Shown: positions 1-64,000 of the stretch, piece by piece
Layout: the number at the start of each line of letters is the position of its first letter
Position numbering within the stretch: the stretch's first letter is position 1
NCBI GenBank assembly: GCA_023245335.1
Contig: JAHFKK010000001.1
Span: forward strand, 363,282-427,281
Source of the DNA: Candidatus Gottesmanbacteria bacterium
GTDB lineage: Bacteria; Patescibacteriota; Microgenomatia; UBA10105; UBA927
Length of the DNA: 64,000 bases
Reading direction: 5' to 3'
Translations under genes and position numbers: made by a program
Notes under the pieces: model-generated
Told to the model about the DNA's origin: nothing
The model's input: only the letters and a program-made list of their open reading frames with translations
Database searches by the model: none

Positions 1-1238
1 AGAATAAGAAACATGATAGTCGGTGTCTCATCGCCGCTTGTGGGCGGTGGGTTACCGGCAAGTGACGCTTCGGCAGTGGGAGAGGCGTCTATGGTAGGTT
101 CAATGGTTGCAGAGGGTGTCGCGTCGCCCAGAACCTGTGTGCCGCTTTTTAATACTTCAAAGACGTTGGTGAGAGCTACGGTTTTCCCTTTGGTGTCAAC
201 ACTCGTTATCGTGACGCTCTGTTTTCCCTCGGAAAGCGCGTGATCCGGGGTATAGCGCCATATACCGTCATCCCCGACGATGACGGCGCTACTTACCGGA
301 TTTGTGATCCCGACGATGACCAATACCTGTTTGCCGATAACTCCCGTGCCCTCAATAAGCGGGAGGCTCGTGGTGAGACGCGCGTCTTTCGCGGGCTGCG
401 TGATTGCGACGGTTTGACTGGCAGCCTGTGTCGTAGCTCCTAAAACGGCAGGTGATGCCTGGGCGAGTAACTTTTGTTGGGCATCCGCCTGGAGTTTGCG
501 GAAATCATAGTCTTTTCCTATGGTCATCGCAGGAACCGGGTTATCATTAAGCGTATCAGTCGTTGCTGTTGACACTCCGCCGGGAGCGCGGATAGCGATG
601 GTTTCATTAATGCGGTCTGCGATCGGGATATATGCCGTAAGCGCCTGTGTCCGTGCGAGATGGAGCGGTACGACCCATGATCCGGTCGACGTCACTATGG
701 TAGAAAGCGCTTGTCCTCCTTCAGGAGTGAGGTAAACGAGCGCGCCCTGTGCCGGTTGGCCGTCCGGAAGCATCACCGTACCATACGCAGGTTCCAGGTT
801 GATGCCGACTCCGGGTATAGATGCCCCTGTCGTCACCGCAAAGGGTTGGACCCCATCCTGAAAGAGAGTCCCTTGCGAAAGGATACGGACGTGATAACTG
901 GTTTGGGCCCGGGCATTTCGTACCTGAACACTGTGGACGGTATATGTCCCCAATGTATTTTTTTTTGTTCCCGAACCCCCCATTTCGTCCCGCTCGTCAT
1001 ACAGCGTACCGATGCCGTTCCCGTCTATGACGATCGCACCGGTTACTGCGTTATCTGTCAGCCAGGAGACGGTAAATGACGTATCGGTAATGTTGGTAAA
1101 CATGACATTTTTGGGTGCAGCGCTTGGCGAGGCACGGCTAAAAAGCGGTGTGACCCGGTCAAAGGCGAGGCTAAAGAGAAATACCGCCCCGAGGACGAGC
1201 ATGATTCCGACGAGTGTGGGAATTTTCCGTGTTTGCAT
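1..1238 (-). CDS. Secreted/membrane-anchored surface protein with FN3-like and Ig-like domains; partial, 3' end lies beyond the window start
   Basis: I translated the minus strand by hand from the ATG at 1238. The frame stays open to position 1, which is why the ORF track (which needs a stop) does not list it. N-terminal hydrophobic signal/TM (IPTLVGIMLVLGAVFLFSLA). FN3-like segment FTNITDTSFTVSWLTD...TYTVHSVQVRNA. Later Ig-like segment VGDDGIWRYTPDHALSEGKQSVTITSVD. The six overlapping + strand ORFs at 13..1281 are antisense noise. Confidence 0.6.
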   Translation of the reverse strand, partial: MQTRKIPTLVGIMLVLGAVFLFSLAFDRVTPLFSRASPSAAPKNVMFTNITDTSFTVSWLTDNAVTGAIVIDGNGIGTLYDERDEMGGSGTKKNTLGTYTVHSVQVRNARAQTSYHVRILSQGTLFQDGVQPFAVTTGASIPGVGINLEPAYGTVMLPDGQPAQGALVYLTPEGGQALSTIVTSTGSWVVPLHLARTQALTAYIPIADRINETIAIRAPGGVSTATTDTLNDNPVPAMTIGKDYDFRKLQADAQQKLLAQASPAVLGATTQAASQTVAITQPAKDARLTTSLPLIEGTGVIGKQVLVIVGITNPVSSAVIVGDDGIWRYTPDHALSEGKQSVTITSVDTKGKTVALTNVFEVLKSGTQVLGDATPSATIEPTIDASPTAEASLAGNPPPTSGDETPTIMFLI

Positions 1239-1251
1239 AGCGTATCGATAC

Positions 1252-1452
1252 TTATTGATAATACGTTTGTTTTGTTTCTAACTGATCCAATACACTTGTG
1301 TCAATTTTTGAGGACAAAGGGAGCACGACTTTTTGAAGCGGCTGGGCGACGGTTGATGTTTTGGTCGTCTTCACGAGTTCAAAAAATACCCACAGAAAAA
1401 CAGTGAGAGTCGTGAACACCGCGATGAGAAGTATGTCCCGATCTTCATCCAT
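1252..1452 (-). CDS. Small single-TM hypothetical protein, immediately downstream of pilO
   Basis: 66 aa ORF with a hydrophobic helix (ILLIAVFTTLTVFLWVFF), 3 nt after the pilO stop. Function not recognisable. Confidence 0.3.
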   Translation of the reverse strand: MDEDRDILLIAVFTTLTVFLWVFFELVKTTKTSTVAQPLQKVVLPLSSKIDTSVLDQLETKQTYYQ

Positions 1453-1455
1453 ATA

Positions 1456-2109
1456 TCATTGCAACGTGTAATATGATTTTAACCGAATAGATAATTGTAA
1501 CGCAGTATCTGACGAGTTTAGTGTAACACCTTGTCTTATAGATACCATATCTATAGTGGTTATACGCCGAAGTGTGATAAGACCGTCAAGAAATGCTTTG
1601 ATTGCAGTATAGGGTCCGGAAATAACCAAGCTGATGGTGAAATCCTGTAATGGTTGTCGCGCGATAAGTTTGGCTCCGGGAGTCGCGTCTTTGGTTGTGA
1701 GTGGTACGCCGGCTATCTGCATTGCTGATATGGACGCTTGAGATACGTTTGCGATATTTCTAAGCTCAACGGCCAGAATAGCGGGATCAGGACTGCGCGG
1801 AAGTGCATCAACGAGCAAGGGGAGACGTGACGCGATAGTTTCATAGGTCGCTTGCGCCTCTATAAGCGCGGTTATTTTTGCCTCCATTTGTTTATTGAGT
1901 GTCGTTTTGTCTTTAATTTCCCGCTGCAGGTATATGATTGTTTGTGCTGTGGGTCGGACCGCGTACCACAAAAATAGGGAAACGGCGAGGAACGAAAATA
2001 CTGCGGTTGTTGAAGCGCGCATCTTCGGTTTTTTCAGAAGCGGTGCGAGATCCTTGTAATACCGCCGTAATCTGGACGGAAGGGCGGATCGTTGTGTTGA
2101 ACTGTCCAT
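1456..2109 (-). CDS. pilO: Type IV pilus assembly protein PilO-like
   Basis: N-terminal TM (AVFSFLAVSLFLWYAV), then coiled coil (IYLQREIKDKTTLNKQMEAKITALIEAQ), then a C-terminal domain consistent with the PilO/PilN-family fold. I chose the ATG at 2109 so that it overlaps the pilN stop at 2114 by a few nt. The track ORF runs to 2190. Confidence 0.55.
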   Translation of the reverse strand: MDSSTQRSALPSRLRRYYKDLAPLLKKPKMRASTTAVFSFLAVSLFLWYAVRPTAQTIIYLQREIKDKTTLNKQMEAKITALIEAQATYETIASRLPLLVDALPRSPDPAILAVELRNIANVSQASISAMQIAGVPLTTKDATPGAKLIARQPLQDFTISLVISGPYTAIKAFLDGLITLRRITTIDMVSIRQGVTLNSSDTALQLSIRLKSYYTLQ

Positions 2110-2113
2110 AATA

Positions 2114-2665
2114 TTATTTTGCCTGTCCGACAGGCACGTCAGCCGTAATTTCAAAGACAATACCTGTCGTGGCCTGGCGGTTGATATCACTTAAGGAAAC
2201 ATTCTGAAGTTGCTTTGTTGCCTGAAGATTGGAAAGAAATTGCGCGAATCCCGTAGTCGTTCCCGCGCTTGCGCTTATAGTGAGCTTACCATTGTTAATG
2301 GTAAGAGAGGTGAGGTACACATCGGGTGGAAGTAGTGTGGCCATCATGTTTATGAGATCGACGGGCCTGGATTGGTTGATCATGAGTTTTTTCGTCGTAT
2401 CAAGGTTTGCCTGAAGCGATCGGATGGAAGTCTCAAATGATGTATTTGCTTCCAATATCGCTTGTTTTTGCGTCACTTCTTCGGTGAGATCGGTGTTTTT
2501 CCGATCCAGGCTGAATCGTGAGATAAACGCGAGAAGCACCATGATTTCCGTCGTGATCATGATATACCGTCCGTAGGTGGTAGCCCACGAAACGATACGG
2601 CCCCACGGCGTGTGCTCCAGGTCTTGTTGTCCAAGTAAATTAATCCGAATGGAATCGGCAGGCAT
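2114..2665 (-). CDS. pilN: Type IV pilus assembly protein PilN
   Basis: Starting at the internal Met gives an N-terminus MPADSIRINLL that carries the conserved PilN INLLP-like motif, which binds PilM. It is followed by a TM helix and a periplasmic domain. The track ORF runs to 2722. Confidence 0.65.
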   Translation of the reverse strand: MPADSIRINLLGQQDLEHTPWGRIVSWATTYGRYIMITTEIMVLLAFISRFSLDRKNTDLTEEVTQKQAILEANTSFETSIRSLQANLDTTKKLMINQSRPVDLINMMATLLPPDVYLTSLTINNGKLTISASAGTTTGFAQFLSNLQATKQLQNVSLSDINRQATTGIVFEITADVPVGQAK

Positions 2666-2728
2666 GAGTTCAGTATAGCAAGGGAGGCAAGATGAATAAA
2701 GCGTTGAACGCTCTTTTCCCAAAAGGCT

Positions 2729-2965
2729 TTACCTTTTGAGGAGTTTCGCGAGGCGTGACTTCAGACGGGCGGCGGTGTTTTTATGGATGCTGTGGTGTTT
2801 GGCCGCGCGATCGACCGCCTGATATGCCAGGGAAATGGTTTTTTCAGATGGAGCTTTGCGCGCTTTTTTCACTGAAGTAGTCAGTGTTTTCTTGATGTGC
2901 GCATTTTGGACAGACCGTACGCGGTCATGTCGGAGCTTTTTGGCGGCTTGTTTCGTGATTGGCAT
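2729..2965 (-). CDS. rpsT: 30S ribosomal protein S20
   Basis: 78 aa basic protein, MPITKQAAKKLRHDRVRSVQNAHIKK..., typical of S20. Confidence 0.85.
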   Translation of the reverse strand: MPITKQAAKKLRHDRVRSVQNAHIKKTLTTSVKKARKAPSEKTISLAYQAVDRAAKHHSIHKNTAARLKSRLAKLLKR

Positions 2966-3029
2966 GAGGTGAAGTATACCCCAGTTGACTCTTTCGGGTC
3001 AAGACGTTGCGATTTATAATAGGGAAGTT

Positions 3030-4682
3030 ATGAAACGAGTTTGGGCCTTGGTGACCAAAAAACAGATGACCGTAGGGTCCGCAGCCTTAGTGCTGGCATT
3101 TATGGTGCTCCTTTCCCGAGTTTTGGGACTTGTCCGTGACCGGTTGCTCGCGTCATATTTTGCGCCGGATACATTAGGAATATATTTTGCAGCGTTCCGT
3201 ATACCGAATTTTATCTTTGAACTGTTGGTCATGGGCGCATTAACATCGGCGTTTATCCCGGTGTATTCCAAATATCTGGCGCAGAATAATGAAAAAGAAG
3301 CACAGCGTGTGGCTGCAGGCCTTATTAATCTCAGTCTGATTATTTTTTTCGTTCTGGCGATACCGCTATACGTAGCGGCCCCGTTCCTTTCCCGGCTTAT
3401 TACGCCGGGATTCAACGAATCACAAATTGCGCAAATGACGGCGTTCACGAGATTCATGTTATTTTTTCAGGTGACTCCGCTTCTTATCGGTAATGTATTT
3501 ACCGGAATTTTGCAGTCCCATAATCTCTTTTTGATCCCGGCGCTCGCGCCGGTTCTTTATAATATCGGAATTATAATCGGCGTCATTCTTCTTGCTCCCG
3601 CCATGGGATTGTGGGCGCCCGTCATAGGTGTTGCCATCGGGGCGGTACTTTTTGTCCTTATTCAAATTCCGGCGCTCATTCACATAGGGTATCGGCACTC
3701 CTCGGAGATCAATCCGAAAAACGAAGGCATACGCGAAGTCGGTAAGCTTATGGGACCCCGCACATTCGGACTGGCAGTAACGCAGATTGATACGACGGTG
3801 GATTTGATGCTCGCAAGCCTCCTCGGAGCCCGGATGGTCACTATATTTGCGTTCGCCCAGCAATTACAGCAGTTGCCGATCGGTTTGTTCGGGCAAACGA
3901 TCGCTCAGGCAGTATTGCCGTCATTGTCGCAGTTGTCGGCAAGCGACAAGCATGATGAGTTTATTGCCACCATACGGTCAGCGGTTCATCAGATTTTGTT
4001 CCTCGTCCTTCCCATGGCGATGCTATTTATCGTACTTCGTATCCCGGTCATCCGTTTGATTTACGGAGCGTCGCGGTTTGACTGGGCTGCGACGGTAGAC
4101 ACCGGGATGACGCTATCCGCATTTAGCATCTCGCTGTTTGCGCAGGCGATCGTTCAGGTGTTGGCGCGGGGGTTCTATTCGCTTTTGGACAGCAAAACGC
4201 CGGTCATCGTAGGAGTCATTTGCGTCGTCCTTAATTCGGTTTTAAGCATCATATTTGTTTTGGTGTTGCACCTGCCTATATGGTCACTGGGACTTTCTAC
4301 GTCTGTTGCGAGCATCCTCAATGCGTTCCTTCTGTTTATGCTCCTGGACCGGCGGATTAAAGGGTTTATTACGCCGTCTCTCATGGTTCCGATACTCAAA
4401 ATGGGAGGAGCGACAATTGTAGCCGGTATCGCTCTTTACATACCGCTCAAGCTGTTTGACCAGCTGGTATTTGATACGACCCGCACGTTCGGTCTCATAC
4501 TTTTGACCGGGGTGTCGGCAACCCTCGGTTTGGCAACCTACTTTTTCCTGTCCTGGGTATTAAATGTCGATCAGGTTCACGACCTTATACGGCTCATGAA
4601 ACGATTCCAGAAGCTCCGTGGATTCTCGCTTGAACCGGCACAAGAGATAGTGAGCGGTAGCCTCCCGGATCAGATAACGTAA
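3030..4682 (+). CDS. murJ: Lipid II flippase MurJ (MviN)
   Basis: Polytopic membrane protein of about 550 aa with MurJ-like N-terminal helices (LLSRVLGLVRDRLLASYFA...RIPNFIFELLVMGALTSAFIPV). ATG at 3030 is preceded by AGGGAAG and a TATAAT at 3015..3020. Divergent from rpsT. Confidence 0.85.
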   Translation: MKRVWALVTKKQMTVGSAALVLAFMVLLSRVLGLVRDRLLASYFAPDTLGIYFAAFRIPNFIFELLVMGALTSAFIPVYSKYLAQNNEKEAQRVAAGLINLSLIIFFVLAIPLYVAAPFLSRLITPGFNESQIAQMTAFTRFMLFFQVTPLLIGNVFTGILQSHNLFLIPALAPVLYNIGIIIGVILLAPAMGLWAPVIGVAIGAVLFVLIQIPALIHIGYRHSSEINPKNEGIREVGKLMGPRTFGLAVTQIDTTVDLMLASLLGARMVTIFAFAQQLQQLPIGLFGQTIAQAVLPSLSQLSASDKHDEFIATIRSAVHQILFLVLPMAMLFIVLRIPVIRLIYGASRFDWAATVDTGMTLSAFSISLFAQAIVQVLARGFYSLLDSKTPVIVGVICVVLNSVLSIIFVLVLHLPIWSLGLSTSVASILNAFLLFMLLDRRIKGFITPSLMVPILKMGGATIVAGIALYIPLKLFDQLVFDTTRTFGLILLTGVSATLGLATYFFLSWVLNVDQVHDLIRLMKRFQKLRGFSLEPAQEIVSGSLPDQIT

Positions 4683-4694
4683 AAATAAAGAAGT

Positions 4695-6098
4695 TTATTG
4701 GGTTTTGGTGATCTCCAGAAGTGCGACACTTTCAGGCGGCATGTAAACTTGTGTGTTGATAGAGGGATCCTGTGCGTCAATGGTCGTCGTCGCATCTCTT
4801 CCCAAAAGCAGGCGTTGTCGTACAGTATACGTTCCGGGTTCTATGCCTCGGATGAGCACGGGAACGTTTTCGCTATGACTCCCGCTTGCGTCAAAATTCA
4901 CGAGTAACACGCGTATGACGTTATTCTGAGTTGATGCGTATGCGCTGACCCATGATCCTTCGCCGGTAAGCGAGAGACGTGTGCCGGCCATAGAATCAAG
5001 GAAGTTATAGACGTAGTAGCGGGGTTTTTTCTTGAGCCCGTTATCGTCATTGGTGATGAGTCCCCAGCCGGATCCGTCCTGTTGTTTCGGTCCATCTTTG
5101 AGTTCGAAGGTAAAAAGATATGTGGGTCCGCCGGAGGTAAGCTGGCGTATGACCGCCGCAGCATGCGCTGCAGCATACGAGGTGCCGTAGCCTGTGCTTT
5201 TATCCCCCGTAAACCCGAATTCAGTAATCAGCTTCGGAAGTAGTGTATACGTGGGGAATGGCAGCAATGCTTTGACGACATTGCGTTCGTCGAGAGCAAA
5301 CTGGTCCGGGTCGCTGAGATATGAATGCCAGGAAAAAAAGTTGACCCGGTTCCCTGATTGGACGAGCGCCGTAATCCAGTTCACAAACAGCCCTGATGTC
5401 GCCGGTCCTCCGAGATAGAACGTATTTACGTTCTGTGCATTTCCTGCTCCTACCGAAGCGTAGTGATAGAGGGTGAGATAGTTTCGGTCACCGCTCAGGG
5501 TCCAGCCCCCAAACTGGGTCAGATTCGGTTCGTTCCATACTTCATAGTAGATGCCGGGTATGTTCATGCCGCCTTTGCCGCTATAGTGTTCGATGGTTTT
5601 TTGTACTACGGTTGCCCAATCATTCCAATCATTGGGAGGACCGGAGATGACGCCGTCTTTTGCTATGACGTCCGGCATATAAGAAAGGGCGAGGACGGGT
5701 TTTGCGCCCGTACTGACCACTGTAGAGACCGCCTGATCAAGCTTAGACCAATCAAAGCGAAGATCAGAGCCATCCCGTGATACGACATGGTAGAGATCAT
5801 AGAGATGGTCGAGGCGTATGACTTTCGGGTGCAGAGCGGTCACATCTCCTTTGACGGACGCGAGCATATCTGTCGATTCTTCTCCGCCCTGAGCGAACGC
5901 GTGATAAAAGTCGGTCTTTATCGGATCAAGCGTCAGTTTTGCCTCAACGACGATGTTAGCAGGCGTTCCTGCCGCCCGGGACATCAAGGTAACGGTCTGT
6001 TGGATAACGAGAAGGAATAGCGGTAGAAAGACAAGAAGCGCCACAATCGAAATGACGGAAGTGACTCGCGATGACACATGCCGGATGAGTATACTCAT
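4695..6098 (-). CDS. Membrane-anchored glycoside hydrolase, clan GH-A (GH39/GH5-like)
   Basis: N-terminal TM anchor. YYEVWNEPN motif (catalytic acid/base Glu of clan GH-A) and a TIM-barrel-like length. The ATG at 6098 overlaps the stop of the upstream surface-protein gene (ATGA). Confidence 0.6.
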   Translation of the reverse strand: MSILIRHVSSRVTSVISIVALLVFLPLFLLVIQQTVTLMSRAAGTPANIVVEAKLTLDPIKTDFYHAFAQGGEESTDMLASVKGDVTALHPKVIRLDHLYDLYHVVSRDGSDLRFDWSKLDQAVSTVVSTGAKPVLALSYMPDVIAKDGVISGPPNDWNDWATVVQKTIEHYSGKGGMNIPGIYYEVWNEPNLTQFGGWTLSGDRNYLTLYHYASVGAGNAQNVNTFYLGGPATSGLFVNWITALVQSGNRVNFFSWHSYLSDPDQFALDERNVVKALLPFPTYTLLPKLITEFGFTGDKSTGYGTSYAAAHAAAVIRQLTSGGPTYLFTFELKDGPKQQDGSGWGLITNDDNGLKKKPRYYVYNFLDSMAGTRLSLTGEGSWVSAYASTQNNVIRVLLVNFDASGSHSENVPVLIRGIEPGTYTVRQRLLLGRDATTTIDAQDPSINTQVYMPPESVALLEITKTQ

Positions 6099-7126
6099 GA
6101 TTTATTTCGAATTAATACCGGTGCCAGTGCCCCACTTAGTAATAGTATCATGCCAAGCGCTAAGAGGAGGATTGTCGGCTCCACAGATCCTGACGCCGGC
6201 ATGGCACTTCCTGATGCGCCATTTTCCGTACCGTTGGATACGACGAATGCGAGCGTCGCAGTTTCCGTTTGACCGGTCGTCGGATTTTGTGCAGCTACGA
6301 CGACTGTGTGTGGACCAGTCTCGAGCGCATTCGGTATGGTATACGTCCAATTTCCGTTGGCATCCGCAGTGACGGTCGCAGTGATCTGTTGGGTAGAATA
6401 GACCGCGATCGTGACGGTACTTCCCGGAGGCGCTTTTCCTTCTATCGTCGGCTTTTGTGTCGCTATCGATTCGTCTTTAGTTGGTGAATCGATCGTGACA
6501 GCAGATGATGTCGCGCTATCAGTTGATTCCGGAGTGGGTGACAGCGTCGGGGTGAGTGTATCCGACGGATTGCCGGTCGGACTAGGAGTCGGAACAACAC
6601 CGCCTCCTATGGTAATCGTAGACGGGGTCGAGCTCGTGAGTACGTTTGTGCTTCCTTCGCCTAAAGCACCGACATAGGTGTCGGCGGTCGCGAACTTGAC
6701 GGTGACCGGCGTAGTCGTACCGGCCAATGCTTTCATGTTTATTGTCGCGACGAGCCCCGTACCAGTGACAGGAGTGATCGTATTAGTTGACCCGACTTGA
6801 ATTGAGGCCGTACCGTTTCCGACAACGCCGGATGAAAGGATATTGGGAAACATCGTGCCGTTATGAATCCACTCGGCTTCAAGCTTGGTAGGGTCAAAGG
6901 CAAGACTTACCTGCACTGCCACCACTTGATTTGCTGCCGTATCCATATGGACTTCGAGCGTAAACGTGTCACCGACTTGTTTGGTGAGCGCAGACGGAGT
7001 GAGGGTCAGTGTTGTAGCAGGCGCCGCGCGTTGGCGTATTTCCTGGTTTCGCATCACGAGAAATATCGTCGCGGGTATAGCAAGAAGAATAAGGAGAGAA
7101 CCAATAATAAGAACAACTCGTTTCAT
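6095..7126 (-). CDS. Surface protein with cohesin-like N-domain, Thr/Pro-rich linker, Ig-like domain and C-terminal TM anchor
   Basis: Start chosen at the internal Met MKRVVLIIGSLLILLAIPATIF (signal/TM). Cohesin-like segment TFTLEVHMDTAANQVVAVQVSLAFDPTKLEA. PT-rich linker. C-terminal hydrophobic anchor ILLLALGMILLLSGALAPVLIRNKS. The track ORF runs to 7213. Confidence 0.5.
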   Translation of the reverse strand: MKRVVLIIGSLLILLAIPATIFLVMRNQEIRQRAAPATTLTLTPSALTKQVGDTFTLEVHMDTAANQVVAVQVSLAFDPTKLEAEWIHNGTMFPNILSSGVVGNGTASIQVGSTNTITPVTGTGLVATINMKALAGTTTPVTVKFATADTYVGALGEGSTNVLTSSTPSTITIGGGVVPTPSPTGNPSDTLTPTLSPTPESTDSATSSAVTIDSPTKDESIATQKPTIEGKAPPGSTVTIAVYSTQQITATVTADANGNWTYTIPNALETGPHTVVVAAQNPTTGQTETATLAFVVSNGTENGASGSAMPASGSVEPTILLLALGMILLLSGALAPVLIRNKS

Positions 7127-7264
7127 GTCTTCCTCTATTATGAAGAAGTCAACTGATGTACGCAATAGTGCGGCATAGTACATATTTGTCGAGCTTCCGT
7201 CCTCGTGACCCACGAGCGGATTTCGTGGCTATAAAAGTGCAGTGCTACGTGTATTGTCGACCCC

Positions 7265-7301
7265 TTGACAAGAGTTAGCACTCAATGTATATTAGTGCTA
7301 A
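7265..7301 (+). promoter_or_regulatory. Sigma70-like promoter (TTGACA-17-TATATT) overlapping a CIRCE operator (HrcA site)
   Basis: TTGACA at 7265..7270 and TATATT at 7288..7293. Inverted repeat TTAGCACTC-N9-TAGTGCTAA at 7275..7301, one mismatch from the CIRCE consensus TTAGCACTC-N9-GAGTGCTAA. It lies directly upstream of hrcA. Confidence 0.75.
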
Positions 7302-7311
7302 TTTCAATAAT

Positions 7312-8043
7312 ATGAATCCCGTAGCAGATCTCACTCCCAGACAGATTCAAATTCTGAAAGCGATTATCGACGAATATATCGCGACGGCGGAAGCCGTAGG
7401 GAGCGAAACATTGGAAAAAAAGTACAATCTCGGTGTTTCCCCGGCGACCATCCGCAATGAGATGGCACACCTCACCGAAATCGGAATGCTCAATCAGCCG
7501 CATACGTCCGCGGGGCGCAGCCCCACGCCTATCGCGCTCAAATATTACGTCGATCAGCTCATGAAGACCAAAGATATGTCGGTCGCGGAAGAAGTCTCGG
7601 TCAAGGAAAAAATTTGGGATTACCGACAAGAGATAGATAAGTTACTCCGGGAAGCGACCAAGACGCTCGCAGAAAAAACCAAGACACTTGCTATTACAGC
7701 GACGAACGAAGGAGACCTTTACTATGCAGGTGCTGCCAATATTTTGGAAATGCCGGAATTTTATGATTATCAACTGACGCATGAACTCTTCGGGACACTG
7801 GATGAATACGGATTTTGGTGGCACGTATTGGAACAGCACGACGACCTATTTTCCATATTAGTCGGCGACGATTTGTCGCATGGGGCACTCACTCAATGCG
7901 GATTTGTCTATCACAAGTTCAAAACGCCGCACGTATCCGGCGCCATCGGGATCGTCGGTCCGTCGAGAATGAACTATCCGTTTGTGATCCCGGTGGTACG
8001 ATACATGGGAGATCTCATAGATGAATTTGCGAGCAGTTGGTAA
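7312..8043 (+). CDS. hrcA: Heat-inducible transcription repressor HrcA
   Basis: N-terminal winged-helix LTPRQIQILKAIIDEYIATAEAVGSETL and HrcA-like length. First gene of the grpE-dnaK operon, behind the CIRCE site. Confidence 0.85.
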   Translation: MNPVADLTPRQIQILKAIIDEYIATAEAVGSETLEKKYNLGVSPATIRNEMAHLTEIGMLNQPHTSAGRSPTPIALKYYVDQLMKTKDMSVAEEVSVKEKIWDYRQEIDKLLREATKTLAEKTKTLAITATNEGDLYYAGAANILEMPEFYDYQLTHELFGTLDEYGFWWHVLEQHDDLFSILVGDDLSHGALTQCGFVYHKFKTPHVSGAIGIVGPSRMNYPFVIPVVRYMGDLIDEFASSW

Positions 8044-8084
8044 CGAACCCCCAGGGTTGTCCGTCTGCCCGTTCCAAAAGACAT

Positions 8085-8561
8085 ATGAAGAAACACGATG
8101 ATGTGGTGAAACCAAAAGATGATGTGCGTGTGGGGGAACTCGAGAAAGAGGCGGAAGACTGGAAGAGTAAATATCTGCGCGCGCTTGCCGATTATCAAAA
8201 TTTGGAAAAGCGGTCGCGGGAACAGGTTAACGACTCGCGTAAATTCGCAGCGGAGCTCATTTTAGCCCGCCTCATTCCTGTCGTCGATACGTTTGCTAAA
8301 GTGAGAGTACATGTGAAGGATGTCGGGTTTGATCTGGCATACAAGGAATTAACGGTTGTTCTTACGGAGCAGGGTGTGGAAGCGATGCATGTTCTGGGAA
8401 AGCCATTTGATCCGCACGAAATGGAATGTATCGAAGTCGTTCCGGGTAACGACAACGAAGTGGTAGAGGAAGTATTTCCCGGCTATCGTTTTCGCGGCAA
8501 AGTATTACGGGTAGCCCAAGTAAAGGTGGGCAAATCCGATACAGCCCAACGTACAAATTAA
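8085..8561 (+). CDS. grpE: Nucleotide exchange factor GrpE
   Basis: Coiled-coil N-terminal region followed by a GrpE C-terminal region. Sits between hrcA and dnaK. ATG at 8085. Confidence 0.85.
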   Translation: MKKHDDVVKPKDDVRVGELEKEAEDWKSKYLRALADYQNLEKRSREQVNDSRKFAAELILARLIPVVDTFAKVRVHVKDVGFDLAYKELTVVLTEQGVEAMHVLGKPFDPHEMECIEVVPGNDNEVVEEVFPGYRFRGKVLRVAQVKVGKSDTAQRTN

Positions 8562-8583
8562 TTATTTATAATAGGAGGTATCT

Positions 8584-10494
8584 ATGGCAAAGATTATCGG
8601 TATTGATCTCGGAACGACAAATTCATGTGTATCCGTCATGTCAGGAGGAGCTCCTGAGGTGATTCATTCTGCTGAAGGCAGGAATGTGATTCCGTCGGTC
8701 GTCGACCCTATCAAAAATATCGTCGGTGACGTCGCCAAACGCCAGATGGTATTGAATCCCAAATCCACTATATTTTCCGTCAAACGTCTGATGGGCCGCA
8801 AATTCTCCGATCCCTCGGTACAAGCGGACATGAAATGGTTGCCCTATACGATAAAAGCCGGCAAAAACGACATGGCGGTCGTCGTCGTGGACGGCAAAGA
8901 GTTTACGCCGCAGGAAATTTCGGCAAAGATACTTGCCAAAATCAAAGCGGATGCCGAAAAGTTCCTGGGCGAACCCGTCAAACAGGCCGTCATCACGGTA
9001 CCCGCGTACTTCGATGACAGCCAGCGCCAGGCGACCAAACAGGCAGGGGAGATCGCAGGGCTCGAAGTCATGCGGATCCTCAATGAGCCGACGGCTGCGT
9101 CACTTGCATACGGATTGGATAAGAAAAATGCGCACACGATCGCAGTCTACGACTTGGGCGGTGGCACGTTTGACATCTCCATACTGGAATTAGGTGACGG
9201 CGTCTATGAAGTGAAAGCAACAAACGGCGATACCCATCTTGGTGGTGACGATTTCGATAAAGTAATCCTTGATTACCTTGCCGACGAGTTCAAGAAAGAA
9301 AACAGTGTGGATCTGCGGAAAGATTCGCAGGCGCTCCAGAGGCTTCGTGATGCTGCCGAAAAAGCAAAAATCGAGCTTTCATCTTCGATGGAAGCAGAGA
9401 TTAATCTGCCATTCATCACCCAGGGCAAAGACGGGCCTTTACACCTCGTCATGAAGCTTACCCGGGCGAAACTTGAGTCGCTCGTTGAACCGCTCATCCA
9501 AAAAAGCATCGAGCCGGTCAAGAAGTGTCTCGCGGACTCCAAGCTCAAAGTCGGGGACATCAATGAGATCGTTCTCGTGGGAGGCATGACCCGTATGCCG
9601 AAAGTAGTCGAAGTCGTGAAATCCTTCTTTGGTAAAGATCCCAACGCCACGGTAAATCCCGATGAAGTGGTGGCAGTAGGAGCGGCAGTTCAGGCCGGGG
9701 TTCTAACCGGAGAAGTCAAAGATGTCGTTCTTCTCGACGTGACGCCGCTTACTTTGAGCGTCGAAACATTGGGCGGAGTATCGACACCGATGATTTCGAG
9801 AAATACTACCGTGCCGACGAGCAAGACAGAAATCTACTCGACGGCCGCAGACAATCAGACGTCGGTAGAGATTAACGTCCTACAAGGAGAACGCCCGATG
9901 GCGACAGATAATAAATCGCTTGGACGGTTTGTCCTGTCCGGCATTCCGGCGGCACCGCGCGGCGTCCCGCAGGTTGAGGTGACGTTTGACATAGACGCTA
10001 ATGGTATTCTCAACGTGACTGCCAAGGACAAAGCGAGCGGCAAAGTAAGCTCGATAAAAATCACGGGCTCGACCGGTCTTTCGAAGGACGAGATCGAGAA
10101 GATGAAGAAAGAAGCCGAGGCCAATGCCACGGCAGATTCCGAAAAGAAAGATAAGATCGAGGCAAAAAACAAAGCGGATAACATGCTTTATGTCGCCGAG
10201 AAAACGTTGAAAGACGCCGGTGATAAAGCCAAGCCCGAGGATAAGACAGCAGTCGAGGAAAAGACGAAGGCACTGAAAGACATACTGGAGTCCGGATCCA
10301 AAGAAGATCTGGAAACCAAAACCAGCGAGCTTTCCGACGCAGTCCAAAAGGTCGGAGCTGCGATGTACCAGCAGAATCAGCCTCCGGCAGGAGGAGATCA
10401 GGCCCAACCGGGTGCTGATGCCGGAGTTACAGCTGAAGACGGCAAAAAAAAGGACGATAAGGCGAAAGCAGAAGAGGGAGAGGTGGTTAGCTAA
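8584..10494 (+). CDS. dnaK: Chaperone DnaK (Hsp70)
   Basis: Hallmark Hsp70 motifs [20 protein letters not shown] and EVLLLDVTPLSLG-like ([18 protein letters not shown]). 636 aa. Confidence 0.97.
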
Positions 10495-10495
10495 T

Positions 10496-10927
10496 ATGAA
10501 AAATAAACATAAATCATATGGTATTGATTTATTGGTAATTTGTGATCACGCCTTATTTTCACAAGACAAAAAGCTCTCAATTATTGGTATATTTGACAGA
10601 CTGTTTGTGAAATCAGTGCCCGCCAATCACGCTAAAATGGTAATTGCGGCATCAATAGTTGGAAAAAATGACTCAGACTGTACCGTAAGCTTGGAGTTTA
10701 TCAGTCCAAGCGGAAAAAATCTGGTCGGAATTAAACCGATTTTTATGAATGTTAGGCTGGGAGCAAATGGCAAAGGGAATTTAATTAGTGAAATCGTCGG
10801 ATTTCCAGTATCAGAAGTCGGTGAATATAAGGTCCGAATGCTCATAAACGGAGAATCACTTCGAGAGATCCCCCTCTATGTGCAGCAGGTAATTTCAAAT
10901 GAAGACGTTAGAAAGCAACCCAATTGA
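10496..10927 (+). CDS. Hypothetical protein; first gene of an AT-rich foreign cassette inserted between dnaK and dnaJ
   Basis: ATG 2 nt after the dnaK stop. 143 aa, MKNKHKSYGIDLLVICDHALF... GC about 35% against about 52% for dnaK. No family recognised. Confidence 0.5.
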   Translation: MKNKHKSYGIDLLVICDHALFSQDKKLSIIGIFDRLFVKSVPANHAKMVIAASIVGKNDSDCTVSLEFISPSGKNLVGIKPIFMNVRLGANGKGNLISEIVGFPVSEVGEYKVRMLINGESLREIPLYVQQVISNEDVRKQPN

Positions 10928-11762
10928 GAGATATCCAACATATATTGATGAGATTGTAACTCCCTACGACATCAGCCAAGCTCCCTTTATTGACGGGTGT
11001 TTTAACGTCGATGAAACAGATTGGCGTTTAGCCAATAGCCAACTAACTGATGGTTTAGACTGTGCTGATAAGTACACTCGATATACTAGTGGTAATGAAC
11101 AAAATTTTATATTCAAAGCAGCCGAAGAGTGTAGTGTGGAGCCCCTTTCTGATCCGTTCGCGTCATATATTGGTAATCGTTGGATGGGTATTCCCGTAGC
11201 GAGAAGTGCTCCTATGGTTTCTCGCATGAATAGTCGAAGATATTATCTCGGTGTTGTGTCGTACGCGACATCAATTACTACTCTCGCAGGCTGGGATTCC
11301 GGTATACCGCAGGATGGGTTAACTGAAATTGACACAACATACATGCAAGGTGATGGGGTTTTACGTGCGTGGCTTAGGGATCATGATCATGCATGGCGAC
11401 ACATTGTTACATGGACAGGGAGCGATGGCGTCATGCATTATTATTTCATTGACTACGGAAGGAGCTGTCTTGATTTGCGAACACAGTGGAATGAAACAAA
11501 ATTACTTAACGATTCTGTCGGTGGCTGTTTTTGGGATATTGAGCATGATCCAGATAAAATAATAGAATATGTCAAGTGCATTCTCCGTATACCCGACTGG
11601 TTGATTAACTATAAATTAATGCAGTATGCATCATCGATGCAAAAGTATGATGTTGTAAATAAAGAATTTTATCTTCGTCGGGCATATGAGATGTCATCAT
11701 ATTTAATCAAGAGTAAGCGTAATCTACTACATGATGTTAGTAATTTTCTTTCGGCTAGGTAA
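10899..11762 (+). CDS. Hypothetical protein; second gene of the AT-rich cassette between dnaK and dnaJ
   Basis: 287 aa ORF that overlaps the previous ORF by 29 nt and ends 2 nt before the dnaJ ATG. AT-rich. No family recognised. Rich in Trp/Tyr/Asp, with an HDHAWRH segment. Confidence 0.5.
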
Positions 11763-11764
11763 CT

Positions 11765-12676
11765 ATGGCAACGAAACGCGATTATTACGAAATATTGGGA
11801 GTCGGGAAATCGGCTTCTGCTGCGGAAATTAAGTCCGCGTACCGGAAGCTCGCGTTGCAATGGCACCCGGACCGAAATAAAGCCGTAGACGCCAACGAGA
11901 AATTCAAGGAAATAAACGAAGCCTACGCAGTACTTTCCGATAGCCAAAAGAAAAGCGCGTACGACCAGTTCGGCCATGCAGCATTTCAGCCGGGTGGCGG
12001 TATGGGTGGGGCAGGCGGAGGCAATCCTTTTAGCGGCGGGTTCCGCCAACAGGGACCATTCCAGTACTACTATTCTTCAGGCGGACAACAGGGCGGGTCG
12101 CCCTTCTCCGGGTTTGAGGATATGATCGATCCGTTTGAGATATTCGAGCAGTTTTTTGGTGGAGGATTTTCTCCCCGCGGCCAGCGCGCGCGGCCGCACC
12201 CCGCATACGAAGTCACGATCGATTTCATGGATGCGGTCAAAGGTGCCACGCGTGAAGTGCACGTCCCCAAAGGTGGTGCGGGTGAAGGATCCGTACGGAA
12301 AACGATCAAAATTCCGGCCGGGGTCGACAGCGGCTCACGCATACGATTCGATGAATTTGATCTCGTCGTATCGGTGCGTCCTGACAAGCGGTTTACCAGA
12401 GAGGGGGATGACATCATACTCACGGAAGAAGTTCCGTTCAGCCTCGCCGCCCTGGGTGGAGTCGTAGACGTCCCGACCATAGAAGAATCGGTCAAAATCC
12501 GAATTCAGCCAGGTACCCAGCCCGGGACACTCATCCGCCTTCGCGGCAAAGGCGTGCCGCACGTCCGGGGAACCGGCCGTGGGGATCAGTACGTACGGGT
12601 GCAGTTACGGGTGCCGAGTCATTTATCCCGCGAGCAAAAAGAACTCTTGGAGAAGCTGGAAAGAAGCGGGGTATGA
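11765..12676 (+). CDS. dnaJ: DnaJ-family co-chaperone (J domain plus G/F-rich region plus C-terminal domains, no zinc-finger insert)
   Basis: J domain DYYEILGV...HPDRN with the HPD motif. Gly/Phe-rich region. The protein has zero cysteines, so the CxxCxGxG zinc finger is absent. Confidence 0.85.
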
Positions 12677-12680
12677 GGAA

Positions 12681-12710
12681 TTGACGCAAGGCCGTTGAGG
12701 CTATATAATA
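12681..12710 (+). promoter_or_regulatory. Sigma70-like promoter TTGACG-18-TATAAT in the dnaJ-nusA spacer
   Basis: TTGACG at 12681..12686 and TATATAAT at 12703..12710. Confidence 0.5.
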
Positions 12711-12733
12711 GGTATATTGTGTAGGAAGTGAAA

Positions 12734-12755
12734 GGTGGGGTGACCCGCCTTTTTT
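12734..12755 (+). terminator. Intrinsic-terminator-like hairpin (GGUGGG-GUGA-CCCGCC) plus U6, lying between the promoter and nusA
   Basis: Stem 12734..12739 pairs with 12744..12749 (one G-U pair), followed by TTTTTT at 12750..12755. It could be a leader attenuator or the end of the dnaK operon transcript. Confidence 0.4.
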
Positions 12756-12779
12756 AATAATTTAAGGAGAAATCAAACT

Positions 12780-13934
12780 ATGCCAGCAACCGTCAGAAGC
12801 GAATTTGCATTAGCCCTCAACCAGGTCGCCACAGAACGTGGTATCGATCCTACAGTCGTACTCGAGACTATAAAAGCCGCGATTTTAGCCGCGTACCGCA
12901 AGGATTACGGCATAGATGAGACCCTCACGCTTACCGTCGACCTCAATCCTGATTCGGGAGAAGCCAAAGTCATGAAGGATGGCGCGGACGTCACGCCTCC
13001 CGGATTCGGCCGTATTGCCGCCCAGACCGCGAAACAGGTTATCTTGCAGCGTATCCGTGAAGCGGAAAAGTCTGCGGTTTTGGCTGATTATCAGGGGAAA
13101 ATCGGCGGTATTGCACCCGGTATGGTATTGCGTTTTGACGGCCCCAATGTGATCGTAGACATCGGTCGTACACAAGCGGTCATGCCGGTATCCGAGCAGA
13201 ATCCTGCGGAACGGTATCACCTCAATCAGCGTTTGACGTTTTACATCGAAGGAATTCGTGAGACCATGCGTGGTAATGAGATTATTGTGTCACGCGCACA
13301 CAAGGGATTGGTAGAAGGACTGTTTAAACGCGAAGTTCCGGAAGTATCCCAGGGGTCAGTCGAGCTTCGGGTTGTCGCCCGTGAGGCCGGTAACCGTACG
13401 AAAGTCGCAGTCTATTCCAACGCTCCCGGTGTTGACCCTGTAGGAAGCTGTGTCGGACAAAAAGGGGTGCGGGTTCAGGCAGTCATAAACGAACTCGGCA
13501 GTAACGAAAAAGTCGATATCATCCAGTGGAGTGAAGACACCAAACAGTTTATCATGGCGTCACTTGCGCCAGCCAAGGACATTGATGTCACCCTGGACGA
13601 GAAAAAACAGGCTGCGGAAGTCATGGTTCCGGACGATCAACTGTCCCTTGCCATAGGCCGTGACGGCGGAAACGTGCGGTTGGCTGCCAAACTGACCGGC
13701 TGGAAGATCGATATCAAAGGGAAGCCCGTACCAGGAGCCGAAAAGAAAGAAGATGCGGTAGTTCCTGCGGAGGCTCCGAAAAAAGAAGCTAAAGCGGAAG
13801 AAGCGCCGAAAGAGAAAGAAGTAAAAACACCGGAAACGCCTCCTCAAGGGAAGGCGGAAGAGCCGGCTCCTATAGTAAAACCCGAAGAATCTACCAGTAA
13901 AGACTCGACTGATACGAAACCAACATCCGTATGA
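12780..13934 (+). CDS. nusA: Transcription termination/antitermination factor NusA with Lys/Glu/Pro-rich C-terminal tail
   Basis: NusA N-terminal domain, S1 and KH regions (VGSCVGQKGVRVQAVINEL..., LAIGRDGGNVRLAAKLTGWKIDI). The C-terminal roughly 70 aa are a low-complexity KEAP-rich tail. Confidence 0.9.
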   Translation: MPATVRSEFALALNQVATERGIDPTVVLETIKAAILAAYRKDYGIDETLTLTVDLNPDSGEAKVMKDGADVTPPGFGRIAAQTAKQVILQRIREAEKSAVLADYQGKIGGIAPGMVLRFDGPNVIVDIGRTQAVMPVSEQNPAERYHLNQRLTFYIEGIRETMRGNEIIVSRAHKGLVEGLFKREVPEVSQGSVELRVVAREAGNRTKVAVYSNAPGVDPVGSCVGQKGVRVQAVINELGSNEKVDIIQWSEDTKQFIMASLAPAKDIDVTLDEKKQAAEVMVPDDQLSLAIGRDGGNVRLAAKLTGWKIDIKGKPVPGAEKKEDAVVPAEAPKKEAKAEEAPKEKEVKTPETPPQGKAEEPAPIVKPEESTSKDSTDTKPTSV

Positions 13935-13961
13935 GACGAGGAGTGTTTTTGACCGGAATGT

Positions 13962-15479
13962 ATGACGAAAGACACGAAATCAGTGAAGGTATCCTCACGT
14001 CCCTCCTCCGCCGAGGCTACGGCGGGCAGGCCGCCAGTGGTTGCGGTTTTGGGTCACGTTGACCACGGTAAAACCACTCTCCTAGACACGATTCGAAAAG
14101 CTCACGTTGCGGCAGGAGAACACGGAGGAATCACCCAGCATATCGGCGCGTACCAGATTGACTATAAAGGAAAAAATAAGGAATCCAGAAAGATTACCTT
14201 TATCGATACCCCCGGCCACGAAGCGTTTTCGAAAATTCGTTCCCGCGGAGCACAGGCGGCTGATATCGCAATCCTGGTCGTCGCGGCAGATGACAGCGTC
14301 AAACCACAGACTATCGAATCCATAGAGCAGATTAAAGCCGCGGGTATTCCGATGGTGGTTGCGATAAATAAAATTGACATGCCCGGCGCGATTATCGACA
14401 AAGTAAAATCGGATTTGGCCAAAGTCGGCGTGCAGGTAGAAGGATTCGGCGGTGATGTGCCGTTTGTGCCTATTTCCGCCAAAAAAGGCACGGGAATAGA
14501 TGCATTATTAGAACTTCTTTTCTTAGTCGCCGACATGAAAGGCCTGGCGGGGGACGCCAAAGAGCCGTTTTCCGCAATCGTCATTGAGGCCAAAGTGGAT
14601 AAATTCAGAGGCACCGTGGCGACCCTTCTCGTCAAAAACGGTACATTAGCCGGCGGAACGTCTCTCTATGAAGGACAAAAACTATTGGGCCGCGTTCGGG
14701 CCATGATGGACGAGTCCGGCGTCAAAGTGCCGGAAGCGCTCCCTGGAAAACCGGTTGAAGTGCTCGGATTTTCCATGTTGCCGTCTGTCGGTGCAGAACT
14801 CACCGCTGTCCCTAGGACAGTTGCGACCGTAGAAGTGAAAAAAACAGATGTCCGGGACACCAATGTCGCGGATTTCCTTGCAGCCATGACAAAAGCCGAC
14901 AAAAAGAGGCTCAAAATACTCCTAAAAGCAGATACGTCAGGTTCGCTTGAAGCCGTCAAAGAAGCGCTTCCCAAAGACGAGACCGATATCGTACGAAGCG
15001 GCCTGGGAGATATAACCGAGGCTGACATACTGGAGGCCAAAGCTACGGGAGCCGTGGTAGTCGGGTTTAACGTCAAAGCCGGCAATACCATAGAAAAATT
15101 TGCACGGGTAGAAAAGGTCATTTACAGAATCTATACGATCATTTATGAGCTTTTGGAAGAAATGGATGATGTCATAGACGGCATGGAAGATTTGCTTGCT
15201 ATGGAGCGCGAATTGGGGAAGGGTACAATTATTGCCGAATTTCCGTTTGACCACGACCGCATCGCAGGCACGAAAGTCCTCTCCGGCAGGCTCGCCAAGG
15301 GGGATAACGTACGGATTATGCGGGGCGAGGAGGAAGTTGCCCGTGTTCGCATCAAATCCATCCGACAGGGTAAAAACGATATGACCAAGGTGGAAACGGG
15401 TGTTGAGTGCGGTGTCCTCTTTGACAGAAAAGTTGATTTTACGCTCCAAGATGCTATAATAGCGTTTACTACAGGCTAA
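13962..15479 (+). CDS. infB: Translation initiation factor IF-2 (short form)
   Basis: GTPase G1 motif VVAVLGHVDHGKTTLLD, DTPGHEAF and NKID. Follows nusA. 505 aa, so the long N-terminal region is missing. Confidence 0.9.
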   Translation: MTKDTKSVKVSSRPSSAEATAGRPPVVAVLGHVDHGKTTLLDTIRKAHVAAGEHGGITQHIGAYQIDYKGKNKESRKITFIDTPGHEAFSKIRSRGAQAADIAILVVAADDSVKPQTIESIEQIKAAGIPMVVAINKIDMPGAIIDKVKSDLAKVGVQVEGFGGDVPFVPISAKKGTGIDALLELLFLVADMKGLAGDAKEPFSAIVIEAKVDKFRGTVATLLVKNGTLAGGTSLYEGQKLLGRVRAMMDESGVKVPEALPGKPVEVLGFSMLPSVGAELTAVPRTVATVEVKKTDVRDTNVADFLAAMTKADKKRLKILLKADTSGSLEAVKEALPKDETDIVRSGLGDITEADILEAKATGAVVVGFNVKAGNTIEKFARVEKVIYRIYTIIYELLEEMDDVIDGMEDLLAMERELGKGTIIAEFPFDHDRIAGTKVLSGRLAKGDNVRIMRGEEEVARVRIKSIRQGKNDMTKVETGVECGVLFDRKVDFTLQDAIIAFTTG

Positions 15480-15482
15480 GAT

Positions 15483-16445
15483 ATGGATTACGAAACAGCA
15501 CTCCAAAAAGCCAAGGATTTAGTAAACGCCGCGAAAGACATCGTGGTTGTGACTCATGGCGCCCCGACACCCGACAGTATGGGCGGCAGTCTTGCCCTCA
15601 TGCTTGGTCTGGCATCTCTTAGCAAACAGGCAACCGTGATTAGTCCTGATCCCATGACCGTAGGACTCTCCAGTTTCATTGGTGCGGATAAAGTAACGCG
15701 TGAATTCGGCAAGAAAAATTTTGTCGTTTCTCTCGACTATGTGGATGGTTCCATCGAGAAGGTCAGCTATAACATCGAAGGCAAGAAGTTTAATCTCGTC
15801 GTGGAGCACCGTCCGGGGTTTGAGCCTATGACCGCGGATAAAGTGCAGTACAACTATCAGGGAACGTCCGCAGACCTCATCATTTCCGTCGATACGCTGA
15901 CTTTGGGTGATCTCGGAGCCGTGTACGAAAATAACAAAAGCATGTTTTCTGCGAAGCAGATAATCAATATCGATTTCCACAAAGATAATGCCAATTACGG
16001 ACACATCAATCTGGTTGATCCGGGTGCATCCTCGACGTCGGAATTGGTAGCGGAGTTTTTGGCGACGTTAGGCGTCAAACTGACGACCGATATAGCGACT
16101 AACCTCCTCAATGCGATCTATGATGCGACGAAGAATTTCCAGAACGGCAATGTTACGTCTATGGCGTTTGAAGTCGCATCCGTGTGTCTCAAAGCCGGTG
16201 CCAAACGCTTTGGCATGCCTGAGGATAACCAAAGGATTGCCGCACCAACAGCTCCTTCTCCCATGACGGATATCCCGGTAGCCGCACCAGTGCAGGCGCC
16301 GCAAGCTACGCCCACCATGCAGACTCAATCAGTTCCGCAAACGCAGGCGCCTCAAACAATGTCGACGGAGAACGGCAATCCCAAACAGCCGCCATCCGAT
16401 TGGCTGAAGCCGAAAATCTTCAAGAGCTCCGGATCACTTATCTAA
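15483..16445 (+). CDS. DHH/DHHA1-family phosphoesterase (NrnA-like nanoRNase/pAp phosphatase) with Pro/Gln-rich C-terminal tail
   Basis: DHH-like N-terminus (VVVTHGAPTPDSMGGSLAL), a DHHA1-like region (GGGH-equivalent ANYGHINLV), and synteny after infB. Confidence 0.65.
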   Translation: MDYETALQKAKDLVNAAKDIVVVTHGAPTPDSMGGSLALMLGLASLSKQATVISPDPMTVGLSSFIGADKVTREFGKKNFVVSLDYVDGSIEKVSYNIEGKKFNLVVEHRPGFEPMTADKVQYNYQGTSADLIISVDTLTLGDLGAVYENNKSMFSAKQIINIDFHKDNANYGHINLVDPGASSTSELVAEFLATLGVKLTTDIATNLLNAIYDATKNFQNGNVTSMAFEVASVCLKAGAKRFGMPEDNQRIAAPTAPSPMTDIPVAAPVQAPQATPTMQTQSVPQTQAPQTMSTENGNPKQPPSDWLKPKIFKSSGSLI

Positions 16446-16504
16446 TGTTTTTACGTAGGGCACAACAGGCGCAAGAACTATTACGATGAACCCCTTTCTA
16501 TGGC

Positions 16505-16533
16505 TTGTAAATTTTAAGTGAATATCGTATAAT
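16505..16533 (+). promoter_or_regulatory. Sigma70-like promoter TTGTAA-17-TATAAT upstream of rpsO
   Basis: TTGTAA at 16505..16510 and TATAAT at 16528..16533. Confidence 0.55.
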
Positions 16534-16577
16534 GAGTGCCTTGGGAGCACCAATTGCGCTCTCATTTTTATATCAGT

Positions 16578-17012
16578 ATGCCAGCAAAATCCACGAAAAA
16601 AGCAGTAAAAGCTACGAAGGCGACGAAAGAAGCTAAAGTAACCAAAAAAGTAAGCGCCGAAAAAACGGTGAAAGCGGAGAAACCGGTGAAAGTCGTCAAG
16701 CAAACATCCAAAAAGTCGACAAAAGCCGCCCCGAAGATAGACGTATCCCAGGTTCCCTCACCGGAAAAACAGGAGATCATCGCGCAATTTGCCGTCAAAT
16801 CAGGTGATACCGGGAGTCCCGAGGTGCAGATAGCGCTTCTTACCAGGAGAATTGAGAAATTGGTGGGGCATCTCAAAACCAATCCGCACGACAATCATTC
16901 ACGCCGGGGTTTACTTGGCATCGTGAGCAAACGCCGACGGCTTCTCAACTATCTTGAGAAAAAAGATGCAAAACGGGTGACAGTCATTAAGTCAAAGTTA
17001 GGATTAACATAA
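16578..17012 (+). CDS. rpsO: 30S ribosomal protein S15 with about 60 aa Lys/Ala-rich N-terminal extension
   Basis: C-terminal 89 aa match the S15 core ([38 protein letters not shown]...). The N-terminal extension [24 protein letters not shown]... resembles a histone H1 tail. Confidence 0.85.
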
Positions 17013-17152
17013 TTTTTAGTAGAAGCACGCGATCCTAGGAACGATAGAGTTACTTAGCGGTCGAGGATAGAGTATAGAAGGCTTTTTCTTCCATGTTCTC
17101 TCTTCAACCCCTATTTCCTCTAGACGTATAGAACCCCGAGGCTTCATGTATC

Positions 17153-19354
17153 ATGAAAGTAATTACCAAAACGGCTGAAATAGCCGGGAAGAAGTTAAGT
17201 TTGGAAGTCGGTCGGTTTGCCGAACAGGCCAGTGCCGCAGTGCTTGCACGATACGGCGATACCATGGTCCTTGCGACGGTCACCGCATCAAGCAAAGAAA
17301 CAACGCTGGATTATTTCCCGTTAAGTGTCGAGTATGTTGAACGGCTTTATGCCGGTGGCCGCATCAAAGGCAGCCGTTGGGTGAAGCGGGAAGGCAGGCC
17401 GACAGATGATGCAATCCTTGCAGGTCGGGTTATCGACCGGTCGATCAGGCCGCTGTTTCCCAAAAGCTACAACCATGACGTACAGGTCATCATAACCGTT
17501 CTTTCTATGGACGGAGAACATGATCCGGATGTGTTGGGATTGGTTGCGACATCAGCTGCAATTGCCATTTCACCTATCCCGTGGAACGGCCCGATCGCAG
17601 GAGTCAGGATGGGGTATGTCGCAAATAGCGAAGGCGGGAAAGGCGCATATCTCGTCAATCCGACGTCTACGGAACAGGAAACAAGCGAATTTGATTTCGT
17701 CGTTTCTTCCGACCGCACGAAAGTCGTGATGCTCGAGGGCGGATTCTGTGAAACACCGGAGCCTTTAGTGTTTGAAGCGATCAAAGAAGCCAAAAAGGTC
17801 AACGGTGAGATCATTGATCTTATCGATTCCCTGGTCAAAGAAGTCGGGAAAAAGAAAATCGCGCTTTCCGAAGTTTCGGAAGCGGATGACCTCAAGAAGA
17901 AAATTGAAAAAGACTACAAGAAAGAGATGGCCGAAGCGTTTGCCAAAAAAGCCGAGAAGGAATTCGGCGGCGATGAAGTAACCGCGCTGGCCGCGAAAAT
18001 CGTTACTGATTACGGCACGGACTACACGACCAAAGATGTAGAAGCCGCGCTTGACGCCCTGTTCAAAAAACAGGTCCGTGAGAATGTATTGACCGCCGGC
18101 AAACGGTTTGACGGACGGAAAATCGATGAGGTACGCCCCATCGAAATCGAAGTGGGCATACTTTCCCGGACACACGGAAGCGCCATGTTTAAACGGGGTC
18201 AAACCCAGGCGCTCACGGTCGCGACTCTTGGTACGCCGAGTCTTGAACAGCTTATCGAAAGCCCGATGGGTGAGGAATCCAAGCGGTATATCCATCACTA
18301 CAGCATGCCGCCGTATTCCGTCGGGGAAACCGGCCGCGTTGGGACACCGTCGCGCCGCGAAATCGGTCACGGAGCGCTCGCAGAACGGGCACTTTTGGCG
18401 GTCATTCCGAGTGAAGACGTGTTTCCGTATACCATTCGGTTGGTCAGCGAAATCATGTCCAGCAACGGATCCACATCTATGGCGTCAACCTGCGGATCGA
18501 CGCTCGCGCTTATGGATGCGGGAGTTCCCATCAAAGAACCGGTTGCCGGTATTTCTGTAGGACTCATGACCGATAAGGAAAAGAAGAACGGCAAGTATGT
18601 CCTTCTTACCGACATCATGGGGATTGAGGATTTTTCCGGTGACATGGATTTCAAAGTCGCGGGTACCAAAAATGGTATCACGGCGATCCAGCTCGATATC
18701 AAAATCGACGGATTGACGGATGAAATCTGTGAGGAAACGCTGGAGCGCGCACGGGTTGCGCGTATGGGCATCTTGGAAAAGATGCTCGCGGTGATTTCCG
18801 CGCCGAGGACGAACGTATCCCAATACGCGCCGAAGGTGAAGGTCATCAAGATCCCGACGGAGCGAATCGGAGAGGTAATCGGTCCCGGAGGGAAAGTCAT
18901 CCGCAATATCATCGCGACAACCGGCGCGACCGTAGACGTCAATGACGACGGCTCGGTATTTATCTCCGGTACGGATGCGGACGGCGTCCAAAAAGCCGTG
19001 GAATGGGTAGAGGGACTCACCCATGACGTCGAAGTAAACGAAGAATTTGAGGGAGAAGTCAAACGCATATTGCCGTTTGGCGCCTTCGTCGAAATCTTAC
19101 CGGGCAAAGAAGGCATGGTCCACGTCTCACAGATGTCGACCGGTTTCGTCGATAATCCGGAAAAGGTTGTCTCCATCGGACAAAAGGTAAAAGTCCGGGT
19201 CATGGAAATTGACGATATGCACAGGATCAATCTCTCCATGCTTTTTGGAGAAGATGCCAAAGCAAAACCAGCCGAGTCGCGAAGCGGTGGCGGTGACCGC
19301 GGCGGCAGGGGTGGCGGACGTGGCGGCTACGGCGGCGGACGAAGACGGTATTAA
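17153..19354 (+). CDS. pnp: Polyribonucleotide nucleotidyltransferase (PNPase) with RGG-rich C-terminal tail
   Basis: Two RNase PH domains, a KH domain (IPTERIGEVIGPGGKVIRNI) and an S1 domain, then GGGDRGGRGGGRGGYGGGRRRY. Confidence 0.95.
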   Translation: MKVITKTAEIAGKKLSLEVGRFAEQASAAVLARYGDTMVLATVTASSKETTLDYFPLSVEYVERLYAGGRIKGSRWVKREGRPTDDAILAGRVIDRSIRPLFPKSYNHDVQVIITVLSMDGEHDPDVLGLVATSAAIAISPIPWNGPIAGVRMGYVANSEGGKGAYLVNPTSTEQETSEFDFVVSSDRTKVVMLEGGFCETPEPLVFEAIKEAKKVNGEIIDLIDSLVKEVGKKKIALSEVSEADDLKKKIEKDYKKEMAEAFAKKAEKEFGGDEVTALAAKIVTDYGTDYTTKDVEAALDALFKKQVRENVLTAGKRFDGRKIDEVRPIEIEVGILSRTHGSAMFKRGQTQALTVATLGTPSLEQLIESPMGEESKRYIHHYSMPPYSVGETGRVGTPSRREIGHGALAERALLAVIPSEDVFPYTIRLVSEIMSSNGSTSMASTCGSTLALMDAGVPIKEPVAGISVGLMTDKEKKNGKYVLLTDIMGIEDFSGDMDFKVAGTKNGITAIQLDIKIDGLTDEICEETLERARVARMGILEKMLAVISAPRTNVSQYAPKVKVIKIPTERIGEVIGPGGKVIRNIIATTGATVDVNDDGSVFISGTDADGVQKAVEWVEGLTHDVEVNEEFEGEVKRILPFGAFVEILPGKEGMVHVSQMSTGFVDNPEKVVSIGQKVKVRVMEIDDMHRINLSMLFGEDAKAKPAESRSGGGDRGGRGGGRGGYGGGRRRY

Positions 19355-19540
19355 ACGACCGAATGCCGAATCTGTGCATAAGCAGCGCCCACAAAATATT
19401 CATGTTTCTTCAACTCCCTCGTGAAGTGAAGATAGCTATACGTACCCTCGTGTTTTCACCCGTACGTAAGGGATCGCTTAAATCCGTTGGTCCGTATTGG
19501 TTTTAGAGTATTGTATTGAAGAATTTGTTATGATGATACT

Positions 19541-20626
19541 ATGTCAAAGTTATTGGATGAAGTGACGATTCTCCGCAAAAAATTGCAGGAAGTCCACGTC
19601 CCGCCCGATTTGGAAGCACGGGTTACGGCAAACCTCGAAGAGATTGAGCGGTTGGAGCATGATATATCCGCACGTGTGCATATCGAGCAGATGATGCGGT
19701 ATATAGATTGGGTCATAAATCTCCCGTGGGATATACGAAGTAAAGATACGCTGGATCTTGCGAATGCGCGGAAGATTTTTGAATCACATCATTATGGACT
19801 ACAGCCGGTCAAGGAACGCATTCTTGAATATTTGGCGGTATTAAAGCTCAATGAAGACCGATGGGAAAAAGAAAAAAAAGTGGAGGAAGCACACTCGACG
19901 CACTCCATGTTAGCCCGGCGTGCACCGATTTTGTGTCTCGTCGGTTTGGTCGGTACCGGAAAGACGACACTCGCAAAATCCATTGCCGAGGCGATGGGCA
20001 GACAGTTTGTCCGTATAGCCTTCGGAGGTATGTCCGATGCGCTGGAACTGCGTGGTCAGTCACGCGTCCGGCCCGATGCGGAAATCGGCCTTATCCTCAA
20101 AGGATTGCGGTATGCGGGCACCAAAAATCCGGTCATGTTGCTGGATGAAATCGACCGCGTATCCGAGGCCACCCGGGGAGATATCATGGGAGTCCTGGTC
20201 GAGCTTTTGGATCCGGAACAAAATTCCGCGTTTGTGGACCATTATCTCGATTACCCATTTGATCTATCAGACGTTCTTTTCGTCGCGACCAGCAATAATA
20301 CGACCAATATCGCGACAGCAGTGCTTGATAGGTTGGAGCCTATCCAAATGCCTTCGTATACGGATGAGGAAAAGATAAAGATCGCCAGGGAATACGTCAT
20401 GCCCGCACTCCTTCACGAATCAGGGCTTACGTCAGAGAATTTATCGATTGATGATGCAATCTGGCCGAAATTAGTACGGCCTTTGGGGTATGATGCCGGT
20501 ATACGGAGTATTGAACGGACACTCAATAGTCTGTGTCGTAAAGTAGCGTTGTCCATTATCGAAGGAAAGGCAAAAACATTTCGCGTCGACGAAACCAACA
20601 TCAAAGACTTCATCGAAGCGTATTAA
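19541..20626 (+). CDS. Lon-like AAA+ ATPase module lacking the N-terminal LAN domain and the C-terminal protease domain
   Basis: Lon signature stretches HYGLQPVKERILEYLAV, Walker A LVGLVGTGKTTLAKSIA, GRQFVRIAFGG, LLDEIDRVS, LLDPEQNSAFVDHYLDYPFDLSDVLFVATSN and LDRLEPIQMPSYTDEEK. The protein ends after the alpha-helical subdomain. rnj starts 10 nt later. Confidence 0.75.
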   Translation: MSKLLDEVTILRKKLQEVHVPPDLEARVTANLEEIERLEHDISARVHIEQMMRYIDWVINLPWDIRSKDTLDLANARKIFESHHYGLQPVKERILEYLAVLKLNEDRWEKEKKVEEAHSTHSMLARRAPILCLVGLVGTGKTTLAKSIAEAMGRQFVRIAFGGMSDALELRGQSRVRPDAEIGLILKGLRYAGTKNPVMLLDEIDRVSEATRGDIMGVLVELLDPEQNSAFVDHYLDYPFDLSDVLFVATSNNTTNIATAVLDRLEPIQMPSYTDEEKIKIAREYVMPALLHESGLTSENLSIDDAIWPKLVRPLGYDAGIRSIERTLNSLCRKVALSIIEGKAKTFRVDETNIKDFIEAY

Positions 20627-20635
20627 GGACCATAC

Positions 20636-22384
20636 ATGAGAAGAATTTTTATTTCAAAACCCGCCCAACTGCCGACCCGTCAGCATGTAAATTTCGGCGA
20701 GTACGGATCAGGCAAAGATTCCGTACGTATCGTTCCGCTTGGGGGATCGGGGAATGTCACCAAGAACATGTATCTCTATGAGTACCGGTATGACGGGAAA
20801 CTGTCCGATATCCTCATTGTGGATTGTGGCATCGGATTTCCGGATGATGAGATGTTCGGCGTGGATCTGGTGCTTCCCGACATCCGGTATCTGTCTGACA
20901 AACGGGATAAAATCCGCGGATTGGTCTTCACGCACGGGCACGATGATCACATCGGAGGTATTCCATATATCTACCCCAAGCTAGGTCACATCCCCATGTG
21001 GGGCCCGAAGCTCGCTGCGAGCTTCGCGAATCTGAAACTCAAAGAAACCGGTATCCGCGAACGGGTGCGGGCGCTCAACTTTGACGATCATATCGATATC
21101 GGACCGTTTCATTTGTCCTTCATACGTTTGACGCACTCGGTACCGGATACATCACACATTGTCATCGAAACTCCTGTCGGCATTTTTTACCATGGCAGCG
21201 ATTTCAAGTTCGATCCGACGCCACTTGATGACAAGCCGTCGGAATTGTGGAAAATAAATGCGGTGGGAAAAAAGGGCGTCTTGTGTCTACTCTCCGACAG
21301 TTTAGGGAGCGAACGGCCCGGGTTCACGCCGTCGGAACAGATTATCGGTGAAACGATCGAGAAAGAGCTGAAATTGAGTGCCGGCAAGGTGTTGTTTACG
21401 ACGCAATCAAGCAACATCTCCCGTATACAGCTTGCGATCGAGATAGCGATAAAATACGGTCGGAAGATCGCATTTCTTGGCCGGAGCATCGATCAGAATG
21501 TAGAAGAATCGGTCAAGTTGGGATACATGAAGTTCCCGCGGGATGTCATCATACGTGATCAGGATTTGAAACGCATGCCGGCAAACAAACAGTTTCTCAT
21601 CGTCGCAGGGGCGCAGGGCCAGTCGACATCGAATCTTTCGAGGATCGCTAGCGACAATCATAAATTTGTACACCTCACCGATCAGGATACGGTTATCCTT
21701 TCTGCGGATCCCATCCCGGGCCGGGAAAACGATGTTGATCGCCTGATAAATAATATTTATCGGCATGGGAGCCGTGTCGCGTATTCCGACATTATGGAAG
21801 ATCTGCACGTTTCCGGACACGGCAGCAGCGGGGATATGATGCTCCTTTTGTCCGCATTGGGACCGAAATACGTGATGCCCATAGGCGGCACCTATAAACA
21901 CCTTATGCAATACCGTAGGCTTGCTATGGATCTGGGGTACGATAAACGCGCGGTACTCATCCCCGATGACGGAGAAGTGCTTGAGTTCCGGAAAGACGCT
22001 GCGCCTCGGGTGGTTGACCATCTCACCCTTGAGCACGTCATGATTGACGGGTTGGGGGTTGGAGACGTGGGGTCTGTTGTCCTTCGTGACCGGCAAACCA
22101 TCGCTCATGAAGGGATTGTGGTCGTCGTCGTACCCATAGAGGAGGCAACGGGCAGGATGACCAGTCCGCCGGAGATCATTACCCGGGGATTTGTCTACGT
22201 CAAGGAAGCCGGACGGCTTCTTGATCGGTCGACGGATGTCGTTTCCCGCTCGCTTCGTCTCAAGAAGGGGAGAATCCAGGATTGGCAGTTTGTACGGAAA
22301 CAGATAGAGGAGTCGCTCGGAGAGTTTCTTCTCAAAGAAACCGGCAGGCGGCCGCTTATCGTACCGGTAGTACTAGAGGTGTAG
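20636..22384 (+). CDS. rnj: Ribonuclease J
   Basis: Metallo-beta-lactamase motif VFTHGHDDHIGG, a beta-CASP region and an RNA-metabolising C-terminal region. 582 aa. Confidence 0.9.
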   Translation: MRRIFISKPAQLPTRQHVNFGEYGSGKDSVRIVPLGGSGNVTKNMYLYEYRYDGKLSDILIVDCGIGFPDDEMFGVDLVLPDIRYLSDKRDKIRGLVFTHGHDDHIGGIPYIYPKLGHIPMWGPKLAASFANLKLKETGIRERVRALNFDDHIDIGPFHLSFIRLTHSVPDTSHIVIETPVGIFYHGSDFKFDPTPLDDKPSELWKINAVGKKGVLCLLSDSLGSERPGFTPSEQIIGETIEKELKLSAGKVLFTTQSSNISRIQLAIEIAIKYGRKIAFLGRSIDQNVEESVKLGYMKFPRDVIIRDQDLKRMPANKQFLIVAGAQGQSTSNLSRIASDNHKFVHLTDQDTVILSADPIPGRENDVDRLINNIYRHGSRVAYSDIMEDLHVSGHGSSGDMMLLLSALGPKYVMPIGGTYKHLMQYRRLAMDLGYDKRAVLIPDDGEVLEFRKDAAPRVVDHLTLEHVMIDGLGVGDVGSVVLRDRQTIAHEGIVVVVVPIEEATGRMTSPPEIITRGFVYVKEAGRLLDRSTDVVSRSLRLKKGRIQDWQFVRKQIEESLGEFLLKETGRRPLIVPVVLEV

Positions 22385-22554
22385 CGTTGGGTCAGGTGGG
22401 GTGATGATTTGGTATCCGATGAGATCCCTCGACAAGCTCGGGATGCCATAAGCATGGCACTTGACTCCTGCTCTATATTACTATAGGATATTTAGGGGAC
22501 AGGGTAGTGGCTATTCGTTGAAATGGAAGGCAGCGCTTACGTATACTTACCTAT

Positions 22555-24729
22555 ATGGCATTTAAGTTCAAATCAAAACCAAAACGCAGGTATCATAAAC
22601 GCCGCGGGTTTGGTCTCAAACTCAAAAAGCAGACCATCTATACCGTGGCAGCAATCTGGTTTTGGCTGTTTGCAGGTATCATTTGTCTTTCGTTTTTCGG
22701 CGAAGGACAAATGCTGTCTACGCTTCGAAACGCTCTCAACAGTCACTTCGGATGGATCATGTATCCGTTGCCTATATTTTTAATTTCCGCAAGCACGCTT
22801 TTTTTCAAAGTGAAGTCTGATTTAGGGAATCAGAATATCCCCTTGGGGTTGGGTATTCTACTGTTCGGGCTTATGGGGCTCACTCAGGCCGGAGACATAG
22901 GGATGACGCTGTCAACGACGGTTTCCGATGCCATAGCGCCAGAGGGCGCTATATTACTTTTTTTGGGAGTCCTTCTTATCGGATTTATTGTCATTTTCAA
23001 TACATCACTTGACCGGTTTATGAATTTCCTTCTGGGTGGCGTGCAGATGATCGTCGAGTGGTTTTCGTCGCTTGGCAAACGGGGTACTTTGGAGAAGTCG
23101 GACGTATTCGGCAGACGGAAAGATATCCTCAAAATTCGTACGACCGATATAGAGCCGCTTCTGAAACAACCCATGACTCCGCCGCCGGTACCCACAAAAG
23201 GTGCTGCGGGGTCGAAAGATACCCGGGCGGCGAATGATCTCAAGATTCCCCGTCCGCTTCCGCAACCGCAGGACATGAAACTCTGGGAATATCCGGATGT
23301 CACCCTTTTGTCTGATGGTCCGGGCGAGAAAGCTGACCGGGGAGACGTACGCAAAAACGCCGATACGATAGAAAAGACGCTGGACAGCTTCGGGATACAA
23401 GCGCAGGTAGTTGAGGTAAACCCCGGCCCTGCAGTCACCCAGTACGCTATGAAGATCGCTCTCGGCACCAAGGTGTCCAAGGTGACGTCGCTCGCGAGCG
23501 ACATGGCGCTCGCCCTTGCCGCACCTACCGGACAGGTGCGTATAGAAGCTCCCATCCCGGGACGGGATTTAGTGGGCATCGAAATTCCCAATCGAGGGTT
23601 AGAGTTTGTCACCCTCAAAAAAATGCTGACGTCCGACGCGATGCGAAAAGCGAAAAGTAAACTTGCCGTAGCGCTGGGACTTGATGTCGCGGGGAATCCG
23701 CTTATTGCCGATATCGGGAAGATGCCGCACGTTCTGGTTGCCGGTACGACTGGTTCCGGTAAATCCGTACTCCTCAATTCCTGGATCTGCAGCATTCTTT
23801 ACAAGACGACCCCTGCCGAAGTGAAGCTTATCCTGATTGATCCGAAACGAGTAGAGTTAGTGGGGTATAACGGCATCCCCCATTTATTGACGCCGGTCAT
23901 CGTCGAGACAGACAAGATTCTCTCAGCACTTCGGTGGGCGACGCAGGAAATGGAACGCCGGTATAAGCAGTTTGCGGAAGTAGGAGTCCGCAACATCGAT
24001 AGTTTCAATGAACTGTCAGGATTCCAGGCGCTTCCGTATATCGTCATTTTCATAGATGAGCTTGCGGACCTTATGGGATATGCACCGGTCGAGGTGGAAG
24101 ATACCATTTGTCGCATTGCCCAAATGGCACGGGCGACCGGCATACACCTCATTGTTGCGACCCAGCGACCCAGCGTCGATGTCATCACGGGACTTATCAA
24201 AGCAAATATTCCTGCGAGAATTGCGTTCAATGTCTCTTCCATGGTTGATTCCCGCGTTATCATTGATTTGCCCGGCGCCGAAAAGTTATTAGGCCGCGGG
24301 GACATGCTGTATGTTCCGCCGGATCAGGCGAAGCCGATGCGTATCCAGGGAACGTATGTGTCGGAAAAGGAAGTAAATAAGGTTGTAGAGTTTTTCAAAA
24401 ATAAACCGGTGACCGTAGAGTATAAAGATGAAGTGCTCAATCAGCCGGCGAGCGCCATGAAACGGGGCGGCGGCGGTGGCGGCGCGGACGGGCACGATCA
24501 GTTATTTGAAGACGCACTTCGGCTCGTATGTCAGTATGATAAAGCTTCTGCATCGCTTCTCCAGCGCAGGTTGTCGGTCGGGTATGCACGCGCGGCCCGA
24601 ATACTTGATCAACTGGAAATGGCAGGGGTTATCGGTCAGGGTGAAGGATCGAAGCCACGCGACGTCCTCATCAAAGACCCTAATGAATTTTTAGCGCAGC
24701 AACAGCTGGCGCAGGATCAGGATGCGTAA
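22555..24729 (+). CDS. ftsK: DNA translocase FtsK/SpoIIIE
   Basis: N-terminal TM helices, motor-domain Walker A VAGTTGSGKSVLLNS, and a C-terminal gamma winged-helix (LFEDALRLVCQYDKASASLLQRRLSVGYARAARILDQLEMAGVIG). Confidence 0.9.
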   Translation: MAFKFKSKPKRRYHKRRGFGLKLKKQTIYTVAAIWFWLFAGIICLSFFGEGQMLSTLRNALNSHFGWIMYPLPIFLISASTLFFKVKSDLGNQNIPLGLGILLFGLMGLTQAGDIGMTLSTTVSDAIAPEGAILLFLGVLLIGFIVIFNTSLDRFMNFLLGGVQMIVEWFSSLGKRGTLEKSDVFGRRKDILKIRTTDIEPLLKQPMTPPPVPTKGAAGSKDTRAANDLKIPRPLPQPQDMKLWEYPDVTLLSDGPGEKADRGDVRKNADTIEKTLDSFGIQAQVVEVNPGPAVTQYAMKIALGTKVSKVTSLASDMALALAAPTGQVRIEAPIPGRDLVGIEIPNRGLEFVTLKKMLTSDAMRKAKSKLAVALGLDVAGNPLIADIGKMPHVLVAGTTGSGKSVLLNSWICSILYKTTPAEVKLILIDPKRVELVGYNGIPHLLTPVIVETDKILSALRWATQEMERRYKQFAEVGVRNIDSFNELSGFQALPYIVIFIDELADLMGYAPVEVEDTICRIAQMARATGIHLIVATQRPSVDVITGLIKANIPARIAFNVSSMVDSRVIIDLPGAEKLLGRGDMLYVPPDQAKPMRIQGTYVSEKEVNKVVEFFKNKPVTVEYKDEVLNQPASAMKRGGGGGGADGHDQLFEDALRLVCQYDKASASLLQRRLSVGYARAARILDQLEMAGVIGQGEGSKPRDVLIKDPNEFLAQQQLAQDQDA

Positions 24730-24760
24730 CGGGATTTAACTTTTATAATGCTTCTCTATT

Positions 24761-25399
24761 ATGAAAACCGTCGGCTTCATGCTAAAGGAAAGGCGTCTTG
24801 CTAGAGGGTTAACGCCGGCGGATATAGAACGCGCGATAAAAATCCGTGAGAAATTTATTATCGCAATCGAGGATGATCATTTTCATCTCCTTCCGTCTCC
24901 ATCGTATGCAAAAGGATTTGTCCGGAATTACGCAGAATATTTGGGACTTTCCACAGATCAGATATTGGCGTTTTTCCGCAGACAGATGACGGAAACGAGT
25001 GGCGCGAGTCTCATACCAAGTGGAGTTGCCGATCCTTTGAATGCCCCGCTTATTCACCTCACCCCCGGCAGATTCATCGGGATACTCATATCGCTTCTCC
25101 TCATCGTATTTTTTGTATACCTCGGCGGTCAGTATTATCGTATCAGTCAGCCGCCGGTGCTCGCCGTCGACGCCCCACAAAATCAGGCAATCGTATCGGA
25201 AAAGCATGTCGTCGTGACGGGTAAGACCGATTCCGACGCGACCGTTATGATAAACGGTGTCTCGGCGGTCGTCCGTGATGACGGGCAGTTTTATTATCAG
25301 GTCGCGGTCGACCCCGGAGTAAATAAAGTGACGATCACCGCAACGAGCAAGTTCGGAAAAACAAAAACAATTGTACGGGAAGTAGGGTATCAACCGTAG
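24761..25399 (+). CDS. rodZ: RodZ-like cytoskeleton protein (HTH plus TM plus C-terminal domain)
   Basis: N-terminal XRE-type HTH (LKERRLARGLTPADIERAIKIREKFIIAIE), one TM helix (FIGILISLLLIVFFVYLGG) and an extracytoplasmic beta-rich C-terminus. Confidence 0.6.
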   Translation: MKTVGFMLKERRLARGLTPADIERAIKIREKFIIAIEDDHFHLLPSPSYAKGFVRNYAEYLGLSTDQILAFFRRQMTETSGASLIPSGVADPLNAPLIHLTPGRFIGILISLLLIVFFVYLGGQYYRISQPPVLAVDAPQNQAIVSEKHVVVTGKTDSDATVMINGVSAVVRDDGQFYYQVAVDPGVNKVTITATSKFGKTKTIVREVGYQP

Positions 25400-25563
25400 T
25401 GAGTATTAGTTTGGTGTTGTTTGTGATATTGACCTGCGCGCGCATAGGAGATACCATGATGAAGTCTGTTCCAAGTGAATAGAACGTAGTAAGTAGAAAG
25501 TAGACAAAATATTATCTACTCACGAACAACTACTTACTATTTTCCGTTTACTCATTCCTGCCT

Positions 25564-25833
25564 ATGGATCCCGTACAAATTACCATTATTGCCATAAGCT
25601 TCATCCTCACACTTCTTTTAGTTGTCTTGGGGGTACAGGTCTGGTATATTTTCAAAGAAATCCGCACGTCTCTCGTGAAAGTAAACAGCATGCTTGACGA
25701 TGCCAAAAAGGTCACGTCCACCGTCGGTGATTCCGTGAGCGGTATGGCTGGGATAGCAAGCGGTATACGCGCAGCGCTTTCCGTGTTTAAGGTTTTTAAG
25801 AAAAAAGATAAAGATGAAGAAGAATACGACTAG
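25564..25833 (+). CDS. DUF948-like small membrane protein
   Basis: 89 aa with an N-terminal TM (ITIIAISFILTLLLVVLGVQVWYIF) followed by a helical region, as in YtxG/DUF948. Confidence 0.45.
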   Translation: MDPVQITIIAISFILTLLLVVLGVQVWYIFKEIRTSLVKVNSMLDDAKKVTSTVGDSVSGMAGIASGIRAALSVFKVFKKKDKDEEEYD

Positions 25834-25957
25834 CCCGCCTACGCTTACTTTACGGCTTTTCAGTACTATTCGTACACGCCGTAAAGAGCGCGTGAGCGGC
25901 GGGTCTAAGAAACAGTAGTCCCGATAAGAATCGGAAACTGTTTCTAAGAAAGGAACT

Positions 25958-26347
25958 ATGAGTGACAACAACCATGACGGAAAATTTTTCTTCGGATTTT
26001 TTCTCGGCGGACTCATCGGAGCACTCGTTATCTTTTTTCTGGGCACCAAAGAGGGTAAAAAGCTGGAAAAGAAGCTTGAGGTCCGCGGTAAGGACGTCCT
26101 GGATGAACTGGATGAGAAGCTAGAGGAACTGGAAAAAAGCGGTAAGGAACTGGTCAAGCAAGGGGAAGCGATCAAGGAGCGCGTCATGGATACATTTGAA
26201 GAGAAGAAGGAAGAGATGACCGACGCTACTGTCGAAAAAATCGATTCAGCGCTTGCGCATATAGAAGCACTGCAAAATAAAGGTGCGGAAACGACCAAAG
26301 ACATCCGGAAGAAATTTACGAACCTTCCGAAGAAACGATCCGTCTAA
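25958..26347 (+). CDS. YtxH-like stress protein (Gly-zipper TM plus charged coiled coil)
   Basis: FFFGFFLGGLIGALVIFFLGTKEGKK matches the YtxH N-terminal motif. The rest is a K/E-rich helix. Confidence 0.5.
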   Translation: MSDNNHDGKFFFGFFLGGLIGALVIFFLGTKEGKKLEKKLEVRGKDVLDELDEKLEELEKSGKELVKQGEAIKERVMDTFEEKKEEMTDATVEKIDSALAHIEALQNKGAETTKDIRKKFTNLPKKRSV

Positions 26348-26637
26348 GTTTTTTGACTTTTTCTCGGTCAGTGCTATCCTTCGGTGTGACAATATCTCCT
26401 CATGAACGTTCCGAACGGGATTCGGCGGAAGCATTTTATCGTGATTATCAGTGGAAGGGAAAAAATTGTGTTGCCAGACAAATGCTCTTCGGGACTAACG
26501 GCTGGGATGGACTACTACATCTTGTTCCGATACCCCTGCGGATCAGCATACGTCTCGAAGTTAAGAAAGAAAAAGCTGCGGCGGCACTAAAAGAATGTAT
26601 GCGTACGCGTGGACCGTTTGATATATAATCACTTCGT

Positions 26638-27822
26638 ATGAATAGATTTACGGCCCGGGTGACGGACCTCCCGAATTCGGGAATCGGATACATGATGCGC
26701 TATGCGTCCAAATATCCCGACGCGGTATCGCTCGGTCAGGGAACCCCGTTATTTCCTACACCCCAGTTTATTTATGAGGCAGTGATGGCCGAGGCCAAAC
26801 GCAATCCTTTGGTCGGTATGTATTCCGATACAAAAGCGGAAATAGAAGACAACCTGAAAGCCCGTATCGCAAAGCAAATGACGGAAGATTACGGATTCAC
26901 TCCGGAACCGGAACGGTTGGGCATAACAGTCGGGGGTGTGGGTGCGCTTTTTGCCGCAATCATGTCTTTGGTAGAAAAAGGCGATGAGGTCGTCTATTTC
27001 GATCCCAGTTATGCTCTGCACATTTCTCAGATTCATTTGGCTGAGGCGTCACCTGTTTTTGTCCCGTATGATGAGGCATCTGGCTGGTCCGTGAGCATAG
27101 AGAAACTCCGTAAGGCCATGACCAAACGGACCAAAATGATTATCCTCACCAATCCGAATAATCCCACGGGCACTGTACTGTCGGAATCGGAAGTCCGCGA
27201 GCTCGTGTCTATCGTGTTGGAGTATGATGTCATGCTTCTTTTGGATGAGGCATATTATTTCCTGACGTACGGCAAAAAATTATTCAGTCCTATGCGAATT
27301 CCGGAGATCCGCAACAACGTGATTCTGTGCCGGAGCTTTTCCAAGGAATTCGCCATGACCGGCTGGCGTGTGGGCTATGCGTATGCCGCACCCGAGTTTA
27401 CCCAGAAAATACAGAGCGTGCAGATCTATTTCAGCGTCTGTCCTCCGACGCCCTCCATAGTGGCCGCCACAGCGGCACTCTCCGATCCGCGGGGGAAGGA
27501 GACGACCGAGTGGCTCAAGCAGAAGTTTACCGAAAGTAAGGTTGCGATATGCGAACGGCTCGATCGATTGCCGAAACTGTTTTCGTATCACCCGCCGGAT
27601 GGCGCATATTATATATTCGCAAAATACTTGGGGTTTGACCTGCCTGCTATGGATTTCACAAAATTATTAGTAGATGAAGCAAAGGTCGTTACTATTCCAG
27701 GGAGCGGCATGGGTCCATCGGGTGCCGGGCATATCCGGATGTCATTTGCTGCGGATCAGAGCCTCATTCATGAGGCGTTTGACCACCTTGACGCATTCGC
27801 GAAGAAACGCAATCTCCTTTAG
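26638..27822 (+). CDS. Pyridoxal-phosphate-dependent aminotransferase, class I/II
   Basis: Fold-type I aminotransferase length. SFSKEFAMTGWRVGY carries the PLP-lysine motif (SxSK). The N-terminal region is typical of aspartate/aromatic or LL-DAP aminotransferases. Confidence 0.8.
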   Translation: MNRFTARVTDLPNSGIGYMMRYASKYPDAVSLGQGTPLFPTPQFIYEAVMAEAKRNPLVGMYSDTKAEIEDNLKARIAKQMTEDYGFTPEPERLGITVGGVGALFAAIMSLVEKGDEVVYFDPSYALHISQIHLAEASPVFVPYDEASGWSVSIEKLRKAMTKRTKMIILTNPNNPTGTVLSESEVRELVSIVLEYDVMLLLDEAYYFLTYGKKLFSPMRIPEIRNNVILCRSFSKEFAMTGWRVGYAYAAPEFTQKIQSVQIYFSVCPPTPSIVAATAALSDPRGKETTEWLKQKFTESKVAICERLDRLPKLFSYHPPDGAYYIFAKYLGFDLPAMDFTKLLVDEAKVVTIPGSGMGPSGAGHIRMSFAADQSLIHEAFDHLDAFAKKRNLL

Positions 27823-27828
27823 CTACTT

Positions 27829-29217
27829 TCAGGATTTCCGTCGGAAGATGACCTGTTCTTTTGTCTCGTAGACGGGCAGGTATCTCGTATCTTTACGAAG
27901 GGTCGCTACGAGGACATGTATGTCGACGCCAAAAAAGTCATTGATGTTTTGCCCCTCCCGTAAGTCCAGCACGAAATAATCCGGCATGAAATCCGTGTAT
28001 ACCGCACGTAGGAGATATACCTTGTGCGTGTGAATCATATGAGGTGCGAGGTTGTTTTGCGTCATGACGGTCGTTCCCGACGGCACGCGGGCGATGAGAT
28101 CGTTGAGAAACCCGAAGTGCCGGGAATCACGATAAAACGTGGGATTGTACGCGAGTCCAAGTGGAGAGCGGAGAATGAATCTATGCAGAACGAGGGAAAG
28201 GACGATAAGTGCGGTTGCTATACCGGGTACGAAGAAACGGTGCCACTTCTTCTTCATGAGACGAAGGCAGCCCATGATGGATGAAAACGAAAGGATAGCA
28301 GCCATTTGTATGTTGTAATGGAGCCCGAGCGTCCAGCGAAGGGTAAATTCCTTTTGCATAAACCGTGTTGCGATATCCTGCACAATCAAAGGCCAGGCCG
28401 GAGGATAAAGCAGCGGGAGGAAGCCGAAACTAAGGAAACTGACCCAGAGCGTTTCCCGTTTCACCGGATCGTTCACAAACGACCCGATAAGTGCAGACGG
28501 ATGATAATCGAGTGTGGGCGTATAGAAGTACCGCTGACCGTAAAAGTAGGGTATGACTATCTGTGTGGTGAGGATTCCCCAGACTACGGAAATGACGCCG
28601 ACCACGATAGCGGTACGAAGCCAGCGCTTGTCGATAAAATATATGAGGATGGCAAGTCCTACGCCCAAGAGAGCACTGCTTTCTTTGAATCCCAGCGTTA
28701 TGAAGAAGCTCACCCAAAATAACGTTTTATTTTTAGTGACGAGACCATAGAACGTGAGCATGAGCGGAAGAGACATAAACGTGACCTCGTGCACGTCCGC
28801 TATAATTGCATTTTGCGTGCCGACAAAGAGGAGATAACTGCAGGTGATGGCAAGAGGGAGTAGCCGATTTTTTAATACGTGTTTTCCGATGAGGTACAAG
28901 ACGAGCCCGCTCAATCCTACGGCAAGCGCTTGCGCTACAAGGAGCGCTTCGGGCCGGCTGGTAAGCCAATAAATGGGCGTCAGGAGGAACATGCTGGGAC
29001 TGAAATGGTCGGCGAATATGAGTTTGCCGCCGATGACGTAATGATCGACTATGGGAGGACGTAAGTGCGCGACGTTCCAGATCGCCTGGTCAAATATGCC
29101 GAAATCATAATAAAACACTTCGTATTGGAAGAAGCGGTGGACCGACACGAGGATTGCGGCTAGGGTGTAGAGCGCGATACTGCAGTAAGCGAGAAGGTCA
29201 ACGAGACGGTTTTTCAT
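27829..29217 (-). CDS. DUF2079-family polytopic membrane protein (predicted glycosyltransferase-like)
   Basis: About 12 TM helices, with HFSP and other DUF2079-like conserved stretches near the N-terminus. Confidence 0.55.
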   Translation of the reverse strand: MKNRLVDLLAYCSIALYTLAAILVSVHRFFQYEVFYYDFGIFDQAIWNVAHLRPPIVDHYVIGGKLIFADHFSPSMFLLTPIYWLTSRPEALLVAQALAVGLSGLVLYLIGKHVLKNRLLPLAITCSYLLFVGTQNAIIADVHEVTFMSLPLMLTFYGLVTKNKTLFWVSFFITLGFKESSALLGVGLAILIYFIDKRWLRTAIVVGVISVVWGILTTQIVIPYFYGQRYFYTPTLDYHPSALIGSFVNDPVKRETLWVSFLSFGFLPLLYPPAWPLIVQDIATRFMQKEFTLRWTLGLHYNIQMAAILSFSSIMGCLRLMKKKWHRFFVPGIATALIVLSLVLHRFILRSPLGLAYNPTFYRDSRHFGFLNDLIARVPSGTTVMTQNNLAPHMIHTHKVYLLRAVYTDFMPDYFVLDLREGQNINDFFGVDIHVLVATLRKDTRYLPVYETKEQVIFRRKS

Positions 29218-29218
29218 A

Positions 29219-30097
29219 CTATATCTTCAGCTTTTCTACGAGAACGCCGGAGGAAATGATAAGGAGTCCGCCGACGATCTGGATCGGTGTCAATGATTCT
29301 TTGAGTATCGGCACTGCCATAAATGCCACCAGAACCGGAGTAAATGACATGATCATCGTGACAAATGATGCGCTCGCATATTTAAATGCGTGAAACTGGA
29401 ATGTCGTGAGGGCGAAGTCCCCGACGGTGATACCCAGTATCAAAAGCCATTCCTTCGGGATATGGAGTGTCGTATGTGTTGCTGCGATGAGAATTACAGG
29501 GATGAGTGCGATCGCAAATCTACCGGACGCGCCGAGCCCCGGTGTCATACGGTTGGCTGCGAGCTTGATAAGCACGCCGTTTCCTATGGCAAGAAGCATC
29601 GCTTCAAGAAGCGTCAGGAGATCGCCCGTCGACAAATGTAAGAGCTGGCCGTTGGTCGTGAGTAAGTAGGCGCCGGAAAGAATGGTGATGAGGAGCACGA
29701 GTTTCTTTTTCGTCACCGGTTCATGGAGGAATATCGCTGCGAAGATGATGATAAATACGGAGACCATCCGGATGAGGAATGAAAAATTCACAGCCGGAGT
29801 ATTCGCGAGTGCGAATGCCTCGACGAAGCTTACCGCGACGGAGCTTATGAGTGCCATGCCGACGAGGAGCCAGATATCCTTTTTTGTGAGTTTGCGGACA
29901 TTTTTCTTTTCTTTGGAAAATACGAAGAGCCAGTACGGAGCCGCCAGTATCGTCGTCCAGAAGGCGAGGTTGTACGGATTTTCGCCGTGACTCAAAACTA
30001 TACGCCCCAATACGATACTCGTCGCCCAGAAGAACGACGAAAGGAACGTAAAAATAAATCCTTTAGATAATTTCATGCAGATATCGGTTTGCGACAA
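29219..30097 (-). CDS. EamA/DMT-family transporter
   Basis: 10-TM protein with the duplicated EamA architecture. Confidence 0.75.
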   Translation of the reverse strand: MSQTDICMKLSKGFIFTFLSSFFWATSIVLGRIVLSHGENPYNLAFWTTILAAPYWLFVFSKEKKNVRKLTKKDIWLLVGMALISSVAVSFVEAFALANTPAVNFSFLIRMVSVFIIIFAAIFLHEPVTKKKLVLLITILSGAYLLTTNGQLLHLSTGDLLTLLEAMLLAIGNGVLIKLAANRMTPGLGASGRFAIALIPVILIAATHTTLHIPKEWLLILGITVGDFALTTFQFHAFKYASASFVTMIMSFTPVLVAFMAVPILKESLTPIQIVGGLLIISSGVLVEKLKI

Positions 30098-30980
30098 AGA
30101 CGCTGCTCACGATAATGATACCCCCGATCATTTCCGGCACCCCCACCATTTCGTGATACATAACATAGCCGAACAGAAGAGCAAATACATTGTCTAAAAG
30201 TAGTACCTGTGTGCCGATGACCGCATCCAGATGGTTGAAGGCAAAAATTTCCAAAGGATTTACCAGGATATTCATACCCGTGCCTATCACTAGACCGAGG
30301 AGGACGTGCGGATTGGTAAACGCGGAGACAGAGATAGTTTCACCTCGAAGTATTGCTATGAGAAATCCGGATATCGCCGCGATGGTCATGACGGAGATCG
30401 TAATTTCGTGTGTGTTGAGATGTGTGGAAAGAAGCTTACGGCCTACATAAAACCACGCCATCGTAGCGGTCGCAAGGAGCGCAAACCACTCGCCCTTTCC
30501 GAATACCGTAAGATGAGGAACGAACGACTTGGTTGCGACCATGGTGATGCCGATAAGGGACGTGATAAGAAGCGCGATCAGTTTTCCGTTCAGTGGTTTT
30601 TTGAGAACGAAAAATGCGTATAGATATGAAAAGAACGGCACAGAAGCAAATATGACGGTGACGTTGATAAGTTTCGCGTTGATTGCTGCAAGCGTGCTGA
30701 AATAAACAGCTATGGAATACCCGATGATTCCCATAGAAAGCAGTATGAGGAAATCGCGCGCCGGCATTGTAATAATTCGTTTCCAACGCAGGTGTTTCCG
30801 GAATAGAGCCATGAGTATGAGCGCTCCGAAGCTGATGCGTAGGTACACCTGGGTCATGGGTGGGAATCCTTCGGCAAGTAATCGAGATGAAACGTTTAGT
30901 AGACTATATGCGGCAGCGACAAGTACCAGGCCTGCGACGGCGAGACGATGTACAGAGTAACGGGAGAGTTGTTTGATCAT
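30063..30980 (-). CDS. EamA/DMT-family transporter
   Basis: 10-TM protein with the duplicated EamA architecture. Arranged in tandem with its neighbours. Confidence 0.75.
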   Translation of the reverse strand: MIKQLSRYSVHRLAVAGLVLVAAAYSLLNVSSRLLAEGFPPMTQVYLRISFGALILMALFRKHLRWKRIITMPARDFLILLSMGIIGYSIAVYFSTLAAINAKLINVTVIFASVPFFSYLYAFFVLKKPLNGKLIALLITSLIGITMVATKSFVPHLTVFGKGEWFALLATATMAWFYVGRKLLSTHLNTHEITISVMTIAAISGFLIAILRGETISVSAFTNPHVLLGLVIGTGMNILVNPLEIFAFNHLDAVIGTQVLLLDNVFALLFGYVMYHEMVGVPEMIGGIIIVSSVFVANRYLHEII

Positions 30981-31879
30981 TAGGAGTTGTCGCCTTTCAG
31001 GATAATGAGTATCGAAGAAATTATAACAAGTACGCCCCCAAATGTTGCATACATGCCCGGGATTTCCCGGAAAAAAAGAAATGCCAATAGTGTAGCAAAG
31101 AGAAGTTCGGAAAGAAGTAGGATGCTGCCTAAGGCCGACTTAATATATTGGAAGCCTTTGCTCATAAGGAGCCACGCGAGAAAGTTATCAATGCCGAAAA
31201 GGACCGTGACGAGCCAGGTATTCGGAGCTAGTGTTGTAATTCCGTTTCCTCCGGCATAAAAAGAATGTTCAAAAGACAATGAGAGCACTCCGAGCACAAG
31301 GACACCGACAAACGTACTGACGAGAAGTAATAGTTGGGAGCTATATTGTGGCAGCTTTTTGCGGCTTATAAGGTAAAACGACTGGCCAAAGGCAGACAGA
31401 AGTGCGGAAAATCCTCCGATCTTCCATGTCGCGAATGAATTCGGCCGGAAAAGCAGTAAGAGCGCAAGTAATGTGACGGCGAGAGCAATCAGGTTATATC
31501 TGTTCGCCTTTTCCTTCAGTATGAAATAACCCAGGATAGGCGTAATGATGGAAAAGCAATAAAAGATAAATAAACCGTTACTTACTTCAGTGTAGATGAT
31601 GCCGTACGTAAAAAAGAGATTCGTGAGTGCATACCCAAATACCGCAACGAGAACGAGAAATACAATAGTATTTTTGGAAAGTGCAAACTTGGACTTGGTG
31701 ATGATGAAGTAGACGAGAGCAGAAAGAAAGGCAAAAATATACCGGAGGAATACCTGTGACATCGGGGGAACATGGCCGCTCCCGAGGAAACGGATAAGAA
31801 TCGGCATAATGCTATAGAGAAGTGCCGATCCCAAGAGAAAAATAATACCTTTGGTGTTATCCCCGGATTTCCGAATCAT
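30980..31879 (-). CDS. EamA/DMT-family transporter
   Basis: 10-TM protein with the duplicated EamA architecture. Third member of the tandem set. Confidence 0.75.
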   Translation of the reverse strand: MIRKSGDNTKGIIFLLGSALLYSIMPILIRFLGSGHVPPMSQVFLRYIFAFLSALVYFIITKSKFALSKNTIVFLVLVAVFGYALTNLFFTYGIIYTEVSNGLFIFYCFSIITPILGYFILKEKANRYNLIALAVTLLALLLLFRPNSFATWKIGGFSALLSAFGQSFYLISRKKLPQYSSQLLLLVSTFVGVLVLGVLSLSFEHSFYAGGNGITTLAPNTWLVTVLFGIDNFLAWLLMSKGFQYIKSALGSILLLSELLFATLLAFLFFREIPGMYATFGGVLVIISSILIILKGDNS

Positions 31880-31929
31880 TCCAGGTTAATGATATCACTC
31901 AAAGCGTTGGATAGCTACGAAAGGCAGAT

Positions 31930-32463
31930 TCAAATGTACGGGAGGAGCTGGGGGATTTTGGCGTAGCCGGAACTCTCGGTGAAGTGCCCGGCGCCTTTGA
32001 CGAATATATAGGTAGCACCGAATCGTTTGCTCATGGCTTCCATGGTAAACGCCGTCATATACGGGTCGTTATCCGAGGACGTGACGTAGATATCCTTCAC
32101 ATTCTTTCTAATAGCATTATGATTCATTTTTGTTTTCCAAAATGACTGATGCTCGACCGTGAGATCATCAAAATCCCATCCGGAGACGAGAAATAGTTTC
32201 CTGAACTTATGTTTTTCCGCAAGCCGCATGGCGAGAAGCGATCCCAGGCTATGCCCAAAGACAATAAAGTCGTCGGCAAGCGGTACCGTTTTTTCTATGA
32301 AGTCCATTTGTGATTTGAGGTCCGGGGCATCCGTTTCCATGGTTGGGATTTCCGGGAGATAGACGGTATATCCTTTTGTCTCAAGCTCTTTTTTCAGCCA
32401 CGGGGACCAATGTTTATCCGGCCCGTTGTGCCAAGCGTGGAGGATAAGTGCGGATTTTGTCAT
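31930..32463 (-). CDS. Alpha/beta serine hydrolase, RBBP9/YdeN family
   Basis: ILHAWHNGPDKHW, the nucleophile elbow FGHSLGS, and C-terminal GAGHF. Start set at the internal Met MTKSALIL. Confidence 0.65.
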   Translation of the reverse strand: MTKSALILHAWHNGPDKHWSPWLKKELETKGYTVYLPEIPTMETDAPDLKSQMDFIEKTVPLADDFIVFGHSLGSLLAMRLAEKHKFRKLFLVSGWDFDDLTVEHQSFWKTKMNHNAIRKNVKDIYVTSSDNDPYMTAFTMEAMSKRFGATYIFVKGAGHFTESSGYAKIPQLLPYI

Positions 32464-32548
32464 GGTTAGATTATAGTGGATCCTTGCAAGTAGAAAACAA
32501 CGGCGTTTTTGATTTGACCAGTTTTGAGCGTTATAATAGGCCGCGACT

Positions 32549-33193
32549 ATGAAGTTAGCTGAAATCGATGACATACCGATAGGCTTAGTCGATATAGCGG
32601 AGCACTATATTAGCGCTCCGGAATTGCGTGACTCGTTTCGATATGCCCGACGCCATATGCCGGTGTTTCGGAGAGAGCTCGGTGAGCTGGATCAAATTGT
32701 ATCTGCCATTAATACCACTGATGTGGCTCGCCTTCCTCAGGACATGGTGAACACACGACGGTTGAAAGGATATCTGAAAGCCACGAATAAACAGCTCCCC
32801 TTAATGCTCAACGAGGCGACCCAACGGGATCGTTTTCTTCAGAGTCGATATGCAAGAATGTTGCAAGAAGGAGACAAGTTGCTTGGCCCGTTTTTCCATT
32901 TCCATACGAATATCCATGCAGACGGGCGGCGGCTGTCGGCGGCAGTCATGGACGGTTACGGATTGTTTGTTCCGTTTATTTTGGGGAGAACAGGAGACTT
33001 ACTTAAGGAAACTCAAGGACTTGCCGTCAATGCATTATGTGAGGTATTAGCCGAATCGCAGGCAAAAAATATTCGACCATCACGGTTATTTACGAATACA
33101 AAGAGAAACGGTTGGTACAAGCCTGATTATGGGTTGCGTAGTGATTTCCTTGCAAGACACAACCTACTGAGCGAGTCCGGCGCATCAACGTAA
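32549..33193 (+). CDS. Hypothetical protein
   Basis: 214 aa ORF preceded by TTGATT-17-TATAAT at about 32505..32535. No recognisable family. Confidence 0.4.
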   Translation: MKLAEIDDIPIGLVDIAEHYISAPELRDSFRYARRHMPVFRRELGELDQIVSAINTTDVARLPQDMVNTRRLKGYLKATNKQLPLMLNEATQRDRFLQSRYARMLQEGDKLLGPFFHFHTNIHADGRRLSAAVMDGYGLFVPFILGRTGDLLKETQGLAVNALCEVLAESQAKNIRPSRLFTNTKRNGWYKPDYGLRSDFLARHNLLSESGAST

Positions 33194-33291
33194 GAAGCGA
33201 ATATAGTTAATACTCAAGGCAGTCTTGTCGCGGTAAATCTTGCCCGCGGATGTGATGGGTGAGAAGCAGTCGGTGATCCTATAAATACCAT

Positions 33292-33519
33292 TCATTTTCC
33301 ATTTAGACGACACCGTTCTTTTTTAACGTTCTTGCCTGTGCTTAGATGAGTCAGACGATTGTAATGTGGTAGCCCATCTATACTAATAGAGAAATTGTAG
33401 GCTGTGTCTTGATCGGCAAAGACTAGGATAGTTGTTGGTTCTGACGGCGATCCTAGCATGCGGTCGACTTTTTGAAGTCCTTCCGTGTCCCATTCCAGTC
33501 CTTCTAAGTGGATAAACAT
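33292..33519 (-). CDS. Small hypothetical ORF; may be a gene remnant
   Basis: 75 aa ORF in a 330 nt gap. No recognisable family. Confidence 0.2.
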   Translation of the reverse strand: MFIHLEGLEWDTEGLQKVDRMLGSPSEPTTILVFADQDTAYNFSISIDGLPHYNRLTHLSTGKNVKKERCRLNGK

Positions 33520-33525
33520 AAGTAG

Positions 33526-33852
33526 TTATTTTAGTTCACCGATGATCCAATCCAGATATTTTTTACTGGCGTGTGACACAGGGAAAGCGAGGATCTCGGG
33601 ATTTTTGTACCCATGCATCTTTATGACGGCCTTTTCCATCTCACGCCATTTGGATTCGAGAGTTTTGACCAGAAGCAATGTCTCATCGGCATAATCTACG
33701 GTGGATTTGCCGGGCGGCCATAGATAGGAAGACTGCACTCCATCCAGTATCTGCATGCAGGCAATGAGACGGTGTTTGAGTAAATGAATGCCGATACTGT
33801 CAGCTTCATTTTTGTCACGGCAGGATATAAAACCCAAAAGCATGGTGGTCAT
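33526..33852 (-). CDS. cutA: Divalent-cation tolerance protein CutA
   Basis: CutA1 fold signature (RLIACMQILDGVQSSYLWPPGKSTVDYADETLLLVKT...HGYKNPEILAFP). Confidence 0.75.
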   Translation of the reverse strand: MTTMLLGFISCRDKNEADSIGIHLLKHRLIACMQILDGVQSSYLWPPGKSTVDYADETLLLVKTLESKWREMEKAVIKMHGYKNPEILAFPVSHASKKYLDWIIGELK

Positions 33853-33857
33853 ACCGT

Positions 33858-34712
33858 TTACCCCACAAATCCTAACGCAACTATACCCGTTAATGCAACT
33901 ATGATGCCGATGAGCTGACGTTTGGTGAGTTTTTCATGAAAGATAAGGAAAGCTAAAAGCACAGAAAGTGTAGGAGAAGCGCTACCGATTGGCGCAACAA
34001 TGGCAGCAAGCCCATGTTGTAAGCCGACATTAAAGAAAAAGTCACCACCGCGCAGAAGCAGCAGGCTGGCAAGAATCGGAATGCGGGCTTTGGAAAGTGC
34101 ATTTGTAGAAATGCGGATATGCATCCGTCGGAACCATAGGTAAAAAAGGGGTAGCCAGAAAAACGAAAGGTATACCGGCCAGAACCAGCTTAACGTCGGG
34201 GTAAATAGTTTGACTACCGTAAAGAATAGGCCAAAGCTGAAAGCAGAATACAGCGCAAGCCACACGCCCCGCATATGATTTCGGTCTACGTGTGCACCGG
34301 GTTTGTACGTGCAGAGAAACACACCCAAGAAGATGCCGGCGATGATTATAAACTTAGAGAGATTCAGCGGTTCATGAAAAAAGAGCGTTGAGAAAAGGAC
34401 GATGAGTGCGCCGAACGACCCCATGATGGTAAGCACAATGGAGACGTCACTTTCTACCAAGGCCAGACTGACGGCAAAATTTCCGGACTGGTAAAGAAAA
34501 CCGACCAGAATCGCTGCGGCGATCACTATGAGCGGCGCCGAGATCAGCATGTGCCAGTAGAGGAAGGCGAGCGGGGTAAACAGGAGTGCAGCGCCGGTCA
34601 TTATCCAAAATGTCGTTTGATATCCGCCTATTTTTCTGGCAGTGATGGCGCCGAAAATATCGCCGATGCCCCAGCCGAAATACGAAATAAGCCCAAAAAT
34701 ATACGCCAGCAT
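33858..34712 (-). CDS. EamA/DMT-family transporter
   Basis: 10-TM protein with the duplicated EamA architecture. Confidence 0.7.
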   Translation of the reverse strand: MLAYIFGLISYFGWGIGDIFGAITARKIGGYQTTFWIMTGAALLFTPLAFLYWHMLISAPLIVIAAAILVGFLYQSGNFAVSLALVESDVSIVLTIMGSFGALIVLFSTLFFHEPLNLSKFIIIAGIFLGVFLCTYKPGAHVDRNHMRGVWLALYSAFSFGLFFTVVKLFTPTLSWFWPVYLSFFWLPLFYLWFRRMHIRISTNALSKARIPILASLLLLRGGDFFFNVGLQHGLAAIVAPIGSASPTLSVLLAFLIFHEKLTKRQLIGIIVALTGIVALGFVG

Positions 34713-34724
34713 AGTAGGCTCAAA

Positions 34725-35696
34725 TTATAATATTTTTTTGACTGCGGCGTATGCGCGCAGTCCGTCCCACCCCCGGTCCAGCCAGGTCTGCGTCTGTTTG
34801 GTCATGTCGTGTTCGATGCGCATGTGATACGACATACCGATAGCATAGGCGGCAAATTGGCTGCGGATGAGCGTCGGGAGCGCCGCAATTTCATCTTTGG
34901 TAAGCGGTCGTTTTTCCTCATACGTATCTAAAATAGTTCGGATGATGGCGCTTCGTTTTGTCGTGTCGACGTAGAGAGTGAAGTTTGCGATAAATGTCGC
35001 GATATCGAGGATCGAGGCCTGATAATCCATGCAGCCAAAATCAAGTATGCATATCTCTCCGGTGGCGCTTTTTAGTATATTTTCTTTTTCGAACGTCCCA
35101 TGGATGATACTCCGGGGAAATAGAGAAAGGTTTATTTTACCTAGTTTCGTTACGACCGGTGTGATGGCAGTAAGTTCATCGGAATTCAGTGCGGATTTTT
35201 TCGTTTTAAACTCTTCCGGCAGATTTATGATGCCGAGTGAATCGTAGTAGGGATGAATGACGCCCTGAATGCGATGGATGGCCGACATTGTCCGGGTTAA
35301 GGTCACAAGATCCGTATCCGTGACCGGAGTACGCGTAAACGGTTTACCGGGAAAATACTCAAAGACGCAAAGATATATCGGGTGTGTTTTCCCTGGGATG
35401 TCGATGAGTTTTCGTTTGTCCGCCGTCTCAAGGAGCCCTGGAACCGGAAGACGGAGTTTAGCCGATGCGGTATGCGCCCGGATCACGTCGTCTATGCGCT
35501 GTTTGGATCTGTCTGCGGCAAATATTTTGACGACATATTTACCGTTTGTTGTCGTGAGCTCGACATTATAGTCCTGATAGCCCGTGGTGATGGGTACGAA
35601 GGAGACAACAGTACCAAGGGCAAATAATTGCGCCGTGTGTTCGAGTATACTCGGCAAGGTACGCGTGCTGCCGACACGACTGAAGGAGTCGTCCAT
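34725..35696 (-). CDS. Phosphotransferase-family kinase (APH/ChoK/HSK-II-like)
   Basis: Protein-kinase-like fold motifs: Brenner-like region, ICILDFGCMDYQASILDIAT (a DFG-equivalent), and APH-family length. Confidence 0.7.
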   Translation of the reverse strand: MDDSFSRVGSTRTLPSILEHTAQLFALGTVVSFVPITTGYQDYNVELTTTNGKYVVKIFAADRSKQRIDDVIRAHTASAKLRLPVPGLLETADKRKLIDIPGKTHPIYLCVFEYFPGKPFTRTPVTDTDLVTLTRTMSAIHRIQGVIHPYYDSLGIINLPEEFKTKKSALNSDELTAITPVVTKLGKINLSLFPRSIIHGTFEKENILKSATGEICILDFGCMDYQASILDIATFIANFTLYVDTTKRSAIIRTILDTYEEKRPLTKDEIAALPTLIRSQFAAYAIGMSYHMRIEHDMTKQTQTWLDRGWDGLRAYAAVKKIL

Positions 35697-35702
35697 AATG
35701 AT

Positions 35703-36044
35703 TTATTTCACCATGTGGTGTTGTTTAGCTTTCCAGGCAGGGGTGGTCGCGATAAAAAGAGCCATGTGTCCTTCCCAGTAAAATTTTTCTTTGGGCCTGA
35801 GGAAGATGCAGTCACCGATGACGATGGGAATTTTTTTCCCCGTGACACCGATAAACCCGTCGCCGCTTATCACCAATGCCAATTCTTTGGATATCATGTT
35901 CATCGCATAGCCTTTGACCGGATAGCGGCCGGAGATAATCGCGGTGGCGCCGCTTAGACCCCGCTCCCGCATGACATATTCTTCTACCGTTGTCGTCGGA
36001 GCTGTCTCTACCCAATGGGTTTGCTTTTGTTTAACGATCTGCAT
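35703..36044 (-). CDS. Cupin-domain protein
   Basis: 113 aa beta-barrel cupin-like sequence (ISKELALVISGDGFIGVTGKKIPIVIGDCIFLRP). Confidence 0.55.
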   Translation of the reverse strand: MQIVKQKQTHWVETAPTTTVEEYVMRERGLSGATAIISGRYPVKGYAMNMISKELALVISGDGFIGVTGKKIPIVIGDCIFLRPKEKFYWEGHMALFIATTPAWKAKQHHMVK

Positions 36045-36074
36045 GGGTTATGAAGCCTATTGTACTCCTCCCGA

Positions 36075-36851
36075 TCATCTTCTGTCGAAGAAGGAGTGAA
36101 GCATGAGGGCAACGATGATGGTAACGCCGCTTATAACCACTATGCTGACCATCTGCATGATTTTTGCACTGGTCCACCATGCAGGCTTAGGAGTTGGTGT
36201 CGGGGTGATGATTGCCGGCATAAGCGTCGGCGACGGAAGGGGTGCGAGTGTCGGGAATGCGCCGGTATAAATCATCGGTGTTTCATTGACGATTATTTCC
36301 TGCGTCGGTGCGGGTGTGCGGATGGGTGTCGGCGTAAGAGCGTTGTCGTTCACCACAACCGTATATGTGCAGTAGGATGGGTAACTGGACCAGCTGTTAT
36401 TGTTGTCACGAACGTGGCAGGTGACGTTATATGATCCGGGGTTGGCATAGGCGTGCGTGATCGAGAACGCGCCGTATTGCCCGACGTTTTTTTCTACGAG
36501 CTGCTTCTGGTCTCCGCCGAATCCGAACTCTGCTGCCGTTATGTCATTATTCGAGTCGTAGCCGGCACACGCGAAGTTGACGGTCAGCGGTTTGACTCCT
36601 GCACCGGGGTTTGCTGAGAGCCCGAGACATCTGGGAGGGCTATTGGTCGGAGTAGGCGTGAGGGTCGGGGTGACGGTGGGCGTAAGCGTCTCAGACGGTG
36701 TGGCGGTGGGGGTAAGATTTATGGTTGGTGTCGCGTTGGTGTCTGTCGCCCTGCTTCTCACGTCCTGGGGTTGCGTCACGATGGCCCAGATGATAAGCGG
36801 AAATATGATAAGCGCGATAAGCAGCAATAATTTCGCAGCGGATGATTTCAT
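36075..36851 (-). CDS. Surface protein with PKD domain, Thr/Pro linkers and C-terminal TM anchor
   Basis: Signal peptide. PKD signature VNFACAGYDSNNDITAAEFGFGGD...ITHAYANPGSYNVTCHVRDNNNSWS. C-terminal helix VSIVVISGVTIIVALML. Confidence 0.7.
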   Translation of the reverse strand: MKSSAAKLLLLIALIIFPLIIWAIVTQPQDVRSRATDTNATPTINLTPTATPSETLTPTVTPTLTPTPTNSPPRCLGLSANPGAGVKPLTVNFACAGYDSNNDITAAEFGFGGDQKQLVEKNVGQYGAFSITHAYANPGSYNVTCHVRDNNNSWSSYPSYCTYTVVVNDNALTPTPIRTPAPTQEIIVNETPMIYTGAFPTLAPLPSPTLMPAIITPTPTPKPAWWTSAKIMQMVSIVVISGVTIIVALMLHSFFDRR

Positions 36852-36925
36852 GGATCGTTTTCAGTATACGGGTGTTCTTTCTAGAGGTCAATGGAAGAGG
36901 CCATAATCGTGATATAATTCACCAT

Positions 36926-38803
36926 ATGCAATCAGATGACGTCAGAAATAAATTTATACAATATTATAAAGCCCGTAAGCATGTCGCGATTCCTTCGGCC
37001 TCCCTGGTTCCGGAAAACGACCCGACGACGCTTTTTACTTCCTCGGGGATGCAGCCTCTTATCCCGTACCTTCTAGGCCAGACGCACCCGTCCGGGAAAC
37101 GGTTGGTCGACAGCCAGAAGTCATTCCGTTCGCAGGATATAGATGAAGTAGGTGATAACCGGCATACGACGTTTTTCGAAATGCTGGGCAACTGGTCGCT
37201 CGGCGATTATTTCAAAAAAGAACAATTACCCTGGATATTTGAGTTTCTTACGAAAGAGTTGAAGCTCGATCCCAAGCGTCTCTACGTATCTGTTTTTGAA
37301 GGAGAAGGGGCTGTTCCCAAAGATGAGGAGTCGATACATATATGGAAAAAAATATTCAAAGAAGTCGGAATTGATGCGAAAGAAGGCCTGTCCTTAAATG
37401 AGGGCGGTCGGATATTCGCATATCCTGCCAAAAAGAACTGGTGGAGTAGATCCGGCGAACCGAAAAACATGCCGCCGGGGGAGCCTGGCGGACCTGACAG
37501 TGAAGTATTTTTTGATTTCGGAGCCAAGGGACTTCATGAAAAATCACCGTGGAAAAACGAACCATGCCACCCCAACTGCGACTGCGGCAGATTTATGGAG
37601 ATTGCCAATTCCGTGTTTATGCAATACCAAAAGATGCCGGACGGGAATCTCAAAGAATTGGCGCAGAAAAATGTGGATTTCGGCGGAGGACTCGAGCGGA
37701 TGACTGCTGCGGCAAACGACAATCCCGATGTGTTCATGTCCGATCTCTTTTCCCCGCTTATCCAGGTACTCGAAGAGGCATCCGGTCGTGTATATGGGGA
37801 GGAGCCGGTACCGACGCGCGTCATGCGCGTCCTTTCCGATCATATAAAAGCCGCAATCATGATGATGGTCGATGGAGTCCTGCCGTCCAATAAAGGACAG
37901 GGATATATCCTCCGCAGGCTTATCCGGAGGTCGCTTCTCTATGGATGGAAGCTGGGACTCATCAAGGATCTCACCTATATCGGCAGGCTCGCTTCACCGG
38001 TAGCGAAAATATACGCCGGAAGCTATCCGGAAGTGACGGAAAAAATTGATGAAATCCGGTTACTCCTCCAGGAGGAGGCGCTCCGGTTTGGCAAGACGCT
38101 CGAGCGGGGCCTTGCCGAAATAGAAAAGTTTCCGGCGTTAAACGGCAAGATCGCTTTCAACCTCTATGAAACGTTCGGATTCCCATGGGAAATGACCGTT
38201 GAGATCGCCTCGGAAAAAGGGCAGACCGTCGACCGTGCACAGTTTGAGGAAGAATTTAACAAACATAAAACGCTTTCGAGAACAGCCGCTGCCGGCATGT
38301 TTAAAGGCGGACTTGCGGATCACGGGGAAGAAACGACCAAGCTGCATACCGCACACCACCTGTTACTCGCGAGTCTGCAGAAGCTCGTCGACCCGAGCAT
38401 CAAACAACGCGGAAGTAATATCACGGCCGAACGCTTACGCATAGACTTCAACTTCATGCGCAAGCTGACGCCCGAGGAACTCACAAAAGTCGAAGTGATG
38501 GTGAACGAAAAAATTAAGGAAAATCTTAAAGTCACGCGTATCGAGATGGCGCGGGGTGTCGCCGAGACCATGGGCGCGCAACGCGAATTCGGCCAGAAAT
38601 ATCCGGATCGGGTCGGCGTCTATTTCGTCAATCTCAAAGAAGGTGTGGATCCCGAACGGGCGACACCCGCGGACTATTTTTCCGCGGAATTTTGCGGCGG
38701 GCCGCACGTCAGCTTTACAGGAACATTAGGCCACTTTACAATACGGAAAGAGGAGTCTGCCGGTGCCGGTATCCGGCGAATTTACGGACTACTCTCAAAG
38801 TAA
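36926..38803 (+). CDS. alaS: Alanine--tRNA ligase, truncated form (catalytic plus tRNA-binding plus editing, no C-Ala domain)
   Basis: FTSSGMQPLIPYLLG, HTTFFEMLGNWSLGDYFK, and the editing-domain HxxxH/CGGPHV motifs. About 625 aa against about 870 aa for canonical AlaRS. Confidence 0.85.
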   Translation: MQSDDVRNKFIQYYKARKHVAIPSASLVPENDPTTLFTSSGMQPLIPYLLGQTHPSGKRLVDSQKSFRSQDIDEVGDNRHTTFFEMLGNWSLGDYFKKEQLPWIFEFLTKELKLDPKRLYVSVFEGEGAVPKDEESIHIWKKIFKEVGIDAKEGLSLNEGGRIFAYPAKKNWWSRSGEPKNMPPGEPGGPDSEVFFDFGAKGLHEKSPWKNEPCHPNCDCGRFMEIANSVFMQYQKMPDGNLKELAQKNVDFGGGLERMTAAANDNPDVFMSDLFSPLIQVLEEASGRVYGEEPVPTRVMRVLSDHIKAAIMMMVDGVLPSNKGQGYILRRLIRRSLLYGWKLGLIKDLTYIGRLASPVAKIYAGSYPEVTEKIDEIRLLLQEEALRFGKTLERGLAEIEKFPALNGKIAFNLYETFGFPWEMTVEIASEKGQTVDRAQFEEEFNKHKTLSRTAAAGMFKGGLADHGEETTKLHTAHHLLLASLQKLVDPSIKQRGSNITAERLRIDFNFMRKLTPEELTKVEVMVNEKIKENLKVTRIEMARGVAETMGAQREFGQKYPDRVGVYFVNLKEGVDPERATPADYFSAEFCGGPHVSFTGTLGHFTIRKEESAGAGIRRIYGLLSK

Positions 38804-38838
38804 AAAAGTTTTGTACACGAACTGCCCTCTAATCTGAC

Positions 38839-41268
38839 ATGAAGCTACCAAGCGCGCTTACCTCACTCATCAAAAAGAAGGAAGACGGAAAAGAATACTA
38901 CTTTTCCCTCTACATGGATGTCGATGCCGCAGCCGTTGCCGTGTGGAGCATGGATCCGGCCAAATTACCGACAATAGCCAGCTTCGCTCACGGCGTCGTA
39001 AAAGAGAATACCTGGGAAGCGCGGATACAGGTCATTGACCGGTTGTTGTCGGCCGCGGAAGACAAGGTAGGGGTAACAAAGGCGATCACCAAAACAGTTT
39101 TCGGCATGCCGGGCGCGTACCTCACTGCGGAAGGGAACATCGCTGATGAGATCCGGCCGCAGCTTAAAAAACTTGCACAGGTATTGGAACTTAAACCTGT
39201 GGGATTCGTTCCGTTGTCCCAAGCGCTTGCGTTTTCTCTCAAAAACGACGAAGGCGTACCGCCGAGCATCATCCTCATCGGGTGTTCCCAGAAAAATGCG
39301 CTCATCACCCTTTTTCGGGTCGGGAAACTTACCAGCCAGGATACGGTCGATCTCGCGGATGATCCGGCGGCTGTCGTGGAAGCGATCCTGAAAAAGAATC
39401 AGGATGGCGATGTGTTGCCTTCCCGGATGCTTCTGTACGGCGGGGATACCGTGAGACTCGAGGATGTACGGACGAAATTATTGAAACACCCCTGGCCCAC
39501 GCGGACAAACTTTCTCCACTTCCCGAAAATAGAGATCGTATCCGTAGAGTCGCTTCTCCACGCGGTTTCCCTGGCCGGGGCCGCGGAACTTGCTTCTGAC
39601 ATCGGGGAGCCGATTGAAGCCGCAGGAACGGTAGCGACGGTCGTTGCGCAACCGCGCCCGTCCATACTTCCCTCAGAGCCGGTCATTACACCTGCCGACA
39701 CGACTTCGGAAAAGGAAGAAGTGGAAGAAGAAGCGGTTGATGAGCGCGAAGAATCGGGTATCGCCAGTGCAGGTGAGGAAGAGGGAGAACCCGGTTCGTT
39801 GGAATCGGAAGCAGAAACAGTGGGTGATGCTATCGAAAAAGAAGAATCATCCGATGAAGAAGTCTCAAATGTAGAACTCGTGACACCCGAGTCTCTGGGA
39901 TTCCGGAAAGAAGACATACTGGAAAAAACTCCGGCTTCACATATGCCGCGGCCGGTCGTCGCGAAACCTATTAATCGTGAAGAGCTGGAAGAGGACGTAT
40001 TTGAGGAAGAAGACGAAGAAGAAGTGGAAGATACAAACGCAAAAAAGCCATTCAAATTGCCATTTAGCATTCCTACCGTCCGGGCGGATATGTTTGCTCC
40101 GGTCACACGCTTCCTGTCGCACCTTCGGTTTCCCAAAATGAAAAATACCATGTATATTTTCGGTGCTGTGGGTGTGGTACTTCTCTTGGGGGTCCTCTTT
40201 TATTTCGTCCCACGGGTCACGGTAACCGTTCTCGTATCGCCGCAGTCGGTGGACCAGTCGACGACGCTGACGGTCAATCCGACCGCAACTGTCGCAGACC
40301 CCGCGAGTAAAATCATACCGGGACACACGCAAAGCAAATCCATAAGCGGCGATAAAACAATTGCAGTGACCGGCAAGAAAAACGTCGGCGATCCGTCCAA
40401 GGGAACCGTGACTATCTATAATAAAGTCACGAATAGTAAGACGCTCCCTAAGGGAACGGTGCTTACGGGAAACAGTCTGTCATTTACTCTCGACAGTGAT
40501 GTTTCCATCGCTTCAGCCAGTGAAGACATAGGTTCCATCACCTTCGGAAAAGCGACCGCAAACGTCACCGCCAAAGACATAGGACCCAACGGCAATCTGC
40601 CGGCCGGCGTAGAATTCGTATTTACCGGTGTGAGTGGTTCGCAGGCATCAGCCCGGAACGATGCGGCATTTACCGGCGGCAACAGCAAATCAGTGACGGT
40701 CATTTCGCGCGCCGACCAGGACGGACTCGTGAAAGCCCTGACGGATGATTTGGTGGGGCAGGCGAAATCGCAGTTAGCCGCAAGTGCGACAGGCGGGGAG
40801 CATCTCATAGATGAAACGGTAAAAACTGCAGTGTCCGATAAGTCATTTGATCAGGAGATAGATCAGCAGGCGAGCCAGCTGCACGGCAAAATCACGATAA
40901 CGGTAAGCGGGATAAGCATAAGCGATGAAGACGTAAAAGCGATCCTTACGTCTCTGGTAGAAGGGAAAGTACCGGCAGGCTATGCCCTGGCGCCGGATCA
41001 AACCAATGTGTCGGTTTCCAACGTGACGGTCAAAAAAGACGGCTCCATAACGCTGACTGCGAAACTCACGGCGATCGCACTTCCGAAAGTCGACACCGAG
41101 GCACTTAAAACGACCCTCGCAGGAAAGGACGTCACCGCAGCGCTTACCATCCTCAAACAAACGACCGGGGTAGCAGGGGCAGAGTATAAGTTTGCGTTTT
41201 CGCCCGTGCAAAGCCGGTTGCCCATGAACCGCAACAATATCACCATTACCACAGCAGTCCAGCGATAG
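38839..41268 (+). CDS. Bitopic membrane protein: actin-like (FtsA/PilM-like) cytoplasmic N-domain, acidic linker, one TM, large beta-rich extracellular domain
   Basis: N-terminal 260 aa look like a degenerate FtsA/PilM ASKHA fold (YYFSLYMDVDAAAVAVWSMD; IILIGCSQKNALITLFRVGKL; MLLYGGDTVRLEDV). Glu-rich linker. TM helix IFGAVGVVLLLGVLFYFV. About 390 aa Thr/Val/Ser-rich ectodomain. Confidence 0.45.
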   Translation: MKLPSALTSLIKKKEDGKEYYFSLYMDVDAAAVAVWSMDPAKLPTIASFAHGVVKENTWEARIQVIDRLLSAAEDKVGVTKAITKTVFGMPGAYLTAEGNIADEIRPQLKKLAQVLELKPVGFVPLSQALAFSLKNDEGVPPSIILIGCSQKNALITLFRVGKLTSQDTVDLADDPAAVVEAILKKNQDGDVLPSRMLLYGGDTVRLEDVRTKLLKHPWPTRTNFLHFPKIEIVSVESLLHAVSLAGAAELASDIGEPIEAAGTVATVVAQPRPSILPSEPVITPADTTSEKEEVEEEAVDEREESGIASAGEEEGEPGSLESEAETVGDAIEKEESSDEEVSNVELVTPESLGFRKEDILEKTPASHMPRPVVAKPINREELEEDVFEEEDEEEVEDTNAKKPFKLPFSIPTVRADMFAPVTRFLSHLRFPKMKNTMYIFGAVGVVLLLGVLFYFVPRVTVTVLVSPQSVDQSTTLTVNPTATVADPASKIIPGHTQSKSISGDKTIAVTGKKNVGDPSKGTVTIYNKVTNSKTLPKGTVLTGNSLSFTLDSDVSIASASEDIGSITFGKATANVTAKDIGPNGNLPAGVEFVFTGVSGSQASARNDAAFTGGNSKSVTVISRADQDGLVKALTDDLVGQAKSQLAASATGGEHLIDETVKTAVSDKSFDQEIDQQASQLHGKITITVSGISISDEDVKAILTSLVEGKVPAGYALAPDQTNVSVSNVTVKKDGSITLTAKLTAIALPKVDTEALKTTLAGKDVTAALTILKQTTGVAGAEYKFAFSPVQSRLPMNRNNITITTAVQR

Positions 41269-41287
41269 CTCACCAGTATATTGTTCA

Positions 41288-41502
41288 GCGCATAATTTGT
41301 GTGCGCACGCCAAGCGTTGGTAATCCACGGGTGACGGTCGCGAGAGCATCCTGCGATGAGTCCGCACTTCGGAGTGAGACGTAGCAGCATGGAGAAATAG
41401 TTATTATTTCACGAACGAATTGAGGCGAATCGCGGGACACGCGACCGGCAGGCCCCGCAATCTCGTTTCCTTCGCGTGGCGTGTCTTACACAAATTACGC
41501 GC
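41288..41502. ncRNA. Candidate structured RNA (6S-like?) or MITE-like element bounded by a 27 bp interrupted inverted repeat
   Basis: GCGCATAATTTGTGTG at 41288..41303 pairs with TACACAAATTACGCGC at 41487..41502 (15 of 16 pairs). The stem extends through CGCACGCCAAGCG at 41304..41316 pairing with CGCGTGGCGTG at 41474..41484. The interior has the CACU-UCGG-AGUG hairpin. No convincing ORF. Lies in the 288 nt gap before the sortase gene. Confidence 0.3.
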
Positions 41503-41550
41503 CTCACTACATATATAAGGTGATATGATGGTCTATACTCAATTGAACCT

Positions 41551-42255
41551 ATGGTGATGTACCGTTACGTCAAAGCAGTACGAAAAAAGCCCATCTCCAG
41601 GCCGGTTGTCATATCCTATGTGCTCATGCTGATGGGACTTGGCGTCATCACATGGACGATTTGGCCGATCGTATCGTTTTTCGCTTTTGATCAGATCATG
41701 TATGCCCAGACCGTGAGTCCGGTCGAAAACAGCAGTGTCCGTCCGGCGGCGCCGCTTGCGTATGCGGAAGCAGGAGGAGCCACGACCGATCCCAATACGT
41801 GGTTCCCGACCCAACCGCAGAAAAAAGTCGTGGCCCCCGTCACGAGTTATTCGCTTTCTATCCCGTCACTTGGCATACAGAGTGCAACGGTTACTATTGC
41901 CGGGGATGACCTCGGCAAAAGCCTCATCCATTACGGAGGAACGGGACTTCCGGGTGAGTACGGCAATACCGTCATTTTCGGGCACTCCACGCTGCCGCAG
42001 CTTTTCCGCGGGACCAAAGACTATCATGCGGTATTTGCGACCTTGCCGACCATAAAAAACGGGACCGATATCCTCATTACCTATGACGGGGTGAAGTATC
42101 GGTACATCGTATATGATAAAGTTGTTGTAGAGCCCACAGATCTCACACCGCTTGAGCAGCAGTTCGATGATTCATATCTCACGCTCGTGACCTGTGTGCC
42201 GCCCGGAACATTTCTGTATCGGCTAAACGTCAAAGCGCGGTTAGAAAGGATTTAA
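41551..42255 (+). CDS. Sortase (class E/B-like transpeptidase)
   Basis: N-terminal TM, the His motif GNTVIFGHST, the catalytic Cys motif LTLVTC, and a downstream Arg (VKARLERI). Confidence 0.85.
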   Translation: MVMYRYVKAVRKKPISRPVVISYVLMLMGLGVITWTIWPIVSFFAFDQIMYAQTVSPVENSSVRPAAPLAYAEAGGATTDPNTWFPTQPQKKVVAPVTSYSLSIPSLGIQSATVTIAGDDLGKSLIHYGGTGLPGEYGNTVIFGHSTLPQLFRGTKDYHAVFATLPTIKNGTDILITYDGVKYRYIVYDKVVVEPTDLTPLEQQFDDSYLTLVTCVPPGTFLYRLNVKARLERI

Positions 42256-42259
42256 TCAT

Positions 42260-43519
42260 ATGACTCAAAAAGGTGAACAGAAGGCAATAGATGCCATCAA
42301 AAAAAAGTTAGTCGGTAAAAAGCTGAGCTACAATGAAATTTTTTCCATCATGGACGAAATATCCAATAAGGATCTTTCTCCCGTCCTCACTACATATTTT
42401 GCCGCGGCAGGATTTAAGGAAGGATTCTCCGATGAAGAGCTGTACTTTTTGACCAAAGCGATGATCAATACCGGACCCAAGCTTAAGTTCCCTGGGGTGG
42501 TCGCGGACAAGCATTCGACCGGCGGTGTCGCCGGGACGCGTACGACGATGATCGTCGTCCCGATTATCGCCGCCGCAGGACTCACCATACCGAAGACTTC
42601 CTCGAGGGCGATCACGTCTCCGTCGGGAACGGCGGACACGATGGAAGTGGTAGCGCCGGTTGATCTTTCTCTTGAGAAGATTACGCATATCGTCAAAAAA
42701 GTCGGCGGTTGTATCGTCTGGGGCGGACATGTGGGGTTGGCACCCGCGGATGATATCCTCATCCAGGTCGAACGCCCGTTAGGATTCGAATCGTACGACA
42801 AAATTATCGTTTCCGTGATGGCCAAAAAAGTAGCATCGGGCGCGAATCATATCATCATCGATATTCCCGTGGGGCCGACCATGAAGATTCAGCATTTCAA
42901 AGACGCGGAACTCATCGCCAAGAAGTTCGCGCTCTTGGCCAAAAAATTTGGCGTCAAAATGATTTTTGACATAAACGAAACACGCCAAAACGCCGGCCGC
43001 GGTATCGGACCGGTCCTCGAAGCGCGTGACGTATTTGAAGTTTTGGAGCAGGCGCCGGAGCGCCCTCTTGCACTTGAGGCAAAGGCGCTGAGGCTCGCCG
43101 GCAAATTACTGACGCTTTGTTACGCGGACATACCGGGTAAAAAGTCTTTGGACGGCGAAGAAACCGCGCGGGAGATGCTGTCTTCCGGGAAAGCGCTCAA
43201 AAAAATGAAGGAAATCATCAAAGCCCAGGGCGGGAATCCCAACGTGGTGAGTAGTAAACTCGTCCCAGGTAATCACAAATATGAACTCAAATCACCGCGT
43301 CACGGGATAGTCTCTGCCATAGATAATCAGCAGATTACCGTCATATGCAGGATTCTCGGGAACCCCACGGACAAAAAGGCCGGTATGTATCTCAACCGAA
43401 AACTTGAAGAGACGGTGGATACGGGTGATATACTAGGGACGTTTTATAGTTCGGATGCGTGGCGCCTGAAGGAAGCCGCGGAAACGTTGAAAACTATGCC
43501 GATATTTCATGTAGAATAG
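42260..43519 (+). CDS. deoA: DeoA-family nucleoside phosphorylase (thymidine/pyrimidine-nucleoside or AMP phosphorylase)
   Basis: The phosphate-binding signature appears as VADKHSTGGVAG, and the glycosyltransferase family 3 fold is present along the length. Confidence 0.8.
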   Translation: MTQKGEQKAIDAIKKKLVGKKLSYNEIFSIMDEISNKDLSPVLTTYFAAAGFKEGFSDEELYFLTKAMINTGPKLKFPGVVADKHSTGGVAGTRTTMIVVPIIAAAGLTIPKTSSRAITSPSGTADTMEVVAPVDLSLEKITHIVKKVGGCIVWGGHVGLAPADDILIQVERPLGFESYDKIIVSVMAKKVASGANHIIIDIPVGPTMKIQHFKDAELIAKKFALLAKKFGVKMIFDINETRQNAGRGIGPVLEARDVFEVLEQAPERPLALEAKALRLAGKLLTLCYADIPGKKSLDGEETAREMLSSGKALKKMKEIIKAQGGNPNVVSSKLVPGNHKYELKSPRHGIVSAIDNQQITVICRILGNPTDKKAGMYLNRKLEETVDTGDILGTFYSSDAWRLKEAAETLKTMPIFHVE

Positions 43520-43532
43520 AACGGTAACAGAT

Positions 43533-43724
43533 ATGCTCAAAAATATTTTAGGTCCGGTTCAAGCGTGGCTACTTGCCCAGGGCAAATGCGTGGGTTGCGG
43601 CAAGATTCTTCCTGTCAAAGAAGGCAAAGGTATGCAGCGCGTCGATTGCGCATGCGGCAGAATTTATATGTATGATCCGGCTGCACACAAATACCGGAGG
43701 GCGCTTCTCGATGAAATCAAATAG
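43533..43724 (+). CDS. Small zinc-ribbon protein
   Basis: 63 aa with CVGCG...CAC, a four-Cys ribbon. Overlaps the mltG start by 14 nt. Confidence 0.4.
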   Translation: MLKNILGPVQAWLLAQGKCVGCGKILPVKEGKGMQRVDCACGRIYMYDPAAHKYRRALLDEIK

Positions 43725-44700
43725 TACCAACATATTCTTCTCTCGGGTCATCGTATTTCTTCTGGTGATAGCGGTCGGCATCGTGGTTTTCTTTGGCTGG
43801 TGGGGGACAAGCACACAGGCCGTCGACCCTATGGATCCCGCGCCGATATCGTTTACCGTGCATCCCGGGGATGGAGTGCGGGTGATCGCGGCTAACCTCG
43901 CGACCTATCGGCTCATCCGGAGCCCCACGGCATTTTTTGTTCTCGTCAAAGTCATGGGGATAGAGAAAAACCTGCAGGCGGGAGATTTCCGGCTCAACAA
44001 AACGATGGACAGTAAGACCGTCGCTCAGCAATTGACGCACGGATTTGAGGATATCTGGGTGACGGTACTGGAGGGCTGGCGCAATGAGGAAATTGCCGTC
44101 GTCCTTGCCAAAAATCTGGATATCCCCGAAAGCGAGTTTCTGAAAGTTTCCCATGAGGGGTACATGTTTCCGGACACGTATCGTATCCCGCACGACGCTT
44201 CGGCCGGAGCAGTCGTTAATATGTTCCGGACAACATTTGATGCAAAAGTGACGGATGCCATGAAGGCCTCGGCAGTGAAACACGGACTGACGGTCGATCA
44301 GATGGTGACACTCGCGTCCCTGGTTGAGCGCGAAGGGCATAATGATCAGGATCGCCCGGTCATAGCGGGCATACTCCTCAAGCGTCTGAAAGCCAATTGG
44401 CCGCTTCAGGTCGACGCCACGCTTCAGTTCTCGTTGGGATATCAGTCAAGTGATAAGAGCTGGTGGAAAAAAGAACTTACTGATGATGACCGGAAAATTG
44501 CATCGCCGTACAATACATACCTCAATCCCGGACTGCCGCCGGGCCCCATCTGTAACCCCGGCCTTTCATCTCTTAATGCCGTCGCAAACCCCAAGGATTC
44601 CGACTACTGGTATTATCTGCATGATACGTCGGGAGCTATCCATTACGCGAAGACCATCGAGGAACATAATGCGAATATCGCGAAATTTCTCCGCGGGTAA
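43711..44700 (+). CDS. mltG: Endolytic murein transglycosylase MltG (YceG family)
   Basis: N-terminal TM followed by a YceG domain with C-terminal YYLHDTSGAIHYAKTIEEHNANI. Start set at the internal Met MKSNST. Confidence 0.85.
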   Translation: MKSNSTNIFFSRVIVFLLVIAVGIVVFFGWWGTSTQAVDPMDPAPISFTVHPGDGVRVIAANLATYRLIRSPTAFFVLVKVMGIEKNLQAGDFRLNKTMDSKTVAQQLTHGFEDIWVTVLEGWRNEEIAVVLAKNLDIPESEFLKVSHEGYMFPDTYRIPHDASAGAVVNMFRTTFDAKVTDAMKASAVKHGLTVDQMVTLASLVEREGHNDQDRPVIAGILLKRLKANWPLQVDATLQFSLGYQSSDKSWWKKELTDDDRKIASPYNTYLNPGLPPGPICNPGLSSLNAVANPKDSDYWYYLHDTSGAIHYAKTIEEHNANIAKFLRG

Positions 44701-46395
44701 ATGAACAAAATCATCGGCAGTATCATCGGAGCATTGTTGCTCTTCGTCACTCCTCTGGCATTTGCTCAGGGGAGCGCTGACGTTGCCGCCGAACACATCC
44801 AGTCGTATGCCGTGAATGCGGCGGTCCATACCGACGGAACAGCGCGGGTATCGGAACGCCTCCTCTATCATTTCTCGTCTCCCCGGCACGGCATCATACG
44901 GACGATCCCGTATGTCAAAACAAATAGTAACGGCAAGAAGTATGCCATGACGATCGACAACATCACCGTCACGGATGAAAGTAATGCCGCATACCCCGTG
45001 ACCCAAAGCAGTGACGGCACGAACCTATCACTCAAAGTTGGGGATTCGGACAATACGCTCACGGGAGATCACTGGTATGTCATTTCTTATGACGTATCGG
45101 GCGGGATCACGTATTTTTCCGATCACGATGAATGGTACTGGAACGACATCGGTTCCGAGTGGTCTGTACCCGTCCTTTCAGCCGAGGCAATCACAGAACT
45201 TCCGAACGGCATCACCGATACGACCATCCAGAAATCCTGCTTTACCGGAGTACCGGGATCGACAGAAAGCTCCTGCACTATGACGGTTGCCAACGACGTC
45301 GTGACCGTAAAAGCGACCAGGGAACTCGCCGCGGGTGAGGGGCTGACGACTGTTATTGGTTTTCCGAAGAATATCGTTTCCGTCCTCGAGTCCAAGGAAG
45401 TCGTACCGTTTTTCTCGACAACAGCAGGAAAAATTGTCCTCGTTCTCATCGCGATTGCCGTATTTATCTGGTATATCGTCGCACCTATCATGGTCGTCTG
45501 GAAATGGTGGACGTCAGGGAGGGACCCCAAGCCCGCTATGGGAGAGGTGAAGGCATGGTTCAGTCCGCCAACGACTGCGGCAGGGCGAACGCTTACTCCT
45601 GCGGAAACCGGCGGCCTCATTGACGAACGTGTTGATATGCGCGATATCTATGGCACGATCATAGATCTTGCCCGCCGGGGGTATCTCAAGATTACCGAAA
45701 GTACGAAAGGAGACTTCACCCTCACGAAGATGAAAAAATGGAGTGCTTCGGAGTTGCAATCCTACGAAGTTACGCTTCTCACCGGTATTTTTTCCGGCGA
45801 AGACAGCGTGAAGCTCAAGGATCTGGACCTCCGGGAGACCATCCATACGGTGAGTAACGCATTGTATATCTCGATGGTTTCCGACGGATTCTTCCCGAAT
45901 AATCCCGAGAAGGTCCGGTTACTTTATATTGTCCTTGCGGTGTTTTCTGCCATTACGTTTAATCCCATACTTCTTTTGGTATCGCTGACGTTTGGCCTCC
46001 ATATGCCGAGGAAAACGATGCTGGGAGCGGGTCAGGCAGCGGTAGCCAGGTCCCTCAAAAATTTCCTGGTAAGCCAGGACAAGCAGCTTGCGTTCCAGGC
46101 CAAAAACCAGATGATGTTTGAGAAACTTCTGCCGTATGCGATCGCATTTGGTGTGGAAGTCATCTGGGCCAAACGATTCCGCGATATCGCGATCAAACGA
46201 CCGGATTGGTATGAATCTTCGACCGGAGGAAACTTCAATACATTACTCTTCGCACAGAGTCTCGGCCGCGGATACAGCACCTCATTTGCGACAGCCGCGA
46301 CATACAAATCCTCTTCCGGTTTCTCTTCCGGCTTTTCCGGAGGAGGAGGGTTCTCCGGCGGCGGGGGTGGTGGCGGAGGCGGCGGAAGCTGGTAG
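44701..46395 (+). CDS. DUF2207-family membrane protein with Gly-rich C-terminus
   Basis: Signal peptide, extracellular DUF2207-like region (YFSDHDEWYWNDIG), two TM segments and a terminal (G)n tail. Confidence 0.6.
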   Translation: MNKIIGSIIGALLLFVTPLAFAQGSADVAAEHIQSYAVNAAVHTDGTARVSERLLYHFSSPRHGIIRTIPYVKTNSNGKKYAMTIDNITVTDESNAAYPVTQSSDGTNLSLKVGDSDNTLTGDHWYVISYDVSGGITYFSDHDEWYWNDIGSEWSVPVLSAEAITELPNGITDTTIQKSCFTGVPGSTESSCTMTVANDVVTVKATRELAAGEGLTTVIGFPKNIVSVLESKEVVPFFSTTAGKIVLVLIAIAVFIWYIVAPIMVVWKWWTSGRDPKPAMGEVKAWFSPPTTAAGRTLTPAETGGLIDERVDMRDIYGTIIDLARRGYLKITESTKGDFTLTKMKKWSASELQSYEVTLLTGIFSGEDSVKLKDLDLRETIHTVSNALYISMVSDGFFPNNPEKVRLLYIVLAVFSAITFNPILLLVSLTFGLHMPRKTMLGAGQAAVARSLKNFLVSQDKQLAFQAKNQMMFEKLLPYAIAFGVEVIWAKRFRDIAIKRPDWYESSTGGNFNTLLFAQSLGRGYSTSFATAATYKSSSGFSSGFSGGGGFSGGGGGGGGGGSW

Positions 46396-46462
46396 ACTGA
46401 TTCTCCACTTACATTGACTTCTCCGAATGTAATGTATATCACTATAAGTGGAGGTATTTCCT

Positions 46463-47011
46463 ATGGCAGAATATTCAGAAGGGTACGGCAAACGGCCGTT
46501 ATGGCAATGGGTTCTTTTGTATGTAGTGATTGGCGGGCTTGTCTACGGGCTCATCTATTATTTTCTCATGGGTAATAAAGGCGGATATAACTACGGATCC
46601 GCGAACAGTAATCCGACGACTACCATGCAGGGCGCGCCGTCCGGAGCAGTTGCGAGTCCGTCGCCGTCTGTGGGCAGTATGAACAAAGTGACGGTTGATT
46701 TGGCGGCTGAAAACGGGTCCGGTGAGACCGGGACAGCAACACTTGAGCAGCAAAACGGTAAAGTGGTGGTGACGATTGCGCTCACCGGTTCCAAATCGGG
46801 GGTGGCACAGCCCGCACATATCCACCTCGGCGCATGTCCGGGAGTGGGTGCGGTCAAGTATCCGCTTACGCCTGTGGTGAACGGATCGTCTGTCACGACG
46901 CTTGCGGTCCCTATGGACGATCTCAAGGCCAATTTACCTTTGGCGCTCAACGTTCATAAGTCGGCGAGTGAGGTAAGTGTATATACGGCCTGCGGACCGC
47001 TTGCGCTCTAA
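46463..47011 (+). CDS. Hypothetical membrane-anchored secreted protein
   Basis: N-terminal TM (LWQWVLLYVVIGGLVYGLIYYFLM) and a C-terminal beta-rich domain (PAHIHLGACPG...). Confidence 0.45.
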   Translation: MAEYSEGYGKRPLWQWVLLYVVIGGLVYGLIYYFLMGNKGGYNYGSANSNPTTTMQGAPSGAVASPSPSVGSMNKVTVDLAAENGSGETGTATLEQQNGKVVVTIALTGSKSGVAQPAHIHLGACPGVGAVKYPLTPVVNGSSVTTLAVPMDDLKANLPLALNVHKSASEVSVYTACGPLAL

Positions 47012-47038
47012 GGAAACAAAGCGGTATATAATATTCTT

Positions 47039-47647
47039 GTGGGAAGAGCAATCGCATTTGTATTCCTGGGTATCATCATAGCCGGTTTCGCGCTTCTCGC
47101 ATCGCGGGGAAACGAAGATACCTGGATTTGCCAGAATGGTATGTGGGTGAAACACGGGAATCCAAGTGACCCCAAACCTTTGATTCCCTGCCGCACGAAA
47201 GCCGATCGTATGAATATCTTCAGTCCTGCATTTACCGACAACGGAAAGCTGCCTGCCAAATATAGCTGTCAAGGCGAAGGGATGAGCCCTCCATTTAGCT
47301 TTGTCGGGGTCCCGACGGCGGCCAAATCATTGGCACTTTTCCTCGATGATCCGGATGCACCGTTTGGGATATTTCATCATTGGCTGGTCTGGAACATCGA
47401 TCCCAAGGCGACGGAAATTCAGGAAAATGGCGTACTGGAAGGGGTAGCGATCGGAACAAATAGTGCAGGAGCTTCGGCCTATGAGCCCGCATGTCCGCCA
47501 TCGGGCACGCACCGTTACATATTTACACTCATGGCTCTGGACACCAAGCTCACACTTACGGACACTGCGACCCGGCCGGAATTCGACGCCGCATCCAAAG
47601 GCCATGTCATAGCGACCGCGACACTTACGACGAGATACGCGAAATAG
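47039..47647 (+). CDS. PEBP/YbhB/YbcL-family (Raf-kinase-inhibitor-like) protein with N-terminal TM
   Basis: PEBP motifs FLDDPDAP, HW..WN and HRYIFTLMALD. Confidence 0.75.
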   Translation: MGRAIAFVFLGIIIAGFALLASRGNEDTWICQNGMWVKHGNPSDPKPLIPCRTKADRMNIFSPAFTDNGKLPAKYSCQGEGMSPPFSFVGVPTAAKSLALFLDDPDAPFGIFHHWLVWNIDPKATEIQENGVLEGVAIGTNSAGASAYEPACPPSGTHRYIFTLMALDTKLTLTDTATRPEFDAASKGHVIATATLTTRYAK

Positions 47648-47684
47648 TGAATCGTTTGTTTCGCATTCCCTTTCTATGTTAAGG

Positions 47685-47735
47685 TTGACATATGTTTTAA
47701 CATATGTTAATATATGAGTTGTACTTAACATATGG
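47685..47735 (+). promoter_or_regulatory. Promoter TTGACA-17-TAATAT interleaved with three ACATATG-core palindromic operator repeats
   Basis: TTGACATATGTT at 47685..47696, the perfect 14 bp palindrome TTAACATATGTTAA at 47697..47710, and TTAACATATGG at 47725..47735, which overlaps the ATG of the HTH gene. Confidence 0.6.
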
Positions 47736-47989
47736 ATACAAAACGGTATTTATCCACGACAGACGTAGCAAAGATTTTGGGCGTAAGCCGTATCACGGTG
47801 TTTCAGCGTGTCAAGAGCGGGAAAATTCATGCCGTAAAAGTCGGTCATTCTTATGTGATTGATCCCGCCGATATCGGTGTGGTGACGGGTCAAGCAGTTT
47901 CTCCAAAGCAAAAGTTGGTCATGAATCAGGCGGTCAAGAAAACCGTGGCCGAGTATGGAGATGCGCTCCGCTTACTCGGGAAGGAATAG
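47732..47989 (+). CDS. Excisionase/MerR-type HTH DNA-binding protein; putative antitoxin of Doc
   Basis: LSTTDVAKILGVSRITVFQRVKSGKIHAVKVG helix-turn-helix. Its stop is 5 nt before the Doc start. Confidence 0.6.
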   Translation: MDTKRYLSTTDVAKILGVSRITVFQRVKSGKIHAVKVGHSYVIDPADIGVVTGQAVSPKQKLVMNQAVKKTVAEYGDALRLLGKE

Positions 47990-47993
47990 ATTC

Positions 47994-48413
47994 ATGATAA
48001 CCAAACTCACCATAGATGAAGTGGAATACATTTCATTTACGCTCGCTAAGGAGCTCATGGGATGGAAGGAGCCGATTCCGGATTTCCATACGCGTTTCCC
48101 CAACATATTAGAAAGCAGTCTTCGTGTCCCTTTTCAGACGTTTGACGGCAAAAATCTTTATAAGGGCCTCATCGACAAAGCGGCGATTCTTTTCTATCTC
48201 ATGATCAAAAATCATCCGTTCAAAAACGGGAATAAGCGGATCGCGATGACGACACTGTTTGTATTTCTCTACGTGAACGGTAAATGGCTCAAGGTGGACA
48301 ATCGGGAACTGTATACGTTTGCCGTGTGGGTGGCGGAAAGTAATGCGATGTTTCAGGAGGGAGTGGTGACGTCTATCCGTAAATTTTTGACTACCTACCT
48401 CGTTGAGCGATGA
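47994..48413 (+). CDS. doc: Fic/Doc-family toxin (death-on-curing)
   Basis: Fic/Doc motif HPFKNGNKR (consensus HxFx(D/N)GNKR) within a roughly 140 aa protein. Confidence 0.75.
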   Translation: MITKLTIDEVEYISFTLAKELMGWKEPIPDFHTRFPNILESSLRVPFQTFDGKNLYKGLIDKAAILFYLMIKNHPFKNGNKRIAMTTLFVFLYVNGKWLKVDNRELYTFAVWVAESNAMFQEGVVTSIRKFLTTYLVER

Positions 48414-48423
48414 TTGCCGTGAT

Positions 48424-48666
48424 CTATAAGGGGAGTACGCGTTGGGCAGTCGAGACCGGTGGAGCTTTCTTCACTTTTTCTTTTGCCTCTATAGATTCCG
48501 ATACCATGAGTTCCAAAAGATCGCTTCGGAGAATGGCGTATATCCCGTGTCCTCCCGCAGAAAGATGTCGGGCTTTCAGCATTTTGTGTTCTATCCACCG
48601 GCGGATCGTATCCGGATGTTTGTGGAGAAACCGGGCAGCTTCTTCGACGGTAACGATATCATTCAT
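48424..48666 (-). CDS. Excisionase-family HTH DNA-binding protein
   Basis: VTVEEAARFLHKHPDTIRRWIEHKML, a classic excisionase-type HTH. Convergent with doc. Confidence 0.55.
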   Translation of the reverse strand: MNDIVTVEEAARFLHKHPDTIRRWIEHKMLKARHLSAGGHGIYAILRSDLLELMVSESIEAKEKVKKAPPVSTAQRVLPL

Positions 48667-48806
48667 TGTGACGACCTAGAGTATAGCACAGTGTGCAAGA
48701 GACGGAAGACTTTGTATTGATATTGTAATCTATCTCATCGACAAACCGGCGGTGACGCGCCACTATGACGATGCCGATGAATTTCGGCGCGAAGGGAGGT
48801 AATGGT

Positions 48807-49463
48807 ATGAAAACCCCATTCCTTATTGTAGCCGGAGTCATTCTGATAGGCGTCGGCGCAGTGCTTGTTACGAGAAAGGCGCCATCGCCGCCGCCCCCAA
48901 CTCATGAGACCGTATCTACAAGTCCGACCACAGCAACCGCAACAACCGGAACCTGTAAAGAGGAAAACGTTTCCCTCCCGAACTACTCCGATCCGGGCAA
49001 GCGCCTCCGTAACTGTTTCGTCCAGTATCCCGGTGAACCGAGCCGACAGGACAAAAGTTATTACATCGTGGAGGACACCTGTGGACAGTTTACCCAGGCA
49101 TTTATGGAAGGCACCCTGGGAGGGAAGATTACCCATGTAGCGCCGCCCCAAATCGCAGGGATTAATGACTGCAGTTATTATCTCACCGACAAAGAATACG
49201 TCATGCTCAATCTGGATTATCTGTCCGTCGCCAATCAGAAGACAGGCAATGAGGCTATGGGACGAAAGGTAGAAAAGGCTTCGGGCATACCTATGGATAA
49301 CATGGTCGTGTACCAGGAGGACGGAGCGATCAACGTCATCTATCTCATCCTGGGGCCTGAGAAGTTCTTGTCCCTGCGTCCGAGATCAAAAGCGACGATA
49401 CCGAATGATCGCTTCCTCACCTGGGCGGCAAACATAGGAAGTGCGATCAAGAGCTACAAATAA
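48807..49463 (+). CDS. Hypothetical membrane-anchored extracellular protein
   Basis: RBS GAAGGGAGG. N-terminal TM (FLIVAGVILIGVGAVLV), a PT-rich linker and a Cys-containing ectodomain. Confidence 0.45.
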   Translation: MKTPFLIVAGVILIGVGAVLVTRKAPSPPPPTHETVSTSPTTATATTGTCKEENVSLPNYSDPGKRLRNCFVQYPGEPSRQDKSYYIVEDTCGQFTQAFMEGTLGGKITHVAPPQIAGINDCSYYLTDKEYVMLNLDYLSVANQKTGNEAMGRKVEKASGIPMDNMVVYQEDGAINVIYLILGPEKFLSLRPRSKATIPNDRFLTWAANIGSAIKSYK

Positions 49464-49471
49464 GCTCACGG

Positions 49472-50341
49472 TCAGATTTTGAACCGCTCGACGAAAAACA
49501 TCGATCCCACGATGACGGCTCCACCGAGGAGCTGGTACACATCCAGCCGCTCATGGAGTAAAGGGTACGACAGGATGGTGACAAAGACAGGGGTGAGCGA
49601 CACAATCATCGTCACAAATGAGGCGGTCGCATGTTTGTACGCCCGGTTCCGTACCATCGTGATGCCAAGCGACAGGGCGCTCCCCAGTATGATAAACGGT
49701 ATGTGTCCGGATACCCGCAGAGCGCCAATTCCGACGGCAAAGATAAAAAGGGCGACAGAAGAAACGATAGATATGGCCGCCCCGCTTATGTCCGGATGCA
49801 TCCGGGAGATTGTGTGCTTTATGAGGATGTTGGAAATGAATGCGGCGGACAGTGCGTATACCAGGGTATAGATATCTCCGGTCGTGAGATGTATGCCTTT
49901 CCCGTTGGTTGTGAGTAAGAATGAGCCGAAAAGGATGAGTCCCGCGAGTATCCACTTTTTCACGCTGATGGCTTCTTTGAAAAAGATATACGCGAGGATG
50001 ATAGTGAATACGACGATCGTACGATAGAGAAACGCGAAGTTTGCGGCGGGCGAGTGCAGGAGTGTAATCGACTGCAGGTAGTTGAGGCCCACTGAGGATA
50101 TGACCCCTATACCTACGAGATACCATTTGAATTTAGGCGAAAGCGCTTGGTATTCCTCTCTGTGTTTGCCGAGTATGTATATCCACGGCGGGATCATGAT
50201 GAGGCCGATCCAGACGGTAAGGTTGAGGGGATCCTCGCCTTTCAGAAGAAGATATCGGGTGTTTACGAGCGAGCACGCCCAAAGGAATGCGGTCGCCAGT
50301 GAAAATATAAGTCCCCTGCTCATTCCGGAAAATAACTTCAT
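49472..50341 (-). CDS. EamA/DMT-family transporter
   Basis: 10-TM protein with the duplicated EamA architecture. Start set at the internal Met MKLFSGMSRG. Confidence 0.7.
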   Translation of the reverse strand: MKLFSGMSRGLIFSLATAFLWACSLVNTRYLLLKGEDPLNLTVWIGLIMIPPWIYILGKHREEYQALSPKFKWYLVGIGVISSVGLNYLQSITLLHSPAANFAFLYRTIVVFTIILAYIFFKEAISVKKWILAGLILFGSFLLTTNGKGIHLTTGDIYTLVYALSAAFISNILIKHTISRMHPDISGAAISIVSSVALFIFAVGIGALRVSGHIPFIILGSALSLGITMVRNRAYKHATASFVTMIVSLTPVFVTILSYPLLHERLDVYQLLGGAVIVGSMFFVERFKI

Positions 50342-50518
50342 GTCTTTCGCATTATAGTACAAATATCCCGGTGCGTTCTGTCGGTCATTTCTACCGGTGA
50401 GCAGTATAATGGGACACATGGCGAAGAGTGGAGAAGTGGACGAGCTCCATGCAAAGGTAGTTTCGTATCTTCCTAAACCGGAGTTGACATTTCTCATAGA
50501 GTTTGTAATATATATCAC

Positions 50519-50995
50519 ATGGTTAAAAACATCGTTATTCTCGTTCTGGTTGTTCTTGCTGCAGGTGAAGGATACTTCCTCATGCATAAATCCAATGGTC
50601 CCATGGTACAGGGCGCAGAGCGCGAAAATGCGCAGCAGCCTCGTCCCAGCGGCGCTCCAAACAGGCCGCCGATCCTAGGTAAAGGCGATAAGCTTATGGG
50701 ATCGCCCTTAGAGAAATTTGCATTTAAGATCGCGCCAGGAGATATACCTCCTGAATCCCAAGCCAAACTCACCGGCTTTGCCGTGAAGTCGACGAAACTT
50801 GCTGACGGATCGGAGCAGGTCTCGCTCACGCCGAAAGATGCGGATGATCAGTTCCAACAGTATACCGTCAAACCCGGCCAAGTACTCTATTTCATAGAGA
50901 TGACGGGGTCAGATGATGTCGGCAGTCAGGATTTGGATAAGAACTATCGCGATGACTACGGCATGATCACCGACGCAAACGGCGTGATCCAGTAA
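50519..50995 (+). CDS. Hypothetical secreted protein
   Basis: N-terminal signal/TM (IVILVLVVLAAGEGYF). Promoter TTGACA-16-TAATAT upstream at about 50486..50513. Confidence 0.45.
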   Translation: MVKNIVILVLVVLAAGEGYFLMHKSNGPMVQGAERENAQQPRPSGAPNRPPILGKGDKLMGSPLEKFAFKIAPGDIPPESQAKLTGFAVKSTKLADGSEQVSLTPKDADDQFQQYTVKPGQVLYFIEMTGSDDVGSQDLDKNYRDDYGMITDANGVIQ

Positions 50996-51341
50996 CGTCA
51001 TCCCCCAAACCGTCCTCAACCTCCGATTTGGCAAATATACCCGTTTCAGGTATAATATTAGGCCTATAGGACAGCCTATGACAGGAAAATCATCATCAGC
51101 GAAGGAATCAGTCCCCAGTGTTCTCATCCTCCTTGGACGGACACCAGAAGGCATGGGGTCATTCCTTACGCGTGCCGCAGGAAGGACTGTGCCATTCGAT
51201 GTGGATTATCCACGACTCAAGGCACAACCAGATGTACAACCAGCAACCGGCGCGCGCGCTTCTATAGCCCGACGCGTGGCTGCGCTCAAAAGGGCATTTG
51301 GAATTTAAGTTTTTTTCATTGAGCACAATTTATCGATCTCT

Positions 51342-51704
51342 ATGCCATCAGTACAGAAATTACTACGTAGTGTGAAGCGGGCTAGGAACGAGCTGTTTCG
51401 CGAATCCAAAAATTTGCCTCCGGGTTATTGCGATTTTATAAATAGACCGGTGTCAGAATTCGCATCAGAGAGCCATATCTGGCGCAGTAACGAACCTGCA
51501 GAGATCGGTGATTATCCCTCTCATTTGGTTGCGTCCATCCATACACGCGGGAAGGGCGGTGTCATCATCCAATTCTCCGGAAGCAATAAGAAAGATAGAG
51601 GTATCGTGTTGGGAAGTGTTACCGACATCGAGAACAACGATGAAGTCGTCAAAGCTCTGGAAGAGAAAACCAGAAGGAGAGGATGGAAGTTAGAATTAGA
51701 ATAG
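51342..51704 (+). CDS. Hypothetical protein
   Basis: 120 aa ORF. A promoter TTGGCA-17-TATAAT at about 51030..51060 lies upstream of this cluster. No family recognised. Confidence 0.35.
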   Translation: MPSVQKLLRSVKRARNELFRESKNLPPGYCDFINRPVSEFASESHIWRSNEPAEIGDYPSHLVASIHTRGKGGVIIQFSGSNKKDRGIVLGSVTDIENNDEVVKALEEKTRRRGWKLELE

Positions 51705-51748
51705 GTTTCATTGTCCCGAGCGTGTAAAGTAAGACAGAAATTATTGGT

Positions 51749-52024
51749 ATGCCAATCATAGACGCCATTTCAGCCGAGAAATTAGCAGCGTTGCGAAAAA
51801 TTGGTTCGGATGTGGAAGCACGCAAGAAACAGGAAGCTGCAGATATCCAGCTGGCACTTAGTCTCGGCGAAGAACCCGGCAAACTTACGCACGATCAGCT
51901 TGAGACGTTATTAGATATACAAATGGGCGGAAAGGGAGACCATATCTCGCATCAGGTTATCAGGCGTAAGCTCTGGAAAGGCCATAAGTTCAGTTTCCGC
52001 ATGGCCGGACAGAAAACCAGGTAA
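51749..52024 (+). CDS. Hypothetical protein
   Basis: 91 aa ORF. No family recognised. Confidence 0.3.
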   Translation: MPIIDAISAEKLAALRKIGSDVEARKKQEAADIQLALSLGEEPGKLTHDQLETLLDIQMGGKGDHISHQVIRRKLWKGHKFSFRMAGQKTR

Positions 52025-52030
52025 GGGGAT

Positions 52031-52267
52031 TTAGCGGCCGACAGGATGCAATCGTGTACCCACGCCCCAGTTACGTAGCATCATTTTGGCGAATCGGGGG
52101 TCCAGCCATTCTGCCCTTCTTAGTATCCCCAGATCACGTCGGCCATTTTTATCTTCTATCGCGATCTCGACTTTGCCGGCGAAGCCGGGCTGGACGAGTA
52201 ACCGCGCCCGGTGTGTATTGCCGGATGCTTCATGTACCGTTGCAGTAAACCTTTTTTCGTCAAACAT
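52031..52267 (-). CDS. Hypothetical protein
   Basis: 78 aa ORF, convergent with the previous ORF. No family recognised. Confidence 0.3.
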   Translation of the reverse strand: MFDEKRFTATVHEASGNTHRARLLVQPGFAGKVEIAIEDKNGRRDLGILRRAEWLDPRFAKMMLRNWGVGTRLHPVGR

Positions 52268-52356
52268 ATGTCGTCGGCGGGCTGGTTGCGCCTATAGTAC
52301 CACAAGAAGCTATTTATGGAAAATATACGCAACATAGAGTGGTATAGTGGGATGGT

Positions 52357-52623
52357 ATGGCAAGACGCAGACTGACGTGGGATAGCGACGTCGTACTCAC
52401 GGTACGCATACGGAAATATCTCTGGCATGAGTTTGTACAGGACGTATGTATCGCGATATACGTGGTCTATATTCTATTGAATTCCTTGTCGAAACGGCTC
52501 TTCCATTGTCCCGTCCGGGAATCCTTGAAACGTTTACTCCACGGTATCAAATGGGCTTTCTGGATTTGGTTAGCTGGCGTATGGACCTACCTTCTTGTAG
52601 CCAGCGCCTTTGGTTGGCGCTAA
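52357..52623 (+). CDS. Hypothetical small membrane protein
   Basis: 88 aa with two hydrophobic helices. Confidence 0.3.
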   Translation: MARRRLTWDSDVVLTVRIRKYLWHEFVQDVCIAIYVVYILLNSLSKRLFHCPVRESLKRLLHGIKWAFWIWLAGVWTYLLVASAFGWR

Positions 52624-52665
52624 TAGTCGTGTAGACCTTGGAGGTAAAGAATAGAAAAGTTCAAT

Positions 52666-53421
52666 ATGGCTAAATTTATCGGAGGGACTAGTAAATATCT
52701 AATCCAGCAAAAATTTTATTACATGCTGGGAGGGTATCTTCTCATGATTTGTCTTGTGGTCGCGTTGCTGTGGTATTGGGTGTTTATACTCCATTTTGTC
52801 CACAATATTTGGGTTATTTTGACAGCTACGATAGTTTTTCTTATCGTTTACAAGGTCATTACTTACTTTGTTAATGACGGGATGAAGCACGAATTTGCTT
52901 TTGGTTATGGGATAACCGGTGAAGCAAAAGTAGCAGAGGAACTCAACCGTTTACCCGCCAGCTACACAGTTATTCAAGATGTGAAACTTTCAGATACAAA
53001 GACAAACATTGATTTTGTAGTCCTTGGCCCAAATGGAATATGGGCAGTTGAAGTAAAAAGTCACAAAGGCAATATCACTTATGATGGAAGCCGGTTGTTG
53101 AGATATGGCCGGCCACTCGAAAAGAATTTTATCGGTCAGTCACGTCTCGAGGCTACCGCGCTAACTGATTATCTTCAGTCACATATAGACCGTCACATAT
53201 ATGTTGATTCACTCCTCGTATTTTCAAGTCCAAAAGCGACCATGCGCTTTGGTGAGCACCCGATACAAGATGTGGTTATAATTGGTGCTTCATGGCTTAA
53301 CCGGCATATCCTTGAACATCAGTCGCAAATTAAGTTTACACCGCAGGATATCGACCAAATTGCACGTGTCCTGCAATTAGAAAAAATAGATGGTAGTAAA
53401 CCTGCAATGGGTGTAAAATAG
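52666..53421 (+). CDS. NERD (nuclease-related domain) protein with N-terminal TM helices
   Basis: Three N-terminal hydrophobic helices, then a NERD-like core (GEAKVAEELNRL...IDFVVLGPNGIWAVEVKSHKGNI). AT-rich. Confidence 0.65.
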   Translation: MAKFIGGTSKYLIQQKFYYMLGGYLLMICLVVALLWYWVFILHFVHNIWVILTATIVFLIVYKVITYFVNDGMKHEFAFGYGITGEAKVAEELNRLPASYTVIQDVKLSDTKTNIDFVVLGPNGIWAVEVKSHKGNITYDGSRLLRYGRPLEKNFIGQSRLEATALTDYLQSHIDRHIYVDSLLVFSSPKATMRFGEHPIQDVVIIGASWLNRHILEHQSQIKFTPQDIDQIARVLQLEKIDGSKPAMGVK

Positions 53422-53443
53422 GGCAGATCAGAACTATTTTTAT

Positions 53444-55075
53444 ATGCCACAGCTTACTTGGATCGGAAAAGATAAAGTCGAAAACCACGACAAGGACCTT
53501 CCTTTTCGAGTGCTGAAACCAAACAAAAAACTTTCAGTCGGTGAGGACGACAATCTTCTTATACAAGGTGACAATCTCGAAGCATTAAAAGCTTTAATGC
53601 CGTTTTACTACAATAAGATTAAGTGTATTTATATTGATCCACCATATAACACGGGAAACGAGAAGTGGGTTTATAACGACAAGGTAAATTCGGCCCGAAT
53701 TAAAAAATGGCTTCATTCCGTAGTAGGAACGGAAGATCTTGAACGTCACGATAAGTGGTTATGTATGATTTATCCTAGAATTAAACTTCTTAGGGATTTA
53801 TTAAAAGAAGACGGTGCTATTTTTGTTTCGATAGACGATAACGAAGTAGACAATCTTAGGCTTTTAATGGACGAAGTATTTGGGTCTAAAAACTTCGTAG
53901 CTATGATAATAGTTCAAATTAATCCAAGAGGAAGAACATTAGATAGATTTTTAGCTAAAACCCACGAGTATATTCTTCTTTATGCGAAAAATGCCGAACT
54001 CGATTCTTGTATAAATCTTATTCCTAAAGTAGGTCATTCTTTAGGAACATATAACAAAAAGGACGACAAAGGTATTTATAGAACACTTGAATTAAGAAAT
54101 CGGAACCCCGTTTTTAACCGCAAAAACCGACCTAATTTATATTACCCAATCTTTGTAAATCCTGTTGATTTTAAGATTTCTTTAACTAAAGACACCAAAC
54201 ACACAATTGAGGTTTTCCCCTTGAACAGCACAGGTGTTGAAGGGTGTTGGACTTGGGGAAAAGATAAAGTAGCACAAGAAATAGGTACTCTACTTGGCAA
54301 AAAGGTTTCTACCGGTGTATGGAGAATCTATAGAAAAGATTACCTTTACGACGATCAGGGAAATGAGTCATTAACTAAGGCAAAAGCACTTTGGACAGAA
54401 TCAGAATTTAATAATGAAAATGGGAAAGAGATTGTAAGGAAAATATTTGGTGGGAATTCGCCCTTTGACTATCCAAAATCGGTAGATCTGATTAAGCATT
54501 GTATCAAATTAGGATCTGGAAGTAGCGATATTATTATGGATTCTTTCGCCGGATCAGGTACCACAGGTCACGCAGTATTAGAATTAAATAAAGAAGATGG
54601 TGGTAAACGAAAGTTTATATTGGTCGAGCTTGAAGAGGAAATAGCTAAAAAAACAACCGCAGTTAGACTTCAAAAAGTAATCAAAGGATATAACGGAGCT
54701 ATGTATCCTAACGGGACAGGGCAAGGCTTCCAGTATTTAGATTTAAACGGAGAATTATTTGACAGAACAGGTATTATAAACAACGTAGTAAATTACGAAG
54801 ACCTAGCCTCTTATATTTACTTTACTGAAACAAAGTCATATTTAGATCTAGGAATAATCAGAAATTCCTATATAGGTAGTTTTGGTTCAAATAATTATTT
54901 CTTATTATTCAACGGTATAGGAAAGAATGTTTTAGACGAGAGGTTTTTAAAGTCAATTTCCAGATATGAAGGGAAAAAGGTTGTATTTGCCGATAAATGC
55001 CTATTAGACGACGATTATTGTGAAAAGCACAACATTGTCTTTAAACAAATTCCTTACGAATTAAAGAAATATTAA
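53444..55075 (+). CDS. mod: Type III restriction-modification methyltransferase (Mod), N6-adenine beta-class
   Basis: Motif IV IYIDPPYNTGN near the N-terminus and motif I DSFAGSGTTGHA near residue 365, the beta-class order. AT-rich. Directly followed by res. Confidence 0.85.
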   Translation: MPQLTWIGKDKVENHDKDLPFRVLKPNKKLSVGEDDNLLIQGDNLEALKALMPFYYNKIKCIYIDPPYNTGNEKWVYNDKVNSARIKKWLHSVVGTEDLERHDKWLCMIYPRIKLLRDLLKEDGAIFVSIDDNEVDNLRLLMDEVFGSKNFVAMIIVQINPRGRTLDRFLAKTHEYILLYAKNAELDSCINLIPKVGHSLGTYNKKDDKGIYRTLELRNRNPVFNRKNRPNLYYPIFVNPVDFKISLTKDTKHTIEVFPLNSTGVEGCWTWGKDKVAQEIGTLLGKKVSTGVWRIYRKDYLYDDQGNESLTKAKALWTESEFNNENGKEIVRKIFGGNSPFDYPKSVDLIKHCIKLGSGSSDIIMDSFAGSGTTGHAVLELNKEDGGKRKFILVELEEEIAKKTTAVRLQKVIKGYNGAMYPNGTGQGFQYLDLNGELFDRTGIINNVVNYEDLASYIYFTETKSYLDLGIIRNSYIGSFGSNNYFLLFNGIGKNVLDERFLKSISRYEGKKVVFADKCLLDDDYCEKHNIVFKQIPYELKKY

Positions 55076-55076
55076 T

Positions 55077-57389
55077 ATGTTAAATTTAAAAAAGTATCAA
55101 GCTAGAACATTACAAGAATTAGATGATTTTCTGGTTAATGCAAGTGCCTTAAAAGGTGGGCGCGGAATTAGAATAGCCTATCTAGATCAGGTAGGTGACG
55201 AAGAAAGGCATTACAAGCCAATAGAAAAGCTGGAGGAATCACCCTTTGTATGTATTAAAATTCCGACTGGCGGTGGAAAAACCTTAGTTGCCTGTCACGC
55301 ACTTCCAGTTATCCTCGATCGTTATTTAAAAGATAAAAATGGAAAAGGTCTTGTTATATGGTTTGTTCCTTCGGACGCTATCAGGTCCCAAACTCTAAAC
55401 AACCTTAAAGACAGAAACCATCCCTATCGTGAAGTATTAGATAGTAAGTTTGGAAATAACGTTAAAGTTTTAACGATTGAAGAAGCCTTATCTATATCAA
55501 AATCGGATATACAAAATAATCTATGTATCGTAGTTGCTAGTCTTTCAGCATTTAGACGAACAGATACATTGTGGTTAAAGGTTTTTCAGAATAACGGTTC
55601 TTTAATATCCCATTTTGAAAATCTTATTGAAGACAAAGACTTTTTTGAAAAAGACGAGGAAGGTGAAATCATTTATTCACTAGCAAATGTGATCAAAATG
55701 AACAATCCGCTTATAATAGTTGACGAAGGACATAATGCACAAACACTGTTATCATTTGAAATGCTTCAGAAGCTTAACCCCTCGTTTATTTTAGAATTTA
55801 CCGCTACACCAAGGGCAGAAAGCAATGTATTAGTTAAAGTTCTTGCTTCTGAATTAAAGGCAGAAAAGATGGTCAAGATTCCCATTTACTTAGATAACGT
55901 TACCCAATGGCAAGAAGCAATTCGTGATGGCGTTAAGCAACGTAATGATCTTGAAAAGCTAGCGGGAAAAGAAAAGCGATTAACAAAAGAATATATTCGT
56001 CCAGTCGCCCTACTTCAAGCAGAACAAGAAAAGGAAAACAACACAAAGATATATGTAGAAAAAATTAAACGGTTTTTACTGGAAGAACTTGAGATTCCAG
56101 AAGCACAAATTGCAATTAAGACCAGTAAGCAAGATCAGATTAAAGGAATTGACTTATTTAAATCGAACTGTCCGATACGCTACATAATTACCGTAAACGC
56201 CCTTAAAGAAGGCTGGGATTGTTCTTTTGCTTATGTTCTTATTTCTGTTGCTAATCTAGGCGCTACAATAGCCGTAGAACAGACAATGGGACGCATAATG
56301 CGTCTACCTAATGCCAAGGACAAAAAGTCGGTAGATCTTAACTATTCCTATATCTATACGTCTTCTGAAAGCTTTAACAGGGCTTCTAGCGCCATTATAA
56401 AGGGCTTAGAGCAAAACGGTTATTCAAGACAAGATCTTCGTAAAAATGAAGGAACGATCGTCCCAGAAAAAGAAGAATTCGATAAGTTTATCAAGGATAA
56501 AGATATTAAAGTTCCATTGTTGGGGATAAAAGGCAAAGGCGACGCTTTAGCTTTCAATAGAGATCTTATTGGTGAAGATTTCCGAATCTATGATCATTCC
56601 AAACCATTCGAAATCGATTTTCATAATGACCAGAATCAAAGAATTAAGATTGACATAGATAAAGAAAACGGCTTATATCGCATAACGCAGGGGAAACTTA
56701 GCCTAATCTTGTACCCGGAAGATTTTTCAATTGAAGAAGTAGGTAATTGGCTAAAACAGAATATCAGACATAATGTCGTTTCTTCCGACGAAATGTCTAA
56801 ATATATCGATTTGGTATTGGTTGAAGCTTCAAAGAAACATAAGATCGAAGAAATAAGCCTGAATAGGTTTCGACTTAAAGAATTGATCGGATTCGAAGTC
56901 TTAAAGATAATTACCGAATATGCCAAAAGTGTATTTGATAAGCTAATGTCTAAGAAGGCCCTTAACACCGATTCCGCTTACTTTACGCCGACAGAAAGTA
57001 TCTTTCTTTTAAGATTATCCGAAGAACACTTTCAGAAACACTTATTTGAACGGTCAGGTCATTTAAACGGCGAAGAAACAGATTTTGCTATGCGTTTAGA
57101 CACGCTAGATAATCTTATGTGGTGGTATAGGAATCGCGAAAAAGAAGACTTCTACCTTCAAGGGTGGAAACAGGGGAAGTTCTACCCCGATTTTATAGCC
57201 AAAACCAAAAGCGGAAAGTATTTACTAATTGAATATAAAGGTGAAGATAGACTTAGTAATGAAGATACTGGCTACAAGAAAGATCTGGGAAATTTATGGT
57301 CAAAGATTTCCGGAGGTAAACATAAGTTTTATTTAGTAAACAAAAGTAATTCAGACGAAATTCTTAAAGAAATCTCAAGAATTGCGTAG
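55077..57389 (+). CDS. res: Type III restriction endonuclease Res subunit (SF2 helicase plus C-terminal PD-(D/E)xK nuclease)
   Basis: Walker A IPTGGGKT, Walker B IIVDEGHNA, helicase motif VI-like QTMGRIMR, and a C-terminal YPDFIAKTKSGKYLLIEYKG (PD...ExK). Confidence 0.8.
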   Translation: MLNLKKYQARTLQELDDFLVNASALKGGRGIRIAYLDQVGDEERHYKPIEKLEESPFVCIKIPTGGGKTLVACHALPVILDRYLKDKNGKGLVIWFVPSDAIRSQTLNNLKDRNHPYREVLDSKFGNNVKVLTIEEALSISKSDIQNNLCIVVASLSAFRRTDTLWLKVFQNNGSLISHFENLIEDKDFFEKDEEGEIIYSLANVIKMNNPLIIVDEGHNAQTLLSFEMLQKLNPSFILEFTATPRAESNVLVKVLASELKAEKMVKIPIYLDNVTQWQEAIRDGVKQRNDLEKLAGKEKRLTKEYIRPVALLQAEQEKENNTKIYVEKIKRFLLEELEIPEAQIAIKTSKQDQIKGIDLFKSNCPIRYIITVNALKEGWDCSFAYVLISVANLGATIAVEQTMGRIMRLPNAKDKKSVDLNYSYIYTSSESFNRASSAIIKGLEQNGYSRQDLRKNEGTIVPEKEEFDKFIKDKDIKVPLLGIKGKGDALAFNRDLIGEDFRIYDHSKPFEIDFHNDQNQRIKIDIDKENGLYRITQGKLSLILYPEDFSIEEVGNWLKQNIRHNVVSSDEMSKYIDLVLVEASKKHKIEEISLNRFRLKELIGFEVLKIITEYAKSVFDKLMSKKALNTDSAYFTPTESIFLLRLSEEHFQKHLFERSGHLNGEETDFAMRLDTLDNLMWWYRNREKEDFYLQGWKQGKFYPDFIAKTKSGKYLLIEYKGEDRLSNEDTGYKKDLGNLWSKISGGKHKFYLVNKSNSDEILKEISRIA

Positions 57390-57391
57390 GT

Positions 57392-57847
57392 ATGAAAACC
57401 CCTTCATTTTTTCTTCCTGACCAAGACGGCAAGACACATTCTATGTCTGACTACCGAGGTAAATGGGTAGTGGTGTACTTCTACCCCAAAGACGATACGC
57501 CGGGGTGCACGAAGGAAGCATGCGGGTTCCGGGATTTCGGCGCTGACTTTGCCAAACGGGGAGTCGTGATACTTGGGATATCCAAAGACAGTGTGGAGTC
57601 CCACAAAAAGTTTGCGGACAAATACAAGCTCACTTTCCCGCTCCTTGCCGACGTCGACCACAAAGTGGCCGAAAGCTTTGGCGCGTGGGGAGTGAAGAAG
57701 TTTATGGGTCGAGAATTTACCGGAGTACTACGTAACACTTATATCATTAATCCCACGGGTGAAATCGTGAAGATGTATGAAGGCGTGAATCCCCTAGTGC
57801 ACGCGAAAGAAGTACTCGCGGACCTGCCGGGATTAATGAGCGTGTGA
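57392..57847 (+). CDS. bcp: Thiol peroxidase Bcp (peroxiredoxin)
   Basis: YFYPKDDTPGCTKEACGFRD carries the peroxidatic and resolving Cys motif. 151 aa. Confidence 0.85.
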   Translation: MKTPSFFLPDQDGKTHSMSDYRGKWVVVYFYPKDDTPGCTKEACGFRDFGADFAKRGVVILGISKDSVESHKKFADKYKLTFPLLADVDHKVAESFGAWGVKKFMGREFTGVLRNTYIINPTGEIVKMYEGVNPLVHAKEVLADLPGLMSV

Positions 57848-57911
57848 TGGTTGCCTCTCTACTTACCGAATTCTATATTCGGCGATCGGGTGGTATGATT
57901 ATGGTACGATT

Positions 57912-58154
57912 TTGTCTATGAAACTATTCCGTTACCGTAAGCCGTCTATGAACACGATCCTTGGAATTACCCGAGTGAAGCGATCCATACGGAAAGCAAC
58001 GGGAGTGAGTACCATCGAGCGATATACGAAGCCCAGCAGGATCAAACAATCCATCAAACAAAAGGTGGGTCTCTATAGTCCGACCATGACGGTTGTCCGC
58101 CAGACGTCCAAAGGGAAGCTGCCGTCGTTTTTTGGATTGTTTGGGAAAAAGTGA
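57912..58154 (+). CDS. Small basic hypothetical protein
   Basis: 80 aa, Lys/Arg-rich. Confidence 0.3.
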   Translation: MSMKLFRYRKPSMNTILGITRVKRSIRKATGVSTIERYTKPSRIKQSIKQKVGLYSPTMTVVRQTSKGKLPSFFGLFGKK

Positions 58155-58182
58155 TATAAACGTCTGGAAGATTCTTTAGCAT

Positions 58183-58557
58183 ATGGAAGCCACGTTAAAC
58201 CAGGAAACGAATAAGCCCAATCCTATTTCCCTCAAAGAATGGTTCCTCATGGATACCGACGAGCAGAAGGATTTTTTTGGTAATCTGTCTTTTCGGGAGA
58301 AGAATGATTTTATGATCGCCCAGAGTAATTATTACCAGGAACTGCCGAAGGCAGAAAAGCAGGCACTCATCCAGGCGAGGATAGATAAGCTGAGCGGGAA
58401 AAAAGACCAAACGCTTAAAGATAAAGCGGAATTAGGTGCCATGAAATCGGCACTCGGTCACGCGGAATCTCCGAAGCCTCCCAAGCCCGGCGGGGAAAAG
58501 GGAATCGTCGCGAAAATCAGAACAGTTTCCAGTCCCTACCTCATACGATCCGTCTGA
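58183..58557 (+). CDS. Hypothetical protein
   Basis: 124 aa, charged and helical. No family recognised. Confidence 0.35.
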   Translation: MEATLNQETNKPNPISLKEWFLMDTDEQKDFFGNLSFREKNDFMIAQSNYYQELPKAEKQALIQARIDKLSGKKDQTLKDKAELGAMKSALGHAESPKPPKPGGEKGIVAKIRTVSSPYLIRSV

Positions 58558-58564
58558 CGGAGGA

Positions 58565-58873
58565 TTACTTCTGTTCCGGAGAAATCTGACTTCCGACTTT
58601 TATATCGTGTGCGTGTACCGTGCCCGCCGGTACTTCGATGACGGTATAGTATCGTGGGTTCCAGAGGAAGAATCGATTGGGCGGCAGGCTTTTTTTCATA
58701 CAGACAACGCGGTTGTGGGTGTCTAAAATCAGGACATCAATCGGGTGTCTCACCCCGAACGTGTGGATGCCCCATCGTGTCGTAAACATGACGGGAGATA
58801 TGGACTCCGCGCCGATGAGGCCCACAGATTTTTCCCGGAAGGTCCGTAACGTTTTTACTTTGAGTCGTATCAT
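58565..58873 (-). CDS. DUF192-family protein
   Basis: The DUF192 pattern (MIRLKVK...FTTRWGIHTFGVRHPIDVLILDTHNRVV...VIEVPAG...IKVG) matches the COG1430 family. Confidence 0.55.
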   Translation of the reverse strand: MIRLKVKTLRTFREKSVGLIGAESISPVMFTTRWGIHTFGVRHPIDVLILDTHNRVVCMKKSLPPNRFFLWNPRYYTVIEVPAGTVHAHDIKVGSQISPEQK

Positions 58874-59745
58874 TTTGTTTTTGTGTGCGGCTTCCTGTGC
58901 TCGGCAACCGCTGGGATGATCGAGGAGAGAAATATGCACGCGCCGCCCAGGATGACGGTCACGGGCGCGATCTCACGGAAGATAAAAAACGCGAGAATCA
59001 TGCCGACCACCGTATCGTTTAGGAGTATGACGCTGCCGACCTGTGCGTCCACGACCATAAATCCGCGGGCGACCAGTTGCCCGGTGAAGACCTGGGTGAG
59101 CCCGAGAAATCCTATGGCTCCAAGCTGTGCGTTTACCTGGACGACAGACCATGATTCACGCACGATAAGAGAGAGAAGTAATGCGCCGACCAGTGTCAGT
59201 CCCTGGTCCGTGACGACCAGCTGCGGCAACGAATAGGATTTGGAAATCGGGCGGGAAAATACGCTCCACAAAGACGCCCCGATGCCACCGATGAGCGCGA
59301 CGATAACATACCAATTAAAGGTAAGTGCGGATTGAGCGAAGTTAATTAGGTACAGCCCGACAGCAGTAAGCGCGAGTGAGCCCATTTTCACCACCGTGAT
59401 TTTTTCCTTGTACAACACGATGCCAAAAAGTCCGCTGAACAAAATATCCGCCGCATAAAACGTGAACAGTGCCGCTCCCACGGACATGTGATTGACTGCG
59501 GCGTATGATCCGGCGGTTGCCATGATGCTGCCGACCGCGCGCAAGACAAACCACTTCCAGTGGGCGCGAGCGATGGGTTTCCACCGCACAAACCAGAAAA
59601 GGAACAGGATGGTGACGATGCTGCGCACTCCCGTACTCAGGAACGGCCCGTACGAAATGCCGGCGATGCGGGAGGCGATGTTCTGCGATCCATACAGGCT
59701 CGCCGCGCCAAAAAGTGACAGAATTCCCCATGATGTCGGAGACAT
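58870..59745 (-). CDS. EamA/DMT-like transporter
   Basis: 10 predicted TM helices. Start set at the internal Met MSPTSWGIL. Confidence 0.6.
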   Translation of the reverse strand: MSPTSWGILSLFGAASLYGSQNIASRIAGISYGPFLSTGVRSIVTILFLFWFVRWKPIARAHWKWFVLRAVGSIMATAGSYAAVNHMSVGAALFTFYAADILFSGLFGIVLYKEKITVVKMGSLALTAVGLYLINFAQSALTFNWYVIVALIGGIGASLWSVFSRPISKSYSLPQLVVTDQGLTLVGALLLSLIVRESWSVVQVNAQLGAIGFLGLTQVFTGQLVARGFMVVDAQVGSVILLNDTVVGMILAFFIFREIAPVTVILGGACIFLSSIIPAVAEHRKPHTKTK

Positions 59746-59751
59746 ACGAGG

Positions 59752-60192
59752 ATGAGTATAACAAATATCCTTCACAAGAGCGGTGCGGTGTCGTATACTC
59801 CGTGGCAGCATATGCTGAAAGGATTTTCAAAAAAAGAACAGGAGTCTTTGGGACAAGTCCTGCGGATGATCGCGGAGAATCGGACTCCTGTGACGACCAT
59901 GGTTAAGCTGGATACGAGAAGAACGACCTACATAACGACCAGATTAGGTCCCGATCTTTTTTCTATCCAGAAAGTAAGCGGGAGAAGGATTGTGCTGATA
60001 CCGATCGGCAGTCATACGGAAATATCTACGCGAGACGATCGTTTCGTCGTAGATGATATGCGTCCGCGGGACGGGCACACTGCCGGAGTACTTATCAGAA
60101 GTGAACACGGCCGCCATATGATAGAGCCGCAAAACAAGTTGCGGGAGATTCCCCTGTTGGGAACCGTTGTGTATCGTAAGTCAGACTGGTGA
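59752..60192 (+). CDS. Hypothetical protein
   Basis: 146 aa ORF. No family recognised. Confidence 0.3.
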   Translation: MSITNILHKSGAVSYTPWQHMLKGFSKKEQESLGQVLRMIAENRTPVTTMVKLDTRRTTYITTRLGPDLFSIQKVSGRRIVLIPIGSHTEISTRDDRFVVDDMRPRDGHTAGVLIRSEHGRHMIEPQNKLREIPLLGTVVYRKSDW

Positions 60193-60400
60193 GAAGCGAG
60201 CGCCCTCAGCTTGTTTTCAGGTTGATCCGTTACTATTCCCATACTTGAGCATCCGCCTGGCCAGCTTCCCCGCCTGATCCAAGGAAACGGGACCGGAGAG
60301 GACGACGACTGAAGGCGGAGCCAAGGAACTTTATTAAAAAAAAGATTATAAGACCCTCTTTCGCACAAGGCTTCGGGGGGGCACGGAAGGACACAATATT

Positions 60401-60814
60401 ATGAAAGATACGTCACATGTGGCACTGGTTATTGCAGTCGCACTCATCGTAGGAGCGGCGGGATTTTTCGTCGGTGTGCATGTAGCTAACCGCAGACTTA
60501 CCGGAGCATGGGGGAATGAAAGACCCATGATGGGACAGCGGATGGGTATGATGCGCGGACGCGGATCCGGGGGATACGGAACGAGATCCGGCGGCATGAT
60601 GGGGGCAGGCGGTCAGATAACCGCGATAAGCGGCAATACCGTCACACTCAAGGCGACAAACGGTACCACTAGTACTGTGATACTTTCTGATGGTGCGGTC
60701 GTCGATACGATGACTAAAGGTACGGCCAAAGATCTCAAAGTCGGTCAGAACATACTGGTTACCGGCGGAGGATTCTGGAACGGTGCTGAGACGGTCATAG
60801 TACGGCCACAATAA
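60401..60814 (+). CDS. Secreted DUF5666-like protein with Gly/Met-rich low-complexity region
   Basis: Signal/TM, then a GMMRGRGSGGYG region, then ITAISGNTVTLKATNGTTSTVILSDGAVV...GQNILVTG, which is typical of DUF5666. Confidence 0.5.
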   Translation: MKDTSHVALVIAVALIVGAAGFFVGVHVANRRLTGAWGNERPMMGQRMGMMRGRGSGGYGTRSGGMMGAGGQITAISGNTVTLKATNGTTSTVILSDGAVVDTMTKGTAKDLKVGQNILVTGGGFWNGAETVIVRPQ

Positions 60815-61135
60815 AGGTCAGAGATATTTTTTAGACGCTTCTCGTGTCACCAAGCCAGTGAGCATTTCTCGATTCGGGCGGCGACGGATACGGTTTAACC
60901 CAGCCGAAGAAGTCAGTAGAAGGTGTTTTCGGATCTGTGGATGCATGGTGATAGAGTTGGAGATGTAAAAACAGTTGCTGCGTCGCTATCGCTTCCGATG
61001 TGAAGCGCTCGTGGTAACGGCACCCATTCGCTCCGCAAATAGCCTCATGAAGTTCTTGTTTCATAGCCAGCCGTTATTATACAACGCTGCGCAATAGTAT
61101 GGATTAAACACGCATTCGGGGAGAAAGGAGGTCCG

Positions 61136-61687
61136 CTAACGGGCGTCTTCTGCGTCCGGTGGTTCAGGAGGGAGGAATTCCTCACCGTTGGGTCCGCCCG
61201 GCTTCACATATTCTCCGGGTTTAAGCCATTGCACGTAGGTGCAGCCGGTCGCCTGTTTTTTCTCCCGGTCCCAGCCGCTTGTCGAGCATTTCTTCATCTT
61301 TTTGCCTGATGATGTCGTATAGAGGACGAGCTTACTGCCGCAGTCCGGACAGATTTCGTCGAGCGGTTCGGTCGTGCCGTTTATCCACTCAACATAATCG
61401 CAGCCCTCCGCCTTTTTGGTTTCCTTGTTCCAGATATTCGTCGAGCATTTCTTCATTTTTTTGCCGAAGCGCGTTACGACGAGGACGAGTGGAGAGCCGC
61501 ATTTGGGACACTTCTCATCGAGGGCCTGGGGTTCCGGTGTAAACCACTTTACGTAATCACAGCCTTCATTTTTTTTGGTTTCCGGATTCCATCGACCGGT
61601 ACTACACCGCTGTAGTTGTTTGCCGGATTTCGTCGTCTGGATCTCGCCGAGCGGGTTACCGCATTTGGGACACATATCTGTAGCCAT
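61136..61687 (-). CDS. Protein made of three tandem topoisomerase-type C4 zinc-ribbon modules
   Basis: Three repeats of about 56 aa, each CP(K/D)CG..L.....GKKMKKCST..W..E.K...GC.YV.W. The repeats are also visible at DNA level with a period of about 168 nt, for example 61272..61301 against 61439..61469. Confidence 0.7.
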   Translation of the reverse strand: MATDMCPKCGNPLGEIQTTKSGKQLQRCSTGRWNPETKKNEGCDYVKWFTPEPQALDEKCPKCGSPLVLVVTRFGKKMKKCSTNIWNKETKKAEGCDYVEWINGTTEPLDEICPDCGSKLVLYTTSSGKKMKKCSTSGWDREKKQATGCTYVQWLKPGEYVKPGGPNGEEFLPPEPPDAEDAR

Positions 61688-62048
61688 AGGAAAAACTATA
61701 CCAGACTACACATCGTTTGCATACAGAGGAATTATGATATGTCGGTATGAGGAGTGATTATTTATTCACAATCATTCGATAGAAGATGTATACTCTCCGA
61801 AACGATGGATAACGTCACGCTTGGTAAAATATTTAAAGAGCGGGGGTGGGCCCCCACCCCGGAGGAAGTTCGGCCGGTCAATACAGATCGCCCAGTACGA
61901 CGACGCGGATTCCATCTCGTTTTTATATCTACGGAGGAATTAGTGCGTATATTCATGAAACAGGATTTCCAGTACGGCGGGCCGAATTATCGACGTATAA
62001 GGCACGGGAAACACAGTCCCCGGCGGGGATAAGATCACCCGCGAGAAA

Positions 62049-62414
62049 CTACGCACCTGCTTTGCGTATTTGTTCCTCAGTCATGCCGAAGTGGTGTCCT
62101 ATTTCATGGAGCACGGTTTTTTTCACCTGTTCTTTTATGACTTCCGGATTGTCGCCGAATATGGCAAGCATGGGACCCGCGAAAATGATGATTTTGTCCG
62201 GTACGGCAGCAGTATAGTTGCCGCGTTTGGTTTGCGGGATGCCGCGATAGAGGCCAAAGAGCGTAGACCCGGGCCCGGCGCCGCCGGCTGACAGTTCTTC
62301 CGGAGTCGGCCAGATTTCTGCAAGTACTTCCACGTTATCCAGGCTTTTGGCAAACTGCGCGGGTAACCCATCCAGGGCCGTAGCGATAAGTTCTTCAAAT
62401 TCCGTGAGTGTCAT
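62049..62414 (-). CDS. Zincin-like minimal metallopeptidase (HEIGHHFG)
   Basis: VLHEIGHHFGMTEEQIRKAG carries the HExxH zinc-binding motif. About 120 aa, COG3824-like. Confidence 0.7.
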   Translation of the reverse strand: MTLTEFEELIATALDGLPAQFAKSLDNVEVLAEIWPTPEELSAGGAGPGSTLFGLYRGIPQTKRGNYTAAVPDKIIIFAGPMLAIFGDNPEVIKEQVKKTVLHEIGHHFGMTEEQIRKAGA

Positions 62415-62480
62415 GGATGTATTGTAATGCGCTCAAAAGAATTTTTCACTGCAGTGCGCAGGGTAGTTGATCTGACTCTT

Positions 62481-62584
62481 TTTGATTTTCTTATAGGGTT
62501 GTGTATAGTGGATATAGTATGTTCGATTTCGAACAGAATAATCGTGAGATATAAATCGTTAGCCGCCGTATTTGGCGGTTTTTT
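62481..62584 (+). ncRNA. Candidate small RNA or leader: promoter TTGATT-16-TATAGT, about 70 nt transcript, intrinsic terminator
   Basis: TTGATT at 62481..62486 and TATAGT at 62503..62508. Internal hairpin CGATTT...AAATCG. Terminator stem GCCGCC at 62562..62567 pairs with GGCGGT at 62574..62579, followed by TTTTTT at 62579..62584. The RBS and ATG of the next gene follow at 62621. Confidence 0.3.
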
Positions 62585-62620
62585 GTGGAAAATACTTTTT
62601 TGAGAGGAGGTGAAAACATA

Positions 62621-63328
62621 ATGAAAAAAATATTTTTAGGAATTTCTTTGGCGGCACTTGTTATTTTTTCGTTTGCTCTCGCGACGTCGCGGACATTTGC
62701 GGACGACAAACCGAAACATGATCGTGATGACAGTCATCGTAATGGCGGCGTCTTTAACCCGGATAAGGAATTATCCCGGAAGGCGTGCGGAGACAAATTA
62801 GGCAATCCGCTTGTAGACGTGACGCAAAAAGTGCAGGACGATACGGATTCCGGAGTCGGCAGCAACGTGTACTTTCCGAGTGCCGGAAATTACTGGAATG
62901 TCGAAGGCTACACACGTCATATCAAGGCGTGGCAGACTGCTTCGGCATCCGCCGACGTCCCAGCGACGTTTTGTGCGATCGTGACCTATGAAAACGGTCA
63001 TTTCGATACGTTTTATAAACAGACCGGTCCCGCCGGTACCGGATTCATCGGTGCAGACGTGAACGGTGAGATGAGCGGCGGATATCGTGCGACATTTACC
63101 GGTACATTTGCTCCGACCGGAGCTTGGGTGACCAACGGTAATGTCGGTACGTTTGATTACAACTGTGATTTAGCGGGCAATTGCGGACCCGGTCGTGTTG
63201 ACTGGATCGCGCAGTACTTCCCAGGCTATGGCGGGTTTGATCAGCCGTGGTGGGGATGGAAATATCAGGCTGGAAGTCACGGGACGTGGATTAACGCGAG
63301 TACCGGAAGTTCAGGTAATATCCTGTAA
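62621..63328 (+). CDS. Hypothetical secreted protein (Gly/Thr/Trp-rich)
   Basis: RBS GAGAGGAGG 8 nt upstream of the ATG. Signal peptide MKKIFLGISLAALVIFSFALA. Confidence 0.5.
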   Translation: MKKIFLGISLAALVIFSFALATSRTFADDKPKHDRDDSHRNGGVFNPDKELSRKACGDKLGNPLVDVTQKVQDDTDSGVGSNVYFPSAGNYWNVEGYTRHIKAWQTASASADVPATFCAIVTYENGHFDTFYKQTGPAGTGFIGADVNGEMSGGYRATFTGTFAPTGAWVTNGNVGTFDYNCDLAGNCGPGRVDWIAQYFPGYGGFDQPWWGWKYQAGSHGTWINASTGSSGNIL

Positions 63329-63352
63329 CGCGTTTTGTTTGTATTGTTTTTT

Positions 63353-63382
63353 CTGACAGCCCATCGCATTCGCGGTGGGCTG
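63353..63382 (+). terminator. Hairpin GACAGCCCA-N12-TGGGCTGTC downstream of the secreted-protein gene
   Basis: Perfect 9 bp inverted repeat at 63353..63361 and 63374..63382, followed by TATTT. Confidence 0.45.
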
Positions 63383-63404
63383 TCTATTTGGTATACTCGC
63401 AGCA

Positions 63405-63965
63405 ATGACTAAAACTCAGAAACTTCAACAAATTGCGGATGAGATCGCGCGGTGCCGTACATGCAAGGCACAGAAAAGCGGCAAGCCGGTGCCGGGAGAG
63501 GGCAATCCGGATGCGGATATCGTGTTTCTCGGGGAAGCGCCGGGCAGAAATGAAGCACTGTCCGGGAGGCCGTTTATCGGCAGGTCGGGAAAGTTACTCC
63601 GTCGGATGATCACCGATGCGGGACTTAGAGAAGCCGAAGTTTTTATCACCAGTCCGGTCAAATACTTGCCCGATCGCGGGACGCCGACAAAGAAAGATAT
63701 CAAGCACGGGAGAGCTCACCTAACCAAACAACTCGCCGTCATCGAACCCAAGATCATCGTCCTTCTCGGTGCGACCGCCGTCTATGCGATGCTCGAAGAG
63801 GTCATACCGATTATGAAAAAGCACGGTACGATCGTAGAAAAAGACGGGAGACGATACCTCATCACTTTGCACCCCGCCGCCATTCTCCGGTTTCCCAAAT
63901 ATGCGCCGCTTATGCGGGCGGATTTTACCCTTCTCAAGCGGTTAGTATTCAAGAAAGGTTTGTAA
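63405..63965 (+). CDS. udg: Uracil-DNA glycosylase, family 4
   Basis: CRTCKAQ...PVPGEGNPDADIVFLGEAPGRNEALSGRPFIGRSGKLL matches the family-4 UDG motif region (GEGP...GEAPG...G.PF.G.AG). Confidence 0.8.
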   Translation: MTKTQKLQQIADEIARCRTCKAQKSGKPVPGEGNPDADIVFLGEAPGRNEALSGRPFIGRSGKLLRRMITDAGLREAEVFITSPVKYLPDRGTPTKKDIKHGRAHLTKQLAVIEPKIIVLLGATAVYAMLEEVIPIMKKHGTIVEKDGRRYLITLHPAAILRFPKYAPLMRADFTLLKRLVFKKGL

Positions 63966-64000
63966 ACTCTCATACATATATTTTTAACAATATATGTTAC

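Follow-up and report, generated by a model that had tools for sequence, protein, structure and literature searches.

A lineage-specific foldback element in the spacer between the up809 and sortase genes of a Gottesmanbacteria genome

The question raised by this locus is what kind of element a 215-bp imperfect palindrome represents that separates two genes of Candidatus Gottesmanbacteria. The earlier note on this DNA had offered two answers, a 6S-like or novel non-coding RNA and a transposable element of the miniature inverted-repeat kind (MITE). Candidate phyla radiation genomes are small and tightly packed, and descriptions of small non-coding elements, mobile or palindromic, hardly exist for these bacteria; full-text literature on Patescibacteria together with MITEs contained incidental mentions only. 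The window, i.e. the whole stretch of 64 kb analysed here, has a G+C content of 49%, and the best relatives of its genes are found in Patescibacteria, mostly in Candidatus Gottesmanbacteria.

The spacer and the fold of the element

The element (41288-41502, plus strand) is a non-coding imperfect palindrome in the spacer between the upstream gene, here called up809 (38839-41268), and a sortase gene (41551-42255), both on the plus strand. The product of up809 is an 809-aa CPR membrane protein with a weak Baseplate_J-like match. The sortase was identified by Pfam PF04203 (E 5e-20), its closest homologue in the public gene collection being 82% identical, and the gene following it is AMP/thymidine-phosphorylase-like. 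The block AlaRS-up809-sortase-phosphorylase is kept in Gottesmanbacteria, Woesebacteria and Roizmanbacteria loci. In the window (38839-44700) and the loci compared with it (L001-L083) the conserved block further includes a 63-aa ORF and then YceG/MltG. Because the up809 stop and the sortase start are separated by only 2-11 nt in most loci, the two genes are suggested to be functionally coupled, the membrane protein possibly being the substrate or a partner of the sortase.

The spacer of the window (41269-41550) measures about 282 nt. A left remnant of the ancestral spacer (41269-41287), which ends in TCA, directly follows the up809 stop codon TAG (41266-41268), and a right remnant (41503-41550) contains a CTCAC box, TATATAA and AAGGTGATATGATGG and is common to relatives. 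Upstream of the sortase gene, a 10-codon ORF (41525-41557; MMVYTQLNLW*) was seen after a Shine-Dalgarno-like box AAGGTGA. Its TGA overlaps the sortase start region ATGGTGATG (UGAUG, with ATG at 41557), which could mean either translational coupling or a mis-set sortase start codon. The GTGATATGATGG box upstream of the sortase gene is common to the window and locus L082.

The outer closing stem is formed by a left arm (41288-41316) and a right arm (41474-41502), which constitute the terminal inverted repeat. The pairing of these arms, reported in the earlier note, is real: they were recovered by the repeat search and are also paired in the fold. The outermost part pairs GCGCATAATTTGTGTG (41288-41303) with TACACAAATTACGCGC (41487-41502), and 15 of its 16 positions match, 14 of them as Watson-Crick pairs and one, the terminal one, as G-U; the single A-C mismatch lies at 41292/41498. 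Past a bulge of 1x2 nt, 8 + 3 more pairs join 41305-41316 with 41474-41484, so that the earlier description of 16 bp with one A-C mismatch, a bulge and 11 further bp matches the sequence. The arm pattern GCGCRTAATTTGTGT occurs in the 64-kb window only at the two arms.

The pairing extends beyond the arms described earlier, through the whole element. When the left half was aligned with the reverse complement of the right half, 70 of the 88 aligned positions were Watson-Crick matches, corresponding to an arm identity of 80%, with indels; the mismatches between the arms are mostly transversions and not wobble-preserving. The minimum free energy (MFE) structure of the plus strand is a single interrupted rod of 75 bp, almost identical to the centroid, with internal loops of 3x7 and 4x0 nt as the largest. 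Its energy of -93.8 kcal/mol compares with -71.4 +/- 4.4 in dinucleotide shuffles (z -5.14), and none of the 200 shuffles folded as well. Also the minus strand (z -4.45), the element folded with DNA parameters (z -4.47) and the whole up809-sortase spacer (z -4.2) gave strong folds.

The rod contains an inner core, which also proved to be the part common to a distant relative (see below). The 5' strand of the core (41328-41357) consists of H1 CGGG (41328-41331), a loop UGA, H2 CGGUCGCG (41335-41342), a loop AGAGCA and H3 UCCUGCGAU (41349-41357). The 3' strand (41429-41458) consists of H3 AUCGCGGGA (41429-41437), H2 CGCGACCG (41440-41447), a loop GCAGGC and H1 CCCG (41454-41457). The apical part of the rod (41358-41428) is variable; it includes two tandem G-A/A-G mismatches (41358-59 with 41427-28, and 41372-73 with 41413-14) and ends in an A/U-rich terminal loop of 14 nt. 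A CACU-UCGG-AGUG hairpin had been described from this part, and the segment is indeed present (CACUUCGGAGUG, 41365-41376), but the plus-strand MFE structure pairs it across the rod, and the hairpin forms solely in the minus-strand fold.

The view that the element has no credible ORF held up well. The ORFs inside it have 27-51 codons and no homologues: six-frame translations compared with 5.8 billion proteins gave no homologue at E<=10, and the 51-codon ORF compared with 1.84 billion representatives gave only long repeat proteins, which are noise.

A chance inverted repeat or an assembly artefact, to which the single-copy state of the element would be suited, is scarcely credible. None of the shuffles reached its folding energy, and the palindrome is imperfect, internal and small, unlike the perfect foldback artefacts found at contig ends. 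Also, a related core is present in an independent assembly.

Elsewhere in the window, an A/T-rich palindrome with 29-nt arms, no spacer and 72% complementarity (47675-47732) was found between an ORF ending at 47647 and an ORF starting at 47955; it may be an operator or promoter region. A second long-range inverted repeat (33139-33425) was rejected, since its fold did not surpass that of shuffles (z +0.7) and it runs into the end of a gene. The whole 64-kb window has no tRNA gene, and the stretches without an ORF of at least 150 codons are approximately 50995-52666, 57847-58870, 59811-61136 and 61687-62585.

Insertion into a normally short spacer

The distance between up809 and the sortase gene was compared among the 76 loci in which up809 still adjoins the sortase gene. 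It is at most 121 nt (from 2 nt upwards) in 75 of these and at most 11 nt in 40, and the element is absent from the orthologous spacer in all 76. The three closest relatives, with sortase identities of 82, 79 and 77%, have spacers of 58, 106 and 66 nt, respectively, compared with the 282 nt of the window, and also lack the element. The presence or absence of the element is thus polymorphic relative to loci with 74-82% sortase identity.

To the right of 41502 the spacer is homologous to that of L082 and those of L002, L009 and L013, including the CTCAC box, TATATAA and the box upstream of the sortase gene. When precisely 41288-41502 is taken out, 76 nt from the stop codon to the first sortase codons remain (41266-41287 joined to 41503-41556), with 55 identities to L082. 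From this alignment together with the homology of the right flank, the insertion is inferred to begin and end where the inverted repeat does, although the left flank aligns only weakly with L082. The element is therefore a lineage-specific insertion between two normally adjacent genes.

The flanks were also inspected for a target-site duplication. TCA occurs at 41285-41287 and at 41504-41506, the latter offset by one base beyond the right arm, and the flanks carry a loose direct repeat (CTCACCAGTATAT and CTCACTACATATAT); neither of these is convincing.

The sole exception to the short spacers among the 76 loci was L001 (JAKAFY010000004.1), in which an unrelated 1.56-kb insertion (1436-3000) occupies the same spacer. 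It contains three ORFs of 56 aa, 193 aa and 234 aa, of which the last was guessed from its sequence to resemble an Asp/Glu racemase. Because this unrelated insert is at the same spot, the up809-sortase junction appears to be a recurrent insertion site.

In the spacers of L002, L009 and L013 (approximately 2880-3000 in each locus), up809 is followed by two hairpins, one of them terminator-like (AAAACC...GGTTTTTT), and then by a CTCTCAC box and a -10-like box TATATAAT upstream of the sortase gene. Since these spacers hold both a terminator-like hairpin and a -10-like box, up809 and the sortase gene may have been transcriptionally uncoupled in this clade already before the insertion. Overlong spacers were also found between AlaRS and up809 in L042 (204-575), L024 (619-755), L051 (454-567) and L070 (590-712). 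Their hairpins, with z about -3 to -4.6 (L042 -4.0, L024 -4.3, L070 -4.5), are unrelated to each other and to the element, the one of L070 being a 123-nt A/T-rich rod. Hairpin-forming spacer insertions may be common in this group.

These hairpins bear on the explanation that the element was made and enlarged locally, e.g. by a template-switch inverted duplication, and acts in cis on the up809-sortase transcript as a 3'-end stabiliser, a processing site or an attenuator, without being mobile. The smaller, unrelated hairpins of L002, L009 and L013 lie at the same place, just upstream of the CTCAC box, the expanded spacers of L042, L024 and L070 have strong unrelated hairpins of their own, and the searches found no other copy of the whole element, all of which would suit a local origin. 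However, no similarity links either half of the element to the spacers of relatives or to other sequence of the window, and the stem is not followed by a U-tract. Furthermore, a related core is found inverted in a different spacer of another locus, L034, and a purely local origin leaves this unexplained. Such an origin is accordingly considered improbable.

Known RNAs, other copies and a distant relative

In its length of 215 nt, its long closing stem and its general shape of a rod the element is similar to 6S RNA. The earlier note had suggested a 6S-like RNA, which would mean a divergent ssrS product sequestering the RNA polymerase holoenzyme by open-promoter mimicry. The suggestion fared poorly. 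Searching the whole 64-kb window against Rfam (4227 families) at the gathering score gave no matches, and at E<=10 the 401 nt of 41200-41600 gave no match to the 6S model (RF00013) and only a spurious match to mir-8521 (15.7 bits). Because 6S sequences diverge fast, failure to match the model is not conclusive. Other features point in the same direction, however. The large central bubble that mimics an open promoter, with at least 10 nt per side, is absent from both the plus-strand MFE structure and the centroid, in which the rod is continuous with internal loops of at most 3x7 and 4x0 nt. No sigma-70-like promoter was found on either strand of the element. It is absent at the same locus in all relatives and undetected in their sampled DNA: covariance model (CM) searches of 84 loci and 48 kb of contigs from the closest relatives gave no match except for the core of L034. 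A 6S RNA is thus very improbable.

Other known classes were considered as well. A retron msr/msd was rejected on inspection of the sequence as there is no reverse transcriptase next door, and an integron attC site as the element exceeds the length of such sites and has no R-box (GTTRRRY/RYYYAAC). Also by inspection, a kink-turn in the GA/GCAGG loop was dismissed, the bulged strand lacking a G-A step. SRP RNA was set aside in view of the missing domain IV motif and the lack of an Rfam match, and a viroid-like or ribozyme-bearing element in view of the lack of an Rfam ribozyme match.

Within the 64-kb window no second copy was found with the arm pattern (allowing 2 mismatches), with blastn at word size 7 or with R1, a covariance model that combines the single element sequence with its rod-like fold. 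When 80 syntenic GTDB loci were compared with the element by blastn, a 26-nt HSP in L034 was the only match, and about 640 kb of related loci contained no further copy beyond this diverged core. Copies were also not found in 47.7 kb of contigs from the three closest relatives, in two L034-like contigs, or by blastn in phage and plasmid collections. The arm-plus-inner-stem pattern gave one match in the JGI metagenomes, taken as chance: it lies on a low-GC contig upstream of a dihydrolipoamide dehydrogenase-like gene and has no second arm. In viral contigs the two-arm pattern had 7 AT-rich chance matches without similarity to the element, and the 20-mer of the core had 3 matches in high-GC phage contigs, with CM scores of at most 10 bits, which were likewise regarded as chance. 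No transposase or insertion sequence (IS) with these terminal repeats is present within the 64-kb window.

The one relative was detected in several ways. R1, searched over the window and 84 loci (594 kb), gave a single further match, which lies at 548-735 of L034, on its minus strand (23.8 bits; E about 8e-4, roughly calibrated and concerning a homology between two sequences only). The match spans model positions 34-181, the outer stem remaining outside. A sequence-only local alignment of the element with L034 scored 37, the maximum among 40 dinucleotide-shuffled queries being 36. The blastn HSP has 23 identities in 26 positions, and in 640 kb the 20-mer ACGCGACnGGCAGGnCCCGC, with three mismatches allowed, occurs only in the 3' core strand of the element and in L034. 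The partner strand of L034 has CGGGTGAC and GCGAG in register.

The L034 copy represents a second insertion, located one gene away, in the spacer between AlaRS and up809, and in opposite orientation relative to the flanking genes. This spacer measures 265 nt, compared with at most 88 nt in 51 of 57 loci, and approximately 60 nt of it, on the side of up809, can be aligned with the corresponding spacer of L061, which has 74 nt. The sortase of L034 is about 53-56% identical to that of the window. Relatives nearer to L034 were sought with the N-terminus of its up809, the best match having 54% identity, and a two-sequence core model (R2) run over 590 kb found no new member. R2 picked up, as an alternative alignment, a motif GGTGA..GGA.CGAGG that occurs twice in direct orientation in L034 (613-590 and 735-712, minus strand; UGCGGGUGACAGGAGCGAGG and AUUGGUGAGGGACGAGG). 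A shared ATATTGT 5' of both copies was set aside as not interpretable because two alternative alignments exist.

Both copies have H1 (CGGG/CCCG), an asymmetric loop with GA opposite GCAGG, H2, a second loop and H3, and the internal-loop sequences are kept between them. They share 21 pairs, of which 14 are invariant. One pair has changed on one side (U-G to C-G), four have changed on both sides and still pair (G-C to A-U, C-G to G-U, G-C to C-G and U-A to A-U), and two have turned into a tandem G-A/A-G mismatch in L034. All four changes in the 3' strand are opposite changed 5' positions, which would be improbable had the two strands drifted independently (p about 0.006 by our own hypergeometric estimate), and 95% of the cells are paired, compared with 29-43% when the 3' partner is slid by 1-3 columns; the shuffle control for the core pairing, with two sequences, had a floor of 35/500. 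Within the core, either copy has a single G-U pair; these pairs and the tandem G-A mismatches are all on the same strand, that of the model. The remaining parts differ. The outer closing stem is not common to L034, in which H1 abuts the AlaRS stop codon, and the apical part is not alignable, with 41 nt in the model alignment compared with 84 nt in L034. In comparison with shuffles, the fold of the L034 copy is not significantly stronger (z -0.9 to -1.6), as would be expected for an older or decaying copy.

These findings also bear on the idea, raised in the earlier note, of a novel non-coding RNA, here understood as an independent gene for a structured small RNA of a new class, which may bind a protein, with a conserved inner core, a lineage-specific outer stem and a variable position. 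The strong fold, in which centroid and MFE structure agree, would fit such a gene, as would the four two-sided compensatory changes that keep H2 and H3 paired, the conserved unpaired loop nucleotides and the restriction of the G-U pairs and tandem G-A mismatches to one model strand. The differing orientation relative to the neighbours at the two loci suits an independent gene better than a cis element, and one extra match among 84 sampled loci of 6.7 kb agrees roughly with the expectation for a single-copy gene placed at random. On the other hand, neither a sigma-70-like promoter nor an intrinsic terminator was found on either strand at either locus; the scan for terminators was negative throughout the element, the stem of which is followed by CUCACUACAUAUAUAAGG. 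Also the facts that no relative has the element in the orthologous spacer and that 48 kb of contigs from the closest relatives do not contain it, the lack of Rfam matches (the L034 spacer gave nothing usable at E<=10), the weak fold of the L034 copy and the mostly transversional mismatches between the arms speak against it. An RNA gene of this kind is regarded as unlikely, but is the main rival of the reading preferred below. Doubtful, too, is the narrower proposal that the inner core, from H1 and the GA/GCAGG loop to H2 and H3, is the functional part of an undescribed structured RNA of Gottesmanbacteria or Microgenomates. This core RNA would probably bind a protein; its positions would not be conserved, its outer stem would be lineage-specific, and in most relatives it would be too divergent for searches with a single sequence.

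Interpretation and likeness to known elements

The reading preferred here, with a probability of roughly one half, is a sparse, low-copy mobile foldback element resembling MITEs and the ERIC and Correia elements, which would form a long hairpin in read-through mRNA. It is favoured because a strongly folding, non-coding imperfect palindrome has been inserted with limits at its repeat ends, a relative exists at another site, the pairing is kept and transcription signals are lacking. In this view, the 215-bp element inserted, in this lineage only, into the short up809-sortase spacer, and belongs to a sparse family whose other member, a diverged inner core, lies in the AlaRS-up809 spacer of L034. 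With neither a promoter nor a terminator of its own, the element would owe its transcription to read-through from up809. In the mRNA it would fold into an interrupted hairpin of about 75 bp between the two cistrons, providing double-stranded RNA of the kind that is cut by RNase III or that blocks 3' exonucleases; a hairpin of this kind would uncouple up809 and the sortase gene. Expression of the sortase would then rely on the 48 nt of ancestral sequence kept upstream of its gene.

The MITE suggestion of the earlier note survives in part. The element is 215 bp long (below about 500 bp), has no coding capacity, and carries terminal inverted repeats at the ends of a clean lineage-specific insert, and a diverged relative is present at a different site, in a different orientation and in a different genome. 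The many near-identical copies that the earlier note had named as the sign of a MITE were, however, not found in any of the sequence sets, the window, the related loci, the phage and plasmid collections, the metagenomes and the proteins all having been searched with negative results: copies at different sites amount to one in 64 kb and one diverged, inverted core in L034. In a classical MITE the terminal repeats are the most conserved part. The points against a textbook MITE are that the conserved part is not the terminal repeats, which the L034 relative lacks, and that there is no clear target-site duplication, no partner IS within the window and no further full copy in the sequences searched. 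Furthermore, the compensatory changes 40-70 nt inside the ends, the strand-consistent G-U pairs and the tandem G-A mismatches would be explained more readily by selection acting on a folded strand than by simple selfish DNA.

Since the family has two members at present, the element is a minor, lineage-specific feature and a modest curiosity. It splits a gene pair that is kept across at least three candidate phyla and is thereby a concrete example of operon uncoupling, and hairpin insertions of this kind could seed new regulatory RNA structure. Should the core turn out to be a genuine RNA gene, a further class of structured RNA would be gained for a group with very few known ones.

In comparison with known systems, 6S RNA (RF00013) is like the element in its size of about 200 nt, its closing stem of the 5' and 3' ends and its rod shape, but it has a central bubble, a promoter of its own and conservation among relatives. 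In the REPIN or BIME type, REP sequences occur in pairs that are moved by RAYT transposases. A REPIN has a length of about 70-120 nt and a conserved GTAG-type 5' tetranucleotide, and REPINs occur in many copies with a RAYT gene alongside. REPINs share with the element a long hairpin, conserved bulges, strand-specific features and compensatory pairing; the tetranucleotide, the many copies and the RAYT gene were not seen here.

The Correia elements of Neisseria (CREE or NEMIS) are about 100-150 bp long with terminal inverted repeats of approximately 26 bp, and they are found between co-transcribed genes, within mRNAs in which RNase III binds or cuts the paired repeats and changes the expression of the neighbours (PMC2649163; PMC10969869). 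This mechanism, RNase III acting on paired repeats, is the one proposed above for the element. Further features of Correia elements are a duplicated TA target, an IHF site and ends that form promoters, and their copies number hundreds; nothing of this was found for the element. Their pairing is at the ends, whereas that of the element runs its whole length.

The ERIC or IRU elements of Enterobacteriaceae, 127-bp imperfect palindromes classed as MITEs, are like the element non-coding and intergenic, form one long hairpin when co-transcribed, are present or absent at orthologous sites and have no transposase. They are multi-copy, with tens to hundreds of copies per genome (PMC10969869), in contrast to one copy in 64 kb here, and there is no sequence similarity between the two. 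Bacterial MITEs can nevertheless be as rare as one copy per genome (PMC10969869). The element, which is longer than ERIC (215 bp) and belongs to Patescibacteria, is a sparse addition to a known kind of element, in an under-studied phylum.

What the first reader, a model, noticed from the sequence alone, without database searches (positions are those of the whole stretch)
47685..48666. Doc/Fic toxin with an excisionase-type HTH antitoxin, a triple palindromic operator, and a second convergent HTH gene
The Doc motif HPFKNGNKR is intact. Its upstream partner is an excisionase/MerR-type HTH protein rather than Phd. The promoter is interleaved with three ACATATG-core palindromes, including the perfect 14-mer TTAACATATGTTAA, and one of them overlaps the start codon, so tight autoregulation is expected. 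A second excisionase-family HTH gene converges on doc from the other strand. The local GC is lower than the core genome, which suggests a mobile remnant.
Basis: partly seen in the sequence, partly recalled or inferred. Interest (0 to 1): 0.55.

Follow-up and report, generated by a model that had tools for sequence, protein, structure and literature searches.

The report
Doc toxin with Xis-like antitoxin
This is an intact two-gene toxin-antitoxin cassette: a Doc-type kinase toxin preceded by a small excisionase-like DNA-binding antitoxin. It belongs to a large family of mostly uncultured bacteria, unnamed in the databases and papers I could search, whose promoter carries the same array of GTTAAC boxes across many phyla. 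The second HTH gene next to it is an unrelated neighbour.

Summary
The genes are real. HTH1 (47732-47989, 85 aa, HTH_17/excisionase-type) is followed 4 nt later by Doc (47994-48413, 139 aa), which has an intact HxFx(D/N)(A/G)NKR motif. A strong sigma-70-like promoter sits upstream.

In 79 of the 80 closest Doc loci from other genomes (many phyla), the same HTH gene lies immediately upstream; the 80th is cut at its contig end. Their promoters carry boxes of consensus GTTAAC(ATA), spaced alternately 10 and 19 bp apart. Residues in the predicted recognition helix change when the box sequence changes, which argues for direct operator binding.

The conserved units are four TTAA(C) boxes at 47679, 47697, 47707 and 47725.

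The convergent HTH2 gene (48424-48666) is a lineage-conserved neighbour that also occurs where no Doc cassette is present. The GC dip is not notable, and no integrase, tRNA or flanking repeats were found.

The most likely mechanism is a type II TA: the winged-helix domain represses the promoter, and the very conserved C-terminal helix neutralises Doc. Neutralisation and toxicity are inferred, not shown. I rate it a new variant of a known kind, of moderate interest.

The parts
47676..47682 (.). Operator box 1 (ATGTTAA, leftward orientation), just upstream of the -35
   Evidence: Equivalent box present in L004 and in most family loci, 18-19 bp from the next box.
47685..47713 (+). Sigma-70-like promoter: TTGACA (47685-47690), 17-nt spacer, TAATAT (47708-47713), with TG at 47705-47706
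   Evidence: 10 of 12 matches with an extended -10. This is a consensus match only; the TSS is not mapped.
47697..47710 (.). Operator boxes 2+3: perfect palindrome TTAACATATGTTAA (family consensus GTTAACATATGTTAAC). It fills the promoter spacer and overlaps the -10.
   Evidence: An exact TTAAC-N4-GTTAA palindrome is present upstream of the HTH gene in 66 of 82 non-redundant loci. Consensus.
47725..47731 (.). Operator box 4 (TTAACAT), abutting the HTH1 start codon
   Evidence: window boxes at -53, -35, -25, -7 relative to the ATG.
47732..47989 (+). HTH1, the predicted antitoxin/repressor (85 aa). Winged HTH at residues ~6-48, flexible linker ~49-57, conserved C-terminal helix ~58-81 (AVKKTVAEYGDALRLLGKE).
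   Evidence: Pfam HTH_17 and TIGR01764. AF2 model. Foldseek best matches Pukovnik Xis at rmsd 1.1 A over 45 residues, then BldC. Present immediately upstream of Doc in 79 of 80 loci. Tail conservation.
47994..48413 (+). Doc-family toxin (139 aa), predicted Fic-fold protein kinase
   Evidence: PF02661 and TIGR01550 above cut-offs. Phrog_577 'Doc-like toxin' E 3e-21. AF2 model best matches P1 Doc 3K33/3DD7/3KH2 with TM 0.66-0.74. More than 5,700 homologous protein clusters.
48213..48239 (+). Doc catalytic motif HPFKNGNKR (residues 74-82)
   Evidence: Read directly from the sequence. Fits HXFX(D/N)(A/G)NKR as quoted in PMC13034048. H74, P75, F76, N78, G79, N80, K81 and R82 are invariant in 21 homologues.
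48424..48666 (-). HTH2 (80 aa, HTH_17). A neighbouring gene, NOT part of the module.
   Evidence: 97 homologous clusters in Patescibacteria. Same syntenic position without the Doc cassette in L089 and L093-L095. No detectable similarity to HTH1. Absent from 79 of 80 Doc loci.

Best explanation
This is a self-contained type II toxin-antitoxin cassette of about 776 bp (47648-48423).

- HTH1 is the antitoxin and autorepressor. Its Xis/BldC-like winged-helix domain reads GTTAAC(ATA)-type boxes that flank the -35, fill the spacer and -10, and reach the start codon, so occupancy would block RNA polymerase.
- Its C-terminal helix, which looks disordered on its own, binds and neutralises Doc. This parallels the portable 'Phd-C' element of Phd and PanA antitoxins.
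- Free Doc is predicted to act as a Fic-fold kinase that phosphorylates EF-Tu and arrests translation.

Shown here: the gene pair, the domain and fold assignments, the intact motif, strict gene linkage, the conserved operator array, and protein-DNA covariation. Inferred: DNA binding itself, neutralisation by the tail, toxicity, the target, and any toxin-dependent cooperativity between boxes.
For: 1. Domains and folds.
2. Motif intact, with its invariant residues conserved.
3. Linkage: 79 of the 80 closest Doc loci from GTDB genomes have the HTH family gene directly upstream (the 80th is cut at the contig end). Phyla include Patescibacteria, Omnitrophota, Planctomycetota, Elusimicrobiota and Aminicenantes. 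In a second set fetched with an HTH query, at least 68 of the 76 loci with at least 300 nt of downstream sequence carry a Doc gene just downstream, counted after manual checking.
4. Operon style: the gene gap is -4 or -1 nt in 41 of 80 pairs, and 4 nt here.
5. Operator: GTTAAC occurs at 19.5 per kb in the 120 nt upstream against 0.13 per kb elsewhere in the same loci. TTAA cores alternate at 10 and 18-19 bp. Consensus is GTTAACATATGTTAAC and TATGTTAAC-N13-GTTAACATA.
6. Specificity covariation: helix residue 24 is aromatic (F/Y/H) in all 96 loci that have at least 3 TTAAC boxes. Four loci with TTATC/GATAAC boxes have Leu24 with E or T at position 21. Two loci with TTGTC/GACAAC boxes have Q21 with L or I at position 24.
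7. The last 19 residues of HTH1 are its most conserved part, with many positions at 90% or more. AF2 gives a helix of low confidence after a disordered linker, as expected for a segment that folds on binding.
8. A decayed cassette (L096) keeps the tail followed by a Doc remnant.
Against:
- The tail has no sequence similarity to Phd-C that I could show.
- In E. faecalis Phd-Doc, neutralisation works through toxin dimerisation rather than active-site occlusion (PMC13034048). The exact mode here is therefore open.
- A tail-like motif also occurs in a few proteins not next to Doc, for example L098 beside a phage terminase.
- A handful of orphan HTH-tail genes exist.
- The very high Doc conservation (60-70% identity across phyla) is unusual for a purely selfish toxin.
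Confidence: 0.8

Rival explanations
1. The pair is a regulator plus a regulated housekeeping or stress kinase, not a toxin-antitoxin pair. HTH1 only controls transcription. Doc is a conserved physiological kinase (for example dormancy control in small-genome bacteria) that needs no protein antidote.
For: Doc is unusually conserved: 60-73% identity across distant phyla. The cassette sits stably at the same site in at least two related genomes (L004; 93% Doc identity). Neutralisation is not demonstrated.
Against: The strictly conserved C-terminal helix has no role in a pure repressor. The overlapping-gene architecture is typical of TA operons. Presence/absence varies among close relatives, and decayed copies and orphan antitoxin-like genes exist. 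All of this fits an accessory, mobile module.
Confidence: 0.1
2. HTH1 and/or HTH2 are excisionases (recombination directionality factors) of a degraded integrative element, and doc is its cargo.
For: TIGR01764 'excise' and PHROG excisionase families match. The best structural match is a phage Xis.
Against: No integrase is called within about 10 kb on either side. The window has no tRNA. No direct repeats flank the cassette. GC is not deviant. The HTH gene is always coupled to Doc, never seen here beside a recombinase. Its binding sites sit in its own promoter as inverted pairs. No relative of this Doc was found in IMG/VR viral contigs or at more than 40% identity in phage and plasmid records.
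Confidence: 0.03
3. It is a three-component system in which the convergent HTH2 is a second regulator or second antitoxin of Doc.
For: Adjacency in the window (10 nt between the two stop codons), in L004, and probably in the 89%-identical relative whose Doc and HTH2 proteins both lie on contigs of 3478 bp.
Against: HTH2 homologues occupy the same syntenic slot (convergent on the YceG-DUF2207-PBP genes) with no Doc cassette adjacent in L089 and L093-L095. In L091 the Doc pair lies elsewhere. 79 of 80 Doc loci lack any HTH2 homologue within 3 kb. HTH2 lacks the conserved tail and shows no similarity to HTH1.
Confidence: 0.03

Closest known systems
Phd-Doc of bacteriophage P1 (PDB 3K33, 3DD7, 3KH2)
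   Same: Toxin fold and Doc-type motif. Antitoxin gene first, with the genes tightly coupled. Operator repeats in the promoter. The antitoxin is predicted to have a C-terminal helical segment for the toxin.
   Different: The antitoxin DNA-binding domain is a Xis/BldC-like winged helix (HTH_17), not the Phd/YefM fold. The operator is an array of GTTAAC boxes with 10/19-bp alternation. Doc shares only about 20% identity with P1 Doc and is 13 residues longer. This family was not found on any phage or plasmid record searched.
Enterococcus faecalis chromosomal Phd-Doc (PDB 9VZC; PMC13034048)
   Same: Best sequence match among solved structures (E 2.9e-7, 139 aa). Chromosomal Doc with the same motif.
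   Different: Its antitoxin has a beta-sheet DNA-binding domain and recognises a single palindrome. Neutralisation there involves toxin dimerisation.
Truncated-MerR-type HTH antitoxins paired with PIN toxins (Makarova et al. 2009, PMC2701414)
   Same: Precedent for a short MerR/excisionase-like HTH acting as a predicted type II antitoxin.
   Different: The toxin is PIN, not Doc. The putative toxin-binding extension is N-terminal there and C-terminal here.
DocD6:PanA with a 'Phd-C' neutralising element (Ernits et al. 2023, PMC10440598)
   Same: Same concept: a short helical C-terminal element neutralises Doc and can be attached to unrelated N-terminal domains.
   Different: The N-terminal domain is Panacea there. 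I could not show sequence or structural equivalence between the tail here and Phd-C.
AbrB/MazE-Doc pairs on plasmids of cultured Firmicutes (for example Alicyclobacillus sp. ALC3, NZ_CP066785.1)
   Same: Nearest annotated Doc relatives in the plasmid collection (36% identity), with the same two-gene layout.
   Different: The antitoxin is an AbrB-fold protein.
Small Xis/BldC-type winged-helix DNA binders (Pukovnik Xis 4J2N; BldC 6AMK/6AMA)
   Same: Fold of HTH1 residues ~6-50. These proteins also bind arrays of short repeats.
   Different: From my own knowledge, those proteins bind direct (head-to-tail) repeats and act in recombination or development. Here the boxes alternate in orientation, lie in the protein's own promoter, and the protein carries an extra conserved helix.

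Membership tests
Doc (Fic-fold kinase toxins; TIGR01550 / PF02661) | Sequence match to the family models above curated cut-offs | tested here: met
   PF02661 40.9 bits against 24; TIGR01550 51.6 bits against 38.65.
Doc (Fic-fold kinase toxins; TIGR01550 / PF02661) | Doc-type motif HXFX(D/N)(A/G)NKR, with Lys in place of the second Gly of the Fic motif | tested here: met
   HPFKNGNKR at residues 74-82. Invariant in 21 homologues. Motif definition from PMC13034048.
Doc (Fic-fold kinase toxins; TIGR01550 / PF02661) | Doc three-dimensional fold | tested here: met
   AF2 model (mean pLDDT 70.5, pTM 0.67). Best Foldseek matches are P1 Doc chains with TM 0.66-0.74 and probability 1.00, although E is only about 1e-3.
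Doc (Fic-fold kinase toxins; TIGR01550 / PF02661) | Phosphorylates EF-Tu and arrests growth | not testable with these tools
   Needs toxicity and kinase assays.
Canonical phd-doc module | Antitoxin of the Phd/YefM fold | tested here: not met
   HTH1 matches HTH_17/excise only. No Phd/YefM match in Pfam or NCBIfam. The fold is Xis/BldC-like.
Type II toxin-antitoxin operon | Two small co-directional genes, antitoxin first, overlapping or nearly so, conserved as a pair in varied contexts | tested here: met
   4-nt gap here; -4 or -1 nt in 41 of 80 pairs. Pair conserved in 79 of 80 loci in different neighbourhoods.
Type II toxin-antitoxin operon | Antitoxin binds operator repeats in its own promoter (autoregulation) | tested here: inconclusive
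   Strong indirect support: the box array overlaps the promoter, boxes are 150-fold enriched, spacing is conserved, and helix residues covary with box sequence. Binding itself was not measured.
Type II toxin-antitoxin operon | Antitoxin protein binds and neutralises the toxin | not testable with these tools
The inference rests on the conserved C-terminal helix.
Excisionase / recombination directionality factor | Xis-type winged-helix domain | tested here: met
   TIGR01764 33.1 bits against 28.8. Pukovnik Xis rmsd 1.1 A.
Excisionase / recombination directionality factor | Linked to an integrase and attachment sites of a mobile element | tested here: not met
   No integrase within about 10 kb, no tRNA in 64 kb, no flanking repeats. 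The partner is always Doc.
MerR-family regulators | Long C-terminal coiled-coil dimerisation helix plus effector-binding domain; binds within a 19-20 bp promoter spacer to activate transcription | tested here: not met
   85 aa only. MerR Pfam models score below cut-off for HTH2 and are absent for HTH1. The promoter spacer is an optimal 17 nt.

The most novel reading that the evidence does not exclude
The antitoxin may have no dimerisation domain of its own. Like Xis and BldC, it would bind one box per monomer. The strictly alternating 10/19-bp, alternately oriented box array would then be assembled into a repressive filament only when Doc (or paired C-terminal helices) bridges neighbouring monomers. 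That would be a toxin-built operator complex, different from the dimer-on-palindrome logic of known type II systems. It could also explain why toxin, tail and operator are all frozen across phyla.
Probability: 0.15. Interest if true: 0.6.

Novelty: new variant of a known kind. Interest (0 to 1): 0.4.

Why it matters
Doc toxins are a textbook model, but they have been studied with Phd-type (and a few AbrB or Panacea) antitoxins from cultured bacteria and phage P1.

This locus represents a very large Doc lineage. It has more than 5,700 protein clusters and at least 478 loci in species-representative genomes, mostly in uncultured small-genome bacteria. Its partner is an excisionase-like winged helix with a frozen C-terminal helix and a portable, phylum-independent operator code.

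It offers a clean natural system for three questions:
- how neutralising peptides are grafted onto different DNA-binding domains;
- how a simple HTH recognition code (residues 21 and 24 against box positions 4-5) evolves;
- why a 'selfish' toxin is so conserved in organisms that are otherwise stripped of accessory genes.

On the practical side, annotation pipelines currently leave the antitoxin unnamed or misname it, and they mis-start the toxin gene.

Tried and rejected
I ran only separate monomer models.
- Exact look-up of the 139-aa Doc failed because gene callers use the 152-aa start.
- I first noted that relative L004 lacks HTH2. tblastn showed it is there at 83% identity, uncalled, so I corrected this.
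- The idea that the conserved ...GKE codons double as Doc's Shine-Dalgarno holds for the window (GGAAGGAA), but only 16 of 80 loci have an SD-like core there. I rejected it as a general explanation of tail conservation.
- The tail-only profile search hinted at other architectures. The clearest case (HNH + tail, P0340) turned out to be a decayed cassette followed by a Doc remnant. The others are unresolved.
- Rfam scan of 46-50 kb found nothing relevant.
- A search for flanking direct repeats found none.
- Viral contigs gave no relatives. Plasmid and phage records gave only distant Doc at 39% identity or less.
- Six literature searches found no description of an excisionase/HTH_17-type antitoxin paired with Doc. 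This is absence in the held library only. TADB and TASmania could not be queried.

Full report
WHAT IS IN THE SEQUENCE

The interval holds three small ORFs.

- HTH1, 47732-47989 (+), 85 aa. It matches Pfam HTH_17 (E 1.9e-8) and NCBIfam TIGR01764 'excisionase family DNA-binding' (33.1 bits, cut-off 28.8) over residues 6-48.
- The Doc gene, four nucleotides after the HTH1 stop. The mechanical ORF list starts it at 47955. Alignment with homologues shows the real start is the ATG at 47994 (MITKLTIDEVEY..., 139 aa), preceded by GGAAGGAA. It passes the curated cut-offs of PF02661 (Fic/Doc) and TIGR01550 (DOC_P1) and matches PHROG 577 'Doc-like toxin'.
- HTH2, 48424-48666 (-), 80 aa, also HTH_17. Its stop lies ten nucleotides from the Doc stop.

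The Doc motif HPFKNGNKR (residues 74-82, 48213-48239) fits HXFX(D/N)(A/G)NKR, as quoted in PMC13034048. Eight of the motif's nine residues (all but K77) are invariant in 21 homologues.

Upstream of HTH1 is a near-consensus promoter: TTGACA at 47685, a 17-nt spacer, TAATAT ending at 47713, and an extended-10 TG.

THE REPEATS

CATATG occurs at 47689, 47701 and 47729, and TTAACATATGTTAA lies at 47697-47710.

On its own the 14-mer is not beyond chance in 64 kb. The informative unit emerged from comparison with other genomes. It is a box with a TTAA core flanked by G or C, with extended consensus GTTAACATA. The window has four such boxes, with TTAA cores at 47679, 47697, 47707 and 47725 (spacing 18, 10, 18 bp). 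About 0.015 clusters of this density are expected in the whole window.

- Box 1 lies just upstream of the -35.
- Boxes 2 and 3 form the perfect palindrome in the spacer and overlap the -10.
- Box 4 abuts the start codon.

Box 1 was missed.

THE PAIR IS A CONSERVED MODULE

The Doc protein has more than 5,700 homologous clusters, and the best 120 are 64-89% identical. A scan of one genome per species found at least 478 loci. The 80 best come from Patescibacteria, Omnitrophota, Planctomycetota, Elusimicrobiota, Aminicenantes, Margulisiibacteriota and others.

An HMM of HTH1 homologues finds the HTH gene immediately upstream of Doc in 79 of these 80 loci. The exception is cut by its contig end. 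The genes overlap by 4 or 1 nt in 41 of 80 pairs. Neighbourhoods differ completely between lineages. For example, the pair sits between patatin and ruvB in a Magasanikbacteria genome.

A reciprocal scan of metagenomes with an HTH query gave 80 more loci. After manual checking, at least 68 of the 76 loci with enough downstream sequence carry Doc just downstream, and a few HTH genes are orphans.

THE OPERATOR TRAVELS WITH THE GENES

In 82 non-redundant loci:

- GTTAAC occurs at 19.5 per kb in the 120 nt upstream of the HTH gene, against 0.13 per kb in the rest of the same loci. Sixty-six loci carry an exact TTAAC-N4-GTTAA palindrome whose four central bases vary.
- The spacing of successive boxes is almost only 10 bp (82 cases) or 18-19 bp (97 cases), in alternation: 19-10-19, 10-19-10 and so on.
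- The consensus is GTTAACATATGTTAAC for the 10-bp pairs and TATGTTAAC-N13-GTTAACATA for the 19-bp pairs, so box orientation alternates.
- The 19-bp gaps often hold the -35 or -10 hexamer.

PROTEIN-DNA COVARIATION

In the predicted recognition helix (window residues 19-29, SRITVFQRVKS), residue 24 is F, Y or H in all 96 loci that have at least three TTAAC boxes.

- Four loci from at least three lineages whose boxes are GTTATC/GATAAC have Leu24 with Glu or Thr at position 21.
- Two loci with GTTGTC/GACAAC boxes have Gln21 with Leu or Ile at position 24.

This is the strongest available evidence that HTH1 reads these boxes. It remains indirect, and the variant loci are few.

STRUCTURE

- The AF2 model of HTH1 shows a beta-alpha-alpha-beta-beta winged helix (residues 7-48, pLDDT about 80), a disordered linker (49-57), and a long C-terminal helix (58-81) of low confidence.
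- Its best PDB matches are mycobacteriophage Pukovnik Xis (rmsd 1.1 A over 45 residues) and BldC.
- The C-terminal 19 residues (consensus AVKKTVxEYGETLKLLGKE) are the most conserved part of the protein. No Pfam or NCBIfam model covers them.
- The Doc model (pTM 0.67) best matches P1 Doc from Phd-Doc complexes, with TM 0.66-0.74.
- By sequence, the nearest solved structure is E. faecalis Doc, 9VZC.

MECHANISM PROPOSED

This is a type II TA. The winged helix represses the promoter through the box array, and the C-terminal helix folds onto Doc and neutralises it. The concept matches the portable 'Phd-C' element described for Phd and PanA antitoxins (PMC10440598). Free Doc would phosphorylate EF-Tu.

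The second and third steps are inferred from family knowledge. I could not model the complex. How the alternating 10/19-bp array is occupied is unknown: by dimers on the 10-bp pairs, possibly bridged by toxin as in P1 (my own knowledge), or by monomers bridged by toxin.

THE SECOND HTH GENE

HTH2 has 97 homologous clusters, all from Patescibacteria where named.

- In relatives it occupies the same slot, convergent on the thymidine phosphorylase - YceG - DUF2207 (- PBP) gene string, whether or not a Doc cassette is present. In L089 its stop is 1 nt from the PBP stop, with no cassette. In L093-L095 there is no cassette either. In L091 the cassette lies elsewhere.
- L004, the 74%/93% (HTH1/Doc) relative, has the same HTH1-Doc-HTH2 arrangement as the window.
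- Only one of the 80 Doc loci has an HTH2 homologue nearby, and it is not convergent on Doc.
- HTH1 and HTH2 share no detectable similarity beyond the domain class.

HTH2 is therefore a lineage-conserved stand-alone regulator. The cassette (47648-48423, 776 bp) is a presence/absence insertion between two convergent genes.

MOBILITY CLAIMS

- GC of the finding is 0.458 against 0.490, the 14th percentile.
- No integrase is called within about 10 kb, the window has no tRNA, and no flanking repeats were found.
- No relatives were found in IMG/VR.
- Nothing above 40% identity occurs in phage or plasmid records. There the nearest Doc genes pair with AbrB-type or unnamed small proteins.
- Mobility is instead supported by the patchy distribution among close relatives and by near-identical modules in distant phyla.

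NOVELTY

Shuffling of antitoxin DNA-binding domains among toxins is well known. Examples are truncated MerR with PIN, and Doc with Phd, AbrB or YhfG (Makarova 2009). The toxin here is already auto-annotated as death-on-curing family.

I found no description of an excisionase/HTH_17-type antitoxin for Doc, of the conserved tail, or of the GTTAAC box array in the searchable literature. One homologue of the antitoxin is even named 'Molybdate-binding protein'.

I therefore rate it a new variant of a known kind. Its family size, cross-phylum conservation and readable recognition code give it moderate interest.

Noticed in passing
window 52666-57389: Low-GC island (GC 0.34-0.39 against 0.49 for the window) carrying a NERD-domain gene, an N6/N4 DNA methyltransferase and a ResIII/DEAD helicase. 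It looks like a horizontally acquired type III-like restriction-modification or defence island just upstream of AhpC. This, not the Doc cassette, is the compositionally foreign region of the window.
   Followed up: partly
window 48424-48666 (-); L089, L091, L093-L095: HTH2 is a conserved, stand-alone 80-aa HTH_17 protein of one Patescibacteria clade. It is always convergent on the YceG-DUF2207(-PBP) genes. Its function and targets are unknown.
   Followed up: partly
window 47955-48413: Public gene calls give Doc a 152-aa product starting at 47955, overlapping HTH1 by 35 nt. Homologues and the family alignment support the 139-aa start at 47994.
   Followed up: yes
L096 1405-2185 (protein P0340): A decayed cassette: an ORF with an HNH-endonuclease-like N-terminus ends in the antitoxin tail and is followed by a remnant of the Doc C-terminus. 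It lies just downstream of a 300-aa HTH+Fic protein.
   Followed up: partly
L098 102-356 (P0326); also P0321, P0323, P0264, P0272, P0382: The AVKKTVxEYGETLxxLG motif also appears at the N-terminus or middle of unrelated small proteins, one of them directly upstream of a phage terminase large subunit. It is unclear whether these bind Doc-like proteins or whether the motif has a more general role.
   Followed up: partly
L119, L141, L143, L172, L173, L176: Orphan HTH-tail genes with no Doc downstream, for example upstream of an RseP-like protease or SecA. Some have degenerate tails. They may be solitary antitoxins or domesticated regulators.
   Followed up: no
L135, L139, L144, L145, L148, L150, L153, L155, L162, L165, L169: A subgroup of the antitoxin family has Glu at helix position 22 (SR[IV]E[VI]FRKIK) and has no, or at most one, TTAAC box upstream. 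They presumably use a different operator, which I did not determine.
   Followed up: no
window 47714-47731: Only 18 nt separate the -10 hexamer from the HTH1 start codon, and there is no Shine-Dalgarno-like sequence. This implies a very short leader or a near-leaderless mRNA. In L005 the gap is 8 nt.
   Followed up: no
P0130 (L005-L008): A 55%-identical homologue of the antitoxin is named 'Molybdate-binding protein' in NCBI/UniRef. This is probably an annotation carried over from HTH similarity.
   Followed up: no
window 38839-41268: An 809-aa protein with a weak Baseplate_J Pfam hit lies in an otherwise housekeeping neighbourhood, downstream of alanyl-tRNA synthetase.
   Followed up: no

Follow-up and report, generated by a model that had tools for sequence, protein, structure and literature searches.

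The DNA directly 5′ of bcp probably carries a composite locus, in which an acquired Type III restriction-modification pair, mod-res, stands behind a separately evolving gene for a membrane-associated NERD-domain protein that would most likely act as an autonomous or back-up nuclease. Within the window (the whole stretch of 64,000 nucleotides that was analysed, numbered from its first letter), three co-oriented, tightly spaced open reading frames encoding 2TM-NERD, Mod and Res abut bcp (Table 1), with spacers of 22 nt between NERD and mod, 1 nt between mod and res, and 2 nt between res and bcp. Their identification in the preliminary description as a membrane NERD protein, a beta-class Type III Mod and an SF2-helicase/PD-(D/E)XK Res is borne out by the reading frames, motifs and domain matches. 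No terminator-like site was found between the NERD, mod, res and bcp genes. Since promoter and terminator scans of the locus gave matches at chance level, it is from spacing alone that we infer that the four genes are probably co-transcribed.

Table 1 Features of the locus (positions in the window)
Feature	Position	Strand	Extent or residues	Basis
Small hydrophobic protein gene	52357..52623	+	88 aa	ORF, 43 nt upstream of NERD
2TM-NERD gene	52666-53421	+	251 aa	
Predicted NERD transmembrane helical hairpin	52717..52872	+	aa 18-44 and 48-69	Kyte-Doolittle windows >1.6
Predicted NERD nuclease domain	52909..53226	+	aa 82-187; catalytic E86, D116, E129, K131	Pfam, alignments
mod	53444-55075	+	543 aa	
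Mod motif IV, DPPY	53636..53647	+	aa 65-68	Motif scan
Mod target-recognition region	53900..54525	+	~aa 153-361	blastn homology break against L153 and L155
Mod motif I, FAGSGTT (SAM-binding)	54545..54565	+	aa 368-374	Motif and translation
res	55077-57389	+	770 aa	
Res SF2 helicase/ATPase module	55077..56441	+	aa 1-455	Motifs
Res C-terminal PD-(D/E)XK nuclease module	56754..57386	+	aa ~560-770	Motif, profile
bcp	57392-57847	+	151 aa	

Base composition sets NERD apart from mod and res. The GC content of mod and res is 34.6% and 35.7% (GC3 of 0.30 and 0.31), that of the NERD gene is intermediate at 40.5% (GC3 of 0.377), and the flanks lie at ~49-50% (GC3 of 0.55-0.66); the fall to 33-38% that had been described across all three genes thus applies to mod and res and not to NERD. 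Near-identical mod-res cassettes were found in unrelated contexts (loci L153-L155), where they are flanked either by genes for CTP synthase/DUF1269 and L19 or by serine-recombinase fragments; these share 77-78% nucleotide identity with the cassette studied here, and their Res proteins are 89% identical to it in amino acid sequence. Neither bcp nor 2TM-NERD is present at sister cassettes of the L153/L155 type. The suggested foreign origin is therefore upheld for mod-res, both by its low GC content and by the occurrence of near-identical cassettes in unrelated surroundings.

In blastn comparisons with L153 and L155, homology was confined to positions 53442/3-53883/99 and 54526/7-57376/99. It runs from the mod ATG to the res stop, leaving NERD outside, and the mobile unit consequently spans two genes, from the start codon of mod to the stop codon of res. 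The single three-gene island of the preliminary description does not fit these edges, and NERD is separate from mod-res both in composition and in evolution. The internal gap in homology falls exactly on the Mod target-recognition region, with the segments on either side retaining 75-78% identity; the target-recognition domain has been swapped relative to near-identical cassettes. The same pattern distinguishes L153 from L155, whose Mod proteins are 61.5% identical while their Res proteins are 94% identical. We propose that mod-res was acquired horizontally as a two-gene unit carrying its own Mod target-recognition domain. In L153-L155 a different, NERD-like gene of 685 aa precedes mod, with a cassette-like GC content and 94% conservation between two genomic contexts. 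Its product matches Pfam NERD at the borderline (22.3 bits against a cut-off of 22.1), has its catalytic E replaced by Q, and gave no significant hhalign match to the 2TM-NERD profile.

The Mod protein matches the PADLOC MTase_III model PDLC03644 end to end (1.4e-162; positions 1-542 of 542, with 541 of 542 covered) and Pfam N6_N4_Mtase PF01555 (5e-38). Among structures in the PDB it matches Mbo45V (7dsu, 2e-59) and EcoP15I Mod (4zcf_A, 7e-41), so that Mbo45V Mod and PDLC03644 are its closest characterised or modelled relatives. As first noted, DPPY precedes FAGSGTT; with motif IV before motif I and the target-recognition domain between them, Mod is classed by its motif order as a Type III beta-class N6-adenine DNA methyltransferase. 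A phase-variable mod (a 'phasevarion') was considered and rejected, there being no simple-sequence repeat tract within the gene.

Res matches PADLOC REase_III PDLC03650 (2e-94) and Pfam ResIII PF04851 (2e-15). PDLC03650 is the closest modelled relative of its N-terminal helicase, and the best stretch of the match to this 898-position model covers the helicase half only (1-443 to 1-454). The SF2 helicase motifs and C-terminal PD...EYK of the preliminary description are present: GGGKT (65-69), DEGH (216-219), TATP (242-245) and QTMGRIMR (402-409), together with P704-D705...E719-Y-K721 (nt 57186-57239), and both the helicase motif residues and the nuclease residues D705, E719 and K721 are invariant in a 20-sequence alignment (A2). 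Assignment of the C-terminal module as a PD-(D/E)XK nuclease is made at the level of motif and profile, with a match to the NCBIfam restr_BPTD_3080 endonuclease family (1e-7); this region is also 37% identical to a standalone 252-aa gene product encoded beside 2TM-NERD in locus L006. The AlphaFold2 model of Res was of moderate quality overall (pLDDT 66.7, pTM 0.40), with the C-terminal module at pLDDT 80-90. Its best Foldseek match in the PDB was EcoP15I Res (4zcf_C; E of 7.2e-7, probability 1.00), with TM-scores of 0.21-0.25 that are low because the model is only moderate. By sequence, no similarity to EcoP15I Res was detected with phmmer or with the Res family profile.

The preliminary description had singled out Res as short. 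Its length of 770 aa was confirmed, and it proved typical of a large family in which this length is conserved (>100 homologue clusters, 760-775 aa, identities of 47-91%) and which forms a compact clade dominated by Patescibacteria. Residues 1-455 align at 40-44% identity to relatives of 865-915 aa, and the ~90-120 residues that the compact family lacks map to the helicase-nuclease linker, with the gap at approximately positions 462-490. With the family length conserved and the missing residues confined to the linker, the shortness of Res is neither an oddity nor a sign of decay. A mod gene lies directly upstream of res, in the same orientation, in 78 of 80 species-representative loci of the family. 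By these comparisons mod-res is an intact, ordinary Type III pair of a known compact-Res clade that is abundant in Patescibacteria.

The pair shares with EcoP15I/EcoP1I-type systems (4ZCF) the order mod then res, a beta-class N6-adenine Mod built as DPPY, target-recognition domain and FxGxG, and a Res that joins an SF2 helicase to a C-terminal PD-(D/E)XK nuclease. It differs from EcoP15I, whose Res has 970 aa, in the shortened linker, in the lack of detectable sequence similarity between the Res proteins, and in the co-oriented NERD gene upstream of mod. By analogy with EcoP15I-type enzymes, this complete and apparently functional module would work through recognition of a short asymmetric site by a Mod dimer, which with SAM would methylate one adenine in each such site. 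Mod-bound Res would use ATP as a switch and slide along the DNA, and its PD-(D/E)XK domain would cut on the meeting of complexes from a pair of unmethylated sites in inverse orientation.

The protein encoded by the first gene matches Pfam NERD (PF08378) along almost the whole profile (positions 2-111 of 111; 68.2 bits against a cut-off of 22.1; 1e-18). It belongs to a family, here termed 2TM-NERD, of 346 clusters at 50% identity (E <= 1e-30), nearly all of 225-260 aa. The two-TM pattern is kept at nearly all loci of the family, and the AlphaFold2 model places helices at residues 10-43 and 48-93 with pLDDT >90. Across 173 members, lysine and arginine counts are 3.3 at the N-terminus, 0.4 in the loop and 5.1 after TM2, and an N-in/C-in topology with the nuclease domain facing the cytoplasm is predicted. 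The putative catalytic residues E86, D116, E129 and K131 do not vary in alignment A1; among 185 members E86 is kept in 182, D116 in 185, E129 in 177 (with D in a further 6) and K131 in 185. The nuclease domain itself was modelled with pLDDT <60, and a Foldseek search of the PDB with this low-confidence model returned nothing at E <0.5; the top non-significant matches were Can2 and the R2 RLE domain. From these features we infer that the protein is likely an active nuclease, tethered to the membrane through its N-terminal two-helix hairpin, with its active site intact and on the cytoplasmic side.

NERD domains are common in defence islands, where their roles are poorly defined. In PglW (BREX type 2/Pgl), MAD6 (MADS) and DndF fusions, a NERD REase-fold domain is likewise tied to DNA-modification immunity; at the present locus NERD accompanies a Type III system and not BREX, MADS or Dnd. 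Searches of NCBIfam matched the N-terminal NERD regions of MAD6 (4e-16; 58.7 bits against a cut-off of 460) and PglW (6e-4; 17.6 bits against a cut-off of 990), far below both family cut-offs. Membership of these NERD-kinase families was rejected, as the NERD region alone matches and the 251-aa protein consists of the two-TM hairpin and NERD only, with no Ser/Thr kinase domain. Standalone NERD REase genes have been described at the edges of Dnd modification systems, where a role as co-effectors was proposed for them (PMC10853773).

The predicted architecture also recalls SNIPE, a membrane-anchored, cytoplasm-facing GIY-YIG nuclease that cuts injected phage DNA (PMC13190303). An N-terminal membrane anchor followed by a cytoplasm-facing nuclease domain is predicted in both; the likeness is one of analogy, SNIPE combining DUF4041 and GIY-YIG with a single TM helix and the protein studied here a two-TM hairpin with a NERD/PD-(D/E)XK domain. 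Membership of SNIPE was rejected, with no DUF4041 or GIY-YIG match. Such an architecture offers, by analogy, a mechanism of spatial discrimination between self and non-self. ZwsA (Zowangsin), a NERD-domain RNA endonuclease active against RNA phages, demonstrates that a NERD domain can serve as a defence effector on its own, and its residues E535, D567, E580 and K582 were tested by mutagenesis (bioRxiv 10.64898/2026.04.06.716636). The spacing of E86, D116, E129 and K131 closely matches theirs. ZwsA differs in being a large multidomain protein (VHS, DUF647, NERD, S4) that targets RNA and is not linked to restriction-modification, and membrane anchoring of the kind predicted here is not reported for it.

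Gene neighbourhoods show that restriction modules of several types repeatedly have a 2TM-NERD gene at their 5′ edge. Of the six closest homologues whose flanks could be read, five lie immediately upstream of different restriction systems. Three loci (the one studied here, L004 and L005) place 2TM-NERD before Type III systems whose Mods belong to three different families, with the same NERD-first, co-oriented layout and gaps of <=80 nt; the neighbours are an HKD and Snf2 helicase with a Type IIG-like methyltransferase in L010, a Type II REase in L152 and Mrr in L006-8 and L031. In L012 a Type III system lies upstream of NERD. Across loci the NERD proteins are 47-48% identical, their partner Mods 29-35% identical, and the Res proteins not alignable. 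The GC3 of the NERD gene in four loci is 0.38 (this locus), 0.585 (L004), 0.40 and 0.52 (L010), intermediate or host-like values that in each case exceed the GC3 of the restriction genes downstream (0.26-0.37). Chromosomal position differs between syntenic relatives, NERD being upstream of bcp here and downstream of it in L005. By sequence comparison, then, NERD evolves as a unit separate from mod-res. Viewed from Res, no relative of 2TM-NERD occurred within 7 kb in any of the 80 species-representative loci, and no Pfam NERD match was found among 98 flanking genes of Res-family loci. The suggestion that NERD is an accessory to Type III systems is not established by this distribution, in which the family adjoins several kinds of restriction system. 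No defence neighbour is recognisable at most of the ~50 non-redundant 2TM-NERD loci, several of which adjoin housekeeping genes (PGK, NusB, SecY, GreA), and a defence role for the whole family is for that reason not established.

These observations favour a composite locus, and at this locus NERD most likely serves in defence, its nuclease working at the inner membrane face autonomously or as a back-up effector rather than as an obligatory Type III subunit. The genes could instead form a true three-component Type III variant, selected as one operon, in which a second, membrane nuclease is, for example, recruited or licensed by the restriction-modification enzymes or serves as a back-up effector when they are inhibited. 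The NERD-first layout with three unrelated Type III systems would suit this arrangement, as would the fusion of NERD domains to other methylation-based defences (PglW, MAD6 and DndF; PMC10853773). Sister cassettes with Res proteins 89-94% identical carry the NERD-like 685-aa gene at the same position, and its travelling with mod-res in L153-L155 favours a tighter functional coupling than the composite reading assumes. We nevertheless consider a three-component variant unlikely: the 685-aa protein is doubtful as a NERD nuclease on each of the three counts given above, cassette homology stops at the mod ATG, Res-family loci lack 2TM-NERD and Pfam NERD throughout, and the same 2TM-NERD clade precedes HKD-Snf2 with a IIG-like methyltransferase, a Type II REase and Mrr. 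Somewhat more doubtful is that 2TM-NERD is a resident, non-defence nuclease of Patescibacteria, acting on internalised DNA or in repair, beside which low-GC cassettes insert as at a hotspot, so that their proximity would carry no functional meaning. Several points favour this: Patescibacteria have no nucleotide biosynthesis and rely on taking up DNA, the NERD GC3 is host-like in L004 and L010 and above that of the restriction genes everywhere, the restriction partners differ at every locus, most members of this large family have no defence neighbour, and synteny with relatives breaks upstream of bcp. Against such a resident role, five of six homologues directly upstream of a restriction system is far above random placement, NERD does not keep its position between syntenic relatives, and its domain is predicted to lie in the cytoplasm, whereas the competence nucleases EndA and NucA face outward.

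Decay or repurposing of the module, for instance with an orphan or phase-variable Mod serving in epigenetic regulation beside an inactive short Res, is highly improbable. Res falls ~100-150 aa short of classical Type III Res proteins and neither phmmer nor the family profile finds EcoP15I Res; yet both reading frames are full-length relative to their families, the helicase and nuclease catalytic residues are all invariant, only linker residues are missing, the closest fold match is EcoP15I Res, and mod and res contain no simple-sequence repeats.

On the composite reading, mod-res itself adds little beyond a clean natural example of near-identical cassettes that differ by a target-recognition domain swap, and of a mobile unit of two genes whose boundaries are exact. 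The locus is a system of known kind with a possibly new accessory theme, NERD genes fronting different restriction modules, and the modest lead is that non-orthologous NERD genes front non-orthologous modules (Type III, Type II, HKD-Snf2 with a IIG-like methyltransferase, and Mrr). Ultra-small bacteria are largely without CRISPR. 2TM-NERD is a small, conserved and tractable candidate with an intact predicted active site, which could show whether SNIPE-style nuclease defence at the membrane face extends to the PD-(D/E)XK superfamily, and whether such a nuclease cooperates with classical restriction-modification in these organisms. A bolder proposal, which we hold only tentatively and think unlikely, is that ATP-dependent restriction modules in Patescibacteria have dedicated partners in 2TM-NERD and in the non-orthologous NERD-like proteins of 685 aa, and that NERD-first operons form a new three-component class. 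In that case a membrane-face nuclease would attack incoming DNA at entry, or act as a fail-safe when Mod-Res is inhibited, with an interchangeable restriction-modification module supplying self-recognition based on sequence and methylation.

At the right-hand edge, bcp encodes a PrxQ-type thiol peroxidase (AhpC-TSA, 3e-42; NCBIfam PRK09437 above cut-off) with a GC3 of 0.58. It is a host gene that marks the right boundary and is probably co-transcribed with the genes upstream. The reported 2-nt junction is exact (TAG at 57387-57389, 'gt', ATG at 57392). It is not peculiar to this island: in relatives, bcp orthologues of 63-77% identity always lie 2-3 nt from, or overlap, a variable upstream gene, and the region 5′ of bcp is a break point in synteny. 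A search of positions 51900-58300 found a single tandem repeat, an 11-nt array of 1.9 copies downstream of bcp.

Upstream of NERD, the small hydrophobic 88-aa protein, which has no Pfam match, is encoded with a host-like GC3 of 0.56. A small membrane-like ORF (81-116 aa) lies at the corresponding place in L004, L005 and L010, with weak similarity (E ~1e-3 in a tiny database), and the 88-aa protein may, with low confidence, be a companion of NERD. The pattern is not general, a small membrane-like ORF preceding NERD in 6 of 34 family loci.

NERD, mod, res and bcp are co-oriented and separated by spacers of 22, 1 and 2 nt, with the res stop TAG (57387-57389) followed by 'gt' and the bcp ATG, and the arrangement given in the preliminary description, three genes flush against bcp, was therefore borne out. 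In a sliding window, GC fell from about 0.50 to 0.41-0.42 over NERD and to 0.32-0.37 over mod and res, returning to about 0.50 within bcp (0.502 for the gene). While the 33-38% GC ascribed to all three genes holds for mod (0.346) and res (0.357), NERD (0.405) is compositionally intermediate. GC3 was 0.377 for NERD, 0.300 for mod, 0.314 for res and 0.579 for bcp, with 0.55-0.66 in neighbouring genes. A promoter and terminator scan returned counts at chance level and was uninformative.

Coordinates and identities of features in the window and in the compared loci
Feature	Locus	Coordinates	Strand	Detail
NERD ORF	window	52666-53421	+	251 aa; ORF calling
mod ORF	window	53444-55075	+	543 aa; ORF calling
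res ORF	window	55077-57389	+	770 aa; ORF calling
bcp ORF	window	57392-57847	+	151 aa; ORF calling
bcp junction	window	57387-57394
bcp junction	L150	6996-7003
bcp junction	L149	1278-1286
bcp junction	L148	4137-4167
Gene upstream of bcp	L150/L151			beta-CASP RNase
Gene upstream of bcp	L149			281-aa gene
Gene upstream of bcp	L148			333-aa gene
Gene upstream of bcp	L005			159-aa gene; gap to bcp 77 nt
Conserved HTH_17 gene	window	48424-48666	-
TRD	window	53900-54525
TRD	L153	6914-7449
TRD	L155	6800-7447
685-aa protein gene	L153	4330-6387		in front of mod
685-aa protein gene	L155	4312-6369		in front of mod
685-aa protein gene	L154	1454-3511		in front of mod
Small upstream ORF	window	52357-52623
Small upstream ORF	L005	5236-5514
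Small upstream ORF	L004	1119-1364
Small upstream ORF	L010	7646-7996
Type III system downstream of NERD	window, L004, L005			three different Mod families
NERD partner	L010	8753-15183		HKD-Snf2 helicase + Type IIG-like methyltransferase
NERD partner	L152			Type II REase

The assignment of Mod to the beta-class Type III methyltransferases was confirmed: DPPY (aa 65-68) precedes FAGSGTT (aa 368-374), and the protein matched the PADLOC MTase_III model PDLC03644 (1.4e-162, 541 of 542 model positions), PF01555 (5e-38) and the solved Type III Mods Mbo45V (2e-59) and EcoP15I Mod (7e-41). Res, read earlier as an SF2 helicase with a C-terminal PD...EYK nuclease, carries these elements (GGGKT, DEGH, TATP, QTMGRIMR and P704-D705...E719-Y-K721), all of them invariant in a 20-sequence family alignment, and matched PADLOC REase_III (2e-94) and PF04851 (2e-15). 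Sequence searches of the PDB with Res, as a single sequence and as a profile, gave no meaningful match and did not reach EcoP15I Res; the best structural match of its AF2 model, which is moderate (pLDDT 66.7), was EcoP15I Res (4zcf_C, E = 7e-7). Simple-sequence repeats were found in neither mod nor res, and phase variation of mod was dismissed on the absence of repeats from that gene.

The 770 aa of Res had been singled out as short. The length itself stands, but not as an oddity or a sign of decay, since the homologue clusters, more than 100 in number and 47-91% identical, all measured 760-775 aa. Many of them bear names of Patescibacteria (e.g. Daviesbacteria, Saccharimonadales, Nealsonbacteria), and it is on such homologue names that assignment of the source to Patescibacteria is based. 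Across 80 species-representative loci, Res of 767-809 aa occurred only in the closest clade, which takes in Levyibacteriota, Peribacteria, Peregrinibacteria and Omnitrophota, while more distant relatives reached 865-915 aa. Alignment placed the difference in the linker between helicase (aa 1-455) and nuclease (from about aa 560), the compact form lacking some 90-120 residues near positions 462-490. The alternative that the restriction-modification system has decayed and its Res is truncated was rejected on the conserved family length, the restriction of the loss to the linker and the invariant motifs; judged by sequence, the Type III system looks intact. Taken together, mod-res shows every Type III feature testable by sequence or structure and is an ordinary restriction system, newly added to a clade that is known and abundant. 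EcoP15I-type enzymes provide the established basis for the mechanism of mod-res pairs, and by analogy this one is expected to behave like any standard Type III system: Mod2 would recognise an asymmetric site and hemi-methylate it, Res would act as an ATP-triggered sliding clamp, and the PD-(D/E)XK domain of Res would cut once two inversely oriented unmodified sites are engaged.

The source contig is metagenomic and about 1.2 Mb long; the island locus is also present on contigs of 311 kb and 11.5 kb, and in protein clusters Res groups at ≥90% identity with copies on other contigs. Sister cassettes with a Res 89% identical to that of the window occur in unrelated genomic contexts, one (L153/L154) flanked by CTP synthase/DUF1269 and ribosomal protein L19, the other (L155) by serine-recombinase fragments. 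Window DNA matched these cassettes only over 53442/3-53883/99 and 54526/7-57376/99 (75-78% identity), a span that begins at the mod start codon, ends at the res stop and is interrupted at Mod aa 153-361, the TRD. Homology limited in this way identifies mod-res as the mobile unit, with TRD shuffling. By the same DNA comparison NERD and the 22-nt NERD-mod spacer are outside it, and the proposal that the three genes form one inserted island was not upheld. Between L153 and L155, the Mods are 61.5% and the Res proteins 94% identical. The TRD differs in all three cassettes, whose Res are 89-94% identical, and the three swapped TRDs are a clean natural example of Type III TRD shuffling, which implies three specificities.

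No tRNA was present in the window, and no bracketing direct or inverted repeats, integrase or transposase were found for its island. Relatives of NERD and Res were absent from IMG/VR viral contigs, as were relatives of NERD from PLSDB plasmids, and carriage by phage or plasmid was dismissed on these grounds. In L155, a Recombinase/Zn_ribbon_recom ORF (3199-4074) and a Resolvase-domain ORF (10768-11166) lie on opposite sides of the 685aa-mod-res-71aa block; these may be parts of one large serine recombinase that has been split or rearranged, a possible clue to cassette movement.

The 685-aa protein gene of the sister cassettes travels with mod-res and a 71-aa gene. It has cassette-like GC, and its product is conserved at 94% identity across two genomic contexts that are unrelated. 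The match of this protein to Pfam NERD was borderline (22.3 bits against a cut-off of 22.1), and its motif KTDIDVLAV...IIQAKSK has Q where the catalytic E is expected. It contained no TM segment, and its similarity to the 2TM-NERD profile was not significant.

The fourth ORF encodes a PrxQ/BCP peroxiredoxin. In relatives of the host genome (L148-L151 and L005), bcp is 63-77% identical and the downstream synteny is shared, comprising a 138-aa gene, DUF192, a Zn-ribbon protein (86-88% identity), a 233-aa gene, UDG and TspO. The comparison of bcp-upstream regions that the preliminary description had called for located a synteny break point there, with a different gene in each relative. This gene lies 2-3 nt from the bcp ATG or overlaps it in three of four contexts (L148, L149, L150/L151), L005 being the exception. 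The operon-like res-bcp junction is thus real (2 nt) but not special to the island; differing upstream genes with tight junctions indicate that it mimics an ancestral coupling of bcp to its upstream gene. Translational coupling to a gene that varies from genome to genome is the rule for bcp in this clade, L005 apart; bcp seems to have no promoter of its own and to be expressed from the gene upstream, here a foreign restriction operon. Truncation of bcp by the insertion was ruled out, as its N-terminus aligns with orthologues and the stop-2/3 nt-ATG junction also occurs in relatives.

L005 (1850-4748) has no counterpart of window 48700-57391, the stretch between the conserved HTH_17 gene and bcp, which also holds a 232-aa gene, an EamA transporter and Pfam-negative ORFs of 158, 120, 91, 78 and 88 aa; the NERD-mod-res cassette of L005 lies downstream of bcp, that of the window upstream. 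At window 47732-48666, an HTH_17 (85 aa)/Fic (152 aa) pair with overlapping ORFs precedes a further HTH_17 gene (80 aa) in divergent orientation. Situated some 4 kb ahead of the island, the pair may form a module of Fic toxin-antitoxin-like or defence type, and SoFic-type proteins adjoin two other 2TM-NERD loci. The variable region upstream of bcp in L150 (1-4597) contains other defence-like genes, namely an SLFN-type helicase, NYN, SNase and RhuM-Fic, a gene content suggestive of a defence-gene hotspot at this position within the lineage.

The reading of the first gene as a TM-anchored NERD protein was supported: Pfam NERD matched aa 82-187 with 68 bits, and two hydrophobic segments (aa 18-44 and 48-69) precede the nuclease domain. 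AlphaFold modelled the TM segments as a helical hairpin (pLDDT >90); the hairpin alone was confident, the nuclease domain being of low confidence and its fold search not significant. The protein is a true member of PF08378. It is unlike PglW/MAD6, having no kinase domain and scoring far below the cut-offs, and is not a homologue of the membrane-bound nuclease SNIPE, containing neither DUF4041 nor GIY-YIG. A profile search seeded with the first 11 homologues recovered 346 clusters (50% identity) at E ≤ 1e-30; family members are almost all 225-260 aa with full-length matches, and the two-TM hairpin is nearly universal. Among 185 members, the catalytic residues were retained in 182 (E86), 185 (D116), 177 (E129, with D in six more) and 185 (K131), at a spacing close to that of the residues tested by mutagenesis in the NERD nuclease ZwsA. 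K/R counts were 3.3 at the N-terminus, 0.4 between the two TM segments and 5.1 beyond TM2, a distribution predictive of an N-in/C-in protein whose nuclease domain lies at the cytoplasmic face. The NERD protein is most likely an active, membrane-tethered nuclease facing the cytoplasm.

The four closest 2TM-NERD genes are each preceded, at a distance of 5-43 nt, by a small hydrophobic ORF (81-116 aa) of host-like GC. These ORFs resembled one another only marginally in sequence, and a conserved small TM-protein family was dropped as an explanation because a four-seed HMM recovered only its own seeds and the pattern occurred in 6 of 34 2TM-NERD loci; the ORF is a low-confidence candidate companion of NERD.

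Two alternative roles for NERD were weighed. Were it a resident non-defence nuclease beside an insertion hotspot, its adjacency to mod-res would carry no functional meaning; against this, five of the six closest 2TM-NERD homologues with readable flanks (at least 40% identity) immediately precede a restriction system in the same orientation, none of them separated from it by more than 80 nt. While the NERD proteins of the window and of the homologue loci L004 and L005 are 47-48% identical, their Mods share 29-35% identity and their Res proteins are not alignable. Among more distant 2TM-NERD members, the neighbour is Mrr in L006-8 and L031 and a Type III pair in L012. Were NERD instead an obligatory third subunit of the Type III system, the three genes should form a fixed set. 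Against this, no 2TM-NERD relative was found within 7 kb at any of the 80 species-representative loci of the window's Res family (phmmer, window NERD as query). As this query could miss divergent NERD domains, the test was repeated with Pfam on 98 genes flanking those mod-res pairs; no NERD domain was detected among them, a Cro/C1-type HTH being the commonest neighbour. Moreover, NERD has in every case a higher GC3 than the restriction genes that follow it, with host-like values in L004 and L010, and at most of about 50 non-redundant 2TM-NERD loci no neighbour was recognisable as a defence gene. The check for co-occurrence of NERD with Type III systems thus came out negative for this Res family, and the partners include systems of other types.

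The evidence on a link between NERD and Type III systems points both ways, against a fixed three-gene system and for a non-random association; the borderline NERD-like 685-aa gene in front of mod in the sister cassettes also counts towards the latter. We favour a reading in which NERD would provide autonomous or back-up defence at the boundary of restriction modules, a role for which a fitting precedent exists in the standalone NERD genes at the boundaries of Dnd modification systems, proposed as co-effectors (PMC10853773). A second published precedent, by analogy only, is SNIPE, whose membrane-anchored nuclease faces the cytoplasm and cleaves phage DNA during injection (PMC13190303). No PADLOC system model pairs NERD with Type III components, and no published description of a 2TM-NERD gene linked to restriction-modification modules was found in a search that left most subscription journals outside. 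That NERD repeatedly comes first, ahead of partners that are not orthologous, provides a lead open to testing.

In L010, the closest metagenomic 2TM-NERD homologue (44% identity) is followed directly, with a 1-nt overlap, by a two-gene system. Its first gene encodes a 1096-aa PLD(HKD)+SNF2 helicase (PADLOC C3a139/DrmD-like) and its second a 1047-aa Eco57I/MmeI-like Type IIG-type methyltransferase that includes a TaqI_C domain; GC3 of the two genes is 0.29-0.34, in a host of 0.64-0.72. The C-terminal nuclease module of the window Res (aa 573-769; 56793-57386) is 37% identical to a standalone 252-aa protein (L006 1885-2643), which carries an N-terminal UPF0758_N (RadC-like) domain and is also found in L007 and L008. 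In all three loci its gene lies just ahead of genes for a 2TM-NERD protein and an Mrr-type endonuclease; in L026/L027 and L053, more distant copies are found close to NERD. These standalone relatives indicate that the Res nuclease domain is also in circulation as a gene of its own in the vicinity of NERD.
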